Shown here: positions 1-64,000 of the stretch, one piece after another
Numbering within the stretch: the first letter of the stretch is position 1
Layout: every line of letters begins with the position of its first letter
Source of the DNA: an uncultured bacterium
Lineage (GTDB): Bacteria > Hydrothermota > Tepidihabitantia > Tepidihabitantales > Tepidihabitantaceae
NCBI GenBank assembly: GCA_964626075.1
Contig: CAZVDD010000018.1
Span: 18,189-82,188 of the forward strand
Direction of reading: 5' to 3'
DNA: 64,000 nt
The notes under the pieces: model-generated
The model's database searches: none
What the model was told of the DNA's origin: nothing
The model's input: the letters and a program-made list of their open reading frames with translations, nothing else
Program-made: the position numbers and the translations under genes

Positions 1-400
1 TTTTTGCAGTACCGGCGACAATCAAATTAGCCGCCACCTCAAGAGCAAAAAGAAAGCCGGAACAGCCCGCACTGATATCAAATGCCGCACTCCCGGCGAT
101 TCCTAACCTCTTCTGGACCCAGCACGCCGTAGCCGGATAAACGGTATCAGGAGTACTGGTTGCGACGATAATCGTATCAAGCTCGGCGGGTTTTAATCCT
201 GCCTGCGCACAAGCCCTTTCAATTGCAATTGCCACCAAGTCCGATGTCGCCGTATTCTCATCAGCAATTCGGCGTTGGCGGATTCCAGTGCGCTCAACAA
301 TCCAGGCATCGCTTGTGTCCACCATTTTTTCAAGGTCAAAATTGGTCAGAATCTTTTCCGGCAACGCGCTTCCGGTGCCGACAATCTTAATTGACTTCAT
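1..400 (-). CDS. fabH: 3-oxoacyl-ACP synthase III (FabH), N-terminal part; gene continues beyond window start
   Basis: Own translation of minus strand from ATG at 398-400: MKSIKIVGTGSALPEKILTNFDLEKMVDTSDAWIVERTGIRQRRIADEN...AFDISAGCSGFLFAL, typical FabH N-terminus with active-site Cys in CSGF motif. Not in ORF track because it runs off the window. Confidence 0.85.
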   Translation of the reverse strand, partial: MKSIKIVGTGSALPEKILTNFDLEKMVDTSDAWIVERTGIRQRRIADENTATSDLVAIAIERACAQAGLKPAELDTIIVATSTPDTVYPATACWVQKRLGIAGSAAFDISAGCSGFLFALEVAANLIVAGTAK

Positions 401-424
401 TCTGGATTTTAACGAGATTAGACA

Positions 425-499
425 TAGCCCCATGGGGATTTGAACCCCAGTCTTCTGGCTGAGAACCAGACGTCCTGGGCCGGACTAGACGATGGGGCT
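425..499 (-). tRNA. tRNA-Glu (anticodon CTC)
   Basis: Reverse complement reads AGCCCCATCGTCTAGTCCGGCCCAGGACGTCTGGTTCTCAGCCAGAAGACTGGGGTTCAAATCCCCATGGGGCTA: 7-bp acceptor stem, Glu-type D-loop (TCGTCTAG..GGCCCAGGAC), anticodon stem TCTGG/CCAGA with loop TTCTCAG (anticodon CTC), T-loop TTCAAAT. CCA is not encoded. Confidence 0.85.
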
Positions 500-548
500 A
501 ACTTTTTAATGATATCAATTGCCGAAATCAGGTCAACCAAAAATGAAA

Positions 549-1118
549 TTAACCCTGAGTTCCAACCGCCCGCTTTCCCGCCTTTTTCCGTACCCATTCG
601 CCTCGATAACGAAAACCTTTGCCATGGTAAGGGTCTGCCGGTTTTATTGCCCGCATCCGTGCTGCGGTATCGCCCACAACCTGTTTATCGATGCCAGAAA
701 CAACGATTTCAAACATCTGCTCTTTTGTATCTTCCGGGTTGGGAACCTGATTTATTTCAACCGATATTCCCGGTGGCACGACAAAATCGACCGGATGAGA
801 AAACCCACAACTGAACTGGACACCGGTCTTGGTTTTCTGGGCACGATAGCCCATTCCCCGTAACTCAACAACTTTTTGATAGCCGCTACTCACACCGACA
901 ATCATATTTCTGAGCAGCGCTCGCATCGTTCCAACATACTTGCGTTCGACTTCGGCAACGCCCTCAACCATCACCTCGCGGTTTCCGACCTTTACCTGAA
1001 CGCCAGGATAAAGCAAAAGAGTCAAAGACCCAAGTTTACCTTTAACTGTAACCTTATCGGCTTCCGGTTTTACTTCGACGCCGTCTGGTATTAACAATGG
1101 ACGATATGTCTTCGCCAT
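549..1118 (-). CDS. rplF: 50S ribosomal protein L6
   Basis: 189-aa ORF with L6-like sequence and position after S8 in the spc cluster. Confidence 0.9.
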   Translation of the reverse strand: MAKTYRPLLIPDGVEVKPEADKVTVKGKLGSLTLLLYPGVQVKVGNREVMVEGVAEVERKYVGTMRALLRNMIVGVSSGYQKVVELRGMGYRAQKTKTGVQFSCGFSHPVDFVVPPGISVEINQVPNPEDTKEQMFEIVVSGIDKQVVGDTAARMRAIKPADPYHGKGFRYRGEWVRKKAGKRAVGTQG

Positions 1119-1121
1119 AAT

Positions 1122-1511
1122 TTACCACACCTTACAGATAACTTCGCCTCCGACTTTACGGCGACGGGCTTCGCGGTCGGTTATAATACCAGCAGGTGTT
1201 GAAATTATCGCCACTCCCAGCCCACCCATCACTCGCGGTAGGTCGCGATACCCAACATAGATTCTACGGCTCTGTTTCGACACTCGTTCCAGATTACGGA
1301 TTACCGAACCACCATCGTCAAGATACTTCAAACTGATTACAATCCGTTTTTTTGTCCCCTCGCCTTCAACCCGAAAGTTGCTGATAAAACCCTCTTCAAG
1401 CAACACCCGGGCAATCTCATACTTTACCCGAGAATGGGGAACGCTTATCTCCTTAACCCGGGCAGCAATTCCGTTACGAATCTGGGTAAGGAAGTCAGAA
1501 ATCGGGTCCAA
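1122..1511 (-). CDS. rpsH: 30S ribosomal protein S8
   Basis: 129-aa ORF MDPISDFLTQIRNG..., canonical S8 N-terminus; synteny. Confidence 0.92.
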   Translation of the reverse strand: MDPISDFLTQIRNGIAARVKEISVPHSRVKYEIARVLLEEGFISNFRVEGEGTKKRIVISLKYLDDGGSVIRNLERVSKQSRRIYVGYRDLPRVMGGLGVAIISTPAGIITDREARRRKVGGEVICKVW

Positions 1512-1522
1512 TGTAATCCTCC

Positions 1523-1708
1523 TTACCAGGTTGCCTTTCGGACACCGGGTATTTCACCCCGGAGTGCCAGTTCTCGGAAACAAAGTCGACACAATCCGAA
1601 TTGACGATAATACGCCCGGGCACGAAAACAAACTTGGCATCGGTTGTGTTTCCGTACCTTAAACTTTGGCTCTCGTTGTGACTTAATAATCAAACATTTT
1701 CTTGCCAT
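1523..1708 (-). CDS. rpsZ: 30S ribosomal protein S14 type Z (zinc-binding, 61 aa)
   Basis: [61 protein letters not shown] with a CxxC...CxxC zinc motif. The upstream in-frame Met at 1726 is probably not the start. Confidence 0.88.
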
Positions 1709-1709
1709 A

Positions 1710-2258
1710 TCACTTCCTTTTTGCAAACGGCATACCTAATTCTTCCAAAAGGACGCGCGCCTCATCATCATGCTGGGCGGTTGTCTGAAAAGTAATTGTC
1801 ATCCCAAACACCTTTTTAACTTTGGCAACTTCGACTTCCGGGAAAATCACCTGCTCGTTCACTCCGAGACTGTAACCGCCTCGACCATCAAAGGCATCGA
1901 GGGAAAATCCCCGGAAATCGCGAATTTTGGGTGCGGCAAGGTTAAAAAACCGGTCAATAAACTCGTACATCCGGTCACCGCGCAATGTCACCTTAACGCC
2001 CAGTGGCATACCCTCCCGGATGCGAAAAGCAGAAATTGCCTTTTTGGCATACGTCCGCACCGGTTTTTGTCCTGTAATCATCGCCAGGTCATCGGCAATT
2101 ACATCAAGGACTTTTGAATCCTGAACCGCTTCCTTGGTTGTAACATTAATCACCACTTTTAGCAGTCGGGGAACCTGATGTTTGTTCTTATAACCAAACC
2201 GGGCAATAAGTGCCGGAACTACCTTATTTAAATAATGTTCTTTAAGCCTTGGTATCAT
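1710..2258 (-). CDS. rplE: 50S ribosomal protein L5
   Basis: 182-aa ORF, L5-like; synteny. Confidence 0.9.
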
Positions 2259-2578
2259 ACATCGATAATCTCTTCACAAACTTTACAAACTCGCACCCTT
2301 CTTCCTTCATGCTCCGCTCGTTTTACCTTCGCCTTCTTACCACATTTAGGACAGATAAGAACCAGATTGGAAACATCAATCGGGTTGGGCAGGTCGACAA
2401 TTCCACCTGGCTTATCAGGTCCGCGGGTCCGCTGGTGTCGCTTTGCGAGGTTGACCCCTTCAACAATCGCCCGATAACTTTTACTTTCTTTATGCCATTC
2501 GATCCGGAGGATCTTACCACGGCGGCCCCGTTCCTCGCCAGTTATAACCTCAACAACATCACCTTTACGTAGTTGCAT
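2255..2578 (-). CDS. rplX: 50S ribosomal protein L24 with C-terminal CxxC...CxxC zinc-ribbon extension
   Basis: N-terminal KOW-type L24 sequence ([26 protein letters not shown]...). C-terminus [28 protein letters not shown] is a four-Cys ribbon. Confidence 0.88.
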
Positions 2579-2579
2579 A

Positions 2580-2948
2580 TTACACCACCTCAGTTGCCAG
2601 CGAAATGATTTTGGTAAACTTCCGCTCGCGCAGTTCCCTTGCTACAGGACCAAACACCCGTGTCCCCTTGGGTTCACCTTTATCGTCTATCAGGACACAG
2701 GCGTTATCGTCAAATCTTATATAAGTTCCGTCGTCCCGTCGGTACTCTTTTCTCGTGCGAATAACCACCGCTTTATACTTATCCCCGGGCTTTATCGGTC
2801 CGTTAGGCAAGGCGTCCTTAACAGTCACCAAAACCGTATCTCCCAACCAGCCGAACCGACGCTTGGAACCACCGTAAATTTTAATCACCATTGCCACCCG
2901 GGCACCAGAGTTGTCGGCAACATTAAGACGACTATATTCCTGAATCAT
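2580..2948 (-). CDS. rplN: 50S ribosomal protein L14
   Basis: [27 protein letters not shown]... canonical L14. The ORF-track start at 2969 is likely too early. Confidence 0.92.
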
Positions 2949-3184
2949 AGTTTCTTCACCACCCGCCACCGTTTTAACTTTGACAATGGCCTTGTCTCCA
3001 TAACCATAACCCGGTCCCCTTCCTTACATTCCGCCCGTTCGTCATGTGCATACAGTTTTGTTCTCTTACGAATGTACTTTTTATATTTGGGATGCTGCAC
3101 GAGTCGTTCAGTTTCTACCACAACTGTCTTCTGCATCCTCGCTGAAATAACCGTTCCCAAAACAGTACGTCGTTCCTTACGCAT
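2945..3184 (-). CDS. rpsQ: 30S ribosomal protein S17
   Basis: 79-aa S17-like sequence; synteny. Confidence 0.9.
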
Positions 3185-3386
3185 TGGTGCCGCCTTCCTT
3201 CGACTCCTTCTCCTTCAATACAGTAAGGCATCGGGCTATTTCTCGCCTTAAAACACGTAACCGGACTGGATTGGGCAACTGTTCGGTTGTCCGGCGCAGT
3301 TTCAACTTGAAGAGTTCATCGCGCAATTCTGCAACCTTTCGGGAGAGTTCTTCTTTCGACAACTCGCGCAACTCAGAAGCCTTCAT
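3177..3386 (-). CDS. rpmC: 50S ribosomal protein L29
   Basis: [31 protein letters not shown]... L29; start chosen at MKA as in E. coli. Confidence 0.85.
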
Positions 3387-3801
3387 AGGTAAACTCCTCA
3401 CGCTCGACAAGTTTAGTCCGGCAGGGCATTTTACTCGCCGCCAATTTTAAAGCCTCCAGCGCCTCCGCCTTGGGTAAACCACCCAGTTCAAAAAGAACCC
3501 GGCCCGGCTTCACTACGCAAACCCACTCCTCCGGTGTTCCTTTACCCTTACCCATTCGCGACTCAGCAGGTTTTTTAGTCACCGGCTTGTCAGGGAAAAT
3601 TCTGATCCACATTTTTCCTGTCCGCTTGAGAAATTTAGTTAGACACAATCGGGCGGCTTCAATCTGCCGGGCAGTTATCCAGGACGGCTCAAGGGCAACA
3701 AGTCCGAACTCCCCAAAATCGACGCGATTGGCGCTGGTTGCCTTCCCCTTCATTCGACCTCGCATTGCCTTGCGATACTTTACCCGTTTTGGCATCAACA
3801 T
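3373..3801 (-). CDS. rplP: 50S ribosomal protein L16
   Basis: [21 protein letters not shown]... canonical L16. Confidence 0.92.
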
Positions 3802-3804
3802 AGT

Positions 3805-4443
3805 TTAACTCCCCGCTCTCGGTTCAATATCACCTTTATAAATCCAGACCTTGACGCCGCAAGTTCCGGCAATTGTCTTGGCAACTTCCACCGAATAATC
3901 TACATCGGCATTTAAAGTTTGTAAGGGCACCCGCCCCTCGCGATACAATTCGCTACGGGCAATCTCCGCACCACCCAATCTCCCGCCAACCATCACCTTG
4001 ATTCCCAGTGCCCCGAGTCGCATTGCCTGTGTTACTGCCCGCTTCATCGCCCGGCGATGAGCAACTCTTTCTTCAAGCTGGCGTGCAATGTTCTGCGCAA
4101 CAAGTTTGGCCTCAAGTTCTGGAACACGAACCACTTCAACGAGAATATGCACATCCCTGCCCACGAGCCGTTTAATCTCTTCCCGGAGCGCCTCCAGCGC
4201 CTGTCGTTTGGCACCGAATACCATTCCTGGCCGCGCGGTGTGAATGGTAATGGTTGTTCGGTCGGCAACCCTTCGAATCTCAATATTGGAAACCATCGCC
4301 TCGGCTAATTTCGCCTCAATGTACCGTCGGATCTTAAAATCCTCGAGTACGTAGTCGCGGTAACGCTTTTTCTCGAACCACGCCGACTTCCAGTCTTTCG
4401 TTATTCCCAAGCGAAAACCCAATGGGTGTGTCTTCTGACCCAT
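3805..4443 (-). CDS. rpsC: 30S ribosomal protein S3
   Basis: [23 protein letters not shown]... canonical S3 N-terminus; the track's upstream start at 4503 is unlikely. Confidence 0.92.
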
Positions 4444-4444
4444 A

Positions 4445-4801
4445 CTAAGACTTCTCCTCCTTTGTTGCCACCTTGACATAAATATGGCACATACGGCGCA
4501 CAAAAACCGACGCGGTGCCTCGGGGTCCAGGCATCAGTCGCTTCATTACATTGGGACCGGGGTCAATTCTGACTTCTTTAACAATCAGGTCTTTCTCCTG
4601 CAGTCGCGCCTTCCCTGCTTTGTTAATCGCATTGGCGACAGCAGACCTGAGTGTCTTTAACAACGGCTGCTTTGATGGCTTGGCTAAAAATGTAAGCGTT
4701 GCCAGCGCGGTGGGCACATCTTTATTTCGAATCAGCTCTGCTATCCGATTCATCTTTCTTGCTGAACCACGCTGAAATCTGCTTCGAGCGATTGCTTCCA
4801 T
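4445..4801 (-). CDS. rplV: 50S ribosomal protein L22
   Basis: 118-aa L22-like sequence; synteny. Confidence 0.9.
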
Positions 4802-4804
4802 TTC

Positions 4805-5101
4805 TTAATGCTCCCGTTTCTCCTCACCCGACTTTTCCTTACGCTGTCCGGAGTGTGCCCGGAAAGTCCGGGTCGGTGCGAACTCACCTAATCGGTGCCC
4901 TACCATTCGCTCGGTGATATAAACCGGTACAAACCTATTCCCGTTGTGAATTGCAATTGTTTGCCCGACAAACTCCGGCGGGATAATGCTCCGGCGCGCA
5001 TAGGTTTTTATCACCCGTCTTTCGCCTTTTTCTACCAGCTCCTTTATGCGCCGGAACAATTTTTCATCGATATAAGGACCCTTCTTTAGCGAACGCCCCA
5101 T
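4805..5101 (-). CDS. rpsS: 30S ribosomal protein S19
   Basis: [15 protein letters not shown]... canonical S19. Confidence 0.92.
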
Positions 5102-5102
5102 C

Positions 5103-5927
5103 TTATGCCCTCCTGCGAATAATCAGTCGACTCGATTTCTTCTTCGGATTACGGGTCTTATACCCCTTGGCAATGATTCCCTTCTCAGAACAAGGGTGTC
5201 TGCCGCCAGAACTCTTGCCTTCGCCTCCACCCATCGGATGGTCAACTGGATTCATCGCTACCGCCCGGGTTCTTGGTTTCCTTCCCATATGCCGGCTCCT
5301 TCCTGCCTTGCCGATTGAAATGTCCTTGTGTTCAGGGTTAGATACTCGACCAATTGTCGCCCAGCAGCGCAAATCAAACTTGCGAATCTCGCCCGACGGC
5401 AACTTAACCACTGCCCAGCCCTCCTCTTTCGCAAGAATCTGCGCCGCCGTGCCAGCAGAACGCACCAAGAACGACCGGCTTGACGGATAAAGCTGGAGGT
5501 TGTGAATTTCCACACCAACCGGAATGTCGGAAAGGGGCATTGCATTACCGAACCTAATCGGCAGATTGTTACCAGAAGCGACCTGGTCGCCAACCTTTAA
5601 ACCTTCAGGACAAAGTATATACCGGTACTCACCATCCGCATAGCAAACCAGCGCAATTCGAGCGGAACGGTTGGGGTCATATTCAATCGAAACAACCTTA
5701 GCGGGAATACCAACTTTATCTCTTAAAAAGTCGATTAACCGATAATGTCGCTTCTCACCACCACCGCGATATTTAGCGGTAATCCTTCCTTGATTATTCC
5801 TGCCTCCGGTCTTACGCAGAGGAACCGTCAAAGGTTTGTAAGGCTCCTCCCGGGTAATTTCACTAAAATCGGAGACGGTGTAATGTCTTCTACCAGGAGT
5901 GATTGGTCGATACTCTTTAATACCCAT
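5103..5927 (-). CDS. rplB: 50S ribosomal protein L2
   Basis: [15 protein letters not shown]... canonical L2; the upstream Met at 5948 is unlikely. Confidence 0.92.
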
Positions 5928-5928
5928 A

Positions 5929-6216
5929 CTAATGCTCCAGCGCCTCAATCCTCTCGCCTTCTTTCAACTTAACTACCGCCTTTTTCCAGTCCGGTCGATG
6001 TCCCTCAAACATCCCCATCCGTCGCTTCTTGCCGGCAAAATTCATCACCCGCACCTCAGTCACATGTACTTTAAACATCTGCTCAACCGCCTGACGAATC
6101 TGATGCTTATTTGCATTCCGGCTCACGCGTAGCGTATAACTCCCCTCAGCCGCCTTGAGCCTTTCCGACTTTTCAGTAACAACAACACCTAAAATAATCT
6201 TAGTCGGGTCAATCAT
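5929..6216 (-). CDS. rplW: 50S ribosomal protein L23
   Basis: 95-aa L23-like sequence; synteny between L4 and L2. Confidence 0.88.
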   Translation of the reverse strand: MIDPTKIILGVVVTEKSERLKAAEGSYTLRVSRNANKHQIRQAVEQMFKVHVTEVRVMNFAGKKRRMGMFEGHRPDWKKAVVKLKEGERIEALEH

Positions 6217-6846
6217 TTAACTCCCCATTGCAACAAGAAAACTATCGAGCCCTTTCTCCGTGAAAATCAACCTCTGATGAGTTATAACTTGATAGGAGTT
6301 CAACTGTGCTGCGGGCATAACATCTAACCAAGACACATTTTTACTCGCCCGCAACAGGTTATCCGAAGCCTTATCAACGAGTAAAAGTACCTTTTCACCT
6401 TTTTCTAATGGCGCAACTATCTTTTCGATTATCTTCACCAACTCTCGGGTCTTTGGTTCTCCAAGTTGGAAGTCTTCAATTATCTTAATATTATTTGCTT
6501 TAGCACGGGTGGTAAGTGCCAGTGCCAGCGCTTGTCGCCGAACCTTTTTCGGCAACTCGTAACTGTAATCTCTTGGTTTCGGTCCCCAGGCAATACCGCC
6601 TCCTCGCCAGATTGGCGAACGCCTGGAACCATGCCGTGCCCTTCCAGTGTGCTTTTGGGGCCATGGTTTTTTCCCGGTGCCCGAAACCTCTCCGCGTGTC
6701 TTGGTCTTTGCGGTACCCTGACGCTGATTCGCTAAATAACACCGTGCCGCCTCCCAGAGCAAACTCTTTGGTCCTGGACGGTTAAACCATTCGGATGGCA
6801 ATTCCACCTGTTTCTTGACCTCTCCACTAATGGTTAGTACCTCCAC
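6217..6846 (-). CDS. rplD: 50S ribosomal protein L4
   Basis: 209-aa L4-like sequence; synteny. Confidence 0.9.
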   Translation of the reverse strand: MEVLTISGEVKKQVELPSEWFNRPGPKSLLWEAARCYLANQRQGTAKTKTRGEVSGTGKKPWPQKHTGRARHGSRRSPIWRGGGIAWGPKPRDYSYELPKKVRRQALALALTTRAKANNIKIIEDFQLGEPKTRELVKIIEKIVAPLEKGEKVLLLVDKASDNLLRASKNVSWLDVMPAAQLNSYQVITHQRLIFTEKGLDSFLVAMGS

Positions 6847-6847
6847 C

Positions 6848-7468
6848 TCATGCCCCCTTCCGGATTAAAACCCGGGTACCACGATAACCAGGAACCGCGC
6901 CCCGAACATAAATTACACCCTGTTCCGGGTCCACCTTTACCACTTTGAGGTTTTTGATTGTAACCCGCTCACAACCGTAATGTCCCGGTAAAGTGCGACC
7001 GGGCAGCGCCCTTCCTGGCGAAGAACCGGCGCCGAGTGAACCAATACGGCGGTGTGACATCGAACCGTGTGAGGCAGGACCACCGTGCCAACCCCAGCGC
7101 TTCATTCCTCCGGCGAATCCCCGACCTTTTGTCCAGCCGGTAATATTCACAAATTCGCCCGGCTTAAAGATGTCCACCTTCAACTCCTGTCCAACCTGAT
7201 AACCGTCCACGCTATCAACCCGAAACTCGCACACCTTGCCGAGCACCGGCACACCCGTTTTTTTAAACTGCCCTTGATAAGGCTTTGTCAATTGGCGCTT
7301 ACTTGGCGCACCCTGACCAACCTGAACCGCAAAATAGCCGTGCTTCTCTTTGGTTCTCAAACCAACAACAACGCATTTTCCAACCTTAACCTCGGTCACA
7401 GGTACAACCTTACCCGACTCATCGTAAATCTGGGTCATCTCCCCTTTTTCGCCTACAAGTCCAATCAT
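6848..7468 (-). CDS. rplC: 50S ribosomal protein L3
   Basis: 206-aa L3-like sequence; synteny. Confidence 0.9.
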
Positions 7469-7788
7469 GCCGACTTTATCTCCACTTCTACCCCGGCAGG
7501 TACTTCAAGTTTCATCAAGGCATCCACCATCTCGGCAGTGGCGTTCGAAATCTCAATCAGCCGTTTATGGACTCGCAACTCAAACTGCTCCCGCGACTTC
7601 TTGTCTACATGAGGTGAACGCAAAACCGTAAAAAGGGTGCGCTTGGTTGGCAGCGGAATCGGGCCTGCCACCTGTGCACCGGTCCTCTTCGCTACATCAA
7701 CAATGTCGCGTGCCGACTGGTCAAGCAGTCGGTGGTCATAGGCTTTTAACTTTATCCTTATCTTTTTTGAACTTCTTAATACACTCAT
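7465..7788 (-). CDS. rpsJ: 30S ribosomal protein S10
   Basis: ...[40 protein letters not shown]... canonical S10; first gene of the cluster. Confidence 0.92.
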
Positions 7789-7904
7789 TTTTTAAATAAA
7801 AACTACTATCTTTTCCTTTTCTGCTTCCGAGCTTTACTTTACCGGGGTCTTTACTTATCTAACTGTGCCTAAGGGCACTCTGACCCGAGTTTCACAAACA
7901 CTGT

Positions 7905-7940
7905 CTTAAAATATACTAATTTAAAAACAGTTGTCAACAA
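7905..7940 (-). promoter_or_regulatory. Putative sigma70-type promoter of the S10 operon, followed by a leader hairpin (GTGCCTAAGGGCAC at about 7864-7877)
   Basis: Minus strand reads TTGACA-16 nt-TATATT about 120 nt upstream of the rpsJ start; a perfect 5-bp stem-loop lies in the leader. Confidence 0.45.
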
Positions 7941-8210
7941 TTTTTTTTAAACGACCGCCTATACCCTATCACCCCACCTCTTTATATTAGCTATTAGAGT
8001 GAGATTTTAATATTAAGTCAAGTTAAGTCAAGCCTATCATTGGGGACGAAACACAGTACCCCTAAACCATCCGCCAGTTTATAATAGAACCCGAAACAGA
8101 AAAAGAAAAGCCGAGATAAAACAGCGTGGTCCAAATTTGCACCGGCGGGAATTGAACGGTACCTCTTAATTTGATAGTGGAGTTGCATCTTCAGCCTAAG
8201 CGCGCCTGCT

Positions 8211-8687
8211 CTATTGGACAGGTTGAAAGAAACGTATATCGGTTATCGCACCCTCTCTTTTTGCCTTCGGTTTAAGCACTGCAACTACCCTCATCCCAAA
8301 GCAAAGCTCTTCCGACTTCACACCGCCCAGACGATGAACAAGGAAAGTTGATGCACCGTCAAGTTTAATCAACCCTACCAGTTCTGGCTGTTCGAGCCGT
8401 TTGCCATCGAGCCCAAGATAAACCACCGTCCAAGACTCAACTGTCCCGGTCGGCCCAACCGTTACCCAGTTATCAAGGTGTTCTAAACATCGTTCACAGA
8501 AAATTCTTCCCGGAACGAACACCAGCCCACATCGTTCACACTTTGTTCCTATGAACTGCCCTTTTTCTTTAAGCGTTCGGAAAAAACGCTCGCCACCTAG
8601 CCCCACCGTATAAAGGCTATCAACCGGCAACTCACCAAACCAGACCTTAGTCTGGCTAATCTTTTCATTGCGTTGTTTCAGCGCCAT
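8211..8687 (-). CDS. DUF35-type Zn-ribbon/OB-fold protein (thiolase/aldolase partner subunit), short form
   Basis: 158 aa with CERCGLVFVPGRIFCERC rubredoxin-like Zn ribbon followed by an OB-fold region; adjacent to thiolase-like genes. Confidence 0.75.
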   Translation of the reverse strand: MALKQRNEKISQTKVWFGELPVDSLYTVGLGGERFFRTLKEKGQFIGTKCERCGLVFVPGRIFCERCLEHLDNWVTVGPTGTVESWTVVYLGLDGKRLEQPELVGLIKLDGASTFLVHRLGGVKSEELCFGMRVVAVLKPKAKREGAITDIRFFQPVQ

Positions 8688-8700
8688 CTTACTCCTCCCT

Positions 8701-9300
8701 TTACACTGGCTTCCAGTAGCAGATATCGGTAATTGCCCCTTCCCGCTGCGCGGGCTCTTTCCAAACCGCCTTCACTTTCATACCAACGTACACCTTTTTG
8801 GGGTCCACCTCACCTAATAGGTGCATTATTCCCATCCCCTTTGTTGCACCATCAATCTCAATCACTGCGGGAATCTGTGGTTCTTTAATCCTTTTCATAT
8901 CCCAGGTTACATAACATAGCGAAAAAGTGTTCACTATACCTGTATCTTTGAGTTCCACCCATCCGTCGATATTACGGTAACACCATTCGCAAAAAAGCCG
9001 GGGCGGCACCATCACCCGGTGACATTTGTAACACCGCACACCCAAAATCTTTCCCTCTTTTAACCCGGCCAGATACCGACCTATTGCCACACCGGCATCC
9101 CAGCCGTACTTCGCGTCCGCCTTCCATCGTGTTGTAAGAACTTTGCCCTGCCTGAGCTCTTCGTCACTGAGACCGGTCCCCTGAAGCCCGCCTTCTAACT
9201 TTTGCTTACCGTCTTTCAGTATCTCTTGTCCGCCAACGCGACCGGGAGCAACTGGTTGGTAAATTTCCTTTCTTAGCTTTTTAACCTGTGCCATTTTCAC
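8701..9300 (-). CDS. DUF35-type Zn-ribbon/OB-fold protein with N-terminal extension, long form
   Basis: 199 aa; CYKCHRVMVPPRLFCEWC Zn ribbon plus OB region; C-terminus ends REGAITDI, paralogous to 8211-8687. Confidence 0.75.
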   Translation of the reverse strand: MKMAQVKKLRKEIYQPVAPGRVGGQEILKDGKQKLEGGLQGTGLSDEELRQGKVLTTRWKADAKYGWDAGVAIGRYLAGLKEGKILGVRCYKCHRVMVPPRLFCEWCYRNIDGWVELKDTGIVNTFSLCYVTWDMKRIKEPQIPAVIEIDGATKGMGIMHLLGEVDPKKVYVGMKVKAVWKEPAQREGAITDICYWKPV

Positions 9301-9303
9301 CTC

Positions 9304-10464
9304 CTATACTCCTACAACCACAACTGCTCCAACCTGCATTAAATCACCCCATGCTTGGGCAACGCCGCGCTTTACCTTTCGCGCCACCTGACGCTTTCCT
9401 GCCTCCCCCCTTAACTGCCAGAAAAGTTCTGCCACCTTCATCAAACCAGCAGCGGCTATTGGATTACCAACCCCGAGCAACCCACCTGAAGGACAAACTG
9501 GCAACTCACCATCACGCTGAGTAACACCGTCTACGGTAAGTTGCGGCGCCTCTCCTCTACCGCACAAAAGCAGCCCCTCCATGTGGTGCAGTTCTTTGTA
9601 ATCAAACGGGTCGTAAGGCTCGGCAATATGAATCTGATGACGTGGGTCAGTAACACCTGCCATCTTGTATGCCATCCTTGCTGCCTCTTCAACATAACGC
9701 GGATAACACAGGTCGCGATTTGTCCAGTAGGCGGTATCCAGGGACCAACCGACGCCCTCAATCCATACCGGTTTGTCGGTAACCCTTCGGGCAACAGTCT
9801 CGTTTGCCAGAATTACCGCCACTGCGCCATCCGAAACCGGGCTGACATCAAGCCTTTGTACCGGCCAGGCAAGAACTTCGGAGCTAAGGATATCATCCAG
9901 TGTAACCTTGCCGCCGAGTTGCGCTGCCGGATGGTCAAGAGCATTATTTTTGTTCTTCACCGCAACCAGGGCAATATCCTCTTTCCGTAATCCGTAGGTG
10001 GTCATATAGCGGTTCATCTCGAGCGCAAATATCCAAAGCAAATTTGGCTTTAAAGGTCGCTCGGTGGTGTGGTCAAAAATTGTAAGAAACGCCCCCTGGG
10101 GGTGAGGCTGGAAAGAGGACATCTTCTCCTCACACACCACAAGACAGGTATCGAAAACACCGGAAGCAACATGATACCACCCATGAGCAACGGCGAACAC
10201 TCCGGTACCGCCGCCCACATAACACCGCATATAGGGCTTTCCCCAGGCACCGGCACCCGGTGACAGATACTCACCTTTCATATGCACACCATCAAAAGTG
10301 TCCGGGGCGCTACCTAACACGACGCCGTCAATCTGGTCAAGCTTCATCCCGCAACTATCCAGCGCCATTTTTGTTGCATAGAAGGCAAGTTCCTGACCGG
10401 TCTCCTGCGCCCGCCGCACGAACTTTGTCATTCCCACACCAACGATTGCTACTCTATTCCCCAT
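9304..10464 (-). CDS. SCP-x/archaeal-type thiolase-like protein (acetyl-CoA C-acyltransferase or retro-aldolase family)
   Basis: 386 aa, MGNRVAIVGVGMTKFVRR... thiolase-fold N-terminus; candidate nucleophile Cys in MRCYVGGGTG; glycine-rich C-terminal GGLLGVGNPIAAAG. Confidence 0.8.
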   Translation of the reverse strand: MGNRVAIVGVGMTKFVRRAQETGQELAFYATKMALDSCGMKLDQIDGVVLGSAPDTFDGVHMKGEYLSPGAGAWGKPYMRCYVGGGTGVFAVAHGWYHVASGVFDTCLVVCEEKMSSFQPHPQGAFLTIFDHTTERPLKPNLLWIFALEMNRYMTTYGLRKEDIALVAVKNKNNALDHPAAQLGGKVTLDDILSSEVLAWPVQRLDVSPVSDGAVAVILANETVARRVTDKPVWIEGVGWSLDTAYWTNRDLCYPRYVEEAARMAYKMAGVTDPRHQIHIAEPYDPFDYKELHHMEGLLLCGRGEAPQLTVDGVTQRDGELPVCPSGGLLGVGNPIAAAGLMKVAELFWQLRGEAGKRQVARKVKRGVAQAWGDLMQVGAVVVVGV

Positions 10465-10473
10465 TGCTCCTCC

Positions 10474-11634
10474 TTAAACAGTTAAAATTGCAACGGCGAC
10501 ACTTGTCGTCGGAAGCCCACGCCAAGCGTGAACCAGCGCGGTTCGGGGGTTGGGCAGTTGATTCTTTCCACAAGCACCACGCAACTCTTGCACCGCCCAA
10601 TAGAACCGGGCAAGACCTGTCGCCTCGTAAAGATAACCCATCCCTAAGGCGCCACCCGACGAATTTACGGGCAAATTACCCTTCAATTCTGTCCGGCCCG
10701 ATTCAATCCATCCTCTCAACTCACCTTCACCCACCAGCCGCAATTCCACAAGGTGCTGCAACTCCTTGTAAGAGTAAGTATCATCGACCTCGGCAAAGTC
10801 AATCTCCTTGGCCGGGCACTGAATACCTGCATGCCGATAAGCCATATCCGCTGCCTTGGTAACAAAATCCTGTCTTTCCCAATTGCGGGACTCCAGACTG
10901 AAAGAGCCACTACACCATCCAACGCCACTCAGAAACACCGGTTTTGCTCCATTACTATACCTTTTCCGTAACCACGCCTCAGAAGCCAATACAACTACCA
11001 CCGCACCATCAACCGGCTGAGCGATATCAAGTTCGGAAAGCGGAAAAGCCACTATCGGTGAAGATCGGAAATCGTCGTCAGAAAGTCTTGCCGCCCGCCC
11101 GGCTAAAGGATTAGCAAGTGCATTAGCCCGGTTCTTCTTCACCACCGCTGCACAGTGCTCGCGGCTCAAACCAGAGCGCTGGAGAAACAGGTTCATCTCC
11201 AGCCCGGCAATAAAAATGTTGTTCAAACCAAGCGGCCGATTAAAAACCGGGTCCTGAGCGCAAACCGCCACCCCATCCGGTGTCAGGATGTTTGATGCCT
11301 TAGAGTGTGCCTCCACCACCGCCACATCGAACTCGCCCGTCATTATTTGAAGCCACGCCGCCGCAATCCCATGCAGCCCTTCGCCGGAAATGGTATGCAT
11401 CTGTTTGAGTGCTGCCCCCAGTTGGTCGGGCACATACTCATCAAATATGCTCGTTCCTTCATGGTAGTCCTCAGCGCAGGTTACAAAAGTATCCACATCG
11501 CGCCGCGGATCGATACCCGCATCCTCATAAGCCTTTACTGCCGCCTCAAACATCAGTTCCTTATAAGAAACATCGGGCGAGATGGAACGAAACTGGGTTG
11601 CGCCGATGCCGACAACCGCTACTTTATTTGTCAT
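10474..11634 (-). CDS. SCP-x/archaeal-type thiolase-like protein, paralog lacking an obvious nucleophile Cys at the equivalent position
   Basis: 386 aa, MTNKVAVVGIGATQFRSI...; the position equivalent to the nucleophile Cys reads TISGEG; C-terminal SSGGALGMGYLYEATG. Confidence 0.75.
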   Translation of the reverse strand: MTNKVAVVGIGATQFRSISPDVSYKELMFEAAVKAYEDAGIDPRRDVDTFVTCAEDYHEGTSIFDEYVPDQLGAALKQMHTISGEGLHGIAAAWLQIMTGEFDVAVVEAHSKASNILTPDGVAVCAQDPVFNRPLGLNNIFIAGLEMNLFLQRSGLSREHCAAVVKKNRANALANPLAGRAARLSDDDFRSSPIVAFPLSELDIAQPVDGAVVVVLASEAWLRKRYSNGAKPVFLSGVGWCSGSFSLESRNWERQDFVTKAADMAYRHAGIQCPAKEIDFAEVDDTYSYKELQHLVELRLVGEGELRGWIESGRTELKGNLPVNSSGGALGMGYLYEATGLARFYWAVQELRGACGKNQLPNPRTALVHAWRGLPTTSVAVAILTV

Positions 11635-11884
11635 TGTGCCTCCTTGAAAATCAACCTTCTCGGGAAATTTACCATAAAAAATTTACGACGCACGGACTGG
11701 ATTATACCCCGAAAATGTTTTGTGTCAATGAAAAACCCGTCAGATTCGGACGATTGACTTATGACAGTTCCAGTTGCATTCCAACGTGAAAATGCTTGTC
11801 ATCTTCCCCCGAAAACCTGGGAGCACCCTTATTTGACAAACACGGTAAGACTCTCTATCCTTCACTATCAAGGACAATCATCCG

Positions 11885-13444
11885 GTGCATAAATCGCTAA
11901 TCCTTTCTACCATCAGCCTTCCCTTTCTGATACTTTTCCTGCTACTACCATCGCGTCGTTACAACACCGATGGCTTTCGGGTCCTCGCCACACTTCACCG
12001 GGTAACAGTCAGTCCTGAAGGCACTAGACAGTTTACCCCTCTTAACTGGCAAACCGCCTACCAGCAACCTTACTACTTCCGCCAGAATGTCCAAAAACAT
12101 TTTTTATTTCCTATTTACGCCTACACCGCCTTCCGCATCTTTCGACTGTTCCGATACCAAGACAACGGCGTCAAACCATTGCAAACTGCCAACGCCATTT
12201 CTGCCACCATTACCCTGCTGTTGTTTGCTTTTCTTTTCACAACTCACTCCTACCCGCTTTCCACCGTAATCATCGCAACCTTGGGACTGGGTTTATCGAG
12301 CGCCTTTGCCGCCCAGGCAACCAACATCGCCGAGGTAGTGCCCGCAACAACCCCCTTGACACTGGCGCTTATTCTTATTGAAAAAAGAAAACCGTTTATC
12401 GCGGCGATTTTTCTCGGCATCAGCGCCGCCTTTTACCTTTTGTCCCTGTTTGTTGTCCCTTTTCTCATTTTATTGTTTTTGGGCCGAACACCGCGCCGCA
12501 TCCCGCTCTCCCTTCTTATCATCCCGCCCATAACAACTCTTTTCATCTATTTAACTGTCCTTATCCCTGCCGGCAACAAAAACCTGCAGGACCTCCTGAC
12601 CGCGCTCTTCTTTTTACCGGAACAGGGCACATTTGGCGGATTCAAACTGTCGAATTCCATCTCTACCCCGCTCGGCTTTATATCCAGTATCCTTCCCGTA
12701 CTCCCCGAAAACTTCTCCGGTATCAAAACCGCACTTGCCACCCGAAACCCGCCCCCACTCCTGCTATTAACCTCAATCATCATTGGCATTCTACTTCTGA
12801 CCCTGCCACTGCTAACGGCGCACAAAAAAGTGCAACGAACACCGGGCATCGCCCTGCTCATTACCAGTCTGGTCACCGCCCTCTTCTGGGACCCCTATCA
12901 TCAGAAAATCTGGCTCTATGGAGTTATCGGCTTCTGGCTTGTTCTTGCCCATCTCCGCCATTTACGCCTCTTCATTTTACTTATCCTGTTTATATTGATC
13001 CCGCTTAACATCAACGCCCTCATCAAAAACCACCAACCAAACCGAAAATGGCAAACCGCACAAAAACTTGCTCGCTTTCTACTTTTTGAACAACACCCCG
13101 GAAACAAAAAAGTTGTATTTGGTAACTGGGAACCGGAATTTGACTACCTCACCGCCTTTCTGCCCGACACCTGCCTTATCTCAATACCCGACCTCATCCT
13201 TGAAATTAGAAGAGACTCCAGCCGATTCCATTCAACAATTGACTCCATCAAACTGAGTTGTCCGGCAGCCGCAGTCTATTTTGTCAACACCTTCAACCGC
13301 ACCAAACAACAGTTAGAAAAGTTATATGTTCACCGCCTTAAATTCCCCTATATCCTCACCTGGCTGGAGAACCAGCGCCCTTTTACCCAGCCCTTATGGC
13401 ATGACTCGTTAACCGGCACCACCCTCTACCAGCTCTCCAATTAA
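11885..13444 (+). CDS. Polytopic integral membrane protein, function unknown (possibly GT-C-like glycosyltransferase)
   Basis: 519 aa with more than 10 hydrophobic segments; GTG start; no recognisable catalytic motif. Confidence 0.5.
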   Translation: MHKSLILSTISLPFLILFLLLPSRRYNTDGFRVLATLHRVTVSPEGTRQFTPLNWQTAYQQPYYFRQNVQKHFLFPIYAYTAFRIFRLFRYQDNGVKPLQTANAISATITLLLFAFLFTTHSYPLSTVIIATLGLGLSSAFAAQATNIAEVVPATTPLTLALILIEKRKPFIAAIFLGISAAFYLLSLFVVPFLILLFLGRTPRRIPLSLLIIPPITTLFIYLTVLIPAGNKNLQDLLTALFFLPEQGTFGGFKLSNSISTPLGFISSILPVLPENFSGIKTALATRNPPPLLLLTSIIIGILLLTLPLLTAHKKVQRTPGIALLITSLVTALFWDPYHQKIWLYGVIGFWLVLAHLRHLRLFILLILFILIPLNINALIKNHQPNRKWQTAQKLARFLLFEQHPGNKKVVFGNWEPEFDYLTAFLPDTCLISIPDLILEIRRDSSRFHSTIDSIKLSCPAAAVYFVNTFNRTKQQLEKLYVHRLKFPYILTWLENQRPFTQPLWHDSLTGTTLYQLSN

Positions 13445-13495
13445 CACCCGAACAACCGCTTGACCACGCTTTCGTTTTCGTTAGATTTAACCTGT

Positions 13496-14635
13496 ATGAA
13501 AATCCACGAATATCAGGCTAAACAGATTTTTGCCCAGGCGGGAATCCCAACTCCCCGCGAGGTAATGGTAAAGTCACCTCTGGAAGCAAAACAGGCAGCT
13601 GTTGCGGTCGGCATTCCTGCGGTACTCAAAGCCCAGGTCCTGGTTGGTGGCAGAGGCAAAGCCGGTGGTGTCAAACGCGTCGATCGATTTGAAGATGTCC
13701 AACCGACCGCCGAAACAATCCTCGGGATGTCAATAAAAGGGTTAAAAGTCACAAAACTCCTCGTCTCGGAATGTGTCCCGATTAAATCCGAGTTCTACCT
13801 CGGTATAACGATAGACCGTTCCGCACGGCAGCCGGTTCTACTCGCATCCGCCGCGGGTGGCGTTGAGATTGAAGAGGTAGCGAAAACCAGCCCGGAAAAA
13901 ATACTTAAGGCGGAAATCGACCCCATGCTCGGCATCCTCCAATTTCAAACCCGCAACATCGGCTTTTCCCTGTTCAACGACCTGAAATTGGCCAGCACCT
14001 TCAGCACCCTCTGCCAAAAACTGTACCAGATATTTGTCCAGCGCGACTGCTCGCTTGTGGAAATCAACCCGTTGGTATTAACAGACGCGGGCGCACTGCT
14101 TGCCTTGGACGCCAAAATCAACTTTGACGACAACGCCCTTTTCCGCCATCCCGAAAACGAAGCGTTACGTGACCCGGAAGGTGAAGAACCCAAAGAAATG
14201 GAAGCAAAAGCCGCCGGTCTTTCTTACATCAAACTCTCCGGCAATGTTGGCTGCATCGTCAACGGTGCTGGTCTGGCAATGGCGACGATGGATTTAATCA
14301 AACGCTACGGCGGCGAACCGGCAAACTTCCTTGATGTTGGTGGCTCATCATCACCCGAAAAGATGGTAACCGCGATGCGCATCATCCTCTCCGACCCCAA
14401 TGTTAAGGCAATCCTCGTCAACATCTTCGGCGGCATCACCCGCTGCGACGACATCGCCCAGGGGCTCATTGCCGCAACCGAGAAAGCCAAAATCAAAGTG
14501 CCCATTGTCGCCCGACTGGTGGGCACCAATGCCGAAAAGGCGTGTGCCCTGCTTGCCGATAGTCCGGTCTTAAGTGCCACCGGAATGAGTGAAGCGGTCA
14601 AACTGGCGGTTATTAAAGCAAAGGAGGCAAGATGA
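13496..14635 (+). CDS. sucC: Succinyl-CoA synthetase (ADP-forming) beta subunit
   Basis: MKIHEYQAKQIFAQAGIPTPRE... ATP-grasp SucC N-terminus; start moved to the internal Met. Confidence 0.88.
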   Translation: MKIHEYQAKQIFAQAGIPTPREVMVKSPLEAKQAAVAVGIPAVLKAQVLVGGRGKAGGVKRVDRFEDVQPTAETILGMSIKGLKVTKLLVSECVPIKSEFYLGITIDRSARQPVLLASAAGGVEIEEVAKTSPEKILKAEIDPMLGILQFQTRNIGFSLFNDLKLASTFSTLCQKLYQIFVQRDCSLVEINPLVLTDAGALLALDAKINFDDNALFRHPENEALRDPEGEEPKEMEAKAAGLSYIKLSGNVGCIVNGAGLAMATMDLIKRYGGEPANFLDVGGSSSPEKMVTAMRIILSDPNVKAILVNIFGGITRCDDIAQGLIAATEKAKIKVPIVARLVGTNAEKACALLADSPVLSATGMSEAVKLAVIKAKEAR

Positions 14636-15495
14636 GCATCCTGATTGACCAGAACACGCGATTGATTGTTCAGGGCATCACCGGCCGAGACGGCGCCTTT
14701 CACGCCCGATTGATGAAAGAGTATGGCACACAAGTTGTTGGTGGTGTAACCCCGGGCAAAGGTGGACAGGAGATTGAAGGCATACCGGTTTTCAACTCGG
14801 TTGCGGAAGCGGTCCAGACAACTGATGCCAACGCATCAATCATCTTTGTGCCTGCTAACTTTGCGGGCGATGCGCTACTCGAAGCGGCTTTCTCCGGTGT
14901 AGAACTTATCGTCTGCGTCACCGAAGGGGTCCCGGTCCTTGATGCAATCAAGGCAATTGCGGTCGCCCGAACCCGTGGCGTCCGGATTGTTGGTCCCAAC
15001 TGCCCCGGTGCAATTTCGCCCGGAAAGGCAAAAGTTGGGATAATGCCCGCTACCGCATTCCGGCCTGGGCCGGTCGGCATCGTTTCCCGTTCCGGAACCC
15101 TGACCTATGAGATTGCCGCCAACACCGGCAAGTTCGGTCAATCAACTGTGATCGGTATCGGTGGCGACCCGGTTATCGGCACAAACTTCATTGACTGCTT
15201 AAAAATGTTTCAGGACGACCCCGAGACCAAAGCAATTGTCATCGTGGGCGAGATTGGTGGTAGTGACGAAGAAAAGGCAGCCCAGTTTGTCCAACAATAT
15301 GTAAGAAAACCGGTATTCGGCTTCATCGCGGGTCAGACCGCGCCCCCAGACAAAAGAATGGGTCATGCTGGCGCCATCATATCTGCCGGTTCCGGCACCG
15401 CCCAAGAAAAGATTCGGGCGTTCCAGTCCGCAGGCATTGATGTTATCTACGAACCCGAGGAACTGGCAGAAAAACTTAAGGCAAGAATAATGTAA
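14632..15495 (+). CDS. sucD: Succinyl-CoA synthetase alpha subunit
   Basis: MSILIDQNTRLIVQGITGRDGAFHARLM...; CoA-binding and His-phosphorylation region; start overlaps the sucC stop. Confidence 0.9.
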   Translation: MSILIDQNTRLIVQGITGRDGAFHARLMKEYGTQVVGGVTPGKGGQEIEGIPVFNSVAEAVQTTDANASIIFVPANFAGDALLEAAFSGVELIVCVTEGVPVLDAIKAIAVARTRGVRIVGPNCPGAISPGKAKVGIMPATAFRPGPVGIVSRSGTLTYEIAANTGKFGQSTVIGIGGDPVIGTNFIDCLKMFQDDPETKAIVIVGEIGGSDEEKAAQFVQQYVRKPVFGFIAGQTAPPDKRMGHAGAIISAGSGTAQEKIRAFQSAGIDVIYEPEELAEKLKARIM

Positions 15496-15877
15496 CATTT
15501 TAGTAACCTGGTACTTAATCCATAAAACCCATAAGCCGGTTCAACAACCACGAGACCGTGCCTCAGATAGCCAAACCAGCATGAGGGCCTTTACAGTTCC
15601 CCAAAATCACCGCCCCTTACTCCATATCCGGTATTACAAATCAGAATCCGGAAAAGCAATCTCCAACTCACCCCTTAATTAAACCGGCTAACCAATCATC
15701 GAATCGCTCTGGGAACCGCTCCCTGAGTCGTTCCCTGACTCACTTCCTGAACCCTTTCCTGTATCCTATCTACCGACATTCGAATTGCAATATTAATTTT
15801 AACAACGCTTTTACCCTCGCCACGACAGAAAGAAACAGGAATAATTATAGAGAAAAAATGCAATTACCGAAAGCCTT

Positions 15878-17437
15878 CTATTTCACCCGTATTACCTTGC
15901 CGGTAAAATTTTTACCGTCTGCCGCAACGATAATGTAATAAACCCCTTCGGGCAACTGCTGGCTCATTTCATCTCTGCCATCCCACATAAAACTGTACCC
16001 GCCCGTTAATCTGACCCCATTACTCAACACCCTTATCTTCCTGCCCGACTGGTCAAATATATTTATTAAAACAGGACGGTTTAAGCCGAAGATGTTAATT
16101 GTGGTCCTTTCTTTGAAGGCAAACGGAAAGCAACGGACCCATCCAGCACTTTTGTTTTCTGCTTGTTCAGTGATACCGGTCAAGCGGTTGGTGGAAAACC
16201 AGATTTTTGCTTTGCCCGAGCGCATATCCTGCCAGACGATATAGGCACAACCTTCACCATCAACCGCAATACTCGGGTCCCATTGCTGAACCGAGGGCAT
16301 TAAACTCACGGGTTCCCTTTGCTGCCAGGTGAGCCCAAAGTCAGTTGAACTTGTATAATAGATATTCCAGATTTGATTCTGCCTCTCGGCAATCATCAAG
16401 GCAGTATGGACTGTACCTTGACGGTCTATTGCCAATTTTGCACCCTGAGTAAACGAACTGTAAATCGTATCCAGTTCAGTTACTAAAACCTGTTCACCCC
16501 AGGAGTCGCCCTGAACAAAATAGGTTCTCGCCATTGTGACTGATTGGTTGCTGCCAGTTCTGCCGCCGGTGTAATCGGTAATTATGTGTATTTCATCAGC
16601 AACGATATGGGGCATCCGGCAGTAAGCAGAAAATGTGTCCAGTTGAAACCCGGGTGAAAAACTCCTGCCCCTGTCGGATGATTTATAGAAATGAGAATGG
16701 AGCACAATCTGACTGCCCTGACGGACGGGCGCATCCGCTACTATTAAATAGTGATTTGTTCCTGGTTGTACAAAAACATCCGGCGGATAGCAATTAAAAG
16801 AGACGGTGTCATCGTCGACTCGGACATCAGTTCCCCAGGTTCTACCCCCATCGGTTGAAACATCGGCATAAACCCTCAAGTATGAACTTCGCTGGTCGGT
16901 CCAGGCACAGAAAAGGTTGTCTGCAGTATCAATCGCCAGTTTGACCCAGCCCACCGGCACCATCGAAGGATTGTCATCAACCTGCACCGGGTCTGTCCAG
17001 GTTTCACCCATATCGGTTGAGCGAACAAAATGGATATGCCCCCGACTGCCATCGACCCGGTCAACATAAATCAGATATACGGTTCCGTCTCGTGCCACCT
17101 GCAAATCTGGATAACAGGCAAACCGGTTTCCCCGCCGAACAATGATATTTTCACTGAGCCAGGTTCTGCCACCATCAGTTGACCGCTGAAATGCAATATC
17201 ACTTCGCTGAACGGTTAAAGGCACCGAATCGTCCTCAAATGCCACATAGATGGGTTGAACGCCAGCAGTATCAGGACCAATCGCAATCTCGGCATGATAG
17301 CAGGCGTAGTTTACTCTATTCTTCCAGTCAACCCGCACCGCAGGAATAAAATCGGCTCGACTGAAATTGAACAGGAGTAAAATGATGGTAGAGAAGAGAA
17401 AACGATTAATCAGGGTATGTCTGTTATAGTTACTCAC
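15878..17437 (-). CDS. Secreted BNR/Asp-box repeat beta-propeller protein (sialidase-like fold) with T9SS-type C-terminal sorting domain
   Basis: Five SxDxGxTW/F Asp-boxes (STDGGRTW twice, STDMGETW, SSDRGRSF, STDFGLTW); N-terminal signal peptide; C-terminal roughly 80 aa resemble a T9SS sorting domain (...GVYYIIVAADGKNFTGKVIRVK). Confidence 0.7.
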   Translation of the reverse strand: MSNYNRHTLINRFLFSTIILLLFNFSRADFIPAVRVDWKNRVNYACYHAEIAIGPDTAGVQPIYVAFEDDSVPLTVQRSDIAFQRSTDGGRTWLSENIIVRRGNRFACYPDLQVARDGTVYLIYVDRVDGSRGHIHFVRSTDMGETWTDPVQVDDNPSMVPVGWVKLAIDTADNLFCAWTDQRSSYLRVYADVSTDGGRTWGTDVRVDDDTVSFNCYPPDVFVQPGTNHYLIVADAPVRQGSQIVLHSHFYKSSDRGRSFSPGFQLDTFSAYCRMPHIVADEIHIITDYTGGRTGSNQSVTMARTYFVQGDSWGEQVLVTELDTIYSSFTQGAKLAIDRQGTVHTALMIAERQNQIWNIYYTSSTDFGLTWQQREPVSLMPSVQQWDPSIAVDGEGCAYIVWQDMRSGKAKIWFSTNRLTGITEQAENKSAGWVRCFPFAFKERTTINIFGLNRPVLINIFDQSGRKIRVLSNGVRLTGGYSFMWDGRDEMSQQLPEGVYYIIVAADGKNFTGKVIRVK

Positions 17438-17892
17438 AGTTCACTCTTTGTGCCCTGCCGCTGCCAGTATATCAAGGTGCCAAGGGTGCCTTCCTTCTCC
17501 TTGACCAGGATGCAATACAACCCTTCATTCGCTTTTTCATCCTCTTTTATTTTCCGATAACTGTTTACTATTACCTGGTCAGAAAGTGAACTGCTGCATT
17601 CAACATCCAAAAACAGGTTTGCTACCCGCTCATCATAAAATTTCCGAACAACTGGTAACGAATCAGTTGTCCGAAAGACATAAAACCGGTTAATTTCTTT
17701 TTCGTCGGTTGAAGCAGAATAGTCAATTACACTGGCACCCGGATAGTTAAGTTCTGGCGGAAAATCGAGCAGGAAATCGCTCAATTGACTCTGACTTAGC
17801 CTGAACTTCTTTTCGACCTTTTTACTCGGGACGTTACTACAACTTAGCATAAGGATCGCACAAACGATTGGGACGATTACGGTGCCCTTCAT
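17434..17892 (-). CDS. Hypothetical lipoprotein
   Basis: 152 aa; signal peptide with lipobox-like LSCSN; precedes the BNR protein in the same orientation. Confidence 0.5.
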   Translation of the reverse strand: MKGTVIVPIVCAILMLSCSNVPSKKVEKKFRLSQSQLSDFLLDFPPELNYPGASVIDYSASTDEKEINRFYVFRTTDSLPVVRKFYDERVANLFLDVECSSSLSDQVIVNSYRKIKEDEKANEGLYCILVKEKEGTLGTLIYWQRQGTKSEL

Positions 17893-17981
17893 ATTGACTT
17901 TTTTCTCTTTCTTAAACCATCAAAGATAGGAAATTGTAAAATGACATTTGGAAATGTCAATATTAATTTGAAAGCACGCGG

Positions 17982-20534
17982 CTAACCGGCTAATAGCAAA
18001 CGAAGGCTGTTGCTTTCGCAATGAGGGCAGGCGCGTTCTTCGGGCTGGCCCGGTGTCCAGTGATGAGTTGATTCTTTGCCGCAGCGGAGGCATACAAACG
18101 ACATCTCACCGGCAGTCTTGGGCTCAGTTCGTACGGCTACCCTGGGAGGATTACGAAGAATCTGCTTTGTCTGCTCAATCTCCTCTGGTGTCACCGACGC
18201 CCTGAGCCTTTCCAGTTCCCCCATTGTTTTGACAAACCGCGGTGCCTGCGCCGCAGAAATCCACTCCAGTTGCAGCCTTTCCGGTCGAATCCCCCACGCC
18301 TCAAGTTTGTCCCATAGTTTTTCGACCCGACGCTGGGTCTGCCGGTTAGCATTGAGGTAGTGGCAGTCCGCATAGTGACACCCCGAAACAAGAACGACCG
18401 GGGCCCCGAGTGCAAATGCTTTGAGCACAAACTTTTCAGCAACGCGGGCGCTGCACATCGTTCGAATCAAAACCTGTGTGGGTGGGTACTGCGACCGTGT
18501 CAGCCCAACCGTATCTGATGCCGCATAGGAGCACCAGTGGCAGGCAAACACAATCGCTTTCGACTCGGGTTCTTCTGCTAGCGCCGCCTCAATCTGAGCA
18601 ATAATCTGTTCGTCCGTGAACTGATGTGCCTCAATCGCCTCAAACCGACACTCTGCCGCACAATTGCCACAGCCGGCACAGACGGCATCAATCGCCTTTG
18701 CCGGCGCACCCCGTTGCCACTCGACCGCTTTAAATGTACAGACCGGTGCGCACATGCCACAAGCACGGCACTTATCGGTTATAACCTCCACCGTATTGGG
18801 CTCTGCCGCCAGTGAACTTTGTGCCAAAAGCCGCGCCGCTCGCCCCGCCGCCGCACTTGCCTGTGTCACCGAATCCTTGACATCTTTTGGTCCTTCGGCA
18901 CACCCGGCATAAAAAACCCCGCGTACTGGCGAATCAACCGGTTGCAGTTTCGGGTGTGCCTCAAGAAGGAAACCTTCCGGATGGATTTGCAGCGCCATAA
19001 GTTGTTGAATCGGCTTGGTCTCAGGCCTTGGTTTGACTCCGGTCGCCAGCACCACCAGTTCCGCGATGTGTTCTTCAACCTTACCGGTTTCGGTGTTTTC
19101 CACATAGAGTTTTAGATTGCCCGTTGCTTTATCTTCAATCACTTCACCTGGAATCCCGCGAATATATTTGACACCGAGGCGCCGGGAACGCCACAACATC
19201 TCTTCAAACCCTTTACTGAAGGCGCGTAGGTCGATGTAGAAAACTTTGATGTCCATATCCGGGTAATGCTCTTTAAGCACCAGACTGTCTTTAATTGTGT
19301 TCATACAACAGATGTTGCTACAGTAGGGCGTACCCTGTTGCACACAGCGCGAGCCGACACACTGAATAAAGGCGATGCTGTCCGGGCGCCGCCGGTCACT
19401 CAGCCGGATGAGTTCACCGCCAGTTGGTCCTCCCGAGGATGCCAGTCGCTCAAACTCCATTGCCGTTATCACATTTGCTGCCCGACCATAGCCGAATTCG
19501 GCGCGTGGCAACGGGTCAAACGGCTCCATTCCGGTAGCAACGATAATTGCACCCACCTCAAAGTTGAACTCTTTGTCCTGAGCGTTCAAGTCAATGCACT
19601 TCTTTTCGCACGCCTGAGCACATTTGCCACAGGCAATGGGGTTTAAGCCAAGACAGTCATCGGGATTGAGTACATAAGCCGCCGGAATCGCCTGCGGGAA
19701 CGGCTGGTAAATCGCATGTCTCAACCCAAGCCCTAAATTAAACTCATCCGGAACCAGTTGCGGGCAAACCTGGGCACATTCGCCACAGGCGGTGCACTCC
19801 CGCTCATCAACAAATCGCGCCTTCTGCCGAACCGTTACCTTAAAGTCACCAACATGACCGGCAACTTCTTTGACCTCGGCAAGGGTCAGGAGTTTGATTT
19901 TCGGATGCCGACCGACATCCGCCATCTTGGGCGCAAGTATTCATATCGCACAATCCATCGTCGGATAGGTTTTGTGCAACTGCGCCATCAACCCACCGAG
20001 CGAAGGTTGACGCTCCACCAGATATACCTGATGACCCGCATCTGCCAGGTCAAGACTCGCCTGAATCCCGGCAACACCACCGCCAATTACCAGCACCGCA
20101 TCCTTTATGGGGAAACGACGCGGGCTAAGCGGTTTCAGTGCCCGTGCTTTTGCCACCGCCATTCGAACCAGACTGCACGCCTTTTTCGTTGCCCGCTCCG
20201 GCTCAAGGGCATGAACCCAGGAACACCCTTCCCGGATGTTCACCATCTCCATAAGAAACGGATTCAAACCCGCCTGTGCCACGCAGGCACGAAAAGTAGG
20301 CTCGTGCATCCGTGGTGTGCAAGCCGCCACCACCACCCGATTGAGGTTGAATTCGGCAATCGCCTTCTGAATCTCCTTCTGCCCTGGTTCAGAGCAGTTG
20401 TAGAGGCTGGTTACCGCATAAACCACATCGGGTAAGGTTTTGACGTAATTCACCACCTCTTCGACATTGACGGTGCCGGCGATGTTGGTGCCGCACCGGC
20501 AGACAAACACGCCGATTCGCGTCTCTTGACTCAT
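17982..20534 (-). CDS. hdrA: Heterodisulfide reductase subunit A-like flavoprotein fused to a C-terminal MvhD/FlpD domain; selenoprotein with an in-frame UGA (Sec) at 19941-19943
   Basis: Track ORFs 19941..20534 and 17982..19925 are in the same frame, separated only by TGA plus five sense codons. N-terminal part has an HdrA-type Cys cluster ([10 protein letters not shown]), FAD Rossmann [19 protein letters not shown], and ...[15 protein letters not shown]...; the downstream part has ferredoxin CxxCxxCxxxCP motifs and an MvhD domain ([12 protein letters not shown]...RTMCSARV...[11 protein letters not shown]). Confidence 0.8.
19902..19921 (-). promoter_or_regulatory. Putative bacterial SECIS hairpin about 20 nt 3' of the in-frame UGA
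   Basis: mRNA reads CGGAUG-UCGGUCGG-CAUCCG: perfect 6-bp stem and 8-nt loop containing GGU, at bacterial-type spacing from the UGA. Confidence 0.5.
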
Positions 20535-20543
20535 CGCCTTATT

Positions 20544-22079
20544 CTACTCCTTATCGCTTATAAAATCAATTAAATTCACAATCCGCAGCGCATCTTTGTT
20601 ACCCCGGCTCAATTGGGCGCAGCGGAGATGAATTTCACACCTACTGCAGCCGGTAATAAGAGTTTCCGCATTTACCGCCTGCCACTCCTGCAAGCGCCGA
20701 TCCTGAAGCAGTCTTACCGCCGCTCCACATTCGAGCCACGATGTGCCCCCACAACACAACGCTTCGGTACGGTTATGCTCCATCTCAACCAGCTCAACCC
20801 CGTTGACTTCGGTAATCAACTGACGCGGCGCATCTTCTACCCCTAAATGTCTACTCAATCGGCACGGGTCATGGTAGGTAACCCGCAATCGCTTCCCATT
20901 GCCAATGGGCTTAAACCCGTGCTCCAGTAAGAACTCACTTATGTGTCTTAATCTCAACCCCAACAATCGGGTTCCGGCAATACGCGGGTAATCCAGTTTG
21001 AATGTCCGCAAACACTCCGGGCAGAGAAATACCACCTCTTTCACCCCTGCATCCTGCAATCTATCTAAGTTGTGCCGGGCAAGTTTCCTTACGGTACGGA
21101 CATCACCCATCCATAACAAATCGTGTCCGCAACAACGCTCATCAGAAAGCACCACCGGCTCAATTCCCAATCGGTTCATAATCCGTACCGCATTACGCAA
21201 TGTTTCAACTGGATTCACCCCCAATTCCTTAAACAGCACATCAAAATAAGGTGCGCATCCCGTCCAGAGGGCGGTTTCGCCTTTATCAACAACTCGCAGT
21301 TCAGCACCAACCCAGTCCCGCCGATTCTGAATCAAAGCCGTTTTTGCCATCATTCTACCCAACGTTTGCACAACACCATCGTGTGCCAGCACCGGCTGTG
21401 TTCCCTCCTGAAATGCTAGCGCCCTTAACCGCAACATCTCTTCCGCAATACTCTTTCCAGTGGGGCAAACTGTTTTACACATATCACACCCTAAACAGGC
21501 ATAAATGACCCTCGTATTCACAACCGTATTTTCGGTCAACGCCTTTTGCAGCAACCGCCGCGGTGAGAAACCAAGACCGGTTCGGGCGACCGGACACACT
21601 CCGCTACACCTACCACAGTCAATACATACAAAATCACTTTGTTTGACAACCTTTTCAAAATCTTTATCACCGCACTCCTGCTCTGAGTTAGCCGGTTGTT
21701 TGTTGAGAAACTTCTCTTTCACTCCCGCTGTTCTCACGAACAAATCATTAAACGAAACTGGTCCAGACACGGTAACGAATTGAACTTGTCCAGGATTAAA
21801 CCCCATCAGCTTTAAAATCTGCCGGCTCATTTCAACCTGTTTTCGGGCATTTTGTGCACCAATCTCGTGCCGGCACTCCTGCTCCAAACAACCGAAAAGT
21901 ACAACCCGGTCGGCACCATACTCAAAGGCACGCAATATCGAACCAGTTCCCACCTGACCGATACAGGTTACCCTCCGATACCCGAACCCGTTTTTCAACA
22001 AAAAATCTGCTGACACCTGCCCGGAAACCCGCTCACAGATGAAAGCAAAGCTTCTGATTAAAGGCGACTTACTTTCCAT
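20544..22079 (-). CDS. FlpD/MvhD-like domain fused to HdrC-like 2x[4Fe-4S] ferredoxin and HdrB-like CCG domains (HdrD-like fusion)
   Basis: N-terminal MvhD-like region (FICERVSG...RVTCIGQV...VLFGCLEQECRH), CIDCGRCSGVCP and CLGCDMCKTVCP clusters, then CCGHD and CCGG cysteine-rich (CCG) motifs. Confidence 0.75.
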   Translation of the reverse strand: MESKSPLIRSFAFICERVSGQVSADFLLKNGFGYRRVTCIGQVGTGSILRAFEYGADRVVLFGCLEQECRHEIGAQNARKQVEMSRQILKLMGFNPGQVQFVTVSGPVSFNDLFVRTAGVKEKFLNKQPANSEQECGDKDFEKVVKQSDFVCIDCGRCSGVCPVARTGLGFSPRRLLQKALTENTVVNTRVIYACLGCDMCKTVCPTGKSIAEEMLRLRALAFQEGTQPVLAHDGVVQTLGRMMAKTALIQNRRDWVGAELRVVDKGETALWTGCAPYFDVLFKELGVNPVETLRNAVRIMNRLGIEPVVLSDERCCGHDLLWMGDVRTVRKLARHNLDRLQDAGVKEVVFLCPECLRTFKLDYPRIAGTRLLGLRLRHISEFLLEHGFKPIGNGKRLRVTYHDPCRLSRHLGVEDAPRQLITEVNGVELVEMEHNRTEALCCGGTSWLECGAAVRLLQDRRLQEWQAVNAETLITGCSRCEIHLRCAQLSRGNKDALRIVNLIDFISDKE

Positions 22080-23934
22080 CGCTACCGGTAAAAACTGCCG
22101 CCGCTAATTTGAAAGAACTCTGGAGTGCACCGCTCGGACAAACAGGTAAACAGTTACCGCATCCCCGACAGCGCTGGTTGTCAACGACCGCAACCTGAAT
22201 ACCTGAATACCACACCTGCCTGCTAATCGCCTCATGGGGACAAATCTCAACACACCTTCCACATCCGCGACACAACTCCTTCTCTACTTTAACAACCAAA
22301 GGCTGAATTACCGCTGGAATTGTCTCGTTCCCTCTGCCGACATTAACTTGTAACTCCACCGCCAGTTCTTCAACATTATCGGGCAAAACAGTTTCCAGGG
22401 AATGAATCCGCATTATCACCGAATCAGATTTGTCAACAGTCTGGACTACCACCTGATGTTTCGGACAGGTCCGATGGCAGCGAATACATTCCCCACAAAA
22501 ACCACACCGTAAACAGCGCTCCGCCTCCTGAACCGCCTGCTCCGGTGTTAACGGTGCCTCAACCTCGGCAAAGATGTTTCGCTTTTCGGGCGCCAGGAGT
22601 CCTAACTTTACCCTGCTCTTGGGCACCGCGGTTAGAACCGGCACCTGAACTTCAAGTTGCACTTCAGAAACTGCTACCGTCTCATCTTGGTTGCTGATAA
22701 ATTTATGAATCGCCTTTGCACCCCGATGACCACTGGCGATGGCATCAATCACCGTTGCCGGGCCACTTGCCGCATCGCCCCCGACAAAAACCCCAACGGG
22801 CAATTGATTTACATCCTTTTCCACCTTCTGGCCCAGTGCGGTGATAACCCAATTAGCACCAATCACAAAAAGCGAATCCGGAATCGGTACCGGTTTTCTC
22901 CGCCCCGACTCATCGGGCGCGCCCAGCGTATTTCGGACACATTTCAATCCGGTAACCTTGCCATCCTTATAAACAAACTCTACCGGCTGGGTCAGATACT
23001 CAATTCTGACACCCTCTGCCTCTGCCTGGGAAATCTCCTCTTCATCGGCAGGCATTTCTGTTCTGCTTCGGCGGTAAACAATCCAAACCTCTTCAGCCCC
23101 TAACCGCTTTGCCACTCTTGCGGCGTCAATCGCCGAATTTCCACCGCCAATCACCAGCACCCTACCAAGCAAATTTTTAATATCACCGGAAAACGCCCTT
23201 TTCAAAAATGAAAGCGCATCAATCACTCCGGTAAGTTCATCCTCCAAAGCCAGCCCCAGAGTCAAGCTTTTCTGACAACCCGGAGCATAAAACACCGCCG
23301 CATAACCATCTTTTAGAAGTTGTGCCGGCTCGTCAATTTTTGTTCTGGTAAAAATTTCCACTCCCAATCCGAGAATGGAGTCAATCTCCTGTTCAATAAC
23401 CGACCGAGGCAGACGAAAAGGCGGAATACCCCATAACAGCATACCACCAGGTTTTTCCTGTGCCTCAAAAATCGTCACCTGATACCCTAACCGAATTAGG
23501 TCGTTTGCCGCAGTCAAACCCGCCGGACCAGCACCGACAACCGCCACGCGTTGCGGCTGTTTAACGGTGTCTTTTGGTAATGCCGCCTGGGGTTGATTGA
23601 CCGCATAATCGGCGATGAAACGTTTCAGGGCTCTGATTGCGACCGGTTCATCCAATTCCGCCCGACGGCACTCTTTCTCACAGGGATGGGTACAAACGCG
23701 GCCGCAGATTCCAGGAAAAGGATTGGTCTGTCGCACCACTTCCAGCGCCTGGACAAATTTGCCGGCGGCAATTAACCCAACATAAGCCTTGACATTAACA
23801 CCAGCCGGACAGGCAACCCGACAGGGCGACGGTGGCGCCGGCACGATTTGAAACTCCCGCTCCCCAACTCGTAAACTCGCCCCCTTCCCATAAAGCATCT
23901 CCTTGAAACTCAGCCGTTCCTTTGCCGTGTTCAC
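22069..23934 (-). CDS. GltD/NfnB/SudA-family NAD(P)H-dependent FAD oxidoreductase with C-terminal extra [4Fe-4S] ferredoxin domains
   Basis: N-terminal CRVACPAGVNV...ICGRVCTHPCEKEC Fe-S motif, two Rossmann motifs (VAVVGAGPAGLTAANDL; VLVIGGGNSAIDAA), C-terminal CRGCGRCVEICP/CRGCGNCLPVCP. Confidence 0.8.
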   Translation of the reverse strand: MNTAKERLSFKEMLYGKGASLRVGEREFQIVPAPPSPCRVACPAGVNVKAYVGLIAAGKFVQALEVVRQTNPFPGICGRVCTHPCEKECRRAELDEPVAIRALKRFIADYAVNQPQAALPKDTVKQPQRVAVVGAGPAGLTAANDLIRLGYQVTIFEAQEKPGGMLLWGIPPFRLPRSVIEQEIDSILGLGVEIFTRTKIDEPAQLLKDGYAAVFYAPGCQKSLTLGLALEDELTGVIDALSFLKRAFSGDIKNLLGRVLVIGGGNSAIDAARVAKRLGAEEVWIVYRRSRTEMPADEEEISQAEAEGVRIEYLTQPVEFVYKDGKVTGLKCVRNTLGAPDESGRRKPVPIPDSLFVIGANWVITALGQKVEKDVNQLPVGVFVGGDAASGPATVIDAIASGHRGAKAIHKFISNQDETVAVSEVQLEVQVPVLTAVPKSRVKLGLLAPEKRNIFAEVEAPLTPEQAVQEAERCLRCGFCGECIRCHRTCPKHQVVVQTVDKSDSVIMRIHSLETVLPDNVEELAVELQVNVGRGNETIPAVIQPLVVKVEKELCRGCGRCVEICPHEAISRQVWYSGIQVAVVDNQRCRGCGNCLPVCPSGALQSSFKLAAAVFTGSDGK

Positions 23935-24497
23935 GCCCGCCTCTTTTCTTTTCCAACCTGATACCCCTTCTCCAGCGCAATAAGATTTTTTTCCAGGAGT
24001 CGCGCCGGCAGTATGTCCTGAACCGCTTTAATTAGAGCCTCCTTGGGCACAATGCCGGTCACCGCAACCAAAAATCCAAGCATCACCATATTGGCATACA
24101 TCCGATTCCCAAGCCCCTCGGCAATTCTTGTCGCCGGAATGGCAAACTCCTTGACCCGGCCCAGGTGGTTATGCGGTCGTACCAGATTTTCCTCCCAGAT
24201 GAGCACGCCGTCATCCTTCAATGTGGGCTCAAACTTTTCATAGGCTTCTTGGGACATTGCCACTAAAATGTCCGGCGCTGTCAGATAAGGATAAAGCACC
24301 CGCTCCTCAGAAATAATCAACTGTGCCGAACAGGCACCCCCTCGCGCCTCGGGCCCGAAACTTTGCGTCAAGGTGGCATACTTATTATCATAAAGCGTTG
24401 CAGCACGGCCTAACACCATCCCCATCATTATAATGCCCTGGCCGCCAAATCCGGAAAGTTTAATCTCCATCTTCCATTGGTCCTTGATACGGGACAA
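23931..24497 (-). CDS. korC: 2-oxoacid:ferredoxin oxidoreductase gamma subunit
   Basis: 188 aa with GFGGQG pyruvate/ketoisovalerate oxidoreductase gamma-domain signature. Confidence 0.8.
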   Translation of the reverse strand: MSRIKDQWKMEIKLSGFGGQGIIMMGMVLGRAATLYDNKYATLTQSFGPEARGGACSAQLIISEERVLYPYLTAPDILVAMSQEAYEKFEPTLKDDGVLIWEENLVRPHNHLGRVKEFAIPATRIAEGLGNRMYANMVMLGFLVAVTGIVPKEALIKAVQDILPARLLEKNLIALEKGYQVGKEKRRA

Positions 24498-25350
24498 ACT
24501 TTTCGCCCACAGTCGTGCGCAAAAATTGGTTCATAATCTCGAGGTAAGTGGGCTGTTGCTTCTGAACAAACCTTCCAACAACGATTGGACCTTGATAGGT
24601 TATTTCGCACTCCCGGGTGTCAATATCGTTCCTGACGACCGACCTTTCCTTATAATACTTCACAATCTCAAGGCCCGAGCCCAACTGATTGCGCCGGCCA
24701 TAAACCGTCGGGCAGGGCGAAATCACCTCAACAAAACTGAATCCCGAGTGCATTAAAGCCTCTTTGAATGCTTGTGTCATCTGTCGGACATGAAGCACAG
24801 TCCAGCGTGCCACATAGGTTGCCCCGCAGGAGTCAACAAGAAATGGAATGTTAAACGGGTGCTCAAAACTGCCGTAAGGCGCCGTCGTCAACTTCGCGCC
24901 CTGGGGTGTCGTTGGGCCAAACTGACCGCCCGTCATCGCATAGTTGAAATTGTTTACACAGATTACGGTCAAATCCATATTGCGCCGCGCTGCATGAATA
25001 AGGTGGTTACCGCCAATCGACACCAAATCACCGTCGCCGGAGATAATCACCACCTTCAGTTGCGGATTGCCCAATTTTAAACCAATCGCAAACGGTATCG
25101 CCCGGCCATGGGTGGTGTGAAACGAATCAAGGTTTACATAACCAGCGGCGCGGCCCGTGCAACCGATACCGGACACAACTACCAAATCCTGCCGGGGAAT
25201 GGCACTCTCCCGCACCGCCGTCAGAAAAGAGTTCAAAACGATACCCAGACCACAGGTCGGACACCAGATATGGGGTATGCGGTCCACCCTTAACAGGTCG
25301 TCAAGCGGGTGCTGTTCCAGCCCGGCGATATTGACCGTCGCTTCACTCAT
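24460..25350 (-). CDS. korB: 2-oxoacid:ferredoxin oxidoreductase beta subunit (TPP-binding)
   Basis: GIGCTGRAAGY..GDGD TPP-binding motif, 296 aa. Confidence 0.85.
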   Translation of the reverse strand: MSEATVNIAGLEQHPLDDLLRVDRIPHIWCPTCGLGIVLNSFLTAVRESAIPRQDLVVVSGIGCTGRAAGYVNLDSFHTTHGRAIPFAIGLKLGNPQLKVVIISGDGDLVSIGGNHLIHAARRNMDLTVICVNNFNYAMTGGQFGPTTPQGAKLTTAPYGSFEHPFNIPFLVDSCGATYVARWTVLHVRQMTQAFKEALMHSGFSFVEVISPCPTVYGRRNQLGSGLEIVKYYKERSVVRNDIDTRECEITYQGPIVVGRFVQKQQPTYLEIMNQFLRTTVGEKFVPYQGPMEDGD

Positions 25351-26501
25351 CGCGCACTCTCCATTATCGCCTCAAAGATGTCTTTCGGGTCATGAACCCA
25401 ACCACCACAATGGGGAACATGTCGCGTCTGCGCCCAACCCCCCACCACCCTTTGCAGCTCCAGATACACCTGACCCAAATTTATCTCGGGCATAACAAAC
25501 GCCTTTACTCTCTTTGCCAGTTGTTTAATCTTACTTTCCGGGAAGGGCCAGACCGTAATCAACCGCAACATCCCGACCTTCACACCGCGTGCCCGGGCGT
25601 CTTCAATCGCCTTGAACGCCACCCGGGCACTGATTCCGTAAGCGACAACAACCACCTCGGCGTCGTTTAGTTGGTACTCATCTACGATAACTATTTTCTC
25701 CCGATTCTTGCGGATTTTTTCAACCAGATGGGTAACGCACCAGTTCTGACACTCGGCATTTATCACCGGATAACCCCGTTCATCATGGGTCAATCCGGTA
25801 ATATGAATCCGGTAATCCTTTCCTGCCCGGACCATCGCGGGTACACCATCCTCCTCGGGTTTAAAAGGGCGATACTGTTCTCGCGGACCACGATACCACC
25901 TTCTTGGTACCAAACGGATTTTATCTGGCTCCGGGATGACCACCTTTTCGGTCATATGGCCTACACATTCATCCATCATAAACAAAACCGGGACTCGGAA
26001 TTGCTCGGCGAAATTAAAACAGGTAATCGTCAAATCGAAACACTCCTGTGGTGAAGCCGGTGCCAGAGCGATAATCTCATAATCCCCGTGCGAACCCCAC
26101 CGGGCTTGCATCATATCTTGCTGCCCGGTTAAAGTGGGTAATCCAGTTGAAGGACCACCCCGCTGGACATTAACTACGACACAGGGGGTTTCAGTCATCA
26201 CCCCGAGCCCGATATTCTCCTGCATCAACGAAAAACCAGGACCCGAGGTAACAGTCATCGCTTTAGTTCCTGCCCATGCTGCGCCCAGCACCGCCGCAAT
26301 TGAAGCCAGTTCATCTTCCATCTGAATAAATGTACCGCCAACCATCGGGAACCGCTGGGCAATTCGTTCCGCAATCTCGGTGGAAGGGGTTATTGGGTAC
26401 CCGGCAAAAAAACGACAGCCAGCCGCAATCGCCCCCTCAGCACAGGCGTGGTCACCATCAAGAAAATGTGCTCCGGTCAGCACAACATCACTGTTCCTCA
26501 C
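25347..26501 (-). CDS. korA: 2-oxoacid:ferredoxin oxidoreductase alpha subunit
   Basis: 384 aa, FAGYPITPSTEI... canonical alpha-subunit N-terminus. Confidence 0.85.
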   Translation of the reverse strand: MRNSDVVLTGAHFLDGDHACAEGAIAAGCRFFAGYPITPSTEIAERIAQRFPMVGGTFIQMEDELASIAAVLGAAWAGTKAMTVTSGPGFSLMQENIGLGVMTETPCVVVNVQRGGPSTGLPTLTGQQDMMQARWGSHGDYEIIALAPASPQECFDLTITCFNFAEQFRVPVLFMMDECVGHMTEKVVIPEPDKIRLVPRRWYRGPREQYRPFKPEEDGVPAMVRAGKDYRIHITGLTHDERGYPVINAECQNWCVTHLVEKIRKNREKIVIVDEYQLNDAEVVVVAYGISARVAFKAIEDARARGVKVGMLRLITVWPFPESKIKQLAKRVKAFVMPEINLGQVYLELQRVVGGWAQTRHVPHCGGWVHDPKDIFEAIMESAR

Positions 26502-26787
26502 CTGTGCCCCCGGTCATTACCTTCTCGGATTCCTGGTCCGGCGTTGTCCAGATGGCGAATTCGGCACAGATAGCAGTACACAATCCGCAATCAACGCAAC
26601 GCTCAGGGTATTTGACAATCGGAGGGTGATAACCCCGCCGATTGAAATCGGTTGACGCTTCAAGCACCTGTTTCGGACAAAAGGTAATACAGAAACCGCA
26701 TCCCTTGCATCGCTCAATCAGGATGTGAACAATACCGTGGGGTGGCTTCTTTTGCTCCGCATCTAAAGGTTTGCGCCACAGTTTCAT
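26488..26787 (-). CDS. korD: 2-oxoacid:ferredoxin oxidoreductase delta subunit (2x[4Fe-4S] ferredoxin)
   Basis: 99 aa with CKGCGFCITFCP and CVDCGLCTAICA clusters; first gene of the string. Confidence 0.8.
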   Translation of the reverse strand: MKLWRKPLDAEQKKPPHGIVHILIERCKGCGFCITFCPKQVLEASTDFNRRGYHPPIVKYPERCVDCGLCTAICAEFAIWTTPDQESEKVMTGGTGEEQ

Positions 26788-27020
26788 CGATGTAGAAAGT
26801 TGATTATAAAAGTTAAATTTGGAGGGTCAAGAAAATCTGCCGGCAGGCACAAATCACAAAAACGTTCTTGGGGGAAAAGCCCGCTAACTGATAAATTCGA
26901 TAACTCGTTTTATGGCATAACATTCTTACATTTCAGTATGACTCTATCTCATCCTTGACTTCGCTTCGCACCTTCCTAAAATAAATTTGGTCGGATATAA
27001 GACCGAACTTTGTGACCGAT

Positions 27021-27106
27021 GCGAGGATGGCGGAACTGGCAGACGCGCCAGACTTAGGATCTGGTCCCGAAAAGGGATGGGGGTTCAACTCCCCCTCCTC
27101 GCACCA
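27021..27106 (+). tRNA. tRNA-Leu (anticodon TAG), CCA encoded
   Basis: GCGAGGATGGCGGAACTGGCAGACGCGCCAGACTTAGGATCTGG TCCCGAAAAGGGA TGGGGGTTCAACTCCCCCTCCTCGCACCA: 7-bp acceptor stem, long variable arm, anticodon loop CTTAGGA, T-loop TTCAACT. Confidence 0.88.
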
Positions 27107-27136
27107 GTTGAAGTGGATAAACTAAAGGAGTGAAGT

Positions 27137-28351
27137 TTGGAAGTTGCGGTTAAATCGCCCAAAGAGTGGTTAAGGGAAATCGAAGTAGAAATTGAACCGG
27201 AAAGGCTAAAATCCCGAATCGAAGGGCTACTCGAAGAGTACCGGGGGCGTGCCGAAGTGCCGGGTTTCCGTCGTGGCCGCGTTCCCAAGTATATTATGGA
27301 ACGCCGCTTCGGCTCTGCCCTTGAATCTGCGGCAGTAGAAGAAATTGTTGAGCAAACCTTAACTGCCGCGCTGGAAAAACATTCCATCAAACCCGCTTCC
27401 CGCGTGCAATTTCTTGACCTTGAAGTTGCGCCGGATAAAACAATTCGCTTTCGAGCCGCAGTCGAAGTGGTGCCCGAGTTCGAACTCCAGCCCTATTTGG
27501 GATTAAACCTCAACCGTCCCACCCCCACCGGATTTGACGAAGAGTTTGAAAAACGAATTGCGGAATTGCGGGAAAAATGTGCTCACTTTCAACCCGTCCC
27601 GCGACCAGCGCAGAATGGTGACTATGTTGTCGTTGACTACACAATTACCGAACAGAACAAAACGCTCGTTGGACCGAAAAACAACGTAACCTTACAGGTG
27701 GGAAACGAAAATAATCACCCCGAGGTCAACCTGGCGCTGCTCGATGTTAAACCGGGAGACGAACGCCAGGCAATAATCACATTCCCTACTGACCACGAGG
27801 ATAAAACGCTCGCCGGCCGAACAATAACCTACCAGTTTACTGTCCGGGCGGTAAGAGAAAAACACCTGCCCGAGATTACTGATGAGTTTGCTGCCGATTT
27901 GGGATTTGAAAATCTTGACGCCCTCCGTCAGGCGATAAACAACGAAATCCTTGCCGAGCGGGAGGAACAGGTTGAGGACGAGTTAAAACGTCAGGTTATC
28001 GACCAGCTTGTTGCTGCCCACAACTTCGAACCTCCCCAATCCTGGGTTGAAGAACACATCACCCGGTTACGGCAACAGTTGAATTTACCCGACACCCCCG
28101 AAATACGCGATAAAATACTGCCCGTTGCCATTCGCTCCGCAAAGTTCGACTGTATCGTGATGCGCATTGCCGCCCAAGAAAACATTGAGGTCAGCGATGA
28201 AGATATCAAAGAGCAGGTTGCGGAAATTGCCCGCTCCACTGGTCGAAATTCCGAGGAAATCGCACCCCTGGTCGACACCGCTTCCTACCGCTTTTACACC
28301 CTCCAGCGCAAGGTTCTACGCCTTATCCTTGACCGGGCAAACATCAAATGA
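27137..28351 (+). CDS. tig: Trigger factor
   Basis: 404 aa with trigger-factor N-terminal signature GFRRGRVPKYIMERRFG; TTG start; tig-clpP-clpX synteny. Confidence 0.88.
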   Translation: MEVAVKSPKEWLREIEVEIEPERLKSRIEGLLEEYRGRAEVPGFRRGRVPKYIMERRFGSALESAAVEEIVEQTLTAALEKHSIKPASRVQFLDLEVAPDKTIRFRAAVEVVPEFELQPYLGLNLNRPTPTGFDEEFEKRIAELREKCAHFQPVPRPAQNGDYVVVDYTITEQNKTLVGPKNNVTLQVGNENNHPEVNLALLDVKPGDERQAIITFPTDHEDKTLAGRTITYQFTVRAVREKHLPEITDEFAADLGFENLDALRQAINNEILAEREEQVEDELKRQVIDQLVAAHNFEPPQSWVEEHITRLRQQLNLPDTPEIRDKILPVAIRSAKFDCIVMRIAAQENIEVSDEDIKEQVAEIARSTGRNSEEIAPLVDTASYRFYTLQRKVLRLILDRANIK

Positions 28352-28384
28352 ATCAAACCACCAAATCCGATAGTCAAATACTAA

Positions 28385-29011
28385 ATGGCTGAAAAGTTAA
28401 AAAGTCAGGAAACCGAGGAGGTCCCTGTGTTAGTTCCAATGGTAATTGAACAAACGGGCCGGGGCGAACGAGCCTACGACATCTACTCCCGGCTTTTGAA
28501 AGAACGAATCATCTTTTTGGGGCAACCGGTTGACGACACCGTCGCCAATCTCGTAGTTGCCCAGTTGCTCTATCTTGAAGCTGAGGACCCGGAAAAAGAT
28601 GTCTTCCTTTACATCAACTCTCCGGGCGGCGTTGTCTCTTCAGGGTTGGCAATCTACGACACAATGCAGTATATCAGGCCTAAAGTCTCAACCATCTGTG
28701 TTGGCGAAGCGGCGTCAATCGCTGCCCTGTTACTCGCTGCCGGTGAAAAAGGTAAACGGTTTGCCCTGCCCCGTTCCCGGATGATGATTCATCAGCCCGC
28801 GGCTTACGGCTTGAGTGGTCAGGCAACCGATATCGAAATCCATGCCCGGGAACTGGTTCGGGCAAAGGAAACTCTTGCCGAAATCCTGGCGAAACACACC
28901 GGCCAACCGATGGATAAAATCCTTAAAGACACTGACCGCAACTTCTTTATGTCCGCCACCGAAGCGAAAGAATACGGCCTGATTGATGAGGTAATTGAGA
29001 AAAGAAAATGA
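28385..29011 (+). CDS. clpP: ATP-dependent Clp protease proteolytic subunit
   Basis: [12 protein letters not shown]...[19 protein letters not shown]...MIHQP catalytic-triad motifs. Confidence 0.92.
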
Positions 29012-30258
29012 GTTCCCGCCACCGCCCGGTAAAAAAGAAAATACCTGAAACCTGTTCCTTTTGTGGCACGCCGGAAACTGCTACCAGTCGCCTCGTTCGG
29101 GGCCGCAACGGTTTGATATGTGAACAGTGTGCCCGGCTTGCGGTTGACCTTTTTGAAGAACGCGAAGCCGTACTTGAACCACTAAAGCAACTACCCAAGC
29201 CCGCTGCAATCAAAGCCTATCTTGACGAGTTTGTCATTGGGCAGGAGTACGCCAAAAAGGTTTTGTCCGTTGCGGTGTACAATCATTACAAACGCATCAC
29301 CGCGCGGCGCGACGCCCCACAACTGGATAAAAGCAACATTCTGCTTATTGGGCCGACCGGCGTTGGTAAAACTTTACTCGCGGAAACCCTTGCCCGTTTC
29401 CTGAAAGTACCATTTTCCATCTCGGACGCAACACCTTTAACTGAAGCCGGTTATGTAGGCGAGGATGTAGAAAACATCCTGTTGCGCCTTCTTCAGGCCG
29501 CGCGGGGCAATATCGCTCAGGCAGAAATTGGTATCGTCTACATTGATGAAATTGATAAAATTGGCCGCAAAGCCGACTCACCCTCAATCACCCGTGATGT
29601 TTCCGGTGAAGGTGTGCAGCAGGCGCTGCTTAAAATCCTCGAAGGAACAATTGCCAATGTCCCACCCCAGGGCGGCAGAAAACACCCGGAACAGCAGTTT
29701 ATTCCGATAAATACCCGCAATATTCTTTTCATCTGTGGTGGCACATTTGAAGGCCTGGATAAAATCATAGCACGCCGGGTCCGTACCACTTCGGTCGGTT
29801 TTGGCGCTACGGTCAGTAGCAACCGATTGCAGAATGCTGATGAACTTCTGCCCCTGGTACAACCGGACGATTTGATTAAATTCGGTCTCATTCCCGAATT
29901 TGTCGGCCGACTACCAGTTATCGCTCCTTTGCACAGCCTTTCGCGCGCCGCGCTGATCGAAATCCTGACAAAACCGCGCAACGCCCTACTCCATCAGTAC
30001 TCCTACTTCTTTGAACTGGAAGGGGTAAAACTGACCTTCACACCTGAAGCCCTGACAGCGGTTGCTGACCGGGCACTCGAACTGCGTACCGGCGCCCGGG
30101 GATTACGTGCCGTTCTTGAAGAAACAATGCTGGACATAATGTTCGAACTGCCCAACAAAGAAAATGTAATTGAGTGCATCATCACCCCCGAAGTCATTGC
30201 CCAAAAAAAGCCCCCGGAATACATCTATAGTCGAACCGCGCTGCGCCGCGCCCAGTAA
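29008..30258 (+). CDS. clpX: ATP-dependent Clp protease ATP-binding subunit ClpX
   Basis: N-terminal C4 zinc finger (CSFCG...CEQC), Walker A GPTGVGKT, 416 aa. Confidence 0.92.
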
Positions 30259-30317
30259 AAACAAATACCCTCAATAAACTCCCCTACCACCCTTACAACC
30301 GTCCCAAGTACTGTGGT

Positions 30318-30356
30318 TGGGCATGCCCCGGGCGGGCGTAAACCCGTTCTTTTCCG
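30318..30356 (+). terminator. Putative intrinsic terminator downstream of clpX
   Basis: GGGCATGCCC palindrome and CGGG...CCCG stem followed by TTCTTTTCC. Confidence 0.35.
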
Positions 30357-30477
30357 TCCTCCTATCTACCTGCTAAATCCGCCTACTTAAAACTCATTTA
30401 AAATTACACCGTTAATTTTTCCTCAATTCGGGCTCATAACGGTCAGATAGAAGCAAAGTGTAAAAAAGGAGGTAATA

Positions 30478-30843
30478 ATGGCCGATGTTACAAAAAGGAT
30501 AGAAAGATGGCGTATCAAAACCGAACCGGATGAAGTTTGTGCCCGACTAAAACGGCTCCGCCCAGCAATGGAAAATCGGCAGGAAAACCAGCAGAAACTG
30601 CTAGTTGAAATTGAAACCAAAGCAAAACAGGTCCTCGATTCGGCAAATGTACCAACGATGCTTTATCCATTTTATCTTAACTTTGCCCGGGAAATCTACT
30701 CCCGGCGCCGGCGCTTCTCCGGTCCTTCTCTTGCCCGCGAAATCGCAGTTTTGCTGGAAAAATGGGTGGGAAGAACCCTGGAACGGGAGGTCCTCGAACG
30801 CATTCGCGATGAGGCACTTTCTGTCCCCGCTCCCGAGCCTTAA
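30478..30843 (+). CDS. Hypothetical protein (121 aa)
   Basis: ORF preceded by AAGGAGGT Shine-Dalgarno; charged, helical-looking sequence with no recognisable motif. Confidence 0.45.
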   Translation: MADVTKRIERWRIKTEPDEVCARLKRLRPAMENRQENQQKLLVEIETKAKQVLDSANVPTMLYPFYLNFAREIYSRRRRFSGPSLAREIAVLLEKWVGRTLEREVLERIRDEALSVPAPEP

Positions 30844-30919
30844 ATCACTACCGGTGGGTAAGAGAAAAAAATAGACCAGCAACCCAGCGGTTACTGGTCT
30901 ATATCTAATGCCGTATTAA

Positions 30920-31654
30920 CTACTCTTCCGGCTCAAACTGGTCCTTGCTCGCGCCACAAACCGGGCAGACCCACTCTGGAGGTAAACTCTCAAAAGGTGT
31001 ACCAGCCGGTACCCCGTTGTCCGGGTCACCTTCTGCCGGGTCGTAAACATAACCGCAAACTGTGCAAACATAGCGTTGCATCTTGCTCTCCTTTGTTTTA
31101 CTCTCTTTACTAACTCCCGCCAACCTTTCCTGCTCTTTTTGCGGCTGATAGGTCGGCGCGCCCTTACCGGTTTTCCCCTTCTTAACCTCGTGATAATAGG
31201 CATAAGTGAGCGGTTCACCCTGCTTCACCCATTTTGCCATCACCACTTCACCGACAAATTGCGTATGGGTCACACAGTCTACCTTTTCCCGCACCCTTGC
31301 CTCCATGACCACAATCGCATGCTCGGTAATCAGTGGTACACCGGTTTCGCCCCTCTCGTAACTAAGCCCTTCAAACTTGTTCACATCTCGACCGGAGCGA
31401 AAACCAAATCGGCCGATAAACTCAATAGGTGTCTCTTTTTCGAGAACGGTCACCGCAAATACCCCGCTCTTTTGAATCAATTCATGGGTAAAACTCGCCT
31501 TGTTGATCGCCACCGTAACCAGACACGGTTCCAGCGCCACCTGAACAACGGTATTCACCGTCAATCCATTGATTTGCTCTCCCGCCCGGCTCGTAACAAT
31601 GTAAAGACCGTAGGTTAAACTATTCAGGGCACTTAAATCGACTTTTCCCGCCAT
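30920..31654 (-). CDS. Flavin reductase-like domain fused to C-terminal rubredoxin (high-molecular-weight rubredoxin, Hrb-like)
   Basis: N-terminal flavin-reductase fold ([20 protein letters not shown]...); C-terminal [15 protein letters not shown]...[14 protein letters not shown] rubredoxin. Confidence 0.75.
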
Positions 31655-32854
31655 TTATACTCCCCTTTCTGTTAACCTTTCTGCCACAGTATAACCCAGT
31701 TCCCGGGCTTTGCCCAGCGCTACTTTGTCCGGTACATATTTCACGCGCAAGGGCTCTGCCACCAGTTCCACGCCCATTTCTTTCAACCAATCAGCGAGAA
31801 TTGAAACCGCTTCACCGCTCCAGCCATAAGAACCAAAAATCGCACCCAATTTGTTTTTAGGTTTAAGTCCCTTAATATAAGTAAGCACGTCGGCAACCGT
31901 AGGGAAGATGTTATTGTTCAGAGTTGGTGAACCAAACACGATAGCACCGGCATCGAGAATCTCGGTCACCACATCACTGCGGTCATTGGCCCGCAACCGC
32001 ATAACCTTTGTTTCAATACCCTTCTCCGCAAGCGCATCTCCAATCACCCTTGCCAGGATATCGGTACTTCCCCACATCGTATCGTACACCACAACCGCCT
32101 TCCTTTTCGGTTTCTGTTCGGCCCATTCCTGATACCAAGAGACAACCTGCATCGGGTCCTTGCGCCAGATCGGTCCGTGGTCTGGTGCAATGATATCAAT
32201 CGGCAACCGCAACTGACGAATGCGCTCAACAAGTTTCAACACCAGCGCCGAGTACGGCAAAAGGATATTCGCATAGTATTTCGCCCCTTCGTACCTCAGT
32301 GTTTCATAATTCAATTCGTCGGCAAACCGCGCGCCTGTTGCCCAATGCATCCCAAAACCATCCTGCGAAAATAGCAACCGCTCTTCAACGAGATAACTGA
32401 CCATACTGTCGGGCCAGTGCAGCATCCTTGTTTCCAAAAAGTTCAGGGTTAGCGAACCGAGACTCAGCGCGTCACCATCTTTAACCGGAATTAACTCCTG
32501 CTCAAAGTGGAAGTGTTCCTTTAACGCCTTAACACCCATCACCGAGGCGAAAACCTTATTCGGTTTAACCACCTCAATTATCGCCGGTAAGGCACCAGAA
32601 TGGTCCATCTCAGCGTGATTGGAAACGATATAATCGATTTTCTCGGGACTGATGACCGACGCAATCCGGCTGAGAAGTTCGTCTTTAAAGGGCGCCTTCA
32701 CGGTATCAATCAGCGTCACTTTATCAGCGATGATAAGATAAGCGTTGTAGGTGGTACCTCGATTTGTCGAATAGCCATGAAAATCTCTTACCGCCCAGTC
32801 AATCGCTCCCACCCAGTAAACCCGGTCGCTGATTTGAACCGCCCTATACTCCAT
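31655..32854 (-). CDS. fprA: Flavodiiron protein (FprA / rubredoxin:oxygen oxidoreductase family)
   Basis: Metallo-beta-lactamase-like diiron domain with HAEMDH motif followed by flavodoxin-like domain; 399 aa. Confidence 0.85.
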   Translation of the reverse strand: MEYRAVQISDRVYWVGAIDWAVRDFHGYSTNRGTTYNAYLIIADKVTLIDTVKAPFKDELLSRIASVISPEKIDYIVSNHAEMDHSGALPAIIEVVKPNKVFASVMGVKALKEHFHFEQELIPVKDGDALSLGSLTLNFLETRMLHWPDSMVSYLVEERLLFSQDGFGMHWATGARFADELNYETLRYEGAKYYANILLPYSALVLKLVERIRQLRLPIDIIAPDHGPIWRKDPMQVVSWYQEWAEQKPKRKAVVVYDTMWGSTDILARVIGDALAEKGIETKVMRLRANDRSDVVTEILDAGAIVFGSPTLNNNIFPTVADVLTYIKGLKPKNKLGAIFGSYGWSGEAVSILADWLKEMGVELVAEPLRVKYVPDKVALGKARELGYTVAERLTERGV

Positions 32855-32872
32855 AAGATGCTCCGTTAAAAA

Positions 32873-33418
32873 CTAAGGGTTCGCCCCGGTACCCTGAGCG
32901 TAGAAAGCGGCAAGCTCGGGCGGCAGTACAAAGGTACGCTGACCGAGTTCCCGGTCCAGCATCAAAATTCCGCGCCCGTCACTGCCCACCAACTTTAAGT
33001 CCTGGGCGATTTTCAAAGTGCTTTCCTCCTCCTCAATCTGCTCATCCACAAACCACTGGAGCAAACTGTTGGAAGCGAAATCACCCTCGTTCTGGGCGAG
33101 TCTCACCAGTTCGTGAATTGTGCCGGTGATAAACTTCTCGTGCTCGTAAGCCGCTTGAAAAGCCGCCTGCGGTGAATCCCATTTTTCACCTAAAACGCTC
33201 AGCGGTTGAAGCTTCACCTCACCCCCGCGCTCTAATATGTGCTTAAAAAAACGCATCGCATGGGTCAACTCTTCCTGCACCTGTGCCCGCATCCAGCGCG
33301 CCATTCCGGGAAAACCGGCTTCGTCAAAATAGGCTGCCATAGCAAGGTAGAGGTACGCCGACTCCAGTTCGTGTTTAATTTGCCTGTTAAAGGCTTCCTC
33401 AATCTTTTTGGGGATCAT
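32873..33418 (-). CDS. ftn: Ferritin-like protein (non-haem ferritin)
   Basis: MIPKKIEEAFNRQIKHELESAYLYLAMAAYFDE... ferritin diiron ligands (E...ExxH); the track's upstream start at 33439 is unlikely. Confidence 0.8.
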   Translation of the reverse strand: MIPKKIEEAFNRQIKHELESAYLYLAMAAYFDEAGFPGMARWMRAQVQEELTHAMRFFKHILERGGEVKLQPLSVLGEKWDSPQAAFQAAYEHEKFITGTIHELVRLAQNEGDFASNSLLQWFVDEQIEEEESTLKIAQDLKLVGSDGRGILMLDRELGQRTFVLPPELAAFYAQGTGANP

Positions 33419-33423
33419 AACAG

Positions 33424-33801
33424 TCAGACTCCTTTCCACAAACTATGAATATTGCAGTACTCCCGGGCATAAACCGTTTTTGCCTCAACCGAGAAAAACG
33501 CCTCAGGTTTATCTCCCGGGTAAAGAAACTGCCGATAAGCACGCTCATCTGCTATCAGCTCTATCCATTCGATATAATGCTTCTCCTCCATGGGATGGGG
33601 CACGCTGCCGACTTTGACCAGATAACCCTGAGCGGTTTTTTCAATTACCGGCACATGCTTCTCTTTTGCCGCATCGGTTGTATTTTCAATTAGAAGTTTC
33701 ATCGGCTGACCGCAACAGACCAGTTGGCCTGCGCCGCCCTGAAGAACTTCCACAATATTTCCGCAAACTTCGCACTTATAAATCTCTAATTTCTTAGCCA
33801 T
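33424..33801 (-). CDS. dfx: Desulfoferrodoxin (2Fe superoxide reductase)
   Basis: N-terminal desulforedoxin motif CEVCGN...CCG; SOR domain with HVPVIE...H...C. Confidence 0.85.
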
Positions 33802-33821
33802 TTATACCTCCTTTTTATTTT

Positions 33822-34127
33822 TTACTTTATCAATCTGCTATCCACACCGGTGAGACCGCACTCCGGTATGTAGCAGGTAACATCAACAAACTGGCACCGC
33901 TGTCCGCAGGCCGGACACACATCCGGGGGCGTAACCGCCTGCAAGACATAATGGCAACTGGAGCAACTCCAGTAAGGCGCATTCTCGGCAACCCTTTGCT
34001 CTCCCTGTTTCTCACCGGCTCTTTGCATCGTTTTATTGCAACACACCAGAGAACCGCCACCTTTGTGGACCAGTTCAACTATTTGACCACATACGCTGCA
34101 ACTGTACACTGTTGGCTCGTTTTTCAT
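33822..34127 (-). CDS. Desulforedoxin-like domain fused to a second Cys4 zinc-ribbon/rubredoxin-like domain (small metalloprotein)
   Basis: CSVCGQIVELVHKGGGSLVCC (Dx-type) followed by WSCSSCHY...CPACGQRC; 101 aa. Confidence 0.6.
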   Translation of the reverse strand: MKNEPTVYSCSVCGQIVELVHKGGGSLVCCNKTMQRAGEKQGEQRVAENAPYWSCSSCHYVLQAVTPPDVCPACGQRCQFVDVTCYIPECGLTGVDSRLIK

Positions 34128-34141
34128 GTATCAATCTCCTT

Positions 34142-34660
34142 TCATTTCAGTTTACGAACCGCATCAAGCACCGCCTCATAATCCGGCTCCCTCCCGGCCT
34201 CAGAAACAAGCTGGATGTATCGAATCACGCCGGCGCGGTCAACAACAAATACTGCCCGGGCAAGAAGCCGTAACTCTTTTATCAGCACACCGTACGCTTT
34301 GCCAAAAGAGGCATCTCGATGGTCCGAAGCGGTTATCACCCGCTCTACACCGGCAGCGCCACACCACCGTTTTTGAGCAAAAGGTAAATCCATACTCACC
34401 ACTAACACCGTGACATCTTCATCTAAATTAGCCGCTTCTTTGTTGAACTTTCGCACTTCAAGGTCACACACCGGCGTATCAAGTGATGGAACCGAAAGGA
34501 TTACTAAGTTTTTTCCCTTGAACTGCGCGCGGGTTATCGGCTTCATATCGTTATCGATTAAAGAAAAATCGGGCGCAATTTGCCCAATTTCAAGTTTCGG
34601 ACCGACAAGAGTTACCGGATTGCCCTGAACTGTTACTTCACCTTTGCGCTCTTCCATCAC
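34142..34660 (-). CDS. tpx: Thiol peroxidase (Tpx, atypical 2-Cys peroxiredoxin)
   Basis: [13 protein letters not shown] peroxidatic Cys motif; 172 aa. Confidence 0.85.
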
Positions 34661-35229
34661 CAGTTCTCCCCTAAAAGTTCAAAATAAGCCTGGGGATGGG
34701 CACAGGAAGGACAAATTTCCGGCGCTTCGGTTCCCTCATGAATATAGCCGCAGTTAATACAGCGCCATACTACGGGCTTTTCCCGTCGAAAAACCCGACC
34801 GTTCTCAATGTTTGCCTTCAGCGCCTGATAGCGCTTTTCGTGCTGCTTTTCTGCAACCGCAATCGACCGGAAAATCGCCGCAATGTTGCTGAACCCCTCC
34901 TCTTCGGCAATTTGAGCAAATGTCGGATACATTTCCGTCCACTCATAGTGCTCGCCGCTCGCTGCCTCTTTTAGATTCTCGGCCGTAGTGCCAATAACAC
35001 CGGCAGGAAAAGATGCTTGGATTTCAACATTACCGCCCTCAAGTAGTTTAAAAAGGCGCTTGGCATGTTCTTTTTCCTGATTTGCTGTCTCCTCAAAAAT
35101 CTGCGCAATCTGAATATAACCCTCATCCCGTGCTTTACTGGCAAAATATGTATATCGATTACGTGCTTGCGATTCACCGGCGAAAGCGGTCAGGATATTT
35201 TTTTCTGTTTTGCTGCCTTTTAGTTGCAT
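34657..35229 (-). CDS. rbr: Rubrerythrin
   Basis: Ferritin-like diiron domain with ExxH motifs plus C-terminal rubredoxin-like CINCGY...CPSC. Confidence 0.88.
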
Positions 35230-35311
35230 TATACCTCCTTTTATTATTTATCTTCTTCTATTTTAGACCATAGTTGAACCCAACAAGATTCTACTCTCTA
35301 CTTACTAATTT

Positions 35312-36055
35312 TTACTTAAATAGTCTCAATCGAAAATACCTTTCCGGATGAGCTTTCAGGTCTGCAATCAGTTCCTGTATCTGATTATTGGTCTTCAACA
35401 ACTCATCATAGAGTTCCGATGAAGTCAAAATTTTCTTTGCTGTAGACTCTTCATTCAGCAGTAGGACCATACTATCAATAACGTTGCTCAACCGAGTAAG
35501 ACTTTTGTTGGTATTTGCAAACTCAGTATCAAAACCCGCCAGCCGGGAAGCGATAATCTGCAGTAACTCATCTCTTGTCCGGCGCAACTCCTCAGTCAGG
35601 ATATCAGGATTTAATTCTTTTAAAATTCGGTCCAGGCGGGCAACGGTTGTTTCCAGGTCAAGAACCTCATTCACCCCCCGGAATATATCGTTATCCTTGG
35701 CATCAGGACCAGTACCTGGTGTTACCGCCAGATAACGGTCACTGCCAAGATAAGAAAGGGAACGAATCGCAAACCGTGTATCCTGGGTCAAAGGAACATC
35801 TCGTTCCAACCCTACTGAAACCTCAACCCCTTTTTTCCCTTCGAGCCTCAGCCCGACTACTTTTCCTTTTGTTATCCCCAAAACATCTACTCGGTCCCCC
35901 ACCCTCAACCCGGCGACATCATTAAAGTAAACCCGTACAACCTTCAGCCGTCGATGCCACGACCTCCCGGAAAACCAGAAATAACCCAATATTCCCAGAA
36001 CAATTCCGGTTAAAACAAAAATTGTTACAAGTAAATCACGCAACTGACGGCTCAT
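35312..36055 (-). CDS. mlaD: MlaD-like MCE-domain periplasmic protein
   Basis: N-terminal transmembrane anchor plus MCE domain; downstream of mlaE/mlaF. Confidence 0.75.
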   Translation of the reverse strand: MSRQLRDLLVTIFVLTGIVLGILGYFWFSGRSWHRRLKVVRVYFNDVAGLRVGDRVDVLGITKGKVVGLRLEGKKGVEVSVGLERDVPLTQDTRFAIRSLSYLGSDRYLAVTPGTGPDAKDNDIFRGVNEVLDLETTVARLDRILKELNPDILTEELRRTRDELLQIIASRLAGFDTEFANTNKSLTRLSNVIDSMVLLLNEESTAKKILTSSELYDELLKTNNQIQELIADLKAHPERYFRLRLFK

Positions 36056-36734
36056 AGTCCTCCTTCCTTATATCTTGAGCCGGGAATAACCGATTTTCTC
36101 GCAACAGATAAAACCGCTCACCTAACTCCCGGGCAATATCCAGGTCGTGGGTCACAATCACAGCGGTTCTTTTCTGTTCGTTAAAAACTTCAAAAATCAA
36201 TCGGCAAATTCGGTCGCGACTTGCCGGGTCAAGCCCTGAAGTCGGCTCATCAAAAAAGAGATAGGAAGGCTCAACCACTAACGCTCGGGCAATTGCCACC
36301 AGCCGCGTCATTCCCCCGGAAAGTTCCTGAACCCGCAGCGTTGCCGCCTTTTCCATCCCAACCTGAGCAAGTACCCGATTAACCCGCGCTTCAACCTCTT
36401 TCACCGTCAAATTACTCCTTTCTCGCAAAGGTAAAGCGACATTATCCGCCACGGTTAAAGAATCAAAAAGCGCTCCATTTTGAAAAACAAATCCTATCTT
36501 TTGCAGTATTTCGCCATTGTCGGCAAACAGCCCGTAATCTAAAATTTGTCCCGAGTAACTTACCTGTCCTGAATCCGGCACGATCAAACCTGCCATAATC
36601 TTCAGAAGGACCGTTTTACCGACGCCCGAACGACCAAGCACAACAACCCGTGTCTGTTCGGGAATCTCGATATCGATATTATCAAGAATCAATTGACCCC
36701 GTAAACGCTTTGTCACCTTCTCTAATTTTATCAT
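36036..36734 (-). CDS. mlaF: ABC transporter ATP-binding protein (MlaF-like)
   Basis: Walker A GRSGVGKT, signature LSGGM, Walker B LFFDEP. Confidence 0.85.
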   Translation of the reverse strand: MIKLEKVTKRLRGQLILDNIDIEIPEQTRVVVLGRSGVGKTVLLKIMAGLIVPDSGQVSYSGQILDYGLFADNGEILQKIGFVFQNGALFDSLTVADNVALPLRERSNLTVKEVEARVNRVLAQVGMEKAATLRVQELSGGMTRLVAIARALVVEPSYLFFDEPTSGLDPASRDRICRLIFEVFNEQKRTAVIVTHDLDIARELGERFYLLRENRLFPAQDIRKEDYEPSVA

Positions 36735-37468
36735 CGGGAAAACATCATTACCGCAATCACGAAATCAAAAAAGAGAATCAAAATTCCCGCCCATACAACC
36801 GCTCGCGTCGTTGCCCTCCCCACCTCTTGCGCACCGCCTTCGGCGTTAAATCCAAAGTAACAACCGCTGGCGCCAATAAACAATCCAAAGATAATCGCTT
36901 TGATTATGCCGCCAACAAAGTCTCGCGCCTGAACAAAATGAGTCAAACCGTAAACAAATGTATCCTGGGTTACACCCACGAAGCCCGCCACAACAACGGC
37001 AGTTAACGACGCAACAATCTCCATTATCACCACCAGGATAGGCAGACTGACCGCTGCGGCAATTATCCGCGGTTGACATAGAAAACGGTAAGGGTCGATA
37101 CCCATAACCCGCAACGCATCGATCTGGTCTGAATTCCGCATCGCCCCAATCTCCGCCGCCATCGCTGAGGCAGAACGACTGGCAAAAATAAATGCCGAAA
37201 AAACCGGACCGAGTTCGATAAGTAACATTCTGCCAACACCCATACCAATAAAATAGCGCGGCACAATTCCTAAAAGTTGATAACTGGTCTGGACCGCAGT
37301 TGTTAACCCCACAAATAAACTCGCCAGAATCACAATCGGCACGGCACCGACACCAAAATTGTATATCTGCTCAACAATTCGGGGTAGCGTGCGCCTTAAA
37401 TCCCTCGGCAATGTCAAACTCCGGCCCAGAAAAATTACGAAATCAAATGCATCGGTAAAAGCCCTCAT
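36731..37468 (-). CDS. mlaE: ABC transporter permease (MlaE-like)
   Basis: 245 aa, MlaE/YrbE family hydrophobic profile and conserved RVMGIDP motif. Confidence 0.8.
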   Translation of the reverse strand: MRAFTDAFDFVIFLGRSLTLPRDLRRTLPRIVEQIYNFGVGAVPIVILASLFVGLTTAVQTSYQLLGIVPRYFIGMGVGRMLLIELGPVFSAFIFASRSASAMAAEIGAMRNSDQIDALRVMGIDPYRFLCQPRIIAAAVSLPILVVIMEIVASLTAVVVAGFVGVTQDTFVYGLTHFVQARDFVGGIIKAIIFGLFIGASGCYFGFNAEGGAQEVGRATTRAVVWAGILILFFDFVIAVMMFSR

Positions 37469-37541
37469 AGAAAAATATTATTGCTACCCGGCATCCTGTC
37501 AATTTACAGATTAGCCTGAGTTAATGCGGCTGTTAATAAAA

Positions 37542-39143
37542 TTACAGATCTTTTCGTCGGGCGCGCCACCGTTTAACAACCCGCTCAAGGTCTGGATTAA
37601 GTAGACCCTCCCGCCACCAGCGGGAAAATTCAACATCACCGCTCTTTGGTTTAGGATTGGGTAAGTCAACCATCATCCGGGTTGGCATCGCTACCGCCTC
37701 ACCCAGAATCAACGCCTCTCCTGTCCTCAACGCCGGCAGCATATTCATCAAACCCGCCAGCGAATCGGGCACCAGACGACGAACATAATTCTGGTCATCA
37801 GGATTCGTAAGACGCATTGCAATAAATGTATTGCACTGGGAAAGAACCGTTTCGGAAAGTTCTTTGGGACGTTGACTGACAACAATCATTCCGATGCCGT
37901 ACTTCCTTCCCTCTTTAGTAATCCGTTCCACCGCACTTCTTGCCGCAGTGAATCGGCCATCGCTCCGAGATGGCACATAATTGTGCGCCTCTTCCAGGAC
38001 CAGAAGTATCGGAAACCGTTCTCGTTCCGGATTCCAGAGGTTAAACTCAAAAACCATCCGGGCAACGACCGCGACTACCACGCCAATCGCCTCAGAAGGA
38101 ACACCACTTAAATCTACTACCGTCATCTGGTGGGGCGCATTTATTGAAAGATAACTCTGGAGCAGTTCAATAAAACTTGCGCTGCTGGTGTAAGTACGGG
38201 GCTTGAACATAAAATTGTACCGCGGGTCAGAAAGTTTGCTGTCCAGTCGAATGAGGAATTTATCAAACACTCCATAAAGTGGACCTTCTTCCTGTTCACC
38301 CTGAGCGTTGTAGACCATCTGGATATTCCAATCGCGCAGCATTGAAACCATATCATCAAGGTCAAAGTAAACGGGCGAATCGGCTGTTATCGAAGAACCC
38401 AACCCCAACCGTTCTCTTGTATCCCACGCCTGCCGTGCTCGCATCAATGAATCGCGTAAAACAACAATCTGATTTTTCGCCGTCGGTTCGCTCATATCAA
38501 CGGTCAGGTCAACAAACTCTTCAAAGTTCAGCAGCCAGTAAGGTAATTCAACATTATCCGCCTGAATAAGGTTTACCTGCTCAGGAAATGCCGCGGCGTA
38601 TTCACCATGCAAATCGAGAACAACGATATGGGTGTTGCGATACTTCTCAATCGCCTCTTGTAAAATACTCACGACGGTACAGGACTTACCACAACCGGTT
38701 GTTCCCAGAACCGCGATGTGCTGCCCAAAGAACTTATCAACATTTATGTAAACCCGTTGATTCTCAGCACCACTCGGTTTGCCGAACGAGAATCCGTATT
38801 CAATAAACTCAGAAAATATATCATCAAGTTCGCTTTCATCAACCATCTGAACCCGTTGGCCAACATTGGGGTACACCGAAATACCCCGGACAAATTTTTT
38901 ATTTTGTTCAAGCGTACCCAGTAAGATGCAATCTGCCACCTTCCGGGAGTTTTTCCCGTTCTCCATTTTGATGCTTGACACCAATCCTATTACGCGGTAA
39001 TCCTGGAAAGATATTTTAACATAGGAACCCGGTTGTCCAGGATAATAACCGTTACTGAGCGGAACTGTTGTGTCCACAGTCAAATCAACCAGCGCCCGTT
39101 CACCATTGACTTCCGTGACATAACCAATATCAATCTGCCCCAC
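37542..39143 (-). CDS. HerA-like (DUF87, FtsK/HerA-superfamily) ATPase with N-terminal HAS-barrel-like domain
   Basis: Walker A GTTGCGKS, Walker B ILLVLEEAH, about 140-aa N-terminal beta-rich domain; 533 aa; no nuclease partner adjacent. Confidence 0.7.
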   Translation of the reverse strand: MGQIDIGYVTEVNGERALVDLTVDTTVPLSNGYYPGQPGSYVKISFQDYRVIGLVSSIKMENGKNSRKVADCILLGTLEQNKKFVRGISVYPNVGQRVQMVDESELDDIFSEFIEYGFSFGKPSGAENQRVYINVDKFFGQHIAVLGTTGCGKSCTVVSILQEAIEKYRNTHIVVLDLHGEYAAAFPEQVNLIQADNVELPYWLLNFEEFVDLTVDMSEPTAKNQIVVLRDSLMRARQAWDTRERLGLGSSITADSPVYFDLDDMVSMLRDWNIQMVYNAQGEQEEGPLYGVFDKFLIRLDSKLSDPRYNFMFKPRTYTSSASFIELLQSYLSINAPHQMTVVDLSGVPSEAIGVVVAVVARMVFEFNLWNPERERFPILLVLEEAHNYVPSRSDGRFTAARSAVERITKEGRKYGIGMIVVSQRPKELSETVLSQCNTFIAMRLTNPDDQNYVRRLVPDSLAGLMNMLPALRTGEALILGEAVAMPTRMMVDLPNPKPKSGDVEFSRWWREGLLNPDLERVVKRWRARRKDL

Positions 39144-39215
39144 TGCTTCCTCCTTTCACATATAAAATTATATCAAAATTAAATCGTTTCGTAAACTGGC
39201 AATTAAAATTAGTAA

Positions 39216-39908
39216 TTAAGCACCCTTCTTTTTACTTTTGCTCTTTCTCCGGTTAATCAACATTTGATTCAACCAATCCAGCCATCCCTCAACTCCTTCC
39301 CCGGTGCGCAATGAAATCGTCATTATCGGCACGCGAGGTTTTAATCTGCGCACCGCCCGCTGAAAATCTTCGAGTTTGAAGTCAACATAAGGCAGCAGGT
39401 CAATTTTGTTGACAATCACAACATCAGATTTGGTAAACATCAGGGGGTATTTAACCGGTTTGTCGCTTCCTTCAGGTGTCGAGACAATCGTAACATTGTA
39501 GTGTACAGGCAGCCGGAACTCTGCCGGACAAACAAGGTTGCCAACATTTTCAATGATTAAAAGGTCAAGATTTGTCAGGTCAATCGAAGGGAAAACAGAA
39601 GCAAGCATCAAACCGTCCAGATGACAGGCGCCCTGAGTATTGATCTGTGTACAACCTACCCCGTGGGCAATAACCCGCCGCGCATCGAGGTCACCCTGAA
39701 TATCCCCTTCAATTACCCAGATGCGCCAGCGCTCCTTTAACGCCACCACCGTCCTTTCCACTAAACTGGTTTTACCAGCACCGGGCCCGGACATGATATT
39801 TATACCCATAACACCATTTTGATTTAACTGCCGGAGCTGCTCCTCAGCCAGCGCATCGTTACTCGCTAGAACTCGGCGCATCACCTGCAACCTCTTCACT
39901 TCTTTCAT
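39216..39908 (-). CDS. hypB: Hydrogenase/urease nickel-incorporation GTPase (HypB/UreG family)
   Basis: GPGAGKT P-loop, CxxC...C metal-binding motif (GVGCTQINTQGACH), NKIDL motif. Confidence 0.8.
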   Translation of the reverse strand: MKEVKRLQVMRRVLASNDALAEEQLRQLNQNGVMGINIMSGPGAGKTSLVERTVVALKERWRIWVIEGDIQGDLDARRVIAHGVGCTQINTQGACHLDGLMLASVFPSIDLTNLDLLIIENVGNLVCPAEFRLPVHYNVTIVSTPEGSDKPVKYPLMFTKSDVVIVNKIDLLPYVDFKLEDFQRAVRRLKPRVPIMTISLRTGEGVEGWLDWLNQMLINRRKSKSKKKGA

Positions 39909-39918
39909 TGATGCCTCC

Positions 39919-41229
39919 CTACTTATGTATAAAGTCCTTTAACCATTTCAGGCTCTTGACATCAATTGGGACAAGCGCCTTCCGGTCACTGCCCACGGAA
40001 ACTAATGCCACCGAACAATCCACCAGCGCGGCAATTTTCTCGATGTATTGCCGGGCTCTGGAAGGTAATGATTTAAAAGTTCGGCAGTTGGTGGTTTTTT
40101 CCCGCCAGCCGGGCAAGGATATATAATCCGGCTCGAGTTCCGGTGCCAAAAATGGGTCAAATTCAAGAATCCTTTTACCCTGATAACGGTAACCCACACA
40201 CACTTTTATCTCTTTAAGGGAGTCAAGCACGTCGAGTTTTGTCAGCACCAATGCATTGAGTCGGTTGTAACGCACTGCCGCCCGAACCAAACCCGCATCA
40301 AACCAACCGCATCGGCGCGGTCTTCCGGTTGTTGCCCCGTATTCGGCACCAAGTTCGCGCAGCATTGACGCCTCCGCCGTGTCCAGTTCGGAAGGAAATG
40401 GCCCGGCACCAACGCGGGTTGTGTATGCCTTCGCCACCCCCACCGCTTCTTCAAGCCAGAGGGGACTGATTCCGCTTCCGGTTGCCGCACCTGCAACACC
40501 TGTAGAAGAGGTAGTGACAAAAGGATAAGTTCCCAGGTCTATGTCCAGATGAGTTCCCTGGGCACCTTCGAACAGTATCCGTTTGTCAGCGCGCAGTGCC
40601 CTATCCAACATAACCGTTCCGTCCCCAACCATCGCTGTTAAATTCTTACTCACCATCCGCACCTCTTGTGCCAGTTCTTTAAAAGAAATTGGCTCTGCCT
40701 GGTACAACTCCATAAGTCGGAAGTTGGCCGCTGCCACATTCCGGCGCAACCTCTCCATAAATAAATCCTCGTTCAACAGGTCACCCGCTCTGATGCCGAC
40801 CCGTGCATACTTGTCTTGATAAGCCGGGCCAATACCCTGACCGGTTGTACCAATTTTTTTCTCTGCAAGTTGTGTTTCCTGTAAGCGGTCCAGCGCCTTG
40901 TGGTAAGGGAAGATAATATGTGCGCGGCGGTCAATGAGCAAACGGTTGACAACATCTTTACCATCTTTCTTTAACAACCTCAATTCGTCTTGAAGGCGAT
41001 AAGGGTCTACGACGCAGCCACACCCAATAATCCCCTTAATACGGGGGTGTAGCAGCCCGGAGGGAATTTGATGGAAAGTAAGCTTATGCTTACCCCAGCA
41101 AACCGTGTGTCCAGCGTTCGGTCCCCCTTGAAAACGAACAACAATTTGGGCGTTTTGGGCAAGAAAATCAACTACCTTACCCTTACCTTCATCACCCCAC
41201 TGAGTTCCGATTACTACCAGGTTAGGCAC
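39919..41229 (-). CDS. purA: Adenylosuccinate synthetase
   Basis: MPNLVVIGTQWGDEGKGKVVD... canonical PurA N-terminus, 436 aa. Confidence 0.92.
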   Translation of the reverse strand: MPNLVVIGTQWGDEGKGKVVDFLAQNAQIVVRFQGGPNAGHTVCWGKHKLTFHQIPSGLLHPRIKGIIGCGCVVDPYRLQDELRLLKKDGKDVVNRLLIDRRAHIIFPYHKALDRLQETQLAEKKIGTTGQGIGPAYQDKYARVGIRAGDLLNEDLFMERLRRNVAAANFRLMELYQAEPISFKELAQEVRMVSKNLTAMVGDGTVMLDRALRADKRILFEGAQGTHLDIDLGTYPFVTTSSTGVAGAATGSGISPLWLEEAVGVAKAYTTRVGAGPFPSELDTAEASMLRELGAEYGATTGRPRRCGWFDAGLVRAAVRYNRLNALVLTKLDVLDSLKEIKVCVGYRYQGKRILEFDPFLAPELEPDYISLPGWREKTTNCRTFKSLPSRARQYIEKIAALVDCSVALVSVGSDRKALVPIDVKSLKWLKDFIHK

Positions 41230-41243
41230 TATTCCCTTGCTTT

Positions 41244-42368
41244 TTAAAACCGGTAAGAAAAGGAAAACTTGTAGTTACTTGTCTGGAAATCATAGATGAA
41301 CTGGTCCACGCCAACGTCAAACTGAAATCGTTGAAACTCGATCCCGCCCCCGACGGTAAACCCCAGGGATTTGAATTTACCCAGACCACGCCGGGTTAAA
41401 ACATCCCAGAAACTGTAATGGTAAGTGCCCTGACCCTCGCGCTCAAAAACAAGTCCCCCCCTTTGACCGGTGATATCTTCAAAATACCCTGCCCGTAAAA
41501 ATCCGGCTACCGGTCCGAAACGAGCACCGCCTTCAACCCCAAAACTTTTCCAGGCGTCGCGCCACTCACTGGAAATTTGCTGGCCAAAAGTTTTAGTAGA
41601 ATCGGAAAACGCTCCTACCAGAATCTTGGAGAGCTCGGGCGTAATGCAGACAGAGAAAATCTCGTGTTTTAAAGGATAATAGGCTAAACCAAGCCGCAGC
41701 ATCCGGGGCAAAGGGTCCGATTCACCAGAAGAGGTATAAGAAATGTTCGGCCCAAGGTTAGCTACTGCCAACCCCACAGCGAGAAAGTCAAAAGGTTTGT
41801 AAAGCGCTCCAGCATCAAATGCCCAGGTAATGCCAGTTCCGCCTTGTTCAATCCCCAGTTCGGGCATCGCCTTCCAGACCCAATCCGGAACCAAAAAGGA
41901 GTAAATTAACTTAGCAGACAAACCCACACCTAAATTCGGCAAAACTGGAAAACCGTAAGCCACGGTAGGTGCGACATCAAATGTAGTATATCGACCCAGA
42001 AAATCACCCCGCTCATTTATCACATCGGTTTCACCGGTCGTAAGGTAAATGACATTAAACCCTGCGGTCCCGCGTTCTTGAATGGTGTGCGCAATCCCAA
42101 GATACTCATAGAACATCCCGGGCCAGAGTCCTGGTAACCAGTTACAATGCATCAAGGTGGCATTAGTTCTCTCAAGAAAAGCCAACCCACCGGGGTTGTA
42201 GTACACACTTGAAGCATCGTTGCTGATTGCGGTAAAGGCACCAGCGAGCGAAGTCGGCCGCGCTCCAGGCCAAATCATCAAGAAAACCGCACCGGGGTTC
42301 TGGCTGGCGTAAACTCCTATCGGACTGAGAACGAAAATCAAAGCCAGCCAGATAACTGTTCGTTTCAT
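41244..42368 (-). CDS. Outer-membrane beta-barrel protein, PorV/LptO-like (T9SS shuttle) or FadL-like
   Basis: Signal peptide, alternating amphipathic beta-strands, C-terminal aromatic (…FSFSYRF); immediately downstream of a C25 PorU-like gene, as porU-porV are in Bacteroidetes. Confidence 0.55.
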   Translation of the reverse strand: MKRTVIWLALIFVLSPIGVYASQNPGAVFLMIWPGARPTSLAGAFTAISNDASSVYYNPGGLAFLERTNATLMHCNWLPGLWPGMFYEYLGIAHTIQERGTAGFNVIYLTTGETDVINERGDFLGRYTTFDVAPTVAYGFPVLPNLGVGLSAKLIYSFLVPDWVWKAMPELGIEQGGTGITWAFDAGALYKPFDFLAVGLAVANLGPNISYTSSGESDPLPRMLRLGLAYYPLKHEIFSVCITPELSKILVGAFSDSTKTFGQQISSEWRDAWKSFGVEGGARFGPVAGFLRAGYFEDITGQRGGLVFEREGQGTYHYSFWDVLTRRGLGKFKSLGFTVGGGIEFQRFQFDVGVDQFIYDFQTSNYKFSFSYRF

Positions 42369-42434
42369 TGCAATACCTCCTTAAACATAACTACTACCTT
42401 AAAAGTATAAATAGTTACCTGCGATGGTCAACAA

Positions 42435-45400
42435 TTAACGAACTATAAGAAACTTCTCCCTAACCATGACACGCTCGCCGTAACCGTCCGGGTATAAAAC
42501 TTTTGCCCGCAGGGTAAACAGATAAACGCCGTTGGGCAAAAGAAACCCATCCTGGTCCCTTCCGTCCCAGGTAATCTGGTTGTAACCCCAACTGGCTGGA
42601 AAATCTCCCAAATTACGCACCAACCTGCCGCTCAGCGTGTAGATACGAATTTGGACCGTTCCCGCTTGACTCATAACGAAACCAAACACCGCACCCTGCT
42701 TCACCGGATTAGGATAAACGGTAATTGAATCCACGCAAAGAACTCGGGAGTAAAATGGCTTTAAAATCAATTTTGTCGTTGTACGGTTGAGAAAGTTGTC
42801 GGCAACAACAACGAATAAAGTATCAACCGGTCCGCTCAAATTTAACTGAATCCGTGCCCGGGCCAGAGAGTAAGAACTGTCGTCAAATACAAAGTTGTCG
42901 CTGAGCTCAACCGGCGTTAATGGTTGATTGAGATAAAAATGGGGTGCGAAACCCGGAACTGGAGCAATCAGAATACCAGACTGGTCTGAAGCAACGATAT
43001 CAAGCGGTAAATTTGCCGGCACAGTGGCACTGTCCAGCAATCGGCGTCCCCCACAATACAAACAAACTTGCGGACCGGTGTTATCACCTCGGTTTAATAA
43101 CATACTGTTCCAGGAGATGTTACCATCAATTAAGCCCAGATTCTTTATTGCGCCTTTAACCTGAGCACTGAATCGGCAGGAGTTAGCAAGCGGTGCGTAA
43201 TAGCCATTACCCGCCCACACCGTATCAAGCGGTACACCAACCGGTAAGATTCCTTCACAGTAAAACCTGCCATCTTTGACCCGAAATGAACCGCGCGCCA
43301 ATTCATCGCCTAAAATAAAGTATTGAACAAAACCCACCGGTGATTCATAATAACGGGAGCGCATCGGGCCAAATAATCGCCATTCGGCATTACCATCAGC
43401 CAAATCAACAATCGTTTGTGCCCGAAACAATGTACCAGGTTGCAGCGTCTCTGGAGAGATACGCAAATTCTGGGTGGACATCGTTGGTAAATTGAGGACT
43501 GTTGCCGGGTCGCCAAAAAGATGATAGCTTCGATCAGTTACCCAGGCTTTAAAGAAACAGTAGCCCACAGTCCTTATGCTCTCCGGAGGGAAAAACAGCG
43601 GCGTCAATAGATTGCGCGCGAAGACAAGATTGTTTCCGGAAGGTGTCGCCGTTGAAGATGCCACTGTCGCCAGTGCCCCACCCGGCATTCGAACCAACTC
43701 TTCTGCAATGCACTCAGACCGGGTATCGTCAAACCGTCCGACCGAACAACTGCCAAAAAAACAGAACGGGACACGATTCTGATTGTCAATTTCAGAAACC
43801 CGGGCTACGGTCAAAACCTCTTCATGGGTCAGAGAGTACGCCGAGCCATGACCAAAAAACAACCAAATTAACGCCCCGCGATTCAACTGTCGCAAAAGTT
43901 CTCTGTTGGCTTGGGGTTTACTTTTGGAACCGAGAAAGGGGAACTCTGTGAGATAAATTTTTACCGGGTCGAGACGATTTCCCACCAGTGCTACCATACC
44001 CTCGCATTGCTCAATATGTCTGAAGCGCAACTCATCAGGCCGGTCCGGATAGCGCTGATATTCGTCGTCTGCCAGTAAAAGCAACCTTCTCGTCCAGTAT
44101 CCATTACTACCCGTCTCGTAAGCAATCAACTTGTCAACGAACCGCCTCGCTTCGCTTTCACTTCTCACACAAACCCGGCCCAGGATAAGGTCCGGACTGC
44201 CACCTTCACCTTCCAAATCAGCATACCACACATCCTGAGCCAGGGCACTACGGTCTCCGGCATCAGGAATTAGCCCGAATCCAAACTCATAAGGAGGAAC
44301 ACCCGATGGCTGAACTCGGTTGAGGTTGTTTCTGTAATCGTAGGTCCCATCACCGACCAGGAGCGCATATACCGGACGCTTGATTTGAAAGAAACGTTTG
44401 ATCGCCCCCGGCTCCTTCATCCCGTAACCGAAGTCGTCGTAAATCTCCTGAAGATTAACCACCCGAACCCGAGCATTAGGAATACCGGAGACCCGATTGA
44501 AACGAAAACGGGCGAGCTCCTGCATCGATTGCATTAATTCCGGTGGAGTTACTATCCAGTAATCAGCCAGAAATGTCTCATCCCATAGAGAACCCGGTGA
44601 TTTCACCTGAATATCTTTGGGCTTCAACAACTGCTCAGGAGTGGCAATAACAAATTCGGTCCATCCATGCAACCGCCGGCTGAACAACACACTGTCACCC
44701 CGTTTTTCCACCCCGAAACACAGCGCCGGAGCGTACGGGTCGGTAACATCCAGAACAACCGGTACCGCACCCGCGTCCTGAATTAAAAATTGGTAGTCGC
44801 CAACGGTATCTACAAAGAAGTTGCACGGTCCGTTAAACAGAGACAACCGACAGGAATACTTGACCACAAGATAGTCAAGATAAACTTTCTTCTCACCGCT
44901 GCCCCGCAATTCAATCGTCAGCTGATTATCACGAAAAGCCACCGGACCTACCGAATCAATAGAAAAATCGTAAGGGCTGGGATAGGAGCTGGAACCGAAC
45001 TGAAAGTTAGTTAGTACCCTCCCGTTTAAGCGAATTGTTATTTCATTACTCGGCGAAGCATTGTAAAGCCGACCTGAAATCTGGTGAACTTTTATCGGAT
45101 ATTTTAGCTCAAGCGGACAGGAAAACTGAGCAACACCGGCATCCGCTGCTTTAAATATCGTTGACCAGACCCACATCAAACCCGCTCGAGCTGGGCACTC
45201 CCGGTCCAACTCCTGATGAAGCACAACCCGTCCGGTGTTAACAACTGTTGTGCCGGAAGTATCCGGGCCAAATCCGCGCCGCATTCTCTTGCCGGTAAAA
45301 CCGGTCCAGGTAAGCCAGTAGACATTATCTCTGGTGTATAAATTCTTCACCCAGACAGAGCATTTGTTAATCCAGTGGTCTGGTGCCAACCCATAAAAAA

Positions 45401-46436
45401 TTATCGTGTCATTAAGGTCGAATTGCCCATCATCGTCGCCGGTAACCGCAATCGCAACCGGCAGCAACGAATCAGGATAAGAACGGTTGGGCTCATGTTC
45501 ACCAACTGTCCAGAGTGCTAATGATTGCGGATTCAACCCCCGAATTGGCACACCTGCTTGTGCCAGTTCTGCCCCGGTGATACGATAAATACCGGTGGTG
45601 TCGACCGTTATTTTCAACCACTGCGAAGAACGGCGATAAGGGTTCAAAATGGAAAAACTGCTTTTGTAATTTAACTTCCAATTTCTTGCCTGCTCGCCAT
45701 TTAAAAGCATCCCGGCAATCAAATCATCAAGCGGGTCAGGAGAAAAGTTAACTCCCGGGGGTGTTTGGAAATGCACGACCACCTTTACCTCATCGAACCA
45801 GACCAACCTTCTTCTATCGGGCTGGTATTGCGCCGGGTAAATTTTCAAAGTTACAAACCGGACATCGCGCATCACCTCTATTTGCCCCACCTCCACAACC
45901 GAATCTGGATAAAGCGACCGTTCCTCTTTCTCCCAACCGCGCCAGACCGAATCTCCCTCAAATAAAACATAAGGAATACGTCCAAGGATGAAATTTTCTT
46001 TTGCCCCACCTATTTTTGTGCCGAATTCAACCTTAATGCCACCACTCTGCGGCACACCAATGCGTACAACCTTTGCTGGCAGATCGTAGTCGCCCAAAAA
46101 AGCGACCGGTTCAGCATCAGGAAACTCAAGAAGACTTCCCCTTTTATCATCACTCGTTACCGGTTCCCCAGGACGATAAATAAATCTAACACCACGCTGG
46201 TCAGAGTCAAGAACCTGAATTTCCGCCTTAAGATAGCCGGAAAAAAGAGTCAGAACGAGCAATATTAATTTAAAATAGCGATGCACCAGTAAGAAGTAGT
46301 TTATTTTAATGTTCCAATAAGTCAAATCTAAATTTACCTTGAACTGGCAAACAGTCCTTGACCTATTTAATTTGAACTTTATACTCATTTCAATAAATGG
46401 CGACTCGTCCGAGATACCGTAACATTTTAAAGGCAC
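42435..46436 (-). CDS. Gingipain-family (peptidase C25) protein, PorU-like candidate T9SS C-terminal signal peptidase, with C-terminal T9SS-type sorting domain; true start likely downstream of the first Met
   Basis: C25 catalytic-region motifs YALLVGDGTYDY, ...LIWLFFGHGSAYS (His) and PFCFFGSCSVGRFDD (Cys); hydrophobic signal-like segment KLILLVLTLFSGYLKA about 60 aa into the ORF; C-terminal ...VYPNPVKQGAVFGF...GVYLFTLRA sorting-domain-like region. Confidence 0.65.
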   Translation of the reverse strand: MPLKCYGISDESPFIEMSIKFKLNRSRTVCQFKVNLDLTYWNIKINYFLLVHRYFKLILLVLTLFSGYLKAEIQVLDSDQRGVRFIYRPGEPVTSDDKRGSLLEFPDAEPVAFLGDYDLPAKVVRIGVPQSGGIKVEFGTKIGGAKENFILGRIPYVLFEGDSVWRGWEKEERSLYPDSVVEVGQIEVMRDVRFVTLKIYPAQYQPDRRRLVWFDEVKVVVHFQTPPGVNFSPDPLDDLIAGMLLNGEQARNWKLNYKSSFSILNPYRRSSQWLKITVDTTGIYRITGAELAQAGVPIRGLNPQSLALWTVGEHEPNRSYPDSLLPVAIAVTGDDDGQFDLNDTIIFYGLAPDHWINKCSVWVKNLYTRDNVYWLTWTGFTGKRMRRGFGPDTSGTTVVNTGRVVLHQELDRECPARAGLMWVWSTIFKAADAGVAQFSCPLELKYPIKVHQISGRLYNASPSNEITIRLNGRVLTNFQFGSSSYPSPYDFSIDSVGPVAFRDNQLTIELRGSGEKKVYLDYLVVKYSCRLSLFNGPCNFFVDTVGDYQFLIQDAGAVPVVLDVTDPYAPALCFGVEKRGDSVLFSRRLHGWTEFVIATPEQLLKPKDIQVKSPGSLWDETFLADYWIVTPPELMQSMQELARFRFNRVSGIPNARVRVVNLQEIYDDFGYGMKEPGAIKRFFQIKRPVYALLVGDGTYDYRNNLNRVQPSGVPPYEFGFGLIPDAGDRSALAQDVWYADLEGEGGSPDLILGRVCVRSESEARRFVDKLIAYETGSNGYWTRRLLLLADDEYQRYPDRPDELRFRHIEQCEGMVALVGNRLDPVKIYLTEFPFLGSKSKPQANRELLRQLNRGALIWLFFGHGSAYSLTHEEVLTVARVSEIDNQNRVPFCFFGSCSVGRFDDTRSECIAEELVRMPGGALATVASSTATPSGNNLVFARNLLTPLFFPPESIRTVGYCFFKAWVTDRSYHLFGDPATVLNLPTMSTQNLRISPETLQPGTLFRAQTIVDLADGNAEWRLFGPMRSRYYESPVGFVQYFILGDELARGSFRVKDGRFYCEGILPVGVPLDTVWAGNGYYAPLANSCRFSAQVKGAIKNLGLIDGNISWNSMLLNRGDNTGPQVCLYCGGRRLLDSATVPANLPLDIVASDQSGILIAPVPGFAPHFYLNQPLTPVELSDNFVFDDSSYSLARARIQLNLSGPVDTLFVVVADNFLNRTTTKLILKPFYSRVLCVDSITVYPNPVKQGAVFGFVMSQAGTVQIRIYTLSGRLVRNLGDFPASWGYNQITWDGRDQDGFLLPNGVYLFTLRAKVLYPDGYGERVMVREKFLIVR

Positions 46437-47353
46437 TTCTCTATCTCACTCCGGCACTGTCGATTTTACTTGTCTTCCGGATTTTCCCGATTTTTCTGTC
46501 GATTCGGATGAGCCTCTACGACTGGGGTATGGCAGGCCCACGCGCCTTTGTGGGATTGGGTAATTATATCGCAGTCCTCAAGGACCCGCTTTTCTGGAAG
46601 TCGCTGTTAAACACCGGTTGGTATGTGCTATTTGAATTACCGGCAACTCTGCTCCTTTCACTCTTTATTGCTTTACTACTCAATCAACGAATTCGGGGAT
46701 TGAGTATTTACCGAACTATCTATTACCTGCCAGTTGTCACTTCAATCGTTGCAGTGTCAGTAGTCTGGAAATGGATTTTTCATCCGGACCGGGGGGTACT
46801 AAATTATCTACTGTCGCTCATCGGCATCACTAATATCCGCTGGCTGCAAGACCCGAGGGGTCTATTTGAATTGATTTTCGGTTCAGCGGCTGCGCATTGG
46901 CCCTATGCCCTGCGCGGACCATCAGTTGCCCTCTGTTCACTGGTTCTGATGGGTATCTGGAAGGCATTAGGTTACAACATCGTTATCTTTCTTGCTGGAT
47001 TGCAAAACATCCCTCAAACTTATTACGAAGCTGCACGCATCGATGGCGCCTCGCGCTTCAAAACCTTCTGGAAAATCACCCTGCCCCTGCTCTCGCCGAC
47101 AACATATTATGTTTTAATTATGAGTTCAATCGCCGCATTTGAAACCTTTGCCCAGGTTTGGATTATGACCGGCCCACCACCAGGTGGACCTCTTCATACT
47201 ACCAAAGTGGTGATGTACTACTTCTACGAAAACGCATTTGAACTGTGGCGCCTTGGCTATGGTGCGGCAATCGCTTTCCTCGCTTTCCTTATCATCCTGG
47301 GTCTTACCATTTTGCAAAGGGTGTTTTTGGAAAAGAGGGTCCATTATGGTTAA
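46397..47353 (+). CDS. ABC transporter permease (MalF/UgpA-like, sugar type)
   Basis: EAARIDGASRFKTFWKITLPLLSP EAA-loop; 6 transmembrane segments. Confidence 0.8.
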   Translation: MATRPRYRNILKALLYLTPALSILLVFRIFPIFLSIRMSLYDWGMAGPRAFVGLGNYIAVLKDPLFWKSLLNTGWYVLFELPATLLLSLFIALLLNQRIRGLSIYRTIYYLPVVTSIVAVSVVWKWIFHPDRGVLNYLLSLIGITNIRWLQDPRGLFELIFGSAAAHWPYALRGPSVALCSLVLMGIWKALGYNIVIFLAGLQNIPQTYYEAARIDGASRFKTFWKITLPLLSPTTYYVLIMSSIAAFETFAQVWIMTGPPPGGPLHTTKVVMYYFYENAFELWRLGYGAAIAFLAFLIILGLTILQRVFLEKRVHYG

Positions 47354-48164
47354 ACCTCGTAACCTGCCAGTGCATCTTCTGTTGATTCTGGGCAGCGGCG
47401 CAATGTTGTTGCCCTTTTTCTGGATGGTCAGCACCTCGCTCAAAACACCGCTTGAGGCATTAAAATTTCCGCCCACCTGGCTACCTTCGGTCTGGCAAAT
47501 ATCAAATTATGGAGAAGTGTTCCGGCAGATTCCTTTCTGGCGATATCTCGCCAACACCGTATTGATCGCTGCTGCCAGTCTGCTGGGGATTCTTCTCACC
47601 GGCATACCCGCCGCCTACGTATTTGCCCGTTTTCGTTTCCCCGGTAGGGAAATGTTATTTATGGGCTTCCTTGCCCTAATGATGATTCCCCTGCCAGTTT
47701 ATCTTGTCCCCTCTTATATGATTCTCTTCAAACTGGGTTGGATTGACACTTATGCAGCAATGATTGTGCCTTGGATTGTTAACATTTTCTCCATCTTTCT
47801 TCTCCGTCAGCACATCAAGCAATTACCCCAGGATTTGTTTGATGCCGCCCGAATCGATGGCTGTTCGGAATTGTGGACCCTATTACGCATCGTCCTACCC
47901 CTATGCCGGGCACCTCTTGCAACAATCGCGGTATTCAACATTATCTCATCCTGGAACTCATTCTTCTGGCCCCTGATTGTTACCAATTCCGACCAGATTC
48001 GACCTCTCCAGGTGGGACTTGCCTACTTCTCACGAGAACAGTCCACGAACTACACACTTTTAATGGCGGCGACAACGATGGCGATAATTCCCTTAATCAT
48101 CCTGTTCTTTGCCGCACAAAAGCAAATTATCCAATCCCAGGCTCGCGCCGGACTTAAAGAGTAA
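47346..48164 (+). CDS. ABC transporter permease (MalG/UgpE-like)
   Basis: DAARIDGCSELWTLLRIVLP EAA-loop; start moved to MVKPRN, overlapping the upstream stop by 8 nt. Confidence 0.8.
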   Translation: MVKPRNLPVHLLLILGSGAMLLPFFWMVSTSLKTPLEALKFPPTWLPSVWQISNYGEVFRQIPFWRYLANTVLIAAASLLGILLTGIPAAYVFARFRFPGREMLFMGFLALMMIPLPVYLVPSYMILFKLGWIDTYAAMIVPWIVNIFSIFLLRQHIKQLPQDLFDAARIDGCSELWTLLRIVLPLCRAPLATIAVFNIISSWNSFFWPLIVTNSDQIRPLQVGLAYFSREQSTNYTLLMAATTMAIIPLIILFFAAQKQIIQSQARAGLKE

Positions 48165-48222
48165 ATGTTGACAAACCCTGCCTATTTGCTACGCTAATTC
48201 TGATTAACGAAAGGGCTTGATT

Positions 48223-48390
48223 ATGACTTTTCATATTTACCTTGAAGGAACGCCGGTGTATCGTGTCAACATCATCGCCGAGAAAATTGTTGATGAGGGT
48301 GCCAACTACGCCCTTTACGATGAGAAGGGCGTCAAGGTTGCCGAATTTAAAAAGGAGAAAGTTTTAGGTTACGATGTAAGCGAATATTAA
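48223..48390 (+). CDS. Small hypothetical protein (55 aa)
   Basis: Own translation MTFHIYLEGTPVYRVNIIAEKIVDEGANYALYDEKGVKVAEFKKEKVLGYDVSEY; converges on xseB with a 4-nt overlap; below the track's size cut-off. Confidence 0.35.
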   Translation: MTFHIYLEGTPVYRVNIIAEKIVDEGANYALYDEKGVKVAEFKKEKVLGYDVSEY

Positions 48391-48635
48391 TCCTCAGCCT
48401 TAAACGGCTCCTCGGCAAAAACCCCTTCCTTTTCTTTTATTAACTTAGAGACCTTCAATTCAGCTACCGCGAGTTTTTCCTTGCACAACCGGGCAAGTTT
48501 AACACCACGCTCAAAAAGCTCCAGCGACTTTTCGAGACTTAAACTCCCGGCTTCAAGCTCCTTTACGATTTTTTCCAGTTCGGTAAGCGCCTGCTCAAAA
48601 TCGATTGATTCAACATCACTGTTTTTACCCGCCAC
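48387..48635 (-). CDS. xseB: Exodeoxyribonuclease VII small subunit
   Basis: FEQALTELEKIVKELEAGSLSLEKSLELFERG canonical XseB; downstream of xseA. Confidence 0.88.
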   Translation of the reverse strand: MAGKNSDVESIDFEQALTELEKIVKELEAGSLSLEKSLELFERGVKLARLCKEKLAVAELKVSKLIKEKEGVFAEEPFKAED

Positions 48636-49986
48636 CGTTCACTCCTTTCATTATATCTTTTACCTGGCAGTCCAAGCTGCCATCGACAATCCGTACGACA
48701 ACTTCATCACCCAACCGGATATTATCAACACTCACGACAACACTGCCATCCGGTTTCTGGCAGATGGCGTAACCCCGGGCAAGCTGGGCAAGGGGACTGA
48801 GGGCGTCAAGGCTCGCTGCTGCCTTTGTCAACCTGGCATCGATTTTATTTTTCGCATTAATAAAGCCCTTCTCCAGTCTTGAAGAAAATGTTTCCAGCAA
48901 GACCCGCCAGTGCATCACTCGAGCCACCGGGTTTTGGCGATTTAACCGTTCAACCACTGAGTTCAATTTCTGATAGCCCAAATTAACCTTTTGGTTCAAC
49001 GCCCGGTTCAACATCTCGGCAAGCAGTTCAGTCTGATATCGAGCTTCACTTAACCGCCGGGAGACATTTTCAAAACCGCGATGTTTTATCAAGACATCGA
49101 CCGATCGCTCCTGATCGAAAATAAACTCCTGGACTCTTTGTTTCATCTCAACCCACAAATCATCCAGGCGCTTTTCGAACTCTTCCCAGCCCCGTGCCAC
49201 CAAAGTAGCAGCAGCGGTTGGAGTCGCGGCTCGGACATCGGCAACAAAATCGGCAATTGTCCAGTCAACCTCATGCCCAATTCCAGTTACCACCGGTACC
49301 CGGGAACTCGCAATCGCCCGGGCAACAACCTCCTCGTTAAATGGCCAGAGGTCTTCCCAGGAACCGCCACCCCGGCCAACAATAAGCAACTCGACATTTT
49401 CAAGCGTGTTCATCTCCCAAATTGCTTGGGCAATCTGTTCCGCCGCACCTTCCCCCTGAACCTGAACCGGGTAAATAAGCACTTTCAAATGGGCACGATG
49501 TAACTGCAAGGTTCTCAACATATCGTGAATCGCAGCACCGGCAGGGGAGGTAATAATACCGATAGTTTGGGGTAACTTTGGAAGCGGCCGCTTTCTTTCG
49601 GGTTTGAACAGTCCCTCCCTTTCTAGTTTCCGCTTCAACTCCTCAAACGCCCTTTGCAGCGCGCCCAATCCTTTCGGTTCAATCGTGTCAAGAATCAACT
49701 GATACCTGCCATTGGGAACATAGACCTCCACTCGACCATGACCGATAATGAGGTCACCATCTTTCAACTGAAACTTCAACCGCTGTGCCGCTTCGCGAAA
49801 ACATACCGCTGGAATTTGCGACCTTTCATCCTTTAAAGCAAAATACAGATGACCCGAAGGATAAGCTTTAAAATTGGAAACTTCGCCCACCACCCAGATA
49901 TCAGAAAACTCCGACCTTAGCCGGTCGTCAACCATCTTGTTAATCTGATAGACCGTATAAATCTTATTTGCCGGTACCGCTGCCAT
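48625..49986 (-). CDS. xseA: Exodeoxyribonuclease VII large subunit
   Basis: N-terminal OB-fold (VWVVGEVSNFKAYPSGHLYFALKD) and central catalytic region; 453 aa. Confidence 0.88.
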   Translation of the reverse strand: MAAVPANKIYTVYQINKMVDDRLRSEFSDIWVVGEVSNFKAYPSGHLYFALKDERSQIPAVCFREAAQRLKFQLKDGDLIIGHGRVEVYVPNGRYQLILDTIEPKGLGALQRAFEELKRKLEREGLFKPERKRPLPKLPQTIGIITSPAGAAIHDMLRTLQLHRAHLKVLIYPVQVQGEGAAEQIAQAIWEMNTLENVELLIVGRGGGSWEDLWPFNEEVVARAIASSRVPVVTGIGHEVDWTIADFVADVRAATPTAAATLVARGWEEFEKRLDDLWVEMKQRVQEFIFDQERSVDVLIKHRGFENVSRRLSEARYQTELLAEMLNRALNQKVNLGYQKLNSVVERLNRQNPVARVMHWRVLLETFSSRLEKGFINAKNKIDARLTKAAASLDALSPLAQLARGYAICQKPDGSVVVSVDNIRLGDEVVVRIVDGSLDCQVKDIMKGVNGGG

Positions 49987-50054
49987 CGCGCCTTTTTAAT
50001 TAATCAACATCCGACCACGGTGATTCTCTACCTACCGTCGGAACAATAACGCCC

Positions 50055-50912
50055 CTACTTGCCGCCGTAGTCGTAAAATCCCTTTCCGGTCTTTCGCCCC
50101 AGAAATCCGGCGGCGACCATCCGTTTAAGTAATGGGCAGGGACGATATTTCGGATCCCCTAAATCCTCATACAGTACCTCAAGAATCGCCAGGACGACAT
50201 CCAGCCCGATTAAATCGGCAAGTGCCAGTGGTCCCATCGGGTGATTCATCCCTAACCTCATCACTGTATCAATGGCTTCTTTGTCGGCGACACCGGTTTC
50301 AAGACAGAAAATCGCTTCGTTGATCATCGGCATCAGCACCCGGTTTGAAACAAAACCAGGCGAATCGTTCACCACCACCGGTGTTTTGCCCAATTCCTTA
50401 GACAGGGCGACAATCTCATCAACCACACCGGCAGCGGTCGCTAACCCGCGCACCACTTCAACCAACTGCATCAATGGCACCGGGTTCATAAAGTGCATTC
50501 CGACAACCTTTTCGGGCCGTTTGGTTGCCGCTCCCAGCAGCGTCACAGAAATTGTCGATGTATTAGTAGCAAGCATCGTCTCAGGCGAACAGACCGCATC
50601 AAGTTTCTGAAACAGTTCCTTCTTCAACTTCACATCCTCAGTAACCGCTTCAACCACCAGACCGCAGCCCTCACAGGTTTCAAGGTTCAAATTCGAGCTG
50701 ATACGCGCTCGGGCCGCTGCCGCAACCTCAGCCGTCATCTTACCCTTCTCAACCAGTTTATCCAGCGACTTTTTAATCGTTGCCACTCCCCGGTCCAGAA
50801 ACCGCTGGTCAACATCAACCAGCACAACATCGTAACCCGCCATTGCAAACACCTGGGCGATACCCGAACCCATTGTGCCCGCACCAATGACACCAACTTT
50901 ACGACTCTGCAT
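50055..50912 (-). CDS. hbd: 3-hydroxyacyl-CoA / 3-hydroxybutyryl-CoA dehydrogenase
   Basis: [19 protein letters not shown]-binding motif; 285 aa, Hbd-like throughout. Confidence 0.88.
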
Positions 50913-50960
50913 ATTTGCTCCTTTCTTTTTTATAAAAAGTTAGGTGCCCGAAAATAAAAG

Positions 50961-51617
50961 TCAATTAATACCCCGCCAGCGGGCTATTAAATCAATCAAC
51001 CGCCGGCCATTCTCCGGTGTAAACTGAAATCTTCCATCGGGCAGCAACTCATTCAACGCCTCTGGCTCTTCCCTCTTAAGCCATTGCCAGAAAGCCACTC
51101 CTCTACCCGTCAATAATATCACAACAGTTTGGTCCGGCTCAACAACCAGTTTATCTATCTTGCCCCCGTCAATAAAAAACTTCGCATTGTAAACCATCGG
51201 TTCAACTTCCAGAAGGTGCAACCAGTTATTTGTCTCCTCTAAACGACAGAAAATAGTATCGCCCTGCACTGCCGGTTCCGACATTGATAGCCTTACATTA
51301 ACCGTTCGGGCATAACCTAAAAAGTCCTTTATCTCCTTGCTGCCTCGTGCCATCACTCCTAAACCCTTAACCTCTAATGACCCATTTGCTCTCCAGAGTC
51401 TGAGCAGCCGGTGCTCGCTTTGCCGTCCCACACCATAAACAAAGGTTCGAACCAAACCCAGTCCGCTGCCACGCCGCTTTTGCCCTTCCTGAAGAAAAGC
51501 CGGCGCACACCCAAATTCCCAACATAAAATCCCAACAATTAAGAACAAAACCTTGCGGACCATCACTGTTAGTTCTATCAACGTAATGTCGCCTGTCAAC
51601 ATCGTATCAATCCTCAT
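50961..51617 (-). CDS. Hypothetical membrane-anchored or lipoprotein
   Basis: 218 aa with N-terminal hydrophobic segment (VLFLIVGILCWEFGCA); no recognisable domain. Confidence 0.4.
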   Translation of the reverse strand: MRIDTMLTGDITLIELTVMVRKVLFLIVGILCWEFGCAPAFLQEGQKRRGSGLGLVRTFVYGVGRQSEHRLLRLWRANGSLEVKGLGVMARGSKEIKDFLGYARTVNVRLSMSEPAVQGDTIFCRLEETNNWLHLLEVEPMVYNAKFFIDGGKIDKLVVEPDQTVVILLTGRGVAFWQWLKREEPEALNELLPDGRFQFTPENGRRLIDLIARWRGIN

Positions 51618-51679
51618 CGATTCTGAAATCCTTCACTCCAAGTTTGACTATTTTAGCTTAACCGCTATCCTTACCATCT

Positions 51680-52459
51680 ATGGTAAAAGTCTGCGTCCTG
51701 TTTGCCGCGGGGATAAACTGCGACCAGGAAACGGCGTATGCGTTTGAACTTGCCGGTGCTGACACCGAAACCGTGCACATCAATCGGTTAAAAGAAAAAC
51801 CCCAATTGCTTGACCGGTATCAGATTTTTGTCATCCCCGGGGGGTTTTCGTACGGCGACTACATCGCTTCGGGTCGTGTCCTGGCAAATGAGTTAAAACA
51901 TCACCGTGCCGAAGAGATTTGCCGTTTCTTGGAAAAAGGCAAACTTATCCTGGGCATCTGTAACGGTTTTCAGGTGCTGGTCAAATCCGGGCTCCTGCCG
52001 GGCTTTGAAAGGCCGTTTGAGCCCCAGACCGTAACGCTTGACACCAACGATTCCGCCCGTTATGAAGACCGCTGGGTATATCTCAAAACCGAGCATTCCC
52101 CCTGCGTTTTTACCTCAAACCTGCCCGAAATCGTCTACTTGCCCGTTGCCCACGCCGAAGGCAAGTTCATTCCCGGTTCTCATCAGGTACTCAAACAGTT
52201 GAAAGGTAACAACCAGATTGTATTCCGCTATGTCACCGTCCGCGGTCAAGAGGCAAAATATCCTGATAACCCAAATGGCTCGGTGGAAGGAATCGCCGGC
52301 ATCTGCGACCCGACCGGTCGGATTTTTGGTCTGATGCCCCATCCCGAACGTTACATCAGGATTGAACACCATCCCCGCTGGCATCGGGAAAGTTTGACAA
52401 AACCGGACGGAATCGCCATATTTGAAAACGCGGTACAATATGTCAAAAAGAACCTCTAA
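51680..52459 (+). CDS. purQ: Phosphoribosylformylglycinamidine synthase subunit PurQ (class I glutamine amidotransferase)
   Basis: GICNGFQ nucleophile-elbow Cys, C-terminal MPHPER motif; 259 aa. Confidence 0.75.
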   Translation: MVKVCVLFAAGINCDQETAYAFELAGADTETVHINRLKEKPQLLDRYQIFVIPGGFSYGDYIASGRVLANELKHHRAEEICRFLEKGKLILGICNGFQVLVKSGLLPGFERPFEPQTVTLDTNDSARYEDRWVYLKTEHSPCVFTSNLPEIVYLPVAHAEGKFIPGSHQVLKQLKGNNQIVFRYVTVRGQEAKYPDNPNGSVEGIAGICDPTGRIFGLMPHPERYIRIEHHPRWHRESLTKPDGIAIFENAVQYVKKNL

Positions 52460-52775
52460 ACAAACCGCCCCGGCAAGAATCAGTGACCATCCGATTCTGA
52501 AATTCGAGCGGGGGCGAGAGATAACTTTCTTTTTTGAAGGCAAACCTATGAAGGGTTACGAGGGCGAAACAATTGCTGCTGCCCTGGTTGCCAATGGGGT
52601 CAAAGTGTTTCGATACAGCGAAAAACACAATCGGGCTCGGGGATTTTTCTGCGCCGTTGGCAAATGCTCCTCCTGCTTAATGGTTGTTGACGGCAAACCC
52701 AATACAATGGTCTGCATGGAACCACTACGCGCAGGAATACGTGTGGAACGACAACGCGGCAGAGGAAAAATATGA
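52440..52775 (+). CDS. 2Fe-2S-binding small subunit of a heteromeric FAD oxidoreductase (HcnA / opine-oxidase subunit-like)
   Basis: FFFEGKPMKGYEGETIAAALVANGVKVF...CAVGKCSSC; about 110 aa. Confidence 0.6.
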   Translation: MSKRTSKQTAPARISDHPILKFERGREITFFFEGKPMKGYEGETIAAALVANGVKVFRYSEKHNRARGFFCAVGKCSSCLMVVDGKPNTMVCMEPLRAGIRVERQRGRGKI

Positions 52776-53866
52776 GTAACATTAAAGATGGCGGCATTGT
52801 AATTGTCGGGGGCGGTCCAGCCGGGCTTTCCGCCGCAATCATTGCGGCGCAACTGGGCGCACCGGTCACTTTAATTGACGACAACCCGCGCCTTGGGGGC
52901 CAACTGATTAAACAGACCCACAAATTCTTTGGTTCGAAAAGCCACTACTGCGGCACCAGGGGGGTGGACATCGCCACCATTCTTGAACAGCAACTTTACT
53001 CAACACCGGCAAAAGTCATCCTCAACACAACTGTAATAGGCCACTTTTCACCCAACATCCTTGGGCTCGCCGACCGCAACACCTTTACCAAACTTGCCTA
53101 CCAGCGTTTAATCGTCGCAACCGGTGCCAATGAAAACACCATCCTGTTCGAAAACAACGACCTGCCAGGAATTTACGGTGCGGGTGCGGTCCAGACCCTA
53201 ATGAATGTGTTTGGCATCAGACCGGGTAACAAAGTTTTAATGGTCGGCTCAGGAAACATAGGTCTAATCGTCTCCTATCAACTGATTCAAGCGGGTATCA
53301 ATGTGGTGGCAGTAATTGAAGCGCTTCCTAAGATTGGTGGCTATCATGTTCATGCTGCAAAACTTGCCCGATTGGGCATCCCGATACTCACCTCGTACAC
53401 AATCAAAGCGGCGTTGGGTAAGGAGTTTGTTACCGGTGCGGTCATCTGTCGGGTTGATAAAAATTTCAAACCAATCAGAGGAACCGAAAAAAGATTAAAG
53501 GTAGACACGATTTGCCTCGCCGTCGGATTATCGCCATTAGTAGAGCTGCTGTCCCAGATTGGCTGCCAGATGGTATTTATTCCAGAACTGGGGGGGCAGG
53601 TTGCCTACCACAACGCCAATATGGAAACGACCGTTTCCGGAGTGTATGTTGCCGGTGATGCCAGCGGGGTTGAAGAAGCGTCAACCGCAATGCTTGAAGG
53701 CCGAATTGCCGGTGCCCATGCTGCCGGCAATTTACTCGGTAAGATTGCCGAAGCGCAAGCCATTATAAATCAGGCGCAGTCAGAGCTCGCCGCCATCCGT
53801 CAGGGTCCCTTTGGTGAAAAAGCGGCAAAGGGCAAAGAAAAGATGAGTTACACCGTCCACCAATAA
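52772..53866 (+). CDS. FAD-dependent pyridine-nucleotide-disulfide-type oxidoreductase (HcnB / sarcosine-oxidase alpha-like)
   Basis: IVIVGGGPAGLSAAIIAAQLG and MVGSGNIGLIVSYQL Rossmann motifs; translationally coupled to the 2Fe-2S gene. Confidence 0.65.
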   Translation: MSNIKDGGIVIVGGGPAGLSAAIIAAQLGAPVTLIDDNPRLGGQLIKQTHKFFGSKSHYCGTRGVDIATILEQQLYSTPAKVILNTTVIGHFSPNILGLADRNTFTKLAYQRLIVATGANENTILFENNDLPGIYGAGAVQTLMNVFGIRPGNKVLMVGSGNIGLIVSYQLIQAGINVVAVIEALPKIGGYHVHAAKLARLGIPILTSYTIKAALGKEFVTGAVICRVDKNFKPIRGTEKRLKVDTICLAVGLSPLVELLSQIGCQMVFIPELGGQVAYHNANMETTVSGVYVAGDASGVEEASTAMLEGRIAGAHAAGNLLGKIAEAQAIINQAQSELAAIRQGPFGEKAAKGKEKMSYTVHQ

Positions 53867-53877
53867 ACTGCCCAGGA

Positions 53878-56223
53878 ATGAAAACCAAAATCAAAAAGAT
53901 TAACACCTGTCCCGGACCAAAAAATCGGTTTGTTCCAGCAATTCCCTATCTCGTACTTACCGGTGCAACCGTTTTATTTTTCTGGGAAATTTTAACCGGA
54001 CAGAACTTCCTCTGGGAGGACATCCTCTATCAATACTACCCGTTCCACTCCTTCCTTTTTAGAAATCTGCGTCAGTTTCATCTCCCCCTCTGGAACCCAT
54101 ATATGTTTGCTGGTATGCCGTTTCTTGCCGACATCCAGACTCAGGTTTTTTACCCGCTCAACTGGCTTTTTGCCTTTATCACCCGCTCAAACCAGAACTA
54201 TGTGTTCTGGCTGGTCGAACTGCAATGCATCCTCCATCTATTTCTCGGCGCACTGGGTTTTTATCTCCTGATGCGGGAGTTAAAACTCTCCCGATATTCG
54301 GGCATCGTTGCCGCCATCACCTTCGGCTTCTCCGGATTTATGATTAGCCACACAATCCACCTTACCATCATCAGCACCTTTGGCTGGTTCCCGCTCATCC
54401 TGTTATTTTTTTATCGAACCCTGTTCCAGCGTCGATTACGCGATGCCAGCGCCACCGCACTCACTCTCGGACTTGCCAATCTCGCGGGTCATCCTCAAAT
54501 GACCCTTCATATCGTCTATGCCCTCTTATTTCTCTTTATTCTCTACCTGATTTTCAACTGGCACAGTGAACGTGCCCGGATAATAAAAACCCACATCCCG
54601 CTTTTTCTCTTGACAATTTTCCTTGGTTTTGCCCTCTCCGCAGCCGCCTATCTTCCGGCATATCGTTATTCACTTCACACCGTTCGGGAAATGATGTCAT
54701 ACCACGAAGCGACCGAAACATCCTTACCACCCTGGTTTCTCATCACCATTCTCATCCCCAAATTTTTTGGTAGCGTTGCCGGTGGCGTTGAAGAAACCGC
54801 TCCTTTCTGGGTTGACCCGGCACGCTACACCTACTGGGAGACCTGCCTCTATGTTGGAATTGTGCCCCTCCTACTTGCCGGTATCGCAATTGTCTTCAGC
54901 CGCAACAAAATCCGCTGGCAATTTCTCATTTTGGGCATTGTCGCGCTGCTTTTTGCTCTGGGAAGATTTACACCGCTCTACCGCCTGGCCTTCAACCTTC
55001 TGCCCGGTTTCGACCGGTTCCGAATCCCGGCACGGTTTGTTGACCTGTTCACTGTCGCAATTGCCTTTCTCTCTGGACTGGGCATAGAGGTTCTAATCCA
55101 ATCCCAGCCCAAACCGGACCCTAAATCAAAAACCCGGGGTTATCGGCTCTTGTTCCCGGGATTAACCTTACTCGCTTACGGAGGAGTAATTTTATTGCTC
55201 CTCATCACCGGTTTACTGGAGAAAATTTTTCCCCCTCTTCACGACCCGCACCTGTTTCGCAACAGCCTGACCCAAACCGGTATTATGTTCATCTTCCTCA
55301 TCAGTGGACTACTGCTTGTCTTTCTCTCAACAAATGCGTCAAAATACCGCCCTTTATTTTTCAGTCTGCTGGTCGGTGTTGCCTTCCTCGACCTTTATAC
55401 ATTTGGTCATCGCTTCAGCCTGGGGACAATTCCTCCCGAACAGTTTTATCCCCTCCGCCCCTTTATCAATACACTTATCGAAGAGCATAAAAAAGAACCT
55501 TTCCGCATCAACGCCCGCAGCGGTCCTTATATGCTCCTGCAACGCAATGAAGGTTTACTCTGGGAACTGGAACTACTTGAAGGTTACACACCGTTAAAAC
55601 TAACCGACTATGTCACCTTTGAAATTCCAATCAATCGCCGCAACGACCTGTTAAATGTCCGTTACGGAATTCACATTGACTCGGTTCGGGGAACAATGAC
55701 CCTGATCCAGAATCAAACCCCGTTACCCCGTTACTGGCTTGCCGACTCTTTTATAGTCGTCACCGACCGGGTAACAATCCTTAATCGCCTCGCCGACACC
55801 ACCTTTGACTACCGCCGGATTGCCATCCTTGAAGAAAAGCCCGCTTTGAATCTTGCACAACTATCCTCGCCCAGCCCTAATCTCGCCACCGACAACTCGC
55901 CGCAAGAAGGTATCACGGTGCTAAAACGCACAAACGAACGAATTGAACTTACGGTTGAGACCGACAAACCGGCAATCCTGATGTTTTCAGAAATCTACTA
56001 TCCAGAGTGGCAGGCAACAGTTGATGGTAAACGAGCAAAATTGATGCGCGCTGATTACTGCCTGCGTGCCCTACCCTTGTCGGCGGGCAAGCATAAAGTT
56101 GTCACCTGGTATGACCGCACCGTTATCAACCTCGGCATTTTTATCAGCAAACTCGCCTTCCTCGCCATCATCCTCATTTTCCTTTTTACGCGCGCCGCTC
56201 CAAACATTCATCAACGCAAGTAA
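53878..56223 (+). CDS. YfhO-family polytopic membrane protein (putative lipid-linked glycan glycosyltransferase)
   Basis: 781 aa with many transmembrane segments and C-terminal EIYYPEWQATVDGKRAKLMRADY motif characteristic of YfhO proteins. Confidence 0.7.
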   Translation: MKTKIKKINTCPGPKNRFVPAIPYLVLTGATVLFFWEILTGQNFLWEDILYQYYPFHSFLFRNLRQFHLPLWNPYMFAGMPFLADIQTQVFYPLNWLFAFITRSNQNYVFWLVELQCILHLFLGALGFYLLMRELKLSRYSGIVAAITFGFSGFMISHTIHLTIISTFGWFPLILLFFYRTLFQRRLRDASATALTLGLANLAGHPQMTLHIVYALLFLFILYLIFNWHSERARIIKTHIPLFLLTIFLGFALSAAAYLPAYRYSLHTVREMMSYHEATETSLPPWFLITILIPKFFGSVAGGVEETAPFWVDPARYTYWETCLYVGIVPLLLAGIAIVFSRNKIRWQFLILGIVALLFALGRFTPLYRLAFNLLPGFDRFRIPARFVDLFTVAIAFLSGLGIEVLIQSQPKPDPKSKTRGYRLLFPGLTLLAYGGVILLLLITGLLEKIFPPLHDPHLFRNSLTQTGIMFIFLISGLLLVFLSTNASKYRPLFFSLLVGVAFLDLYTFGHRFSLGTIPPEQFYPLRPFINTLIEEHKKEPFRINARSGPYMLLQRNEGLLWELELLEGYTPLKLTDYVTFEIPINRRNDLLNVRYGIHIDSVRGTMTLIQNQTPLPRYWLADSFIVVTDRVTILNRLADTTFDYRRIAILEEKPALNLAQLSSPSPNLATDNSPQEGITVLKRTNERIELTVETDKPAILMFSEIYYPEWQATVDGKRAKLMRADYCLRALPLSAGKHKVVTWYDRTVINLGIFISKLAFLAIILIFLFTRAAPNIHQRK

Positions 56224-57119
56224 AGTACCGCCACAACACTTAACAACCACAAAACAATGTCGATAATCAACGGCACATCCGTAAACAAAACCCTTTCCGG
56301 TGCGCCACCCTCCTCTTTGCGATAAACCAAGTACAGATAGCGATAAATGCCGTAAAGAACAAACGGGACAGTTAGAATCAGGTTGTGGGTTCTAAATTTA
56401 TGTACCGTCTCCGGTGCAATCGTATAAAGGCAGTAGGCGATAACGGTTGAAGATGTCGCCACCGCTATCATCTGGTCTAAAAGCGTCTCCGAATATTTTC
56501 CCAACACACTTCGATGAGAAATCCCCCCGCCTTCAAGGTAGAGCAGTTCGTGGCGCCGTTTTGCCAGTGCCAGAAAAAGGGCGAGGAGAATAGCACAGAC
56601 AAAAAGCCAGGGTGAAATCTGGACCTGAACCAGAAATGTACCGGAAATCGCCCGAATCGCAAAACCGGTCGCCACTACCATCACATCGAGAACCACAATT
56701 TTCTTCAGGTAAAACGAATATGCCAGTTGCAAAATGAAATAACTTAAAATCAACAGGCCAAAGCGCAATGTCAAAACAAACCCACCGCCAATCCCCAGTA
56801 TCACGGCGAGTACCGCCGCAATCCCGGCGGTTCCCACCTTTATCTCGCCTGCGGCGATTGGCCGGAACTTTTTCTTGGGGTGGGAACGGTCATTCTCCCG
56901 GTCAAGAATGTCGTTGATGATATAAACTGCGCCCGAAACCAAGCAGAAGGCGATAAATCCGGCAAATGTTTCCAATAACTTCATCACATTGAAAAGATTC
57001 TGGGAAAAAATTAACGGTGCAAAGACCAGAAGGTTCTTGACCCACTGTTTGGGCCGCATTGACTTTACAATTGCCCACAACATAGTTATCAGTTTTACAG
57101 GAAACGGTGCAACTGTCAA
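56211..57119 (-). CDS. UbiA-family prenyltransferase, decaprenyl-phosphate phosphoribosyltransferase (DPPR synthase)-like
   Basis: NDILDRENDRSHPKKKFRPIAAGEI aspartate-rich motif; about 8 transmembrane segments. Confidence 0.7.
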   Translation of the reverse strand: MTVAPFPVKLITMLWAIVKSMRPKQWVKNLLVFAPLIFSQNLFNVMKLLETFAGFIAFCLVSGAVYIINDILDRENDRSHPKKKFRPIAAGEIKVGTAGIAAVLAVILGIGGGFVLTLRFGLLILSYFILQLAYSFYLKKIVVLDVMVVATGFAIRAISGTFLVQVQISPWLFVCAILLALFLALAKRRHELLYLEGGGISHRSVLGKYSETLLDQMIAVATSSTVIAYCLYTIAPETVHKFRTHNLILTVPFVLYGIYRYLYLVYRKEEGGAPERVLFTDVPLIIDIVLWLLSVVAVLYLR

Positions 57120-57141
57120 CTTATGCCCGACTTTTCAGTTG

Positions 57142-59328
57142 TCAGGGCTTGATTAACTTGATAAGTCGATAGAACTGATTGTTATCCCGGCACAACTCAA
57201 CAAACTCGTCAATCGGGTTAACGTCCACACAAAACAAACCCTCTGCTTCGTGAACGGCATCAATTAAAGGGATTTCAAAGGTCAAAGTTGAAGATTTTTG
57301 CGGCTCGAGCATCAATTGCCTTGCCGGCAACATCGTATCGGTAAGAACAATATTGTTCAGGTAAAACCTGACACGACAACCTGAACCGCCCAAATACATC
57401 CGATTTCCGATGTTTCGCAACCTTATCTTCCCGGTTAACTTTTCACCAACCCGGGGCAAATCCGGGATGAACTGAACATCGTCAACAACTAAATCCGGCC
57501 CTCGAGGCGCCGAACGCTCCCGGATAAAAACAGGCCGCACCCCGAGATTCAAATTCAGCCCGCCATCTGTTTCGGCTTTTACTATCTCAACTGATGGGTC
57601 GTCATCGTAAGCCAAAGGTATTAACTCCACCGTATCACAGCCAACCGGCAGCCTTATCTGAATTGTCTTTTTCTTATCTCTCCCGGTAATTTGATTTAGC
57701 CAGGCAATCCAGAGCCGCTTACCGCTCAAGGGCTCTTCGAACTCGTACACCCGCACCGCATCGATTGGGCAGTCGTTTAAAATCAACCTTTGATTAAACC
57801 GCTTGCCTTTTAACATCCTAAATGTTTGGGCAAGTGCGTAATAACCCGCTTTGGTCTCAAATGATGGGGTGTGAAGACCGTAACTGCCCTCCACCGATTC
57901 ACCCCGGGATAGAAACGAGTAATAACAAATCCGGTCATAACCACCACCGGGTAAACATTGACTCGCCCGGGCAACCGCAAAAACCCTCGCGACCCAGTTT
58001 GCCTGTTCTTGGCTATCGCACTCACCGTTGGGCAGCAAACAGGGCAAGCCGACTTCGGTTATCCACAATTCGCCATAATCGCCGTTTTCTCTCATAACCA
58101 CCCGCATACTTTCTGCCTGCGCCTCAAAAAGGTTGAAATCAAAACCCCGGTCCTGATAAGGATGAAACGACACTCCACACCACAATTTTTGGGGGATTAG
58201 TCGATAGCAGTAACTGAGCATCTCATCGGGTAGTATCCGGGTAAAAATCGACGGTTGCATTGCCACAAGCGAGCCAATCAGCACCTTAGCCTTGCCCTGG
58301 GTTATTGAATCTATCACTGTAAGAGCCACCTCAACCAGGCGGGCGTAAAGCGAGCACAACCCCTGCCGGTTATCGCTCAGGTGGTAATCAAACTGGGGCG
58401 CCTTCCAGAACCTTACGGTATCGTTTGGTTCATTCCATATCTCATAAACATCGATTAGCTTCCAATCGTTATAGTAATGTCTCACTACACCCTCAACATA
58501 CCTTGCCCAGTAATTGGAAGGGTGCCAGACATCCAAAAAGAGATTGCGGGGCGGACTGAATTCCGGAGCGTCAAAACGGGTGCCGGCCCAGATTGCGCTG
58601 TAATCAAGAATCCCGATTACCTTACAGCCCATTGTCTTGCTGGAATAGAAAACCGCCGGGTCTAACTGCGCAAAGTCAAAACCGGCCGTAGAATCAGGCC
58701 AGACCCAATTCCAAAGCAAATCGATGCGGTCTAAGTGAACACCCGCAGCGCGTACCCGTTGGTGCACATCCTGTTTGTGAGCAAAAACGGTATCGTACGC
58801 CGAAATCAACACACCCCACCAACTACTGTCAATTACTCCCATCACCCCATACACCCTCATACACAGATCAAGCGATTCCGCTGCGTCACTGTACAACAGG
58901 GTGCCGTATCGATAAGGGTTACCGGCGTCGTAATAAAACTGAATTGAGTCTGGTCCGGCACGGCTGAACCGTAACTCGTAGCGTTTGCCCCGGGTGAAAC
59001 CGAACCGCCTGTTCCAGTTCTCAAACCGGACCCAACTGTGGCTTCGTTTCTGAACACCGCTACTCCCCATCACCAATTTGTCACCATCCCAAACTTCAAC
59101 CCGGTAACGGCTCCCAATGCCATTCGCACCGGCAAACAACTCCACATACACCAGACTGTCAAAATTGCTGACGATGGTCTGGGAAACATACCTGTTAGCG
59201 CCGGTGCGCCGGGTCCAGCCTGACCAGTCGGACCGAACCGGCTTCACCTCATAAGACTTTACCATACCCGGGGCGGGAATAAAAAAACAAACCAACAATC
59301 CCAACACAATCTTAGTTTGTCGGGTCAT
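57142..59328 (-). CDS. Secreted glycoside hydrolase, GH5-like (TIM barrel) with C-terminal CARDB-like domain
   Basis: Signal peptide; EIWNEPN acid/base motif and WITEVG nucleophile motif; C-terminal LVVDDVQFIPDLPRVGEKLTGKIRLRNIGN CARDB-like region. Confidence 0.65.
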   Translation of the reverse strand: MTRQTKIVLGLLVCFFIPAPGMVKSYEVKPVRSDWSGWTRRTGANRYVSQTIVSNFDSLVYVELFAGANGIGSRYRVEVWDGDKLVMGSSGVQKRSHSWVRFENWNRRFGFTRGKRYELRFSRAGPDSIQFYYDAGNPYRYGTLLYSDAAESLDLCMRVYGVMGVIDSSWWGVLISAYDTVFAHKQDVHQRVRAAGVHLDRIDLLWNWVWPDSTAGFDFAQLDPAVFYSSKTMGCKVIGILDYSAIWAGTRFDAPEFSPPRNLFLDVWHPSNYWARYVEGVVRHYYNDWKLIDVYEIWNEPNDTVRFWKAPQFDYHLSDNRQGLCSLYARLVEVALTVIDSITQGKAKVLIGSLVAMQPSIFTRILPDEMLSYCYRLIPQKLWCGVSFHPYQDRGFDFNLFEAQAESMRVVMRENGDYGELWITEVGLPCLLPNGECDSQEQANWVARVFAVARASQCLPGGGYDRICYYSFLSRGESVEGSYGLHTPSFETKAGYYALAQTFRMLKGKRFNQRLILNDCPIDAVRVYEFEEPLSGKRLWIAWLNQITGRDKKKTIQIRLPVGCDTVELIPLAYDDDPSVEIVKAETDGGLNLNLGVRPVFIRERSAPRGPDLVVDDVQFIPDLPRVGEKLTGKIRLRNIGNRMYLGGSGCRVRFYLNNIVLTDTMLPARQLMLEPQKSSTLTFEIPLIDAVHEAEGLFCVDVNPIDEFVELCRDNNQFYRLIKLIKP

Positions 59329-59829
59329 CGCTTAATCCTGCTGTCTAACAGCATCTTAAATCCGGTACCCTTCAATCAATCCTGACCCGAAATAACTTAT
59401 CACGAACTACCACCCAAAACCCATTTTTTGTCGCCATCACTCCCGCCTGTTCAGGAGAAACAAAATAGTACCAAACTATCCGCAATCATCATCCCCCAAT
59501 TGTAGAAACACGAAAATCTGCGTCAAGGGAAACTAACCCTGCTCGGTAACCGCTCTTAATTAAATTCACCACAACCTGTTTTTCCCACGAGAAACCTTTC
59601 TACCCCGAAGATGTAAACGGCGCTCGATAAGGTAGTGTTCCCAGAATCGCCGTTTCCAGTTATATTACCGGCTCTTGTACCGCCCCCAAAGCCGCCTCAG
59701 GACGTGCCCCGGCCGCGCCCCGAAAAATTCCTTAATCTATTTAAAAACCGTCAGTTGTGCGGCGAATCAAAAATTCCACCGTTAATTTTGAACCCGCTTG
59801 GAATCATAGCACAATAAATGGGCAGGAAA

Positions 59830-60678
59830 TTAAACCGGAAACTGCTCGTACAACCGCTTTCGGTTTGCCTCAAGCAGTTTGGTTTGTAAACCCATAAAAG
59901 TTGCCGCATCAACAACCCGGGCTTTTGACCTCGCGCTTAAAGTCTCAAGCCACTCCCTCCCTGTCTCCGAACGCAAAAGGTGATGGTCAACAATCAATAG
60001 ATCGGTAGCCCGTGCCAGTTTAACCCCATTGATAAAAGCCTGGTTTAGTGCCTCTTTACTTAAAACCGAGAGGTAAATTGGCGGTCCCGCAACAAACACC
60101 ACATCAGGTTTCCAAGCGATAATCGCCTCAACCCCATCTTCGGCAAGCAACTGAATGTCTGAACCGTGGACAAAAATTTCATTACCCTCGCTCACCCGGG
60201 TCATCATCACCATACCCCGACCTTCGGCACCGTGTTGACACGGTAAGGAAAAACTAACATCACCGCTGTCCTTGCCTTCACCTTCAACCATCCTATCGCC
60301 CAGGAGTTGCGCAAAGGAACGTAATCGCTCATCCATCAATCGGGTGTTACCGGCTCGCCCTTTGACCCAGAGGGCACTCGCACCCAGTTTGGCTACAAAA
60401 TCAATAAGGTCAATTTGATACGGGTTTGGTTCTGACAGCGGCGCATGGTCGCCATGGAAATGGCTTATAACAACATCGCTTGCCATTTTAACCTCATTGA
60501 GAATTTTCTCCCTTATCGCCGCCGCCTCACAGACTTCAATCTTATGGGGCGCCAATCCCGAACGGCGTGGTGCCAGAGCAACACCCGGGTCAATCAATAC
60601 CCGGCGGGTTTTGGTCTCAACAACACAACACATACTGCGCACCCCTAAAGACTCGGCACCGATAATCCTTATCTTCAT
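59830..60678 (-). CDS. Metallo-beta-lactamase-fold hydrolase
   Basis: HFHGDH metal-binding motif; 282 aa. Confidence 0.65.
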   Translation of the reverse strand: MKIRIIGAESLGVRSMCCVVETKTRRVLIDPGVALAPRRSGLAPHKIEVCEAAAIREKILNEVKMASDVVISHFHGDHAPLSEPNPYQIDLIDFVAKLGASALWVKGRAGNTRLMDERLRSFAQLLGDRMVEGEGKDSGDVSFSLPCQHGAEGRGMVMMTRVSEGNEIFVHGSDIQLLAEDGVEAIIAWKPDVVFVAGPPIYLSVLSKEALNQAFINGVKLARATDLLIVDHHLLRSETGREWLETLSARSKARVVDAATFMGLQTKLLEANRKRLYEQFPV

Positions 60679-60765
60679 CCAACTTTCAGGATAGCGGACT
60701 TTTCGGACCTATCAACCCTTTCCGATTATGTTGACTTCAATCTCATCAAGCATAAATTATTCCCG

Positions 60766-61662
60766 ATGAATTACGACTCAGATTTTTGTTATATCCGCTC
60801 GGTTGACTATCCCGACGGTGCCATCATACCGAAAAAAATTGCCCGGATTTCGCCTGATGACCGGGGGTTTTACTTTGCAGACGGTGTTTATGAAGTTATC
60901 CGTACCTACCAGGGCAAACTCTTCCACTTTCCCGACCATCTAACACGGTTTAAGAACAGTTTACAGGCGGTGCGGATTGGTCTCCCGGATGTCGATGGCA
61001 TTGAGAAAATTTGCTCCAAACTACTCCGCTACAACAACCTGTCAAATGCCGACACCTTTTTTTACATTCAGGTAACACGGGGTGTTGCTGCCCGTAACCT
61101 TCTTTTTCCGCCAGAGGCAACAATACCCACCCTCTACATTTCGGTAACACCAATTACCCCACCCATTACCGAACAAAAAGATGGCATCAAGGTAATCACC
61201 GTGCCGGATATCCGCTGGCACCGCTGTGACATCAAGGCGATTGGACTCTTACCCAGCGTCCTTGCCCGCCAGACCGCGGCGGAAGCCAATGCCCAGGAAG
61301 CGATATTTGTACGCAACGGTAATGTTACCGAAGGCACCCACACCAATCTGTTTGGTGTTAAACAAAAGACGGTTATCACCCACCCCCTTGACAGTCATAT
61401 TCTGCCCGGTATCACCCGGATTGTCCTAATGAAGCTTTGTACCCGGCTCCGGCTGCCCGTAATTGAATCACCACTCCCGGAACCGGAACTGTATCAACTG
61501 GACGAACTGTTTGTTACCAGCACTACCTGGGAGGTTGTACCGGTGATTGAGGTCAACCGGAAACCAATCGGTTCCGGTAAACCCGGTGTCGTTACCCGGC
61601 AACTGCAGGCGGAGTTCAAAAATTATGTTCAGGAAATTTTTACCGAGCGCAGTTCTGCTTGA
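60766..61662 (+). CDS. Class IV PLP-dependent aminotransferase (branched-chain/D-amino-acid aminotransferase or aminodeoxychorismate lyase family)
   Basis: FYFADGVYEVIR motif and fold-type IV sequence; 298 aa. Confidence 0.7.
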   Translation: MNYDSDFCYIRSVDYPDGAIIPKKIARISPDDRGFYFADGVYEVIRTYQGKLFHFPDHLTRFKNSLQAVRIGLPDVDGIEKICSKLLRYNNLSNADTFFYIQVTRGVAARNLLFPPEATIPTLYISVTPITPPITEQKDGIKVITVPDIRWHRCDIKAIGLLPSVLARQTAAEANAQEAIFVRNGNVTEGTHTNLFGVKQKTVITHPLDSHILPGITRIVLMKLCTRLRLPVIESPLPEPELYQLDELFVTSTTWEVVPVIEVNRKPIGSGKPGVVTRQLQAEFKNYVQEIFTERSSA

Positions 61663-61696
61663 CCGCTCACCGCAATCGGGCTACACTGATTGTGGT

Positions 61697-63373
61697 ATGA
61701 AAATGGCAAGGGTTATGACCTTCCTGATGGTACTGTTGCTCGGCTCCGCCCAAAGCCAGATTCCCTTACCGACCGCACCCGATTGGAGTTCAATCGACAC
61801 CGACTATTCGACCGGCGGCGCCTTCGCCGACATTGACGGCAACGGTTATTTGGACTTCTGCATTTCCAACGGCAATGATATGGCAGCCGACCCCAATGCC
61901 GTATATTTCAATCAAAATGGCAACCTTGAAACAAACGCCTCCTGGCGCTCCACCGACTTGGGTTATTTTGGTCACTGTTATACCGGCGATATCGATAACG
62001 ATGGCGACCAGGATTTTGTGGTCGCCTACCTCGGCGACTACCAGCATCCGAGCGAACTGCACGTCCGGGTCTACCGTAACACCGGTACCGGCCTCGAACC
62101 GCTCCCTTTTTGGAAGGCAAAAGACTCGGTCTCTTCCTTTGACTGCTGTCTCGGTGACTTTGACCTTGATGGTGACCTTGACCTTGCCATCAGTGCCGGT
62201 GATGCCTATCGCGGCGCGATGGACCGGGTGCGGATTTACCGCAACAATAACGGCGTATTCGACTCCCTGCCCTTCTGGTACGCAAAACTTGATACCGCCT
62301 CGGATGCAATCCGATTTGCTGACATCGACAACGACGGCGACCTCGACCTGTTCGTGGGCCACCGGCGCAAGGTGGTGATGTACCGCAACAACAACGGTTC
62401 TTTTGATACTATTCCCGAATGGGTTGTGCGCCGTGCAATCGGCTGGGTTTTGCGTCTTGAACTGGGTGATTACGACCAGGATGGCTATCTTGACCTTGCG
62501 GTCGCCTCCAACGACCAGCTTGGCGACCCGAACAGCATCAAAGTTTTCCACAACAATCAGGGCACACTGGACACGGTTGCCGCATATACGATGCAAACCC
62601 GGGGCACGCAACTTTACTCCTCCTGCGTTGCCTGGGGCGATGTGAATGGCGACGGATTTCCCGAACTTGCCGCCGGTGGTTGGTGGCAACCGGTAGTGGT
62701 GTATCTCAACCGCTGCGGTGTCCTTGACACCACACCATCCTGGTCCTGGTCCCCCGCCAACCCGAGCAATCTAGTTTGCGAAGCATTGCTCTGGACCGAT
62801 GTCCGCAACTGCCACCTCGCTTCCGTCACTGAACGCCATAATGGCGACGGTATCCGAAAACTCTTTAACTTCACAAAACGGCCGATTCAATTCCTCGACA
62901 GTGTTAAGGTAAACGACACAATTGTCCCGCGCGCTGCGTACTGTTACGACCGCCATCTCGGCTGGTGCAGTTTTGCCACCCCACCTTCTTTGGGAACTGA
63001 CAATGTTGTATTCTACTACCATTACGCCACCACTCCGGACCTCGCCGTTACCAACTGGGCGCGCACTGCCGGCAACCATCTTTTCTTGAACACCACGCCG
63101 ACCGCGATTGCTCAAAATCAACCATCAAGCAAGCCGGTTCTCCATAAACTTATCGTCCATCCCAATCCCGCATCCGGACCGGTTTTGCTCACCACTTTTG
63201 GACCATTACCAGCAACCGTTGACATCTTTTCTCAGGATGGCAGGTTAATCGAAAAACTAATTATCAAGCACAGTTCGCCCGTCCGGTACAATCGCAACCT
63301 ACCCAACGGCGTTTACTTTATCACCGCTCCTGGTTACCAGCCGGTGAAACTATTGCGGTTGGAAAGTAAATAA
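61697..63373 (+). CDS. Secreted FG-GAP/VCBS repeat protein with T9SS-type C-terminal sorting domain
   Basis: Signal peptide MKMARVMTFLMVLLLGSAQS; repeated DxDxDGxxD calcium-binding FG-GAP motifs (DIDGNGYLD, DIDNDGDQD, DFDLDGDLD, DIDNDGDLD, DYDQDGYLD, DVNGDGFPE); C-terminal ...VYFITAPGYQPVKLLRLESK sorting-domain-like region. Confidence 0.7.
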   Translation: MKMARVMTFLMVLLLGSAQSQIPLPTAPDWSSIDTDYSTGGAFADIDGNGYLDFCISNGNDMAADPNAVYFNQNGNLETNASWRSTDLGYFGHCYTGDIDNDGDQDFVVAYLGDYQHPSELHVRVYRNTGTGLEPLPFWKAKDSVSSFDCCLGDFDLDGDLDLAISAGDAYRGAMDRVRIYRNNNGVFDSLPFWYAKLDTASDAIRFADIDNDGDLDLFVGHRRKVVMYRNNNGSFDTIPEWVVRRAIGWVLRLELGDYDQDGYLDLAVASNDQLGDPNSIKVFHNNQGTLDTVAAYTMQTRGTQLYSSCVAWGDVNGDGFPELAAGGWWQPVVVYLNRCGVLDTTPSWSWSPANPSNLVCEALLWTDVRNCHLASVTERHNGDGIRKLFNFTKRPIQFLDSVKVNDTIVPRAAYCYDRHLGWCSFATPPSLGTDNVVFYYHYATTPDLAVTNWARTAGNHLFLNTTPTAIAQNQPSSKPVLHKLIVHPNPASGPVLLTTFGPLPATVDIFSQDGRLIEKLIIKHSSPVRYNRNLPNGVYFITAPGYQPVKLLRLESK

Positions 63374-63383
63374 GGATGTGCTA

Positions 63384-64000
63384 TGGCAACACCCGAACAG
63401 ATTCCTGGCGAACTGCTCAACCGCATCGCCCGTTTTGGCCGACTTTACCTTCTTGACACTGTAACATCAACCAACGACTTTGCCTTTTCCCTTGCCGACA
63501 AAAAGGAACCTGCCATCGTCGTTGCCCAGAAACAGACTAAAGGTCGGGGCCGGTTTCGCCGCCACTGGTTTGCTGATGAAAACAGTTTGACATTCTCCCT
63601 TCTGCTATTTCCGGCAATAAATAGTTCGGCACCCGATTTCTCTCCCGCAGCAATCACCCAGATTGCGGGACTGGCGCTCTGTCAAGCGGTTGAAAGCCTG
63701 TTTATCACTAATCCCGCTCAATCTTTACCCAAACCGATGCTCCGTTGGCCCAACGATGTCCTACTCGAGGGCAAAAAGGTCGCGGGTATTCTCTGTGAAC
63801 AACGAAACCAGGCGCTGGTGATAGGCGTCGGCGTCAATGTCAACCAGCCCACAATCCCGGAAAACCTGCCCGATGCCACCTCGCTCTTTCTTGTCTATCA
63901 TCAGTTAACTGACCGGATGACACTTCTTGAAAACTTTCTAACCAACCTCTTTGCCCTACTCAAAAAAGTAACCCAGGACCGCAAAGTTATCTGGGATGAA
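63384..64000 (+). CDS. birA: Biotin--[acetyl-CoA-carboxylase] ligase (BirA), N-terminal part; continues past window end
   Basis: Own translation: ...QKQTKGRGRFRRHWFAD...RWPNDVLLEGKKVAGILCE, BPL family signatures. Confidence 0.8.

Follow-up and report, generated by a model that had tools for sequence, protein, structure and literature searches.

A conserved thiolase-fold/DUF35 gene cassette without canonical thiolase residues: a candidate for Cys-independent acyl-CoA chemistry

The cassette and its genomic setting

The window, by which we mean the whole 64,000-nucleotide stretch that was analysed (uncultured bacterium, GCA_964626075.1 CAZVDD010000018.1:18189-82188), contains a compact group of four genes, here called T1, T2, D1 and D2, together with a promoter:

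11701..11728, minus strand: cassette promoter, sigma-70-type, TTGACA-16 nt-TATAAT, 12/12 matches
11634-10474, minus strand: T1, 386 aa, Thiolase_N and Thiolase_C_1 domains, SCP2/archaeal-type thiolase fold
10464-9304, minus strand: T2, 386 aa, Thiolase_N and Thiolase_C_1 domains, thiolase fold
9300-8701, minus strand: D1, 199-aa DUF35 protein, zf-ChsH2 and OB_ChsH2_C domains
8687-8211, minus strand: D2, 158-aa DUF35 protein, zf-ChsH2 and OB_ChsH2_C domains

The promoter lies about 67 nt 5' of the T1 start codon, and the intergenic gaps amount to 3-13 nt according to the ORF calls. The first-pass annotation had described two thiolase-fold paralogs of 386 aa at this place, followed by two DUF35 paralogs. 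We found four tightly packed minus-strand ORFs at exactly these coordinates, and the Pfam domains bore out the assignment. The adjacency to the S10 operon, also remarked upon, is real insofar as the rpsJ start lies 422 bp downstream of the cassette, but this neighbourhood was not conserved elsewhere, and the rpsJ promoter is distinct from the consensus promoter of the cassette; the proximity is incidental. The suggested link to hbd fared similarly. The gene is present at 50055-50912, and Hbd adjoins the module in a WOR-3 locus (L008) and lies near it in another locus (L086), but 40 kb separate the two here, so that within the window the link is weak.

D1 and D2 share 38% identity, and both Pfam domains of each protein scored above the gathering score. 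Each carries an OB fold and a Cys4 zinc ribbon; the ribbon spans residues 90-107 in D1 and 50-67 in D2. The N-terminal extension of D1 was WOR-3-specific. The CxxC-x10-CxxC pattern was present in both proteins and in 108/108 homologous DUF35 ORFs.

The T1-T2-D1-D2 order was kept in 92/92 loci. In 86 of these we found the two DUF35 genes together, and the remainder were mostly contigs ending just past T2. The loci cover at least seven bacterial lineages as well as Bathyarchaeia, with carriers among WOR-3, Chloroflexota, Actinomycetota, Symbiobacterium and Deltaproteobacteria MAGs. The cassette is carried by anaerobic fermenters and by archaea. One protein, P0242, is a natural 731-aa fusion of T2, D1 and D2.

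Family assignment and active-site positions

The thiolase fold is supported for T1 by its Pfam domains and for T2 by an AF2 model (pLDDT 88, pTM 0.90), which superposed on archaeal and SCP2 thiolases with Foldseek TM values of 0.92 to 6esq and 0.86 to 7yvy and also matched Sal, Ltp2, TbSLP and PhlC. T2 is a member of the NCBIfam equivalog PRK06065 (660 bits, cutoff 455), whereas the best model for T1, PRK06066, gave 443 bits and stayed below its cutoff of 516. These two families, the closest for T2 and T1, are named only 'thiolase domain-containing protein'. T2 identity across phyla was 73-91%, and 203 of its 386 positions were at least 98% invariant. In a search of representatives with T2, the closest full-length clusters had 61-67% identity and the next cluster 44%. 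By sequence identity, T2 is thus a tight separate orthogroup, with at least 61% identity inside and no more than 44% to any other sequence. We found no functional characterisation or biochemical data on this orthogroup in the literature.

In HMMER alignments Gly85 of T2 stands opposite the catalytic Cys of solved thiolases, and there is no nucleophilic Cys at the N-beta3/N-alpha3 elbow. The HDCF loop, whose His serves the oxyanion hole and whose Cys is the acid/base, is replaced by Y284-D-P-F287, and the His of the GHP loop by Asn334 (G-N-P). Gly85 and the YDPF motif were invariant in the 121 orthologs as well as in every phylum sampled, and Asn334 was kept in 120 of the orthologs. Gly84 was invariant as well, Gly86 almost so, and the list of invariant residues extends from Tyr284, Asp285 and Pro286 to His121, His293, His294 and Asp374. 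Invariance of this kind points to a re-tooled active site and not to decay, and we presume T2 to be the catalytic subunit.

The first-pass annotation had seen a Cys retained in the nucleophile region of one paralog, within the string MRCYVGG. Our data did not confirm this. The string corresponds to T2 residues 79-85, and its Cys81 precedes the nucleophile position by four residues. In the confident T2 model it sits within the beta-strand 78-82, and the helix begins only at residue 88. The position is also variable: among the 121 orthologs it is C in 74, S in 35 and G in 10, and other phyla show N, P, H, A or G. Cys324, on the other hand, was invariant among orthologs; it takes the position of Asn in the 'NPSGG' motif of SCP2 and precedes the GNP loop by ten residues.

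T1 behaved differently. The TISGEG string noted earlier is there (residues 81-86), and its Ser83 does align with the nucleophile, but the position drifts between T, S, P and A across orthologs. The other equivalent positions are D284-D-T-Y, whose first residue varies between D, S and C across other phyla, and Tyr334, which is H, Y, N or I elsewhere. T1 thus has none of the nucleophilic Cys, the HDCF motif and the GHP His, nor does it carry the Gly and Tyr signature of the Ltp2/Sal aldolases. Since these positions drift, T1 looks like a degenerate partner and is probably, as far as its sequence tells, a non-catalytic protomer.

Neither paralog having a nucleophilic Cys, the pair does not consist of one active thiolase and one inactive partner. 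The combination that the first-pass annotation had held to be incompatible with its reading, complete thiolase residues in both paralogs beside DUF35 pseudogenes, was not encountered either: D1 and D2 are both intact, and the residues canonical for SCP2/archaeal-type thiolases (EC 2.3.1.9/2.3.1.16) are lacking in T1 and T2. JGI and some NCBI records nevertheless describe these proteins as acetyl-CoA C-acetyltransferases, that is, ordinary acetoacetyl-CoA thiolases with DUF35 helpers. The fold and the Pfam thiolase domains are in line with such a description. It is contradicted by the residue analysis, with the nucleophilic Cys, HDCF His and Cys and GHP His missing from T2 and either missing or variable in T1, and by the TIGR01930 thiolase model, whose scores of 15-20 bits stayed below the cutoff of 240. 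We regard it as very improbable, and the label 'acetyl-CoA acetyltransferase' is probably wrong for T1 and T2 because neither of these thiolase-shaped proteins has the residues a thiolase needs.

The loss of all canonical catalytic residues in both paralogs might also be that of a pseudoenzyme, in which case the complex would serve as a scaffold, bind acyl-CoA or have a regulatory role; DUF35 proteins are known scaffolds (10.1101/2024.07.05.601840). The extreme conservation of T2, in which the replacement residues are themselves invariant, and the module's own strong promoter render a non-catalytic function quite improbable.

Comparison with characterised systems

A close parallel was found with Ltp2-ChsH2 (Thermomonospora curvata, M. 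tuberculosis) and Sal-Shy (Comamonas testosteroni), two steroid side-chain retro-aldolases (PDB 6ok1, 9myr). They combine an SCP2-thiolase fold with a DUF35 partner, as does the T2 system. At the nucleophile position they carry Gly, and the Tyr of their YDHF and YDCY motifs, respectively, is catalytic (PMC12329534). T2 shares this Gly at the former nucleophile site and the Tyr in place of the HDCF His, in a Y-D-x-F/Y motif. As the nucleophilic and the acid/base Cys are both gone from T2, an acyl-enzyme intermediate is impossible there, as it is in the two known enzymes. The second catalytic residue, Tyr344 in Ltp2 and Cys304, the Cys of YDCY, in Sal (PMC12329534), is however missing: a comparison by the offset of the numbering, in place of a direct alignment, matches these two with Asn334 and Pro286 of T2. 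Further differences concern DUF35, a domain in fusion with a MaoC hydratase in ChsH2 and Shy but two free-standing proteins, D1 and D2, in the cassette, the core, a homodimer there and presumably a heterodimer of two paralogs here, and the setting, without steroid genes and in anaerobes and archaea. T2 matched Ltp2 and Sal only modestly in sequence, with 76-81 bits in phmmer and 23-25% identity in Foldseek alignments. With second catalytic residue, MaoC fusion and steroid context all missing, the cassette does not belong to the Ltp2/ChsH2 group.

BbsAB (PDB 7pxp), a benzoylsuccinyl-CoA thiolase, likewise pairs a thiolase-fold subunit with a DUF35 zinc-ribbon subunit and was the best PDB sequence match of T1. 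BbsB, in contrast to T1 and T2, keeps its catalytic residues (SACSAG, HDAF, GHP), and BbsAB has a single thiolase type and a single DUF35 type where the cassette has two of each. The NCBIfam equivalog cutoffs were missed by a factor of at least six: the BbsB model gave 120 bits for T2 and 84 for T1 against 750, and the BbsA model 20 bits for D2 against 250 and no match in D1. This candidate was rejected.

The archaeal thiolase/HMG-CoA synthase/DUF35 complex was the structure that superposed best on T2 (TM 0.92). In this complex, two thiolase-superfamily enzymes are held by a DUF35 scaffold (10.1101/2024.07.05.601840); both are canonical and Cys-dependent, one of them is HMGCS, and DUF35 is of a single type. 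In the cassette, the two large subunits are paralogs of SCP2 type that lack the catalytic Cys, each with a Thiolase_C_1 and without an HMG_CoA_synt domain. No HMGCS gene was found in the window or in related loci, and the archaeal thiolase model AcCoTHIOL_METTL scored 191 bits against a cutoff of 600, so that membership was rejected as well.

Orthology to any of these three systems, suggested by the common thiolase-fold and DUF35 architecture and by the presence of all of them among the sequence and structure matches, is therefore highly unlikely. The equivalog models were missed by wide margins, T2 forms its own orthogroup, the hosts do not fit, and HMGCS, MaoC, bbs and steroid genes were absent from the annotated neighbourhoods in 92/92 loci. 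Thus, the earlier reading of a heteromeric thiolase-fold/DUF35 system distinct from a simple acetoacetyl-CoA thiolase stood, whereas its one-Cys detail and the membership in the systems it named did not.

Trypanosoma brucei SCP2-thiolase-like protein (TbSLP, PDB 5ab4-5ab7) resembles T2 in fold, in the missing nucleophilic Cys and in having the same Tyr (YDCF); unlike T2, it keeps the motif Cys, has no DUF35 partner and is homomeric. The likeness to Ltp3/Ltp4 of actinobacterial sterol catabolism, which are said to be adjacent thiolase-like paralogs in a steroid-cluster setting and to form a proposed joint aldol-lyase, lies in the paired adjacent paralogs and is by description only. The PhlABC/MucABC acyltransferases were rejected: the cassette contains no KAS-III-like gene of the PhlA kind, and T2 has Gly at the position of the catalytic Cys88 of PhlC.

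Gene neighbourhoods and candidate chemistry

Recurrent neighbours of the cassette were a Bcd-like acyl-CoA dehydrogenase (ACAD), a glutaconate-type CoA-transferase, Hbd, an isobutyryl-CoA-mutase-type mutase with MeaB, SucCD and a Ptb-like gene. An ACAD was found within 10 kb in 27/92 loci. In Delta-type MAGs the order was ACAD-ATR-IcmA-IcmB-T1-T2-D1-D2-MeaB with Hbd upstream, and the L086 operon (4HBT-Hbd-TetR-ACAD-ATR-IcmAB-cassette-MeaB) comprises a complete isobutyryl-CoA/butyryl-CoA oxidation set minus crotonase and thiolase. In Anaerolineae, a Ptb-like gene, an unknown gene and the cassette were followed by a GctAB-like CoA-transferase, with its catalytic Glu kept, and then by a Bcd/AcrC-like ACAD. 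In Bathyarchaeia, a canonical thiolase/DUF35 pair adjoins the cassette and a biotin carboxylase is among the neighbours. The presence of an ACAD accords with the sequence of ACAD, hydratase and aldolase in the Ltp2 pathway.

From the gene order and the one fusion we infer a heteromeric arrangement. The operon would give rise to a hetero-oligomer whose core is a thiolase-like heterodimer, T1, the degenerate paralog, standing where the usual thiolase dimer has its second protomer, and D1 and D2, the DUF35 zinc-ribbon/OB proteins, would clamp one core protomer each. T2 may have kept the stabilisers of an acyl-CoA enolate, namely the backbone amides of Gly85 and Gly373, with Tyr284 and Asn334 in the sites of the two thiolase His. 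We tentatively favour an obligate heteromeric complex performing Cys-free enolate chemistry at a C-C bond of a short acyl-CoA, most plausibly a retro-aldol reaction as in Ltp2 and Sal. A short beta-hydroxyacyl-CoA would be reversibly cleaved to a carbonyl compound and acetyl- or propionyl-CoA, with Tyr284 as base on the beta-hydroxyl as in these aldolases. The reaction would take place at a short-chain (C4-C5) acyl-CoA node of anaerobic fermentation, together with acyl-CoA dehydrogenase, CoA-transferase, Hbd, isobutyryl-CoA-type mutase and succinyl-CoA synthetase. The first-pass annotation had proposed that the proteins act on an acyl-CoA as a C-C lyase or in a beta-oxidation-like pathway; this is the best reading and is partly supported.

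Some observations point away from an aldolase. In the annotated neighbourhoods, neither a hydratase of MaoC or crotonase type nor an aldehyde dehydrogenase recurred beside the cassette. CoA-transferase, Bcd-like ACAD and Hbd are the classic company of a beta-ketothiolase, and T2 has its invariant Cys324. A beta-ketoacyl-CoA thiolase with a non-canonical mechanism, filling the acetoacetyl-CoA thiolase slot of butyrate/isobutyrate metabolism, is a doubtful alternative. CoA-SH could attack the beta-carbonyl directly; the Gly85 and Gly373 amides would hold this group, and the Gly84-Gly85-Gly86 stretch would leave space for a second pantetheine arm. The nucleophile could instead be relocated, e.g. 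to Cys324. The conservation of these residues would fit, and Tyr284 and Asn334 could form the enolate oxyanion hole. The L086 operon without canonical thiolase, the CoA-transferase pair and Bcd-like ACAD directly after the Anaerolineae cassette and the window itself, in which we found Hbd and no canonical thiolase, agree with this. To our knowledge, however, Cys-independent or relocated-Cys thiolysis has no precedent in the thiolase superfamily, and all four canonical catalytic positions are replaced. Moreover, Cys324 is probably at a strand start, away from the catalytic loops, and the canonical pair beside the Bathyarchaeia cassette suggests that the two are not redundant.

A decarboxylase of malonyl-, methylmalonyl- or glutaconyl-CoA, or another enolate-forming enzyme comparable to KSQ/CLF or TbSLP, would equally keep the enolate-stabilising positions and dispense with the nucleophile. 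TbSLP, a close structural match of T2, binds malonyl- and acetoacetyl-CoA, and weak malonyl-CoA decarboxylation was reported, but this activity was very low and its authors now suspect an aldolase (PMC12329534). Acyl-CoA mutases, the Bathyarchaeia biotin carboxylase, the glutaconate-type CoA-transferase and the cassette-side ACAD, which also resembles non-decarboxylating glutaryl-CoA dehydrogenase, provide a suitable context, but one confined to few lineages. The cassette-adjacent mutases carry Phe/Gln and not Tyr/Arg, which we take to be the signatures of isobutyryl-CoA mutase and methylmalonyl-CoA mutase, respectively. We regard this reading as unlikely.

Whether as an aldolase for short acyl-CoAs or as a 'thiolase' working by a ternary complex or a relocated nucleophile, T2 and its partners might represent an unrecognised Cys-independent C-C enzyme of central anaerobic metabolism, a rather doubtful proposal. 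In the aldolase version, acetyl- or propionyl-CoA would be linked directly with aldehydes or ketones. In both versions, acetoacetyl-CoA thiolase would be replaced or bypassed in hundreds of bacterial and archaeal species whose proteins are currently annotated as acetyl-CoA acetyltransferase.

A minor observation concerned the orientation of SucCD, which was on the same strand in one locus (L080) and divergent in the present window.

The cassette and its catalytic positions

The four closely spaced minus-strand ORFs that the first-pass annotation had described, two thiolase-fold paralogs (T1 and T2) and two DUF35 paralogs (D1 and D2), were present exactly as it had placed them:

11728-11701, minus strand: cassette promoter, a perfect TTGACA-16-TATAAT directly upstream of T1
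11634-10474, minus strand: T1, 386 aa, Pfam Thiolase_N and Thiolase_C_1
10464-9304, minus strand: T2, 386 aa, Pfam Thiolase_N and Thiolase_C_1
9300-8701, minus strand: D1, 199 aa, Pfam zf-ChsH2 and OB_ChsH2_C (DUF35)
8687-8211, minus strand: D2, 158 aa, Pfam zf-ChsH2 and OB_ChsH2_C (DUF35)
7788-7465, minus strand: rpsJ, with its own 11/12 promoter within the 422-bp spacer

The gaps between consecutive ORFs (T1/T2, T2/D1 and D1/D2) were 9, 3 and 13 nt. T1 and T2 shared 34% identity, D1 and D2 38%, and both DUF35 proteins kept a CxxC-x10-CxxC zinc ribbon. The ORFs, their domains, the zinc ribbons and the cassette's own promoter indicate that these genes are real, intact and a transcription unit of their own. 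Adjacency to the S10 operon was limited to the lineage of the window; other cassettes of candidate division WOR-3 lay beside plsY-gpsA and HIT-gltX, or beside unrelated genes. Co-transcription with the S10 operon was rejected since the promoters are separate and the adjacency is not kept in relatives. The idea that the 422-bp spacer holds a regulatory RNA was discarded on the same two grounds and because an Rfam search of the cassette region gave zero family matches.

In HMMER alignments with solved thiolases, the nucleophilic Cys (AAC-ASG in 7yvy, SAC-SAG in BbsB) fell on Gly85 of T2 and Ser83 of T1. The proposal that one paralog retains this Cys could not be upheld: the residue in question is Cys81 of T2, which precedes the nucleophile position by four residues. 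An AF2 model of T2 (142-row alignment, pLDDT 88, pTM 0.90) placed Cys81 inside beta-strand 78-82, followed by the elbow at 83-87 and a helix from 88. Among 121 orthologs its position was variable (C 74, S 35, G 10), and in other phyla it was occupied by N, P, H, A or G.

Across about 100 aligned representatives, the VENACASG, HDCF and GHP motifs of canonical members stood against CYVGGGTG, YDPF and GNP in T2. Alignment with the zebrafish SCP2-thiolase gave the same replacements of HDCF and GHP and put Cys324 at the Asn of "NPSGG". Cys324 was the only cysteine of T2 that was invariant wherever checked, the check covering the 121 orthologs and all other sampled phyla. Cys111 was considered as a relocated nucleophile and rejected, being Ala or Thr in Actinomycetota, in one Bathyarchaeia genome and in bin44. 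Gly85, Tyr284-Asp-Pro-Phe287 and Gly373 were invariant in T2, Asn334 was found in 120 of 121 orthologs, and 203 of the 386 positions were at least 98% conserved. The equivalent residues of T1 drifted (S/T/P/A at 83, D/S/C at 284, Y/H/N/I at 334). An acidic loop at residues 55-71 of T1 is conserved.

Judged from these residues, canonical thiolase activity would be impossible for either protein, and we consider a canonical thiolase very improbable, even though cluster names offer "acetyl-CoA C-acetyltransferase" and nothing more. The active site of T2 looks re-tooled and that of T1 degenerate. That the proteins form a pseudoenzyme scaffold appears distinctly improbable.

Spread and conservation of the module

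T2 passed the NCBIfam equivalog model PRK06065 (660 bits, cutoff 455). The best model for T1, PRK06066, was hit at 443 bits, under its cutoff of 516; both models are titled merely "thiolase domain-containing protein". The best matches came from WOR-3, which is thus the probable origin of the window, and an identical T2 with the same neighbours was found on a 62-kb JGI metagenome contig. In a library of representatives at 50% identity, T2 shared 61-67% identity with the closest full-length clusters and 44% with the one that followed, a gap that marks T2 as a tight orthogroup.

A scan of GTDB species genomes gave at least 591 loci. The best 80 of these showed 73-91% identity to T2 and belonged to WOR-3, Anaerolineae and other Chloroflexota, Dehalococcoidia, Actinomycetota, Deltaproteobacteria MAGs, Krumholzibacteriia (Krumholzibacteria), Bathyarchaeia (74%) and, via one MAG assigned to Symbiobacterium thermophilum, Bacillota; the module is spread over at least several hundred species representatives. 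The 74% identity between archaeal T2 (three Bathyarchaeia loci, L047, L054 and L074) and WOR-3 T2 implies cross-domain gene transfer under very strong constraint. Identities of 73-91% between bacterial phyla and archaea point to a strongly constrained, probably important reaction.

A tblastn census matched T1 and T2 in 92 of 92 loci and D1 and D2 in 86 of 92, most of the others being contigs that end just past T2. The order T1-T2-D1-D2 was constant across the loci examined. The metagenomic protein P0242 is a natural single-chain fusion of 731 aa, in which a T2 ortholog (61% identity) is joined to D1-like and D2-like DUF35 domains; this supports physical association and is direct evidence for joint action of T2, D1 and D2. 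At the Anaerolineae locus L022 (12.4-kb contig) T1 was not found and a nucleotidyltransferase/HEPN-like ORF lay between T2 and D1. At three further loci (L089-L091) asparaginase_2 and PsiE genes were inserted at this place.

Because of the routine label acetyl-CoA C-acetyltransferase, metabolic reconstructions of these uncultured anaerobes treat the module as a thiolase, in the butyrate or beta-oxidation pathway for instance. The residue analysis contradicts this, as it leaves the module unable to act as one. Identifying the activity would put many pathway maps right and could give the thiolase fold a new chemistry, either a small-molecule acyl-CoA aldolase or a Cys-free Claisen reaction, which would be of interest for biocatalysis. 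With four small soluble proteins and orthologs in the MAG assigned to Symbiobacterium thermophilum, the module is a tractable target.

Neighbouring genes and a proposed reaction

In Deltaproteobacteria-type MAGs the gene order was 4HBT thioesterase, Hbd, TetR, acyl-CoA dehydrogenase (ACAD), corrinoid adenosyltransferase, mutase large subunit, mutase small subunit, T1-T2-D1-D2 and the mutase-associated protein MeaB, so that the mutase subunits and MeaB flank the cassette on either side. A split B12-dependent acyl-CoA mutase adjoined the cassette at eight loci of such MAGs, of Bathyarchaeia and of one Anaerolineae genome (L013, L016, L086-L088, L054, L074 and L022); MeaB stood beside the mutase at several of them, and the corrinoid adenosyltransferase at the Deltaproteobacteria-type ones. 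The cassette-adjacent mutases carried Phe/Gln (RQF/RMF, AQK), which we take to be the signature of isobutyryl-CoA mutase (Icm), whereas L022 also contains an MCM-type copy with Tyr/Arg, which served as internal control. Bathyarchaeia had a mutase of the isobutyryl-CoA-mutase type and MeaB adjoining the cassette, a canonical thiolase/DUF35 pair divergent beside it (L047, L054, L074), and biotin carboxylase, MTHFR-like and MetE-like genes nearby (L054, L074).

In Anaerolineae the order was Ptb-like, P-loop protein, cassette, CoA-transferase alpha and beta, ACAD. The ACAD was nearest to AcrC/Bcd-type enzymes. The CoA-transferase belonged to the glutaconate CoA-transferase subfamily, and its beta subunit kept the catalytic Glu of GctB; since AibB has Asn at this place, AibAB-type decarboxylases were rejected for these neighbours. 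That the complex itself acts as an acyl-CoA decarboxylase is an improbable alternative. The P-loop protein directly upstream of T1 (at 7464-8759 in L001, and present in 16 other Anaerolineae loci; about 431-440 aa, conserved, GSGKS) gave no Pfam or NCBIfam match, its sole trace of similarity being to cyclic 2,3-diphosphoglycerate synthetase (E = 0.19).

Elsewhere, a Chloroflexia genome had SucCD upstream of the cassette and co-directional with it, the window has the two divergent, and Hbd was convergent directly past D2 in a WOR-3 locus (L008). Within 10 kb of the cassette the census counted ACAD 27, FabG 29, FabD 24, CoA-transferase 8-9, Icm 8, Hbd 5 and SucCD 3. A functional link to fabK-fabD-fabG in Anaerolineae was judged to be mostly inherited rpmF-nusB-tat synteny, because L092 keeps this synteny without fab genes and WOR-3 has a genuine FabH. 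Peptidases, ABC transporters, histidine kinases, PEPCK and pyruvate kinase were annotated as neighbours and did not recur.

In the Ltp2 and Sal aldolases, which have a thiolase fold and DUF35 partners, a Gly stands in place of the nucleophile, and catalysis relies on a Tyr within YDHF or YDCY and on a second residue, Tyr344 in Ltp2 and the motif Cys in Sal (PMC12329534). T2 has the same Gly and Tyr, and its Gly373 is, as matched by numbering offset, the counterpart of the Gly that lends its backbone to the oxyanion hole of Sal. Where the second residue would stand, T2 has Asn334 (the Ltp2 position) and Pro286 (the Sal position), and the cassette lacks a second catalytic residue, a MaoC fusion and a steroid context. 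Close Foldseek matches of the T2 model (TM 0.8-0.92) comprised archaeal and SCP2 thiolases, TbSLP, Sal, Ltp2 and PhlC, so that fold alone cannot discriminate among these systems. The cassette proteins failed the BbsAB equivalog models, and HMGCS, part of the archaeal complex, is lacking. The resemblance to BbsAB, Ltp2-ChsH2 and the archaeal complex drawn in the first-pass annotation thus holds for the general way in which thiolase-fold/DUF35 systems work and not for membership in any of them, given the models, HMGCS and the residues; there is at most a slight chance of an ortholog of one of the three.

Published work on archaeal KT/DUF35 deals with canonical thiolases (10.1101/2024.07.05.601840), and that on acetone-degrading Desulfotomaculum with an ordinary thiolase/DUF35 pair. 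The literature search found no paper tying DUF35 or thiolase-like proteins to isobutyryl-CoA mutase. The combination of two Cys-less paralogs with two DUF35 paralogs, its conservation from bacteria to archaea and its linkage to C4/C5 acyl-CoA genes all appear undescribed in the literature searched.

The Gly and Tyr shared with Ltp2 and Sal, together with Gly373, lead us to favour, tentatively, a C-C lyase that works through an enolate without a Cys and cleaves a short beta-hydroxyacyl-CoA by retro-aldol chemistry. T1 would be a non-catalytic partner protomer in this complex, and D1 and D2 may serve as clamps or scaffolds. Gene context supplies the main rival, namely that the complex carries out the chemistry of a thiolase in a non-canonical manner: a beta-ketothiolase is classically accompanied by CoA-transferase, Bcd-like ACAD, Hbd and Icm, and a recurrent hydratase or aldehyde-handling enzyme was absent from the neighbourhoods. 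This makes such chemistry possible, if rather doubtful, beside the retro-aldol lyase to which the active-site residues of T2 point.

Other genes of the window

HMG-CoA synthase, crotonase, ACAD and canonical thiolase genes were all absent from the 64-kb window. It encodes Hbd, a class IV aminotransferase, 2-oxoacid:ferredoxin oxidoreductase, Hdr/Flx-like and NfnB-like proteins and secreted peptidases, a content that fits a proteolytic, amino-acid-fermenting anaerobe. Further features were:

20-400, minus strand: N-terminal 127 aa of a genuine FabH (NCBIfam beta-ketoacyl-ACP synthase III, 402 bits), directly past rplF and running off the window start
11885-13444, plus strand: 519-aa ORF, predicted multi-pass membrane protein, Pfam blank, between the cassette promoter region and sucCD
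13460-15495: sucCD
17982-26501, minus strand: redox cluster with FlpD/MvhD-like, HdrD-like (CCG) and NfnB/GltD-like flavoprotein genes and a three-subunit 2-oxoacid:ferredoxin oxidoreductase
30920-35229, minus strand: oxidative-stress set of flavin reductase-rubredoxin fusion, flavodiiron-like protein (ODP beta-lactamase fold and flavodoxin), ferritin, peroxiredoxin and rubrerythrin
41244-46436, minus strand: gingipain-like C25 peptidase, 1333 aa, with C-terminal FlgD-Ig, beside a PorV-like protein

The redox cluster resembles the electron-bifurcation or ferredoxin modules of anaerobic fermenters, and the C25 peptidase with its PorV-like neighbour suggests that this WOR-3 organism exports proteases by type IX secretion. 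The FabH insertion after rplF is an unusual break in the ribosomal-protein cluster; on the related contig L005 two FabH-like genes follow rplF in this cluster (20065-21161), and the 519-aa membrane-like ORF is conserved there as well. GC skew was negative in every 2-kb bin over the 64 kb (cumulative -5.5), with genes mostly on the minus strand.

Follow-up and report, generated by a model that had tools for sequence, protein, structure and literature searches.

Organization of the hdrA2 locus

Within the window, that is, the whole stretch of 64,000 nucleotides that was analysed, the minus strand carries a complete hdrA2 gene with a single in-frame UGA, preceded by further genes of the same operon. 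The features considered here, with the evidence for each in brackets, are the following.

17982..20534, minus strand: complete hdrA2 gene, 850 codons, one in-frame UGA (translation; Pfam, NCBIfam and 5odc matches)
18018..18092, minus strand: C-terminal zinc-ribbon-like tail, CxxC...CxxC, residues 815-839 (sequence)
18210..18554, minus strand: fused MvhD/FlpD domain of the Cys type, residues 661-775 (PF02662, E=3e-39; 5odc_D)
19902..19921, minus strand: candidate SECIS hairpin, with 5' arm 19921-19914, GGUC loop 19913-19910 and 3' arm 19909-19902 (fold and comparison)
19926..19940, minus strand: five codons, I-L-A-P-K, linking the UGA to the ATG at which gene callers let a second gene begin (conservation in 77 TGA-type loci)
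19941..19943, minus strand: UGA codon 198, putatively read as Sec, the U of CxxU (5odc_A Cys197, 9sfi_A residue 197, relatives)
19950..19952, minus strand: Cys195 codon (TGT), partner in the CxxU redox motif (invariant Cys in 77 of 77 TGA-type loci)
19980..20096, minus strand: FAD-binding Rossmann segment, residues 147-185, with GGGVAG at 150-155 (Pfam)
20544..22079, minus strand: upstream partner of 511 aa, a fusion of MvhD-like, HdrC-like 2x[4Fe-4S] and HdrB-like CCG parts (Pfam FlpD, Fer4_8, CCG x2)
22069..23934, minus strand: GltD/NfnB-like NAD(P)H-binding iron-sulfur flavoprotein of 621 aa, same operon (Pfam Fer4_20, Pyr_redox_2, Fer4 x2; NCBIfam PRK12771)
23931..26501, minus strand: gamma, beta and alpha genes of a 2-oxoacid:ferredoxin oxidoreductase, the head of the operon (Pfam POR, TPP_enzyme_C, POR_N, PFOR_II)

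The hdrA2 frame consists of two open reading frames, 20534..19941 (197 aa) and 19925..17982 (647 aa), which are linked by the TGA at 19943..19941. Around this codon the minus strand reads ACC TAT CCG ACG ATG GAT TGT GCG ATA TGA ATA CTT GCG CCC AAG ATG GCG GAT GTC GGT CGG CAT CCG AAA, with five sense codons separating the TGA from the downstream ATG. The original prediction, which had described two same-frame ORFs parted by a TGA and I-L-A-P-K and had placed the UGA at about residue 198 behind the FAD Rossmann motif, was thus confirmed on the minus-strand sequence in both respects. Its further claim that HdrA continues across the UGA also held: residues 3-651 of the merged protein matched HdrA (5odc_A) with E=1.4e-218, and the merged protein likewise matched MvhD (5odc_D) with E=7e-34. 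Pfam placed Pyr_redox_2, FAD_oxidored and NAD_binding_8 at residues 147-208 and further detected FlpD, FAD and Fer4 domains in the merged product. When scored with Cys in place of Sec, the merged product aligned with positions 1-776 of the 777 in the NCBIfam HdrA2 profile NF040770 at 1121.4 bits (cutoff 1100), and it alone covered this profile end to end above the curated cutoff. The HdrA part comprises about residues 1-655 and is followed by the MvhD/FlpD domain and the zinc-ribbon-like tail; the 13 closest homologues all share the cysteines of the tail, and PF09723 is precomputed for the homologues P0005 and P0011.

The UGA codon lies at the Cys/Sec column of HdrA

In the alignment, the UGA stands opposite Cys197 of 5odc_A and opposite residue 197 of Methanococcus maripaludis HdrA (9sfi_A), which is a non-standard 'X' in the structure sequence. 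According to the 9SFI paper, this residue is Sec197, bonded to a Cys as a selenylsulfide between the FAD and cluster A3, and CxxU is the published Sec motif of HdrA. As all 106 full-length homologues carry Cys at the same column, the UGA falls on a Cys/Sec position, as had been anticipated. The 14 closest database proteins all start with MADVG, indicating that the same truncation was made in them. An HdrA2 with 94% identity is encoded in GenBank JBBISL01.

Related loci gave the same picture at the codon level. Among 80 related species genomes, covering WOR-3, Chloroflexota and Desulfobacterota, the codon is TGA in 77 and TGT in three, and in every one of these loci the N-terminal HdrA part ends exactly at the UGA-position codon, in frame. 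A domain boundary in homologues, one of the outcomes that the original prediction had set against itself, was seen in none of the 80. Furthermore, the amino acids encoded by codons +1 to +5 after the TGA are invariant across the 77 TGA-type loci (I, L, G/A, P, K), and these positions make use of three Ile, five Leu, four Gly, four Pro and two Lys codons. Because the amino acids are kept while synonymous sites vary freely, this segment is evidently translated as part of HdrA.

The window itself uses UGA as a regular stop. TGA ends 22 of its 68 long reading frames, and a reassignment of UGA in the genetic code was ruled out on this ground. Other pairs of same-frame ORFs joined by a TGA in the window are off-frame to real genes or intergenic, and the hdrA junction (200 + 652 codons) was the only convincing one.

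A hairpin downstream of the UGA codon is conserved with it

A hairpin begins 19 nt after the UGA. The original prediction gave it a 6-bp stem and an 8-nt loop; its existence was confirmed, but the fold differs slightly: 8 bp (CGGAUGUC / GGCAUCCG, one of them a U-G pair) close a 4-nt GGUC loop. The 7-bp core common to relatives pairs 19920-19914 with 19909-19903. The hairpin has a fold energy of -12.5 kcal/mol and the surrounding 62-nt segment one of -14. Taken by itself, the window hairpin does not stand out statistically against shuffles (z = -0.61; 48 of 200 shuffles fold equally well), and its significance derives solely from the comparison with relatives. A longer element with a lower stem that includes the UGA was considered and rejected, as the 3-bp helix proposed by the single-sequence MFE fold was unsupported by RNAalifold on 78 sequences.

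The published bSECIS consensus describes an upper stem of 4-16 bp capped by a loop of 3-9 nt that has a G in its first two positions, with G or U commonly next, 16-37 nt between UGA and apical loop, and an MFE of at most -7.5 kcal/mol. The apical loop of the window hairpin lies 27 nt from the UGA (alignment columns 16-42), which bears out the bacterial SECIS spacing originally proposed, and its fold energy is within the published limit. Its 4-nt loop and 8-bp stem likewise agree with the consensus; 6-7 bp of the stem are kept in 78 TGA-type genes, and the GGUC loop, with its leading G, is found in all 78. The apical loop of E. coli fdhF also contains GGUC, and its G23 and U24 contact SelB. Rfam gave no match at the gathering threshold for the whole window and appears to lack a model for this SECIS; at E<=10 on 19800-20050 it returned only a meaningless match to Xist.

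The prediction that relatives would retain the hairpin was borne out, with covariation, in the 78 TGA-type genes. Codons +8 to +12 of the TGA-type loci are almost fixed at the nucleotide level: GAT in 76 of 77, then only GTC or GCC, GGT in 77 of 77, only CGA or CGG, and CAT in 77 of 77. Stem pair 41-48 covaries (UA in 40 genes, CG in 30, UG in 8) and is broken in none of the 78, a Val/Ala change being coupled to a synonymous change of the Arg codon. As a control, we used 72 distinct Cys-type genes that encode the same MMDVGRHP peptide. In these genes the synonymous codons are all used and the hairpin is lost. Joining the controls with the three TGT-type genome loci to a set of 75 Cys-type genes, we found all seven stem pairs formed in 4 of 75, as compared to 72 of 78 TGA-type genes, and the GGTC loop in 9 of 75 versus 78 of 78; the mean MFE was -7.8 for the Cys-type and -11.2 for the TGA-type genes. 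Hence, the hairpin structure is kept by nucleotide-level selection, and only in UGA-type genes. The resulting 18-nt element, GGAUGYC-GGUC-GRCAUCC, is near-invariant in hdrA2 genes from three phyla or more, whose proteins are only 55-60% identical.

Alternative readings of the UGA codon

Each check named in the original prediction that could be carried out spoke for it. Given the position of the codon and the conservation of the hairpin, the TGA is almost certainly a selenocysteine codon accompanied by its RNA insertion hairpin, as far as sequence comparison can tell, and we consider it very likely that the two ORFs form one gene for a Sec-containing HdrA2 in which HdrA is fused to MvhD. One alternative is that the UGA is a true stop, HdrA being made as an N-terminal Fe-S/FAD fragment of 197 aa and a remainder of 647 aa that starts at the downstream ATG. 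This is how the locus is annotated: as the original prediction had expected, every public gene call found (JGI, ENA, NCBI, Logan) yields two genes, of 197 and about 647 aa, the latter named 'hydrogenase iron-sulfur subunit' or 'heterodisulfide reductase subunit A', and an in-frame ATG is indeed available close after the UGA. However, the Met of this ATG is equally conserved in the unsplit Cys-type proteins, and the five codons that would be left untranslated keep their amino acids strictly in 77 species while changing freely at synonymous sites. Moreover, a split at this point would fall within the CxxC/U motif and divide the FAD domain, and the SECIS-like hairpin accompanies the TGA only, which makes a genuine stop very improbable.

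An equally slim chance is left to readthrough that does without selenium, for example by a near-cognate Cys- or Trp-tRNA, in an organism with no working Sec machinery and with a hairpin that merely stimulates the event. In its favour, searches of the 64-kb window and of about 9.5 kb flanking its start yielded no tRNA-Sec, selA, selB or selD; the flanking part contains only housekeeping genes, among them ribosomal genes, FabH and EF-G, and SelA, SelB and SelD domains were absent from every ORF scanned. Against it, the hairpin has the particular loop (GGUC) and spacing that SelB-dependent SECIS elements show, and cultured lineages known to be rich in selenoproteins, such as Syntrophobacteraceae and Desulfobacterales, carry the same element. 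In lineages that abandon the TGA, moreover, it is replaced by TGT and the hairpin disappears. Sec-to-Cys reversions fall in Desulfobulbales and Dehalococcoidia. A recent pseudogene or an error of sequencing or assembly has nothing in its favour except the stop inside a conserved gene and can be dismissed with near certainty, as five assemblies made independently for this organism from different samples (L001-L005) agree in the TGA and its context, the TGA recurs in 77 other species, and strong purifying selection acts on both halves.

Proposed decoding and partners of HdrA2

If the UGA is read as selenocysteine, UGA codon 198 would not be treated as a stop during translation. The mRNA hairpin, with its 7-8 bp stem and GGUC apical loop, would work as a bacterial SECIS element, presumably by binding the Sec-specific elongation factor SelB in complex with Sec-tRNA(Sec), and SelB would then deliver selenocysteine at the UGA. 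Translation would subsequently run on through the hairpin, whose nucleotides would encode D-V-G-R-H-P and act as recoding signal at once. Once the protein has folded, Sec198 and Cys195 are predicted to constitute a CxxU pair beside the electron-bifurcating FAD, where they may have a redox role, Sec198 occupying the site of Sec197 in M. maripaludis HdrA and of Cys197 in Cys-type HdrA. The physiological partners of HdrA2 are probably the products of the adjacent genes, namely the HdrCB-like, GltD-like and 2-oxoacid:ferredoxin oxidoreductase proteins; the HdrCB-like gene lies directly upstream of hdrA2 in 69 of the 80 related loci.

Relation to known Sec-HdrA proteins and SECIS elements

The original prediction regarded Sec-HdrA as rare in bacteria, which did not hold up: sixteen bacterial examples with the CxxU motif were already known in 2006 (Zhang, Romero and Gladyshev, PMC1794560), and of the 80 closest species genomes found, 77 have the TGA. 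With bacterial Sec-HdrA on record since then, the window gene is a new, mis-annotated member of the known Sec-HdrA family, whose genes are regularly broken in two by gene callers, and not a new kind of selenoprotein. It shares with the proteins of Deltaproteobacteria and Clostridia (PMC1794560) the in-frame UGA in hdrA and the downstream stem-loop, but differs from them in its host, which belongs to a lineage related to candidate division WOR-3, and in its operon. Whereas the 2006 operon combines glpC, hdrA, frhD, frhG and frhA, that is, a hydrogenase (PMC1794560), the genes next to the window hdrA2 encode a 2-oxoacid:ferredoxin oxidoreductase and a GltD-like protein.

With the Sec-HdrA of M. 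maripaludis and M. jannaschii (COG1148; 9SFI), the window protein shares the fold, the UGA column at residue 197 and a CxxU motif by the bifurcating FAD, and we regard it as a bacterial counterpart of the methanogen HdrA with Sec197. Several differences set the two apart. The archaeal SECIS lies outside the coding region and has another structure, whereas the candidate element described here is located inside the coding sequence right after the UGA, as in bacteria; M. maripaludis HdrA in the 9SFI complex is not fused to MvhD; and CoM-S-S-CoB, which the archaeal protein reduces, would not be expected as a substrate in the window bacterium. The order of domains, HdrA followed by MvhD, is that of HdrA2 as defined by NF040770, which is named after Methanosarcina acetivorans HdrA2. 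The named HdrA2 homologues retrieved are of the Cys type, however, while the window protein has a putative Sec at the CxxC position and carries the zinc-ribbon-like tail in addition. As in the bSECISearch model and in E. coli fdhF, the stem-loop is positioned just 3' of the UGA in the coding sequence and its loop starts with GG-U. Compared to this archetype, the stem is short and perfect (7-8 bp), with neither a bulged U nor a conserved lower stem that includes the UGA.

Implications for WOR-3 and related lineages

In the literature searched on WOR-3 and selenocysteine, a report of selenoproteins in the WOR-3 lineage was not confirmed. We tentatively propose, at somewhat less than even confidence, that Sec decoding extends to the WOR-3 candidate phylum and that a near-invariant SECIS is common to the hdrA2 genes of at least three phyla, with the implications that follow. 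The sharing of the element at 55-60% identity suggests either very ancient retention or transfer between phyla of a ready-made Sec-hdrA2 cassette, and further suggests that in this HdrA2 subfamily Sec, rather than Cys, is the usual form.

General knowledge of selenoproteins is unchanged by the window gene. If it encodes one selenoprotein, a selenium dependence of these organisms would be implied. For WOR-3, Anaerolineae and many MAGs of sulfate reducers, the split of the gene disrupts both the assignment to families and the reconstruction of metabolism. Relatives with an identical UGA and hairpin include Syntrophobacteraceae and the cultured Desulfobulbus elongatus, Desulfosarcina variabilis and Desulfocarbo indianensis, in which the element is open to testing.

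A single hdrA2 frame runs through an in-frame UGA

As the original prediction held, two ORFs in the same frame are parted by a TGA inside hdrA at about residue 198. The TGA (19943..19941, minus strand) is in frame with both ORF 20534..19941 (197 aa) and ORF 19925..17982 (647 aa), and translation through it gives a merged frame of 850 codons with the UGA as codon 198. On the minus strand, the codons TAT CCG ACG ATG GAT TGT GCG ATA precede the TGA, which is followed by ATA CTT GCG CCC AAG and then by ATG GCG GAT GTC GGT CGG CAT CCG. In Pfam searches the merged product showed 4Fe-4S motifs besides an FAD Rossmann segment, and its C-terminal part matched the MvhD/FlpD domain. Its residues 3-651 matched HdrA of Methanothermococcus thermolithotrophicus (5odc_A, E=1.4e-218) and residues 655-776 matched MvhD (5odc_D). 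Only when the two ORFs were joined did the NCBIfam HdrA2 model (NF040770, HdrA-MvhD fusion) give an above-cutoff, end-to-end match (1121 bits vs a cutoff of 1100, profile 1-776 of 777). The MvhD domain is followed by a CxxC...CxxC zinc-ribbon tail (residues 815-839). In this zinc-ribbon-like tail, coded at 18018-18092 (minus strand), the cysteines do not vary among the closest, WOR-3-like homologues; the tail is seemingly absent in deltaproteobacterial relatives, where matches end near residue 590 of 647.

The UGA occupies a Cys/Sec column

The alignment to Methanococcus HdrA that had been proposed as a check places the UGA on a Cys/Sec column: opposite it stand Cys197 of 5odc_A (DCSIC197ILAPKM) and residue 197 of 9sfi_A, a non-standard 'X'. 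9SFI is the Hdr-Vhu-Fwd structure of Methanococcus maripaludis, whose authors place Sec197 between FAD and cluster A3, in a bond with a cysteine, and call its exact role unresolved. The published Sec motif of HdrA, CxxU, reads C-A-I-U in our gene.

The expectation that such genes are easily mis-annotated as two was borne out. Gene calls are split likewise, at an identical TGA, in five independent assemblies of the same organism. The 14 closest database proteins (78-98% identity, 645-656 aa, covering 76% of the query; one named candidate division WOR-3) all start M-A/V-D-V/A-G-R-H-P and are therefore cut at the same place. The next 106 homologues are full length (804-865 aa, ~60% identity), and 106/106 carry Cys at the UGA column.

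When relatives were scanned at the DNA level with each species represented by a single genome, 80 loci were recovered, from WOR-3, from Anaerolineae and other Chloroflexota, and from many Desulfobacterota; cultured species among them include Desulfocarbo indianensis, Desulfobulbus elongatus and Desulfosarcina variabilis. The homologous codon is TGA in 77 loci; the other three, in Desulfogranum japonicum, Desulfobulbus rhabdoformis and a Dehalococcoidia MAG, have TGT. In every one of the 80, the N-terminal HdrA part is in frame with this codon and stops precisely there. A reassigned UGA is excluded, as TGA terminates 22 of the window's 68 long frames, and the recurrence of the TGA in the five assemblies and the related loci excludes a sequencing error or pseudogene.

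The codons that follow contradict the idea that HdrA is really made as two polypeptides. Across the 77 TGA loci, the residues encoded at +1 to +5 stay I, L, G or A, P and K, yet they are spelled with 3 different Ile, 5 Leu, 4 Gly, 4 Pro and 2 Lys codons, a pattern that indicates purifying selection on a translated peptide and thus excludes a true stop with an untranslated spacer. Moreover, the Met taken as the 'start' is just as conserved in Cys-type proteins, which are not split.

A conserved SECIS-like hairpin is tied to the UGA

For the D, V/A, G, R, H stretch at +8 to +12, conservation in the same 77 loci extends to the nucleotides (GAT 76/77, GTC or GCC only, GGT 77/77, CGA or CGG only, CAT 77/77), and these frozen codons coincide exactly with a hairpin. 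A hairpin starting about 20 nt downstream had been predicted and is present; the proposed 6-bp stem with 8-nt loop was not, since ViennaRNA folds 19921..19902 (minus strand), starting 19 nt past the UGA, into 8 bp, including one U-G pair, with a GGUC tetraloop. As a single sequence the hairpin does not stand out (MFE -14 kcal/mol for the 62-nt segment, z = -0.61; 48/200 shuffles fold equally well). Its conservation in relatives, named beforehand as a test, is clear in an alignment of 78 TGA-type genes: the GGUC loop is invariant, and the stem pair at columns 41-48 covaries (UA 40, CG 30, UG 8) and is broken in 0/78, the Val-to-Ala change (GUC to GCC) always being paired with a synonymous Arg change, CGA to CGG.

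In the published bacterial SECIS consensus, the apical loop has 3-9 nt and sits on a stem of 4-16 bp, a G occurs within the loop's first two positions (usually as G[G|U]), the loop lies 16-37 nt from the UGA, and the MFE is <= -7.5 kcal/mol. With a 4-nt GGUC loop, an 8-bp stem (7 conserved) and -12.5 kcal/mol, the hairpin agrees on 4/4 counts, and its 27 nt from UGA to loop confirm the bacterial spacing claimed for it. A search of the window against Rfam returned no family matching the hairpin.

As a control, Cys-type genes were retrieved by fully degenerate back-translation of DCSIC(I/V)LGPKMMDVGRHP, so that their synonymous sites were unconstrained by the search. The 72 distinct sequences (75 with the three TGT-type genome loci) used varied codons for Asp (GAT 39, GAC 33), Val (GTG 49, GTA 10, GTC 9, GTT 4), Gly (GGA 28, GGG 18, GGC 16, GGT 10), Arg (CGT 27, CGC 24, CGA 11, CGG 8, AGA 2) and His (CAT 45, CAC 27). 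The complete 7-pair stem was found in 4/75 Cys-type vs 72/78 TGA-type genes, and the GGTC loop in 9/75 vs 78/78. TGA-type genes coding the identical MDVGRHP peptide read GAT GTC GGT CGR CAT in 15/15 cases. The hairpin is thus tied to the UGA and not to the peptide.

In the TGT locus of D. rhabdoformis DSM 8777 (L077:3971-4051), the sequence GGATGT-GGGACG-ACATCC keeps 6/7 stem pairs and has lost the GGUC loop; this remnant resembles a fossil SECIS that outlasted a change from Sec to Cys. The TGA persists in other Desulfobulbus genomes (L016, L022, L036, L055).

Readthrough of the UGA without selenium is unlikely: the loop and spacing of the hairpin are specifically of the SelB type, and lineages dropping the TGA go to TGT and lose the hairpin. 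The Cys/Sec column, the translated codons and the UGA-linked hairpin together lead us to judge the original reading, a probable Sec-containing HdrA, right; we infer from these sequence features that selenium would be incorporated at the UGA and that SelB would bind the hairpin. No SelA, SelB or SelD domains were found in the ORFs scanned within the window, its only tRNAs are tRNA-Glu and tRNA-Leu, and the ~9.5 kb beyond its start hold housekeeping genes only.

Operon context and novelty

The hdrA2 gene is the last large gene of an operon:

17434-26800, minus strand: operon, tightly packed, with overlaps of 4-38 nt

Its genes encode, in order, a ferredoxin-like protein (99 aa), 2-oxoacid:ferredoxin oxidoreductase (OFOR) alpha/beta/gamma, a GltD/NfnB-like NAD(P)H flavoprotein, an MvhD-HdrC-HdrB(CCG) fusion, Sec-HdrA2 and an unassigned 152-aa protein. 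Gene order is identical in a WOR-3 MAG (L006), and an HdrCB-like gene lies upstream of hdrA2 in 69/80 loci. The operon would encode a flavin-based module, electron-bifurcating or confurcating, through which a disulfide-type acceptor is connected with ferredoxin and NAD(P)H; CoM-S-S-CoB is an unlikely substrate in a bacterium. This OFOR and Hdr-like module differs from the hydrogenase-linked context described for Sec-HdrA. The neighbours at 20544-22079 and 22069-23934 match NCBIfam NF045663 'diclust_near_Sec', a pyridine nucleotide-disulfide oxidoreductase/dicluster-binding protein family, below cutoff (E=7.6e-19 and 2.4e-51), each covering a different half of the profile, as if a protein fused elsewhere were split here.

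Sec-HdrA had been thought rare in bacteria, which does not hold: 16 bacterial examples, 7 of them in Syntrophobacter fumaroxidans, were catalogued in 2006 (PMC1794560), and current reviews include HdrA among the selenoprotein families, giving CxxU as its motif. Across phyla, hdrA2 genes have a nearly identical 18-nt SECIS in common. This sharing, the WOR-3-related host lineage (as far as our literature search reached) and the operon context are new in a narrow sense only, and the main use of the finding is annotation correction.

Other features of the window

At the Pfam thresholds used, no family was assigned to the ORFs at 11885-13444 (plus strand, 519 aa), 57142-59328 (minus, 728 aa), 59830-60678 (minus, 282 aa), 50961-51617 (minus, 218 aa) and 17434-17892 (minus, 152 aa). 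The ribosomal protein cluster S10...S8-L6 (~420-8000, minus strand) ends after L6; tRNA-Glu(CTC) at 424-500 and FabH-like genes follow, and the usual continuation L18, S5, L30, L15, secY is absent there. At 8211-11634 (minus strand), two tandem thiolase-like genes (386 aa each) precede two tandem DUF35/OB_ChsH2 genes, resembling the archaeal-type thiolase/HMG-CoA synthase/DUF35 complex. Type IX secretion hallmarks at 15878-17437, 41244-42368 and 42435-46436, comprising a 1333-aa C25 (gingipain-like) peptidase and a 519-aa BNR protein, each with a FlgD_ig C-terminal domain, and a PorV-like protein, fit an FCB-group or WOR-3 host.

Follow-up and report, generated by a model that had tools for sequence, protein, structure and literature searches.

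Seven genes on the minus strand of the window (the whole 64,000-nt stretch analyzed here) link a four-subunit 2-oxoacid:ferredoxin oxidoreductase, KorDABG, to a GltD-like flavoprotein, an FlpD-HdrCB fusion (FlpD-HdrD), and a selenocysteine (Sec)-containing HdrA (Table 1). From their sequences, we lean towards reading them as one soluble system in which KorDABG would be reversibly coupled to an HdrA-type bifurcating/confurcating module. No enzyme of exactly this composition is described in the literature searched.

Table 1. Positions of the operon genes, associated signals, and neighboring genes in the window.
Feature	Positions	Strand	Domains and remarks
Promoter-like site TTGACC-16-TATAAT	26803..26830	-	11/12 consensus match; 16 nt upstream of korD start
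korD, delta subunit, 99 aa	26488..26787	-	2x[4Fe-4S]; Fer4_7 + other Fer4 families
korA, alpha subunit, 384 aa	25347..26501	-	POR_N + PFOR_II
korB, beta (TPP) subunit, 296 aa	24460..25350	-	TPP_enzyme_C
korG, gamma subunit, 188 aa (179 aa from ATG 24470)	23931..24497	-	POR family
GltD/NfnB/StnC/DsrL-like, putatively NADPH-linked Fe-S flavoprotein, 621 aa	22069..23934	-	Fer4_20 + Pyr_redox_2 + C-terminal Fer4
FlpD(MvhD-like)–HdrC-like–HdrB-like fusion, 511 aa	20544..22079	-	FlpD + Fer4_8 + 2x CCG
Sec-HdrA–MvhD–Zn-ribbon, 850 aa incl. Sec198	17982..20534	-	HdrA2 + FlpD + Zn_ribbon_8
In-frame UGA read as selenocysteine, residue 198	19941..19943	-	motif DCAI-U-ILAPK
SECIS-type hairpin GGAUGUCGGUCGGCAUCC	19903..19920	-	7-bp stem, GGUC loop
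sucC + sucD (succinyl-CoA synthetase)	13460..15495	+	convergent neighbor, outside operon
Two thiolase-like genes	9304-11634		nearby

The genes run from 26787 to 17982 in the order korDABG, GltD-like gene, FlpD-HdrCB fusion, and hdrA, with successive junctions of -14, -4, -38 or -11, -4, -11, and +9 nt. The korB/korG junction takes the value of -11 nt with the alternative korG start at 24470, which is the JGI gene call, and the junction between korG and the GltD-like gene is a 4-nt overlap. The first-pass annotation had counted eight genes on one strand. The strand and the ORF coordinates and overlaps it quoted (22069-22079, 23931-23934, and 24460-24497) are correct, while the number drops to seven because an in-frame UGA splits hdrA into two of the eight ORFs read (20534-19941 and 19925-17982, divided by TGA at 19943-19941). 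All its domain calls were upheld by Pfam and NCBIfam profile searches; a C-terminal Zn ribbon in HdrA, missed earlier, completes the inventory. Downstream, 89 nt separate hdrA from the next gene. Two promoter-like sites with 11/12 matches bracket the seven genes, one before korD and the only other one on this strand at 17960-17933, past the hdrA stop; the korD site is a consensus match only, and scans of the region gave overall counts of promoters (judged against shuffles for promoter-like sites) and terminators not above chance. Taken with the overlaps and synteny, the site before korD suggests that the seven genes likely form a single transcription unit.

The Kor subunits point to 2-oxoacid chemistry. 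KorA scores 579 bits against NCBIfam NF006412, ‘2-oxoacid:acceptor oxidoreductase subunit alpha’ (cut-off 411), and in the PDB it is closest to 1yd7_A and 8ys5_A (‘2-oxoglutarate synthase subunit alpha’). The best NCBIfam and PDB matches of KorB are 2-oxoglutarate:ferredoxin oxidoreductase beta subunits, the best NCBIfam match of KorD is OGOR_delta, below cut-off, and KorG reaches 203 bits with NF006323, under its cut-off of 235. We infer a four-subunit 2-oxoglutarate:ferredoxin oxidoreductase; that only the generic 2-oxoacid model exceeds its cut-off among the Kor models counts against a firm specificity for 2-oxoglutarate. The proposed 2-oxoglutarate/succinyl-CoA chemistry follows from the Kor family assignment and from a recurring sucCD neighborhood. 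sucCD is a functional associate of the operon and not a member: it flanks the operon convergently in two related loci (L006, L009) and lies directly upstream on the same strand in two others (L012, L034). Both sucCD and the thiolase-like genes lie near the operon, as first claimed; sucCD recurs at several loci, whereas the thiolase genes had no conserved link to the operon in the loci clustered.

From its N-terminus, the GltD-like protein comprises an Fe-S domain, Rossmann folds for FAD and NADP, a linker rich in Cys (C474-C490) that carries an invariant six-Cys motif, and a 2x[4Fe-4S] domain at the C-terminus. Its best PDB matches are 9bov_A, StnC (8oh5_C), and NfnB (4ylf_B). NADPH is its probable nucleotide, judging by an invariant Y287-R288-R289 (“YRR”) motif characteristic of the NADP(H)-specific forms of NfnB and DsrL-2 (PMC7596348). 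The position of NfnB E117 is occupied by K104, a StnC-like Lys, and StnC is a non-bifurcating NADPH input module (PMC10482914). Two NfnB distal-cluster cysteines are absent from the N-terminal domain, which counts against the coupled system we favor. The C-terminal ferredoxin domain is closest to the HdrA C-terminal ferredoxin domain (5odc_A residues 571-638), which docks MvhD.

In FlpD-HdrD, the FlpD part retains four conserved Cys (C15, C39, C64, C69), the 2x[4Fe-4S] motifs lie at C152-C162 and C195-C205, with invariant HdrC-like clusters, and both CX(n)CCX(n)CXXC (CCG) motifs are complete and invariant in 17 homologues. Its AlphaFold model (pLDDT 80) matches EtfD, LutA, and HdrB (TMt 0.62-0.65), as well as MvhD. 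In EtfD and LutA, the same fold serves reactions other than disulfide reduction, an observation that counts against a disulfide reading.

HdrA is complete, as judged by its end-to-end alignment with bifurcating HdrA of M. wolfeii (5odc_A, 735 bits), after which the alignment continues into MvhD (5odc_D). It scores 1121 bits against the NCBIfam HdrA2 model (cut-off 1100), matches FlpD with E 3e-39, and carries Zn_ribbon_8 at residues 813-845. Sec198 aligns to Cys197 of structurally solved 5odc_A, and the codon is TGT/TGC in Cys-type homologues. Counting from the U of UGA, the SECIS-type hairpin starts 23 nt downstream, and in the window an outer C-G pair can lengthen its stem. It is present in 76 distinct Sec-type genes (94% of cells paired), where one pair varies as U-A/U-G/C-G (32/22/21), and it is absent from those of the 24 Cys-type homologues that were inspected. 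The mean MFE is -16.0 kcal/mol in Sec-type genes versus -10.2 kcal/mol in the 24 Cys-type homologues (Mann-Whitney p = 2e-8). The hairpin matched no family in Rfam. Together, the Cys197 alignment, the homologues’ codons, and the downstream hairpin bear out the Sec codon proposed in the first-pass annotation.

The adjacency, on whose conservation in relatives the first-pass annotation had staked its proposal, is conserved. Among related loci, which were chosen by similarity to the FlpD-HdrD protein and so do not give unbiased frequencies, kor lies upstream in 35 of the 49 whose upstream flank spans 7 kb or more, and an HdrA2-type gene follows downstream in 27/31 loci with kor versus 1/13 without. 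The order and strand of the string kor–flavoprotein–FlpD/HdrD–HdrA-MvhD hold in relatives whose anchor protein is as little as 33-42% identical; in WOR-3 relatives (42-75% identity), the order is the same and the flanks differ. The string occurs in records of uncultured anaerobes whose titles bear about nine phylum-level labels (WOR-3, Chloroflexota, Zixibacteria, Marinimicrobia, Calditrichia, Ignavibacteria, Gemmatimonadota, Planctomycetota, and Desulfobacterales). The arrangement is far beyond chance.

FlpD changes its fusion partner between lineages. Here it is fused to HdrD; in another locus (L040) and in ~40 of the 120 closest homologues of the GltD-like protein, it is joined to the C-terminal end of that protein; it is free-standing in 26 loci, while HdrA and MvhD are fused in one protein. 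This shuffling of FlpD by lineage argues for a physical complex. In the operon versions of Chloroflexota and Desulfobacterales, GltD is found in long fusions with HdrA fragments. Roughly half of the kor-linked loci carry a second HdrA-like selenoprotein in place of the GltD-like gene, so NADPH may not be the universal partner.

The first-pass annotation had proposed ferredoxin/NAD(P)H chemistry coupled to a CCG-site substrate, and our own reading agrees, with a wiring drawn throughout by homology. At its FAD, the GltD/StnC/DsrL-like protein would exchange a hydride with NADP(H), taking the place held by MvhAG hydrogenase or Fdh in methanogen Hdr complexes. [quoted passage not shown] One branch would lead through the HdrC-like clusters to two non-cubane CCG clusters in the HdrD-like half and on to a disulfide or other high-potential substrate; the other would lead through the inserted ferredoxin domain of HdrA (about -500 mV) to Kor, via free ferredoxin or KorD directly. 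The predicted net reaction is reversible: 2 NADPH + X-S-S-Y + Fd(ox)/Kor <-> 2 NADP+ + 2 thiols + Fd(red). Kor would catalyze succinyl-CoA + CO2 <-> 2-oxoglutarate + CoA, and SucCD would tie succinyl-CoA to succinate and ATP. In vivo, the system seems about equally likely to spend NADPH on 2-oxoglutarate synthesis or to make NADPH by oxidizing 2-oxoglutarate.

The high-potential end of this scheme invites a variant, possible though fairly unlikely, in which the three-way coupling is the same and the CCG subunit acts on a non-disulfide substrate or a further carrier. Candidates include an organic acid (LutABC), persulfide or lipoate-bound sulfur (sHdr), polysulfide, or a carrier (EtfD, GlpC). 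EtfD (9ojn) and then LutA outrank HdrB in Foldseek, and the best NCBIfam matches of FlpD-HdrD are TfrB, LdhH, and GlpC, all far under cut-offs. CoM-S-S-CoB is not an expected substrate, given that the organisms are bacterial. Moreover, no thiol/disulfide carrier gene was conserved beside the operon in the 44 kor-linked loci clustered, which makes the third substrate purely hypothetical. Both HdrB-type motifs are nonetheless intact and invariant, no transmembrane segment for quinone chemistry is present, and the operon has no LutB/C, GlpA/B, or TfrA-type partner dehydrogenase subunit. Less probable still is a linear, non-bifurcating NADP+-dependent 2-oxoglutarate oxidoreductase, with the Hdr-like proteins serving merely as Fe-S wiring or scaffold and a DsrL/PadH-like flavoprotein moving Kor electrons to NADP+, or NADPH electrons to Kor. 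Phenylglyoxylate dehydrogenase PadEFGHI, which depends on NADH, pairs a GltD-like subunit with OFOR subunits, and the PadG, PadI, and PadE models weakly match KorA, KorB, and KorG (NCBIfam). The GltD-like protein also has the architecture of DsrL, a plain NAD(P)H:acceptor oxidoreductase for an Fe-S enzyme (PMC7596348), and its Lys104 points to a non-bifurcating flavin (PMC10482914). However, HdrA is complete, and the Sec/Cys197 ligand and both CCG motifs are strictly conserved in the sampled records, which is hard to explain by mere wiring. Sending electrons from Kor (about -500 mV) directly to NADP+ would also lose about 200 mV, and reducing Kor from NADPH alone would be endergonic.

We consider it improbable that the Kor and Hdr/GltD genes are central-metabolism genes co-transcribed with no direct coupling and only a ferredoxin pool in common, their order being inherited or the block spread by horizontal transfer. 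Sets of FlpD-HdrD, HdrA, and GltD-like genes without kor do occur in Dehalococcoidia and archaea, and some genomes (those of loci L010 and L072) carry another kor-like operon with no link to hdr. Nevertheless, the HdrA2-type orthologue occurs almost only with kor, order and strand persist over deep divergence while the flanks differ, and korG and the GltD-like gene overlap.

The coupled system we favor combines features of several known ones. The methanogen MvhADG–HdrABC and Fdh–Hdr–Fmd/Fwd complexes (PDB 5odc, 7bkb, 8rvu; PMC13518236) share with it the Cys197 position, the HdrC/HdrB-type clusters, and the path from the MvhD [2Fe-2S] cluster into the C-terminal ferredoxin domain of HdrA. In 7bkb and the Hdr-Vhu-Fwd assembly (PMC13518236), the low-potential branch is wired directly to ferredoxin-dependent, CO2-reducing Fmd/Fwd, which parallels Kor here. 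Unlike the methanogen complexes, the donor would be NADPH via the GltD-like protein instead of H2 or formate, and HdrB and HdrC are fused (HdrD-like) with an extra FlpD domain. HdrA2B2C2 of Methanosarcina acetivorans (type Ia HdrA; PMC12054007) shares the C-terminal MvhD fusion of HdrA; its donor is F420H2, whereas the window has another donor, another CCG partner, and an added Zn ribbon and Sec.

On the nucleotide side, the GltD-like protein is closest to StnC residues 102-697 and NfnB of StnABC/NfnAB (PDB 8oh5, 4ylf; PMC10482914), sharing the FAD/NADPH folds and YRR, with Lys104 at the position of the StnC cluster ligand Lys170. By analogy with Stn, it may be the NADPH input to a separate bifurcating module; the window lacks StnAB (HydBC-like) and NfnA, so that module would be HdrA, and the StnC NuoG/FdhF-like domains are absent. 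Its domain order, N-terminal Fe-S, FAD with an embedded NAD(P) fold, a ~100-aa linker, and C-terminal 2x[4Fe-4S], is that of DsrL, the NAD(P)H:acceptor oxidoreductase of DsrAB, and its YRR motif is that of NADPH-specific DsrL-2 (PMC7596348). Unlike DsrL, the gene is not linked to dsrAB, and the linker has its six-Cys motif; DsrL look-alikes adjoining OFOR genes were seen and explicitly excluded by the DsrL authors (PMC7596348). FlxABCD–HdrABC of Desulfovibrio, a pyridine-nucleotide-dependent Hdr module, and the HdrL/type III HdrA–GltD/NfnB fusions of Desulfobacterium autotrophicum and ANME-1 (PMC2702500, PMC9012536, PMC12054007) likewise have a GltD/NfnB-like or FNR-like unit in place of hydrogenase, and many are selenoproteins. 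None is described with kor, and the GltD-like unit of the window (WOR-3) is a separate polypeptide, in contrast to the HdrL/type III fusions.

Among published systems, the hdrCB-korDABC-hdrA-flxDCBA cluster comes nearest; Rubin-Blum et al. (2019) described it from tubeworm symbionts and Thioflavicoccus mobilis, within their rTCA gene clusters (PMC6315080). The suggestion that the module was undescribed holds for its exact composition in the literature searched, but the idea of an Hdr-type bifurcating module within a kor operon had already been put forward for the symbionts. NADH input in the symbionts is through FlxABC, whereas the window has a single GltD/StnC/DsrL-like flavoprotein predicted to use NADPH; HdrB and HdrC are separate and upstream of kor in the symbionts, and fused with FlpD and downstream in the window. 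The HdrA2-type MvhD fusion with Sec is particular to the window, and tfrAB and acl genes adjoin the symbiont cluster but not the window operon. Both clusters place a four-subunit kor among HdrA, an MvhD-like protein (FlxD in the symbionts), HdrBC-type CCG proteins, and a pyridine-nucleotide input module, and the symbiont genes are co-expressed, for which the authors proposed a bifurcating complex feeding low-potential electrons to OGOR (PMC6315080).

The genes korDABG, the GltD-like flavoprotein gene, the FlpD-HdrD gene, and hdrA form an unbroken string of open reading frames (ORFs) on the minus strand, running from 26787 to 17982. Consecutive genes meet at junctions of -14, -4, -38 (or -11), -4, -11, and +9 nt, and the gap to the following gene is 89 nt. 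The first-pass annotation counted eight genes here; there are seven, because the last two ORFs share a frame and read through a single TGA to give one 850-aa HdrA. Its domain calls for all parts were confirmed by Pfam and NCBIfam profile searches. The two best sigma-70-like matches on the strand (11/12) lie at 26830-26803, 16 nt 5' of korD, and at 17960-17933, just past the hdrA stop; since the match total for the region is not above that of shuffled sequences, these promoter-like sites flanking the seven genes are only suggestive. A terminator scan gave nothing convincing, with counts at the shuffle level. None of the seven proteins contains a strongly hydrophobic 19-mer (Kyte-Doolittle maximum 1.84), which fits a putatively soluble system and rules out membrane anchoring or quinone coupling.

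Coordinates of the operon genes in the window and of related features in fetched homologous loci (handles beginning with L)
Feature	Location	Strand	Remarks
korD	26787-26488	-	99 aa
korA	26501-25347	-	384 aa
korB	25350-24460	-	296 aa
korG	24497-23931	-	188 aa; 179 aa if the start is the ATG at 24470
GltD-like flavoprotein gene	23934-22069	-	621 aa
FlpD-HdrD Fe-S protein gene	22079-20544	-	511 aa
hdrA, two same-frame ORFs	20534-19941 + 19925-17982	-	one TGA between, 19943-19941
HdrA Zn ribbon, CxxC...CxxC	17985-18122	-	residues about 805-850; Zn_ribbon_8, weak match
Second kor-like operon, L010	1479-4130	-	beside Hdr-linked operon at 5292-14095 (+)
Second kor-like operon, L072	548-3010		beside Hdr-linked operon at 3225-16293
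Replacement HdrA-like gene, L015	6471-9839		
Replacement HdrA-like gene, L028	6779-9844		
Similar replacement gene			L012, L041, L044, L046, L047, L049, L051-L053, L060, L065, L066, L071, L073, L084

HdrA aligns end to end with its counterpart in the MvhADG-HdrABC complex (5odc_A, 735 bits) and continues into an MvhD domain (5odc_D), with the Zn ribbon last. All HdrA elements are present, i.e., the N-terminal Fe-S domain, the thioredoxin-reductase-like FAD domain, the inserted and C-terminal ferredoxin domains, and an equivalent of the ligand Cys197. With Sec replaced by Cys, the protein scores 1121.4 bits against the NCBIfam HdrA2 model NF040770 (cut-off 1100), and the C-terminal MvhD/FlpD domain scores 134 bits (E 3e-39). 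The UGA falls in the motif DCAI-U-ILAPK, where Sec198 aligns with Cys197 of 5odc_A, a ligand to the N-terminal cluster of the partner HdrA protomer (PMC9012536). Across the fetched loci, the equivalent codon is TGA in 76 distinct sequences and TGT or TGC in 24; operons of the Cys type include those of L023, L032, L042, and L075.

A SECIS-type hairpin with a GGUC loop, GGAUGYCGGUCGRCAUCC, lies 23 nt past the U of the UGA (window 19903-19920, minus strand). This element is nearly invariant, occurs in every Sec-type sequence inspected among the 40 listed, was absent from the Cys-type homologues inspected, and is common to HdrA and HdrA-like selenoprotein genes in records with many phylum-level labels (loci L004-L089). 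In the hairpin alignment, 94% of cells are paired, one pair appearing as U-A/U-G/C-G (32/22/21), and Sec-type sequences fold more stably than Cys-type ones (mean MFE -16.0 vs -10.2 kcal/mol, p = 2e-8). No family in Rfam 15 matches the hairpin. The in-frame UGA of hdrA is, by prediction, a selenocysteine codon; a frameshift or pseudogene, which would also split the gene in two, is ruled out by the common frame of the ORFs, the TGA in the same motif of all 76 Sec-type sequences, the Cys codons aligned elsewhere, and the conserved downstream hairpin. The 64-kb window holds no selA, selB, selD, or tRNA-Sec, its only tRNAs being tRNA-Glu and tRNA-Leu. The Zn ribbon forms a separate 50-55-aa ORF directly 3' of hdrA in other lineages (L009 11594-11755; L028, L049, and L060) and is therefore a conserved eighth component.

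The 511-aa protein combines an N-terminal FlpD (MvhD-like) domain (61 bits), an HdrC-like 2x[4Fe-4S] region, and two CCG domains. Its CCG motifs consist of C275/C316-C317/C353/C356 and C406/C442-C443/C478/C481, and its HdrC-type cluster cysteines of C152-C162 and C195-C205. In an alignment of 17 homologues, the CCG and the eight ferredoxin-type cysteines are invariant wherever the domain is present, and C15, C39, C64, and C69 of FlpD are kept in all aligned homologues having that domain (14 of 17). The AlphaFold model (mean pLDDT 80) matches EtfD (9ojn), LutA, HdrB (TM 0.62-0.65 on the target), and MvhD (5odc_D).

The 621-aa flavoprotein is built from Fer4_20, Pyr_redox_2, and a C-terminal 2x[4Fe-4S] domain, and its best solved relatives are 9bov_A, StnC from the Stn transhydrogenase of Sporomusa (8oh5_C, residues 102-697), and NfnB (4ylf_B, 260 bits; 5jca_L). 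Its sequence retains the GxGxxG FAD motif and the GGGNxAxDxAR NADP fold, together with an invariant Y287-R288-R289. This YRR triplet binds the 2'-phosphate of NADPH in NfnB, and the DsrL-2 enzymes that have it depend strictly on NADP(H) (PMC7596348). An invariant Lys104 occupies the position of the NfnB cluster ligand Glu117; StnC likewise has a lysine there (Lys170), and its flavin is reported to be non-bifurcating (PMC10482914). Equivalents of the NfnB distal-cluster ligands Cys39 and Cys42 are absent, replaced by Ile30 and Ala33; there are also an invariant Lys49, an invariant CX2CX2CX2CX2CX3C at 474-490 in the 'linker', and eight more cysteines beyond it (555-599). The missing Cys39/Cys42 equivalents, the two lysines, and the six-cysteine linker motif make the number and type of its putative clusters uncertain. 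The C-terminal ferredoxin domain most resembles that of HdrA, which takes electrons from MvhD in the solved complex (PMC9012536).

All four Kor subunits are encoded together, with POR_N and PFOR_II in alpha, a TPP-binding beta, POR in gamma, and 2x[4Fe-4S] in delta (Pfam, NCBIfam). KorA passes the generic '2-oxoacid:acceptor oxidoreductase alpha' model NF006412 (579 bits, cut-off 411). Models specific for 2-oxoglutarate:ferredoxin oxidoreductase (OGOR) in NCBIfam are the best or near-best matches, yet the subunits score under their cut-offs. Among PDB entries, KorB matches an OGOR beta subunit best, and the closest solved relatives of KorA and KorB include the 2-oxoglutarate enzymes 8ys5 and 6n2n. 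The sucCD pair repeatedly adjoins the operon: it is convergent in the window, L006, and L009, and in L012 and L034 it lies immediately upstream in the same orientation. This repeated proximity links the system to the 2-oxoglutarate/succinyl-CoA/succinate segment. In some genomes, the Hdr-linked operon has another kor-like operon as its direct neighbour, a more distant one (33-52% identity); this pairing hints that the Kor linked to Hdr is a specialised paralogue.

The window, whose source samples are JGI 3300010308 and 3300017449, matches two JGI metagenome contigs at full identity, and the closest relatives that carry a name are MAGs of candidate division WOR-3. All seven genes stay together, between flanks that differ, in WOR-3 relatives with FlpD-HdrD identities of 54%, 51%, and 42%; in one further MAG, FlpD, HdrD, and the Zn ribbon are each encoded by a gene of their own. 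We collected 80 loci through an alignment scan with FlpD-HdrD, taking one genome per species, and placed the window proteins by tblastn, a sample that is biased because its loci were chosen by similarity to one operon protein. At least three kor genes lie upstream on the same strand in 35 of the 49 loci with at least 7 kb of upstream sequence, and an HdrA2-type gene (at least 50% identity) follows downstream in 27 of 31 kor-containing loci with room for it, vs 1 of 13 loci lacking kor. Adjacency in relatives was a check set for the first-pass proposal of an electron-bifurcating module; the string is kept, the finding is real and non-random, and that interpretation holds. Records of kor-containing loci are titled WOR-3, Cytophagia, Phycisphaerales/Planctomycetales, Chloroflexota (Anaerolineae, Dehalococcoidia), Zixibacteria, Neomarinimicrobiota, Calditrichia, Ignavibacteria, Gemmatimonadota, and Desulfobacterales/Deltaproteobacteria. 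Clustering the ORFs of the window region and 44 kor-linked loci revealed no extra conserved partner such as a thiol carrier or TfrA-like flavoprotein; beyond the operon families, a free FlpD (26 loci) and sucC (5 loci) recurred. No cultured carrier was found: the best 120 homologues of the 511-aa and of the 621-aa protein are all from metagenomes or MAGs, and the 80 loci all come from MAGs or single-cell assemblies.

FlpD is the mobile part of the system, fused to HdrD in WOR-3, free in other lineages, and appended to the C-terminal end of the GltD-like protein in one Neomarinimicrobiota MAG (773 aa) and in about 40 of the 120 closest GltD-like homologues listed. Such fusion and fission is a classical signature of proteins in contact with each other. 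The GltD-like protein of the Chloroflexota and Desulfobacterales versions is 950-1200 aa long, with HdrA-derived segments added. About half of the kor-linked loci have, instead of the GltD-like gene, one for a second, ~1000-aa HdrA-like selenoprotein, which contains an additional Pyr_redox_2 segment and an in-frame TGA of its own close to the N-terminus. In a WOR-3-related MAG (L005, 13394-19533), a canonical hdrC-hdrB-hdrA set directly 3' of the operon, accompanied by a GltD/HdrA-like fusion gene of more than 1400 aa, forms a second Hdr system in tandem. A Dehalococcoidia MAG (L007/L022, JAGHCA010000044) encodes HdrA, FlpD-HdrD, an NfnA-like protein (DHODB_Fe-S_bind), and an NfnB-like protein in a set that lacks kor and neighbours NiFe-hydrogenase and formate-dehydrogenase-like genes, so the FlpD-HdrD fusion serves other Hdr assemblies too.

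Around the operon, two DUF35/ChsH2-type OB-fold zinc-ribbon genes and two thiolase-like genes stand in a row at 8211-11634 (minus strand) that resembles putative thiolase/DUF35 condensing-enzyme sets; they are not conserved beside the operon elsewhere, which rules them out as members of the system. Pfam has no match for the 519-aa product of an ORF at 11885-13444 (plus strand) that ends 16 nt before sucC and is also called on the JGI contigs. The cluster at 30920-35229 (minus strand), i.e., a flavin reductase-rubredoxin fusion, a flavodiiron protein, a ferritin-like protein, a peroxiredoxin, and a rubrerythrin, is an oxygen/peroxide-defence set that fits a strict anaerobe. A BNR-repeat protein (15878-17437, minus strand) and a 1333-aa C25 (gingipain-type) peptidase (41244-46436, minus strand) both end in an FlgD_ig-type domain, and a PorV-like gene adjoins the peptidase gene, which together point to putative type IX-like secretion of proteases. 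GC skew is below zero in all 2-kb bins of 1-64000 (cumulative -5.5) and genes lie mostly on the minus strand, so the window is probably within one replichore, with the plus strand as lagging-strand template.

By homology with Mvh/Fdh-Hdr complexes and Stn, the GltD-like protein would serve as the NADPH input or output module, which its Fe-S chain and the [2Fe-2S] FlpD/MvhD modules would wire to the HdrA flavin. This flavin would bifurcate electrons, sending the high-potential branch to the HdrD-like CCG site and the low-potential branch through the inserted ferredoxin domain of HdrA to ferredoxin or KorD, and thence to Kor. Run in reverse, oxidation of 2-oxoglutarate and of a thiol would yield NADPH. 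There are precedents for an HdrA low-potential branch hard-wired to a ferredoxin-dependent CO2-reducing enzyme, one in PDB 7bkb and a second in PMC13518236. More speculatively, Kor may itself be hard-wired: KorD would join it to the low-potential exit of an HdrA module fed by NADPH, free ferredoxin playing no part, and the result would be a widespread, previously unrecognised complex that acts as an NADPH- and disulfide-dependent 2-oxoglutarate synthase/oxidase with a bacterial thiol/disulfide or sulfane-sulfur couple; we regard this as possible and rather doubtful.

Two points of this scheme admit other readings, namely the chemistry at the CCG site and the direction of electron flow. To our knowledge, CoM-S-S-CoB reduction by the HdrD-like protein would not be expected in a bacterium. 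The intact HdrB motifs argue for a disulfide as the likely substrate of the HdrD-like half; however, the CCG fold handles other chemistry as well, as in EtfD and LutA, which share it and are the nearest structural neighbours of the 511-aa model, and no carrier gene is conserved near the operon. As for direction, NADPH-driven synthesis of 2-oxoglutarate and its oxidation seem to us about equally probable. The predicted NADPH specificity and the methanogen and symbiont precedents favour synthesis. A proteolytic, fermentative context, which includes the C25 peptidase, an aminotransferase, and substrate-level phosphorylation by way of sucCD, favours oxidation.

Electrons of OGOR are needed or delivered near -500 mV, and how anaerobes without obvious ferredoxin-reducing systems supply or dispose of them is a question that metabolic reconstructions of uncultured phyla repeatedly leave unanswered. 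An NADPH-linked Hdr module dedicated to Kor would extend the short list of flavin-based bifurcating enzymes with a new donor/acceptor pair. The putative module is co-encoded with Kor under the labels WOR-3, Chloroflexota, Zixibacteria, Marinimicrobia, Calditrichia, Ignavibacteria, Gemmatimonadota, Planctomycetota, and Desulfobacterales. If the hard-wired complex exists, NADPH would drive the hardest carboxylation of the reductive TCA branch in anaerobes of many phyla or, in reverse, the excess reducing power of 2-oxoglutarate oxidation would be recovered. The module would also hint at an unknown bacterial 'heterodisulfide' and change how 'hdr' is annotated in non-methanogens: a recent survey of WOR-3 genomes treated kor and hdr separately and read hdr as Mvh-Hdr with the CoB-CoM heterodisulfide reaction (PMC12542636). 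With only soluble proteins and a minimal seven-gene form in WOR-3, the operon is a concrete target.

Compared with known systems, the operon HdrA shares with HdrA2 (type Ia HdrA) the C-terminal MvhD fusion and a score past the NF040770 cut-off, but HdrA2 works with separate HdrB2 and HdrC2 and with F420H2, whereas the partner here is a fused FlpD-HdrC-HdrB and the operon contains no separate hdrB or hdrC and no F420-related gene. NfnAB has a counterpart in the NfnB-like protein, but the operon lacks an NfnA-like (PyrK-like, [2Fe-2S] + FAD) gene. Similarly, StnC is a GltD plus NuoG/FdhF-like protein of which only residues 102-697 are matched, and NuoE/NuoF-like genes, corresponding to the HydBC-like StnAB, are absent from the operon. 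The 621-aa protein follows DsrL in the order of Fe-S domain, FAD/NAD(P) domain, ~100-residue linker, and ferredoxin domain; unlike dsrL, its gene directly adjoins 2-oxoacid:ferredoxin oxidoreductase (OFOR) genes, and the DsrL authors explicitly excluded look-alike genes in that position (PMC7596348). No dsrAB was seen in the window. FlxABCD-HdrABC has its MvhD-like (FlxD) and Hdr parts in common with the operon, in which homologues of the NADH-binding FlxA and of the Fe-S subunits FlxB and FlxC are absent.

Among published systems, the nearest is the hdrCB-korDABC-hdrA-flxDCBA arrangement that tubeworm symbionts and Thioflavicoccus mobilis have in their rTCA clusters, for which electron flow from a bifurcating Flx-Hdr complex to OGOR was proposed (PMC6315080). 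The logic is the same, but a single GltD/StnC/DsrL-like NADPH protein stands here in place of FlxABC, a fused FlpD-HdrD in place of HdrB and HdrC, and HdrA is an HdrA2-type Sec protein. Associations of HdrA with GltD/NfnB are known from HdrL of Desulfobacterium autotrophicum (PMC2702500), HdrA9-11 of ANME-1 (PMC9012536), and 'type III HdrA' (PMC12054007), none of them with kor. The composition of kor, GltD-like protein, FlpD-HdrD, and HdrA2 is described nowhere in the literature searched, whose incomplete coverage makes this absence of evidence only; the first-pass annotation likewise knew of no characterised complex with this exact composition. The operon is not categorically new because each module and the general idea have precedents. 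It is, on sequence grounds, an uncharacterised and widely conserved, Kor-dedicated variant of Hdr-type flavin-based bifurcating systems, and a well-defined, experimentally tractable candidate.
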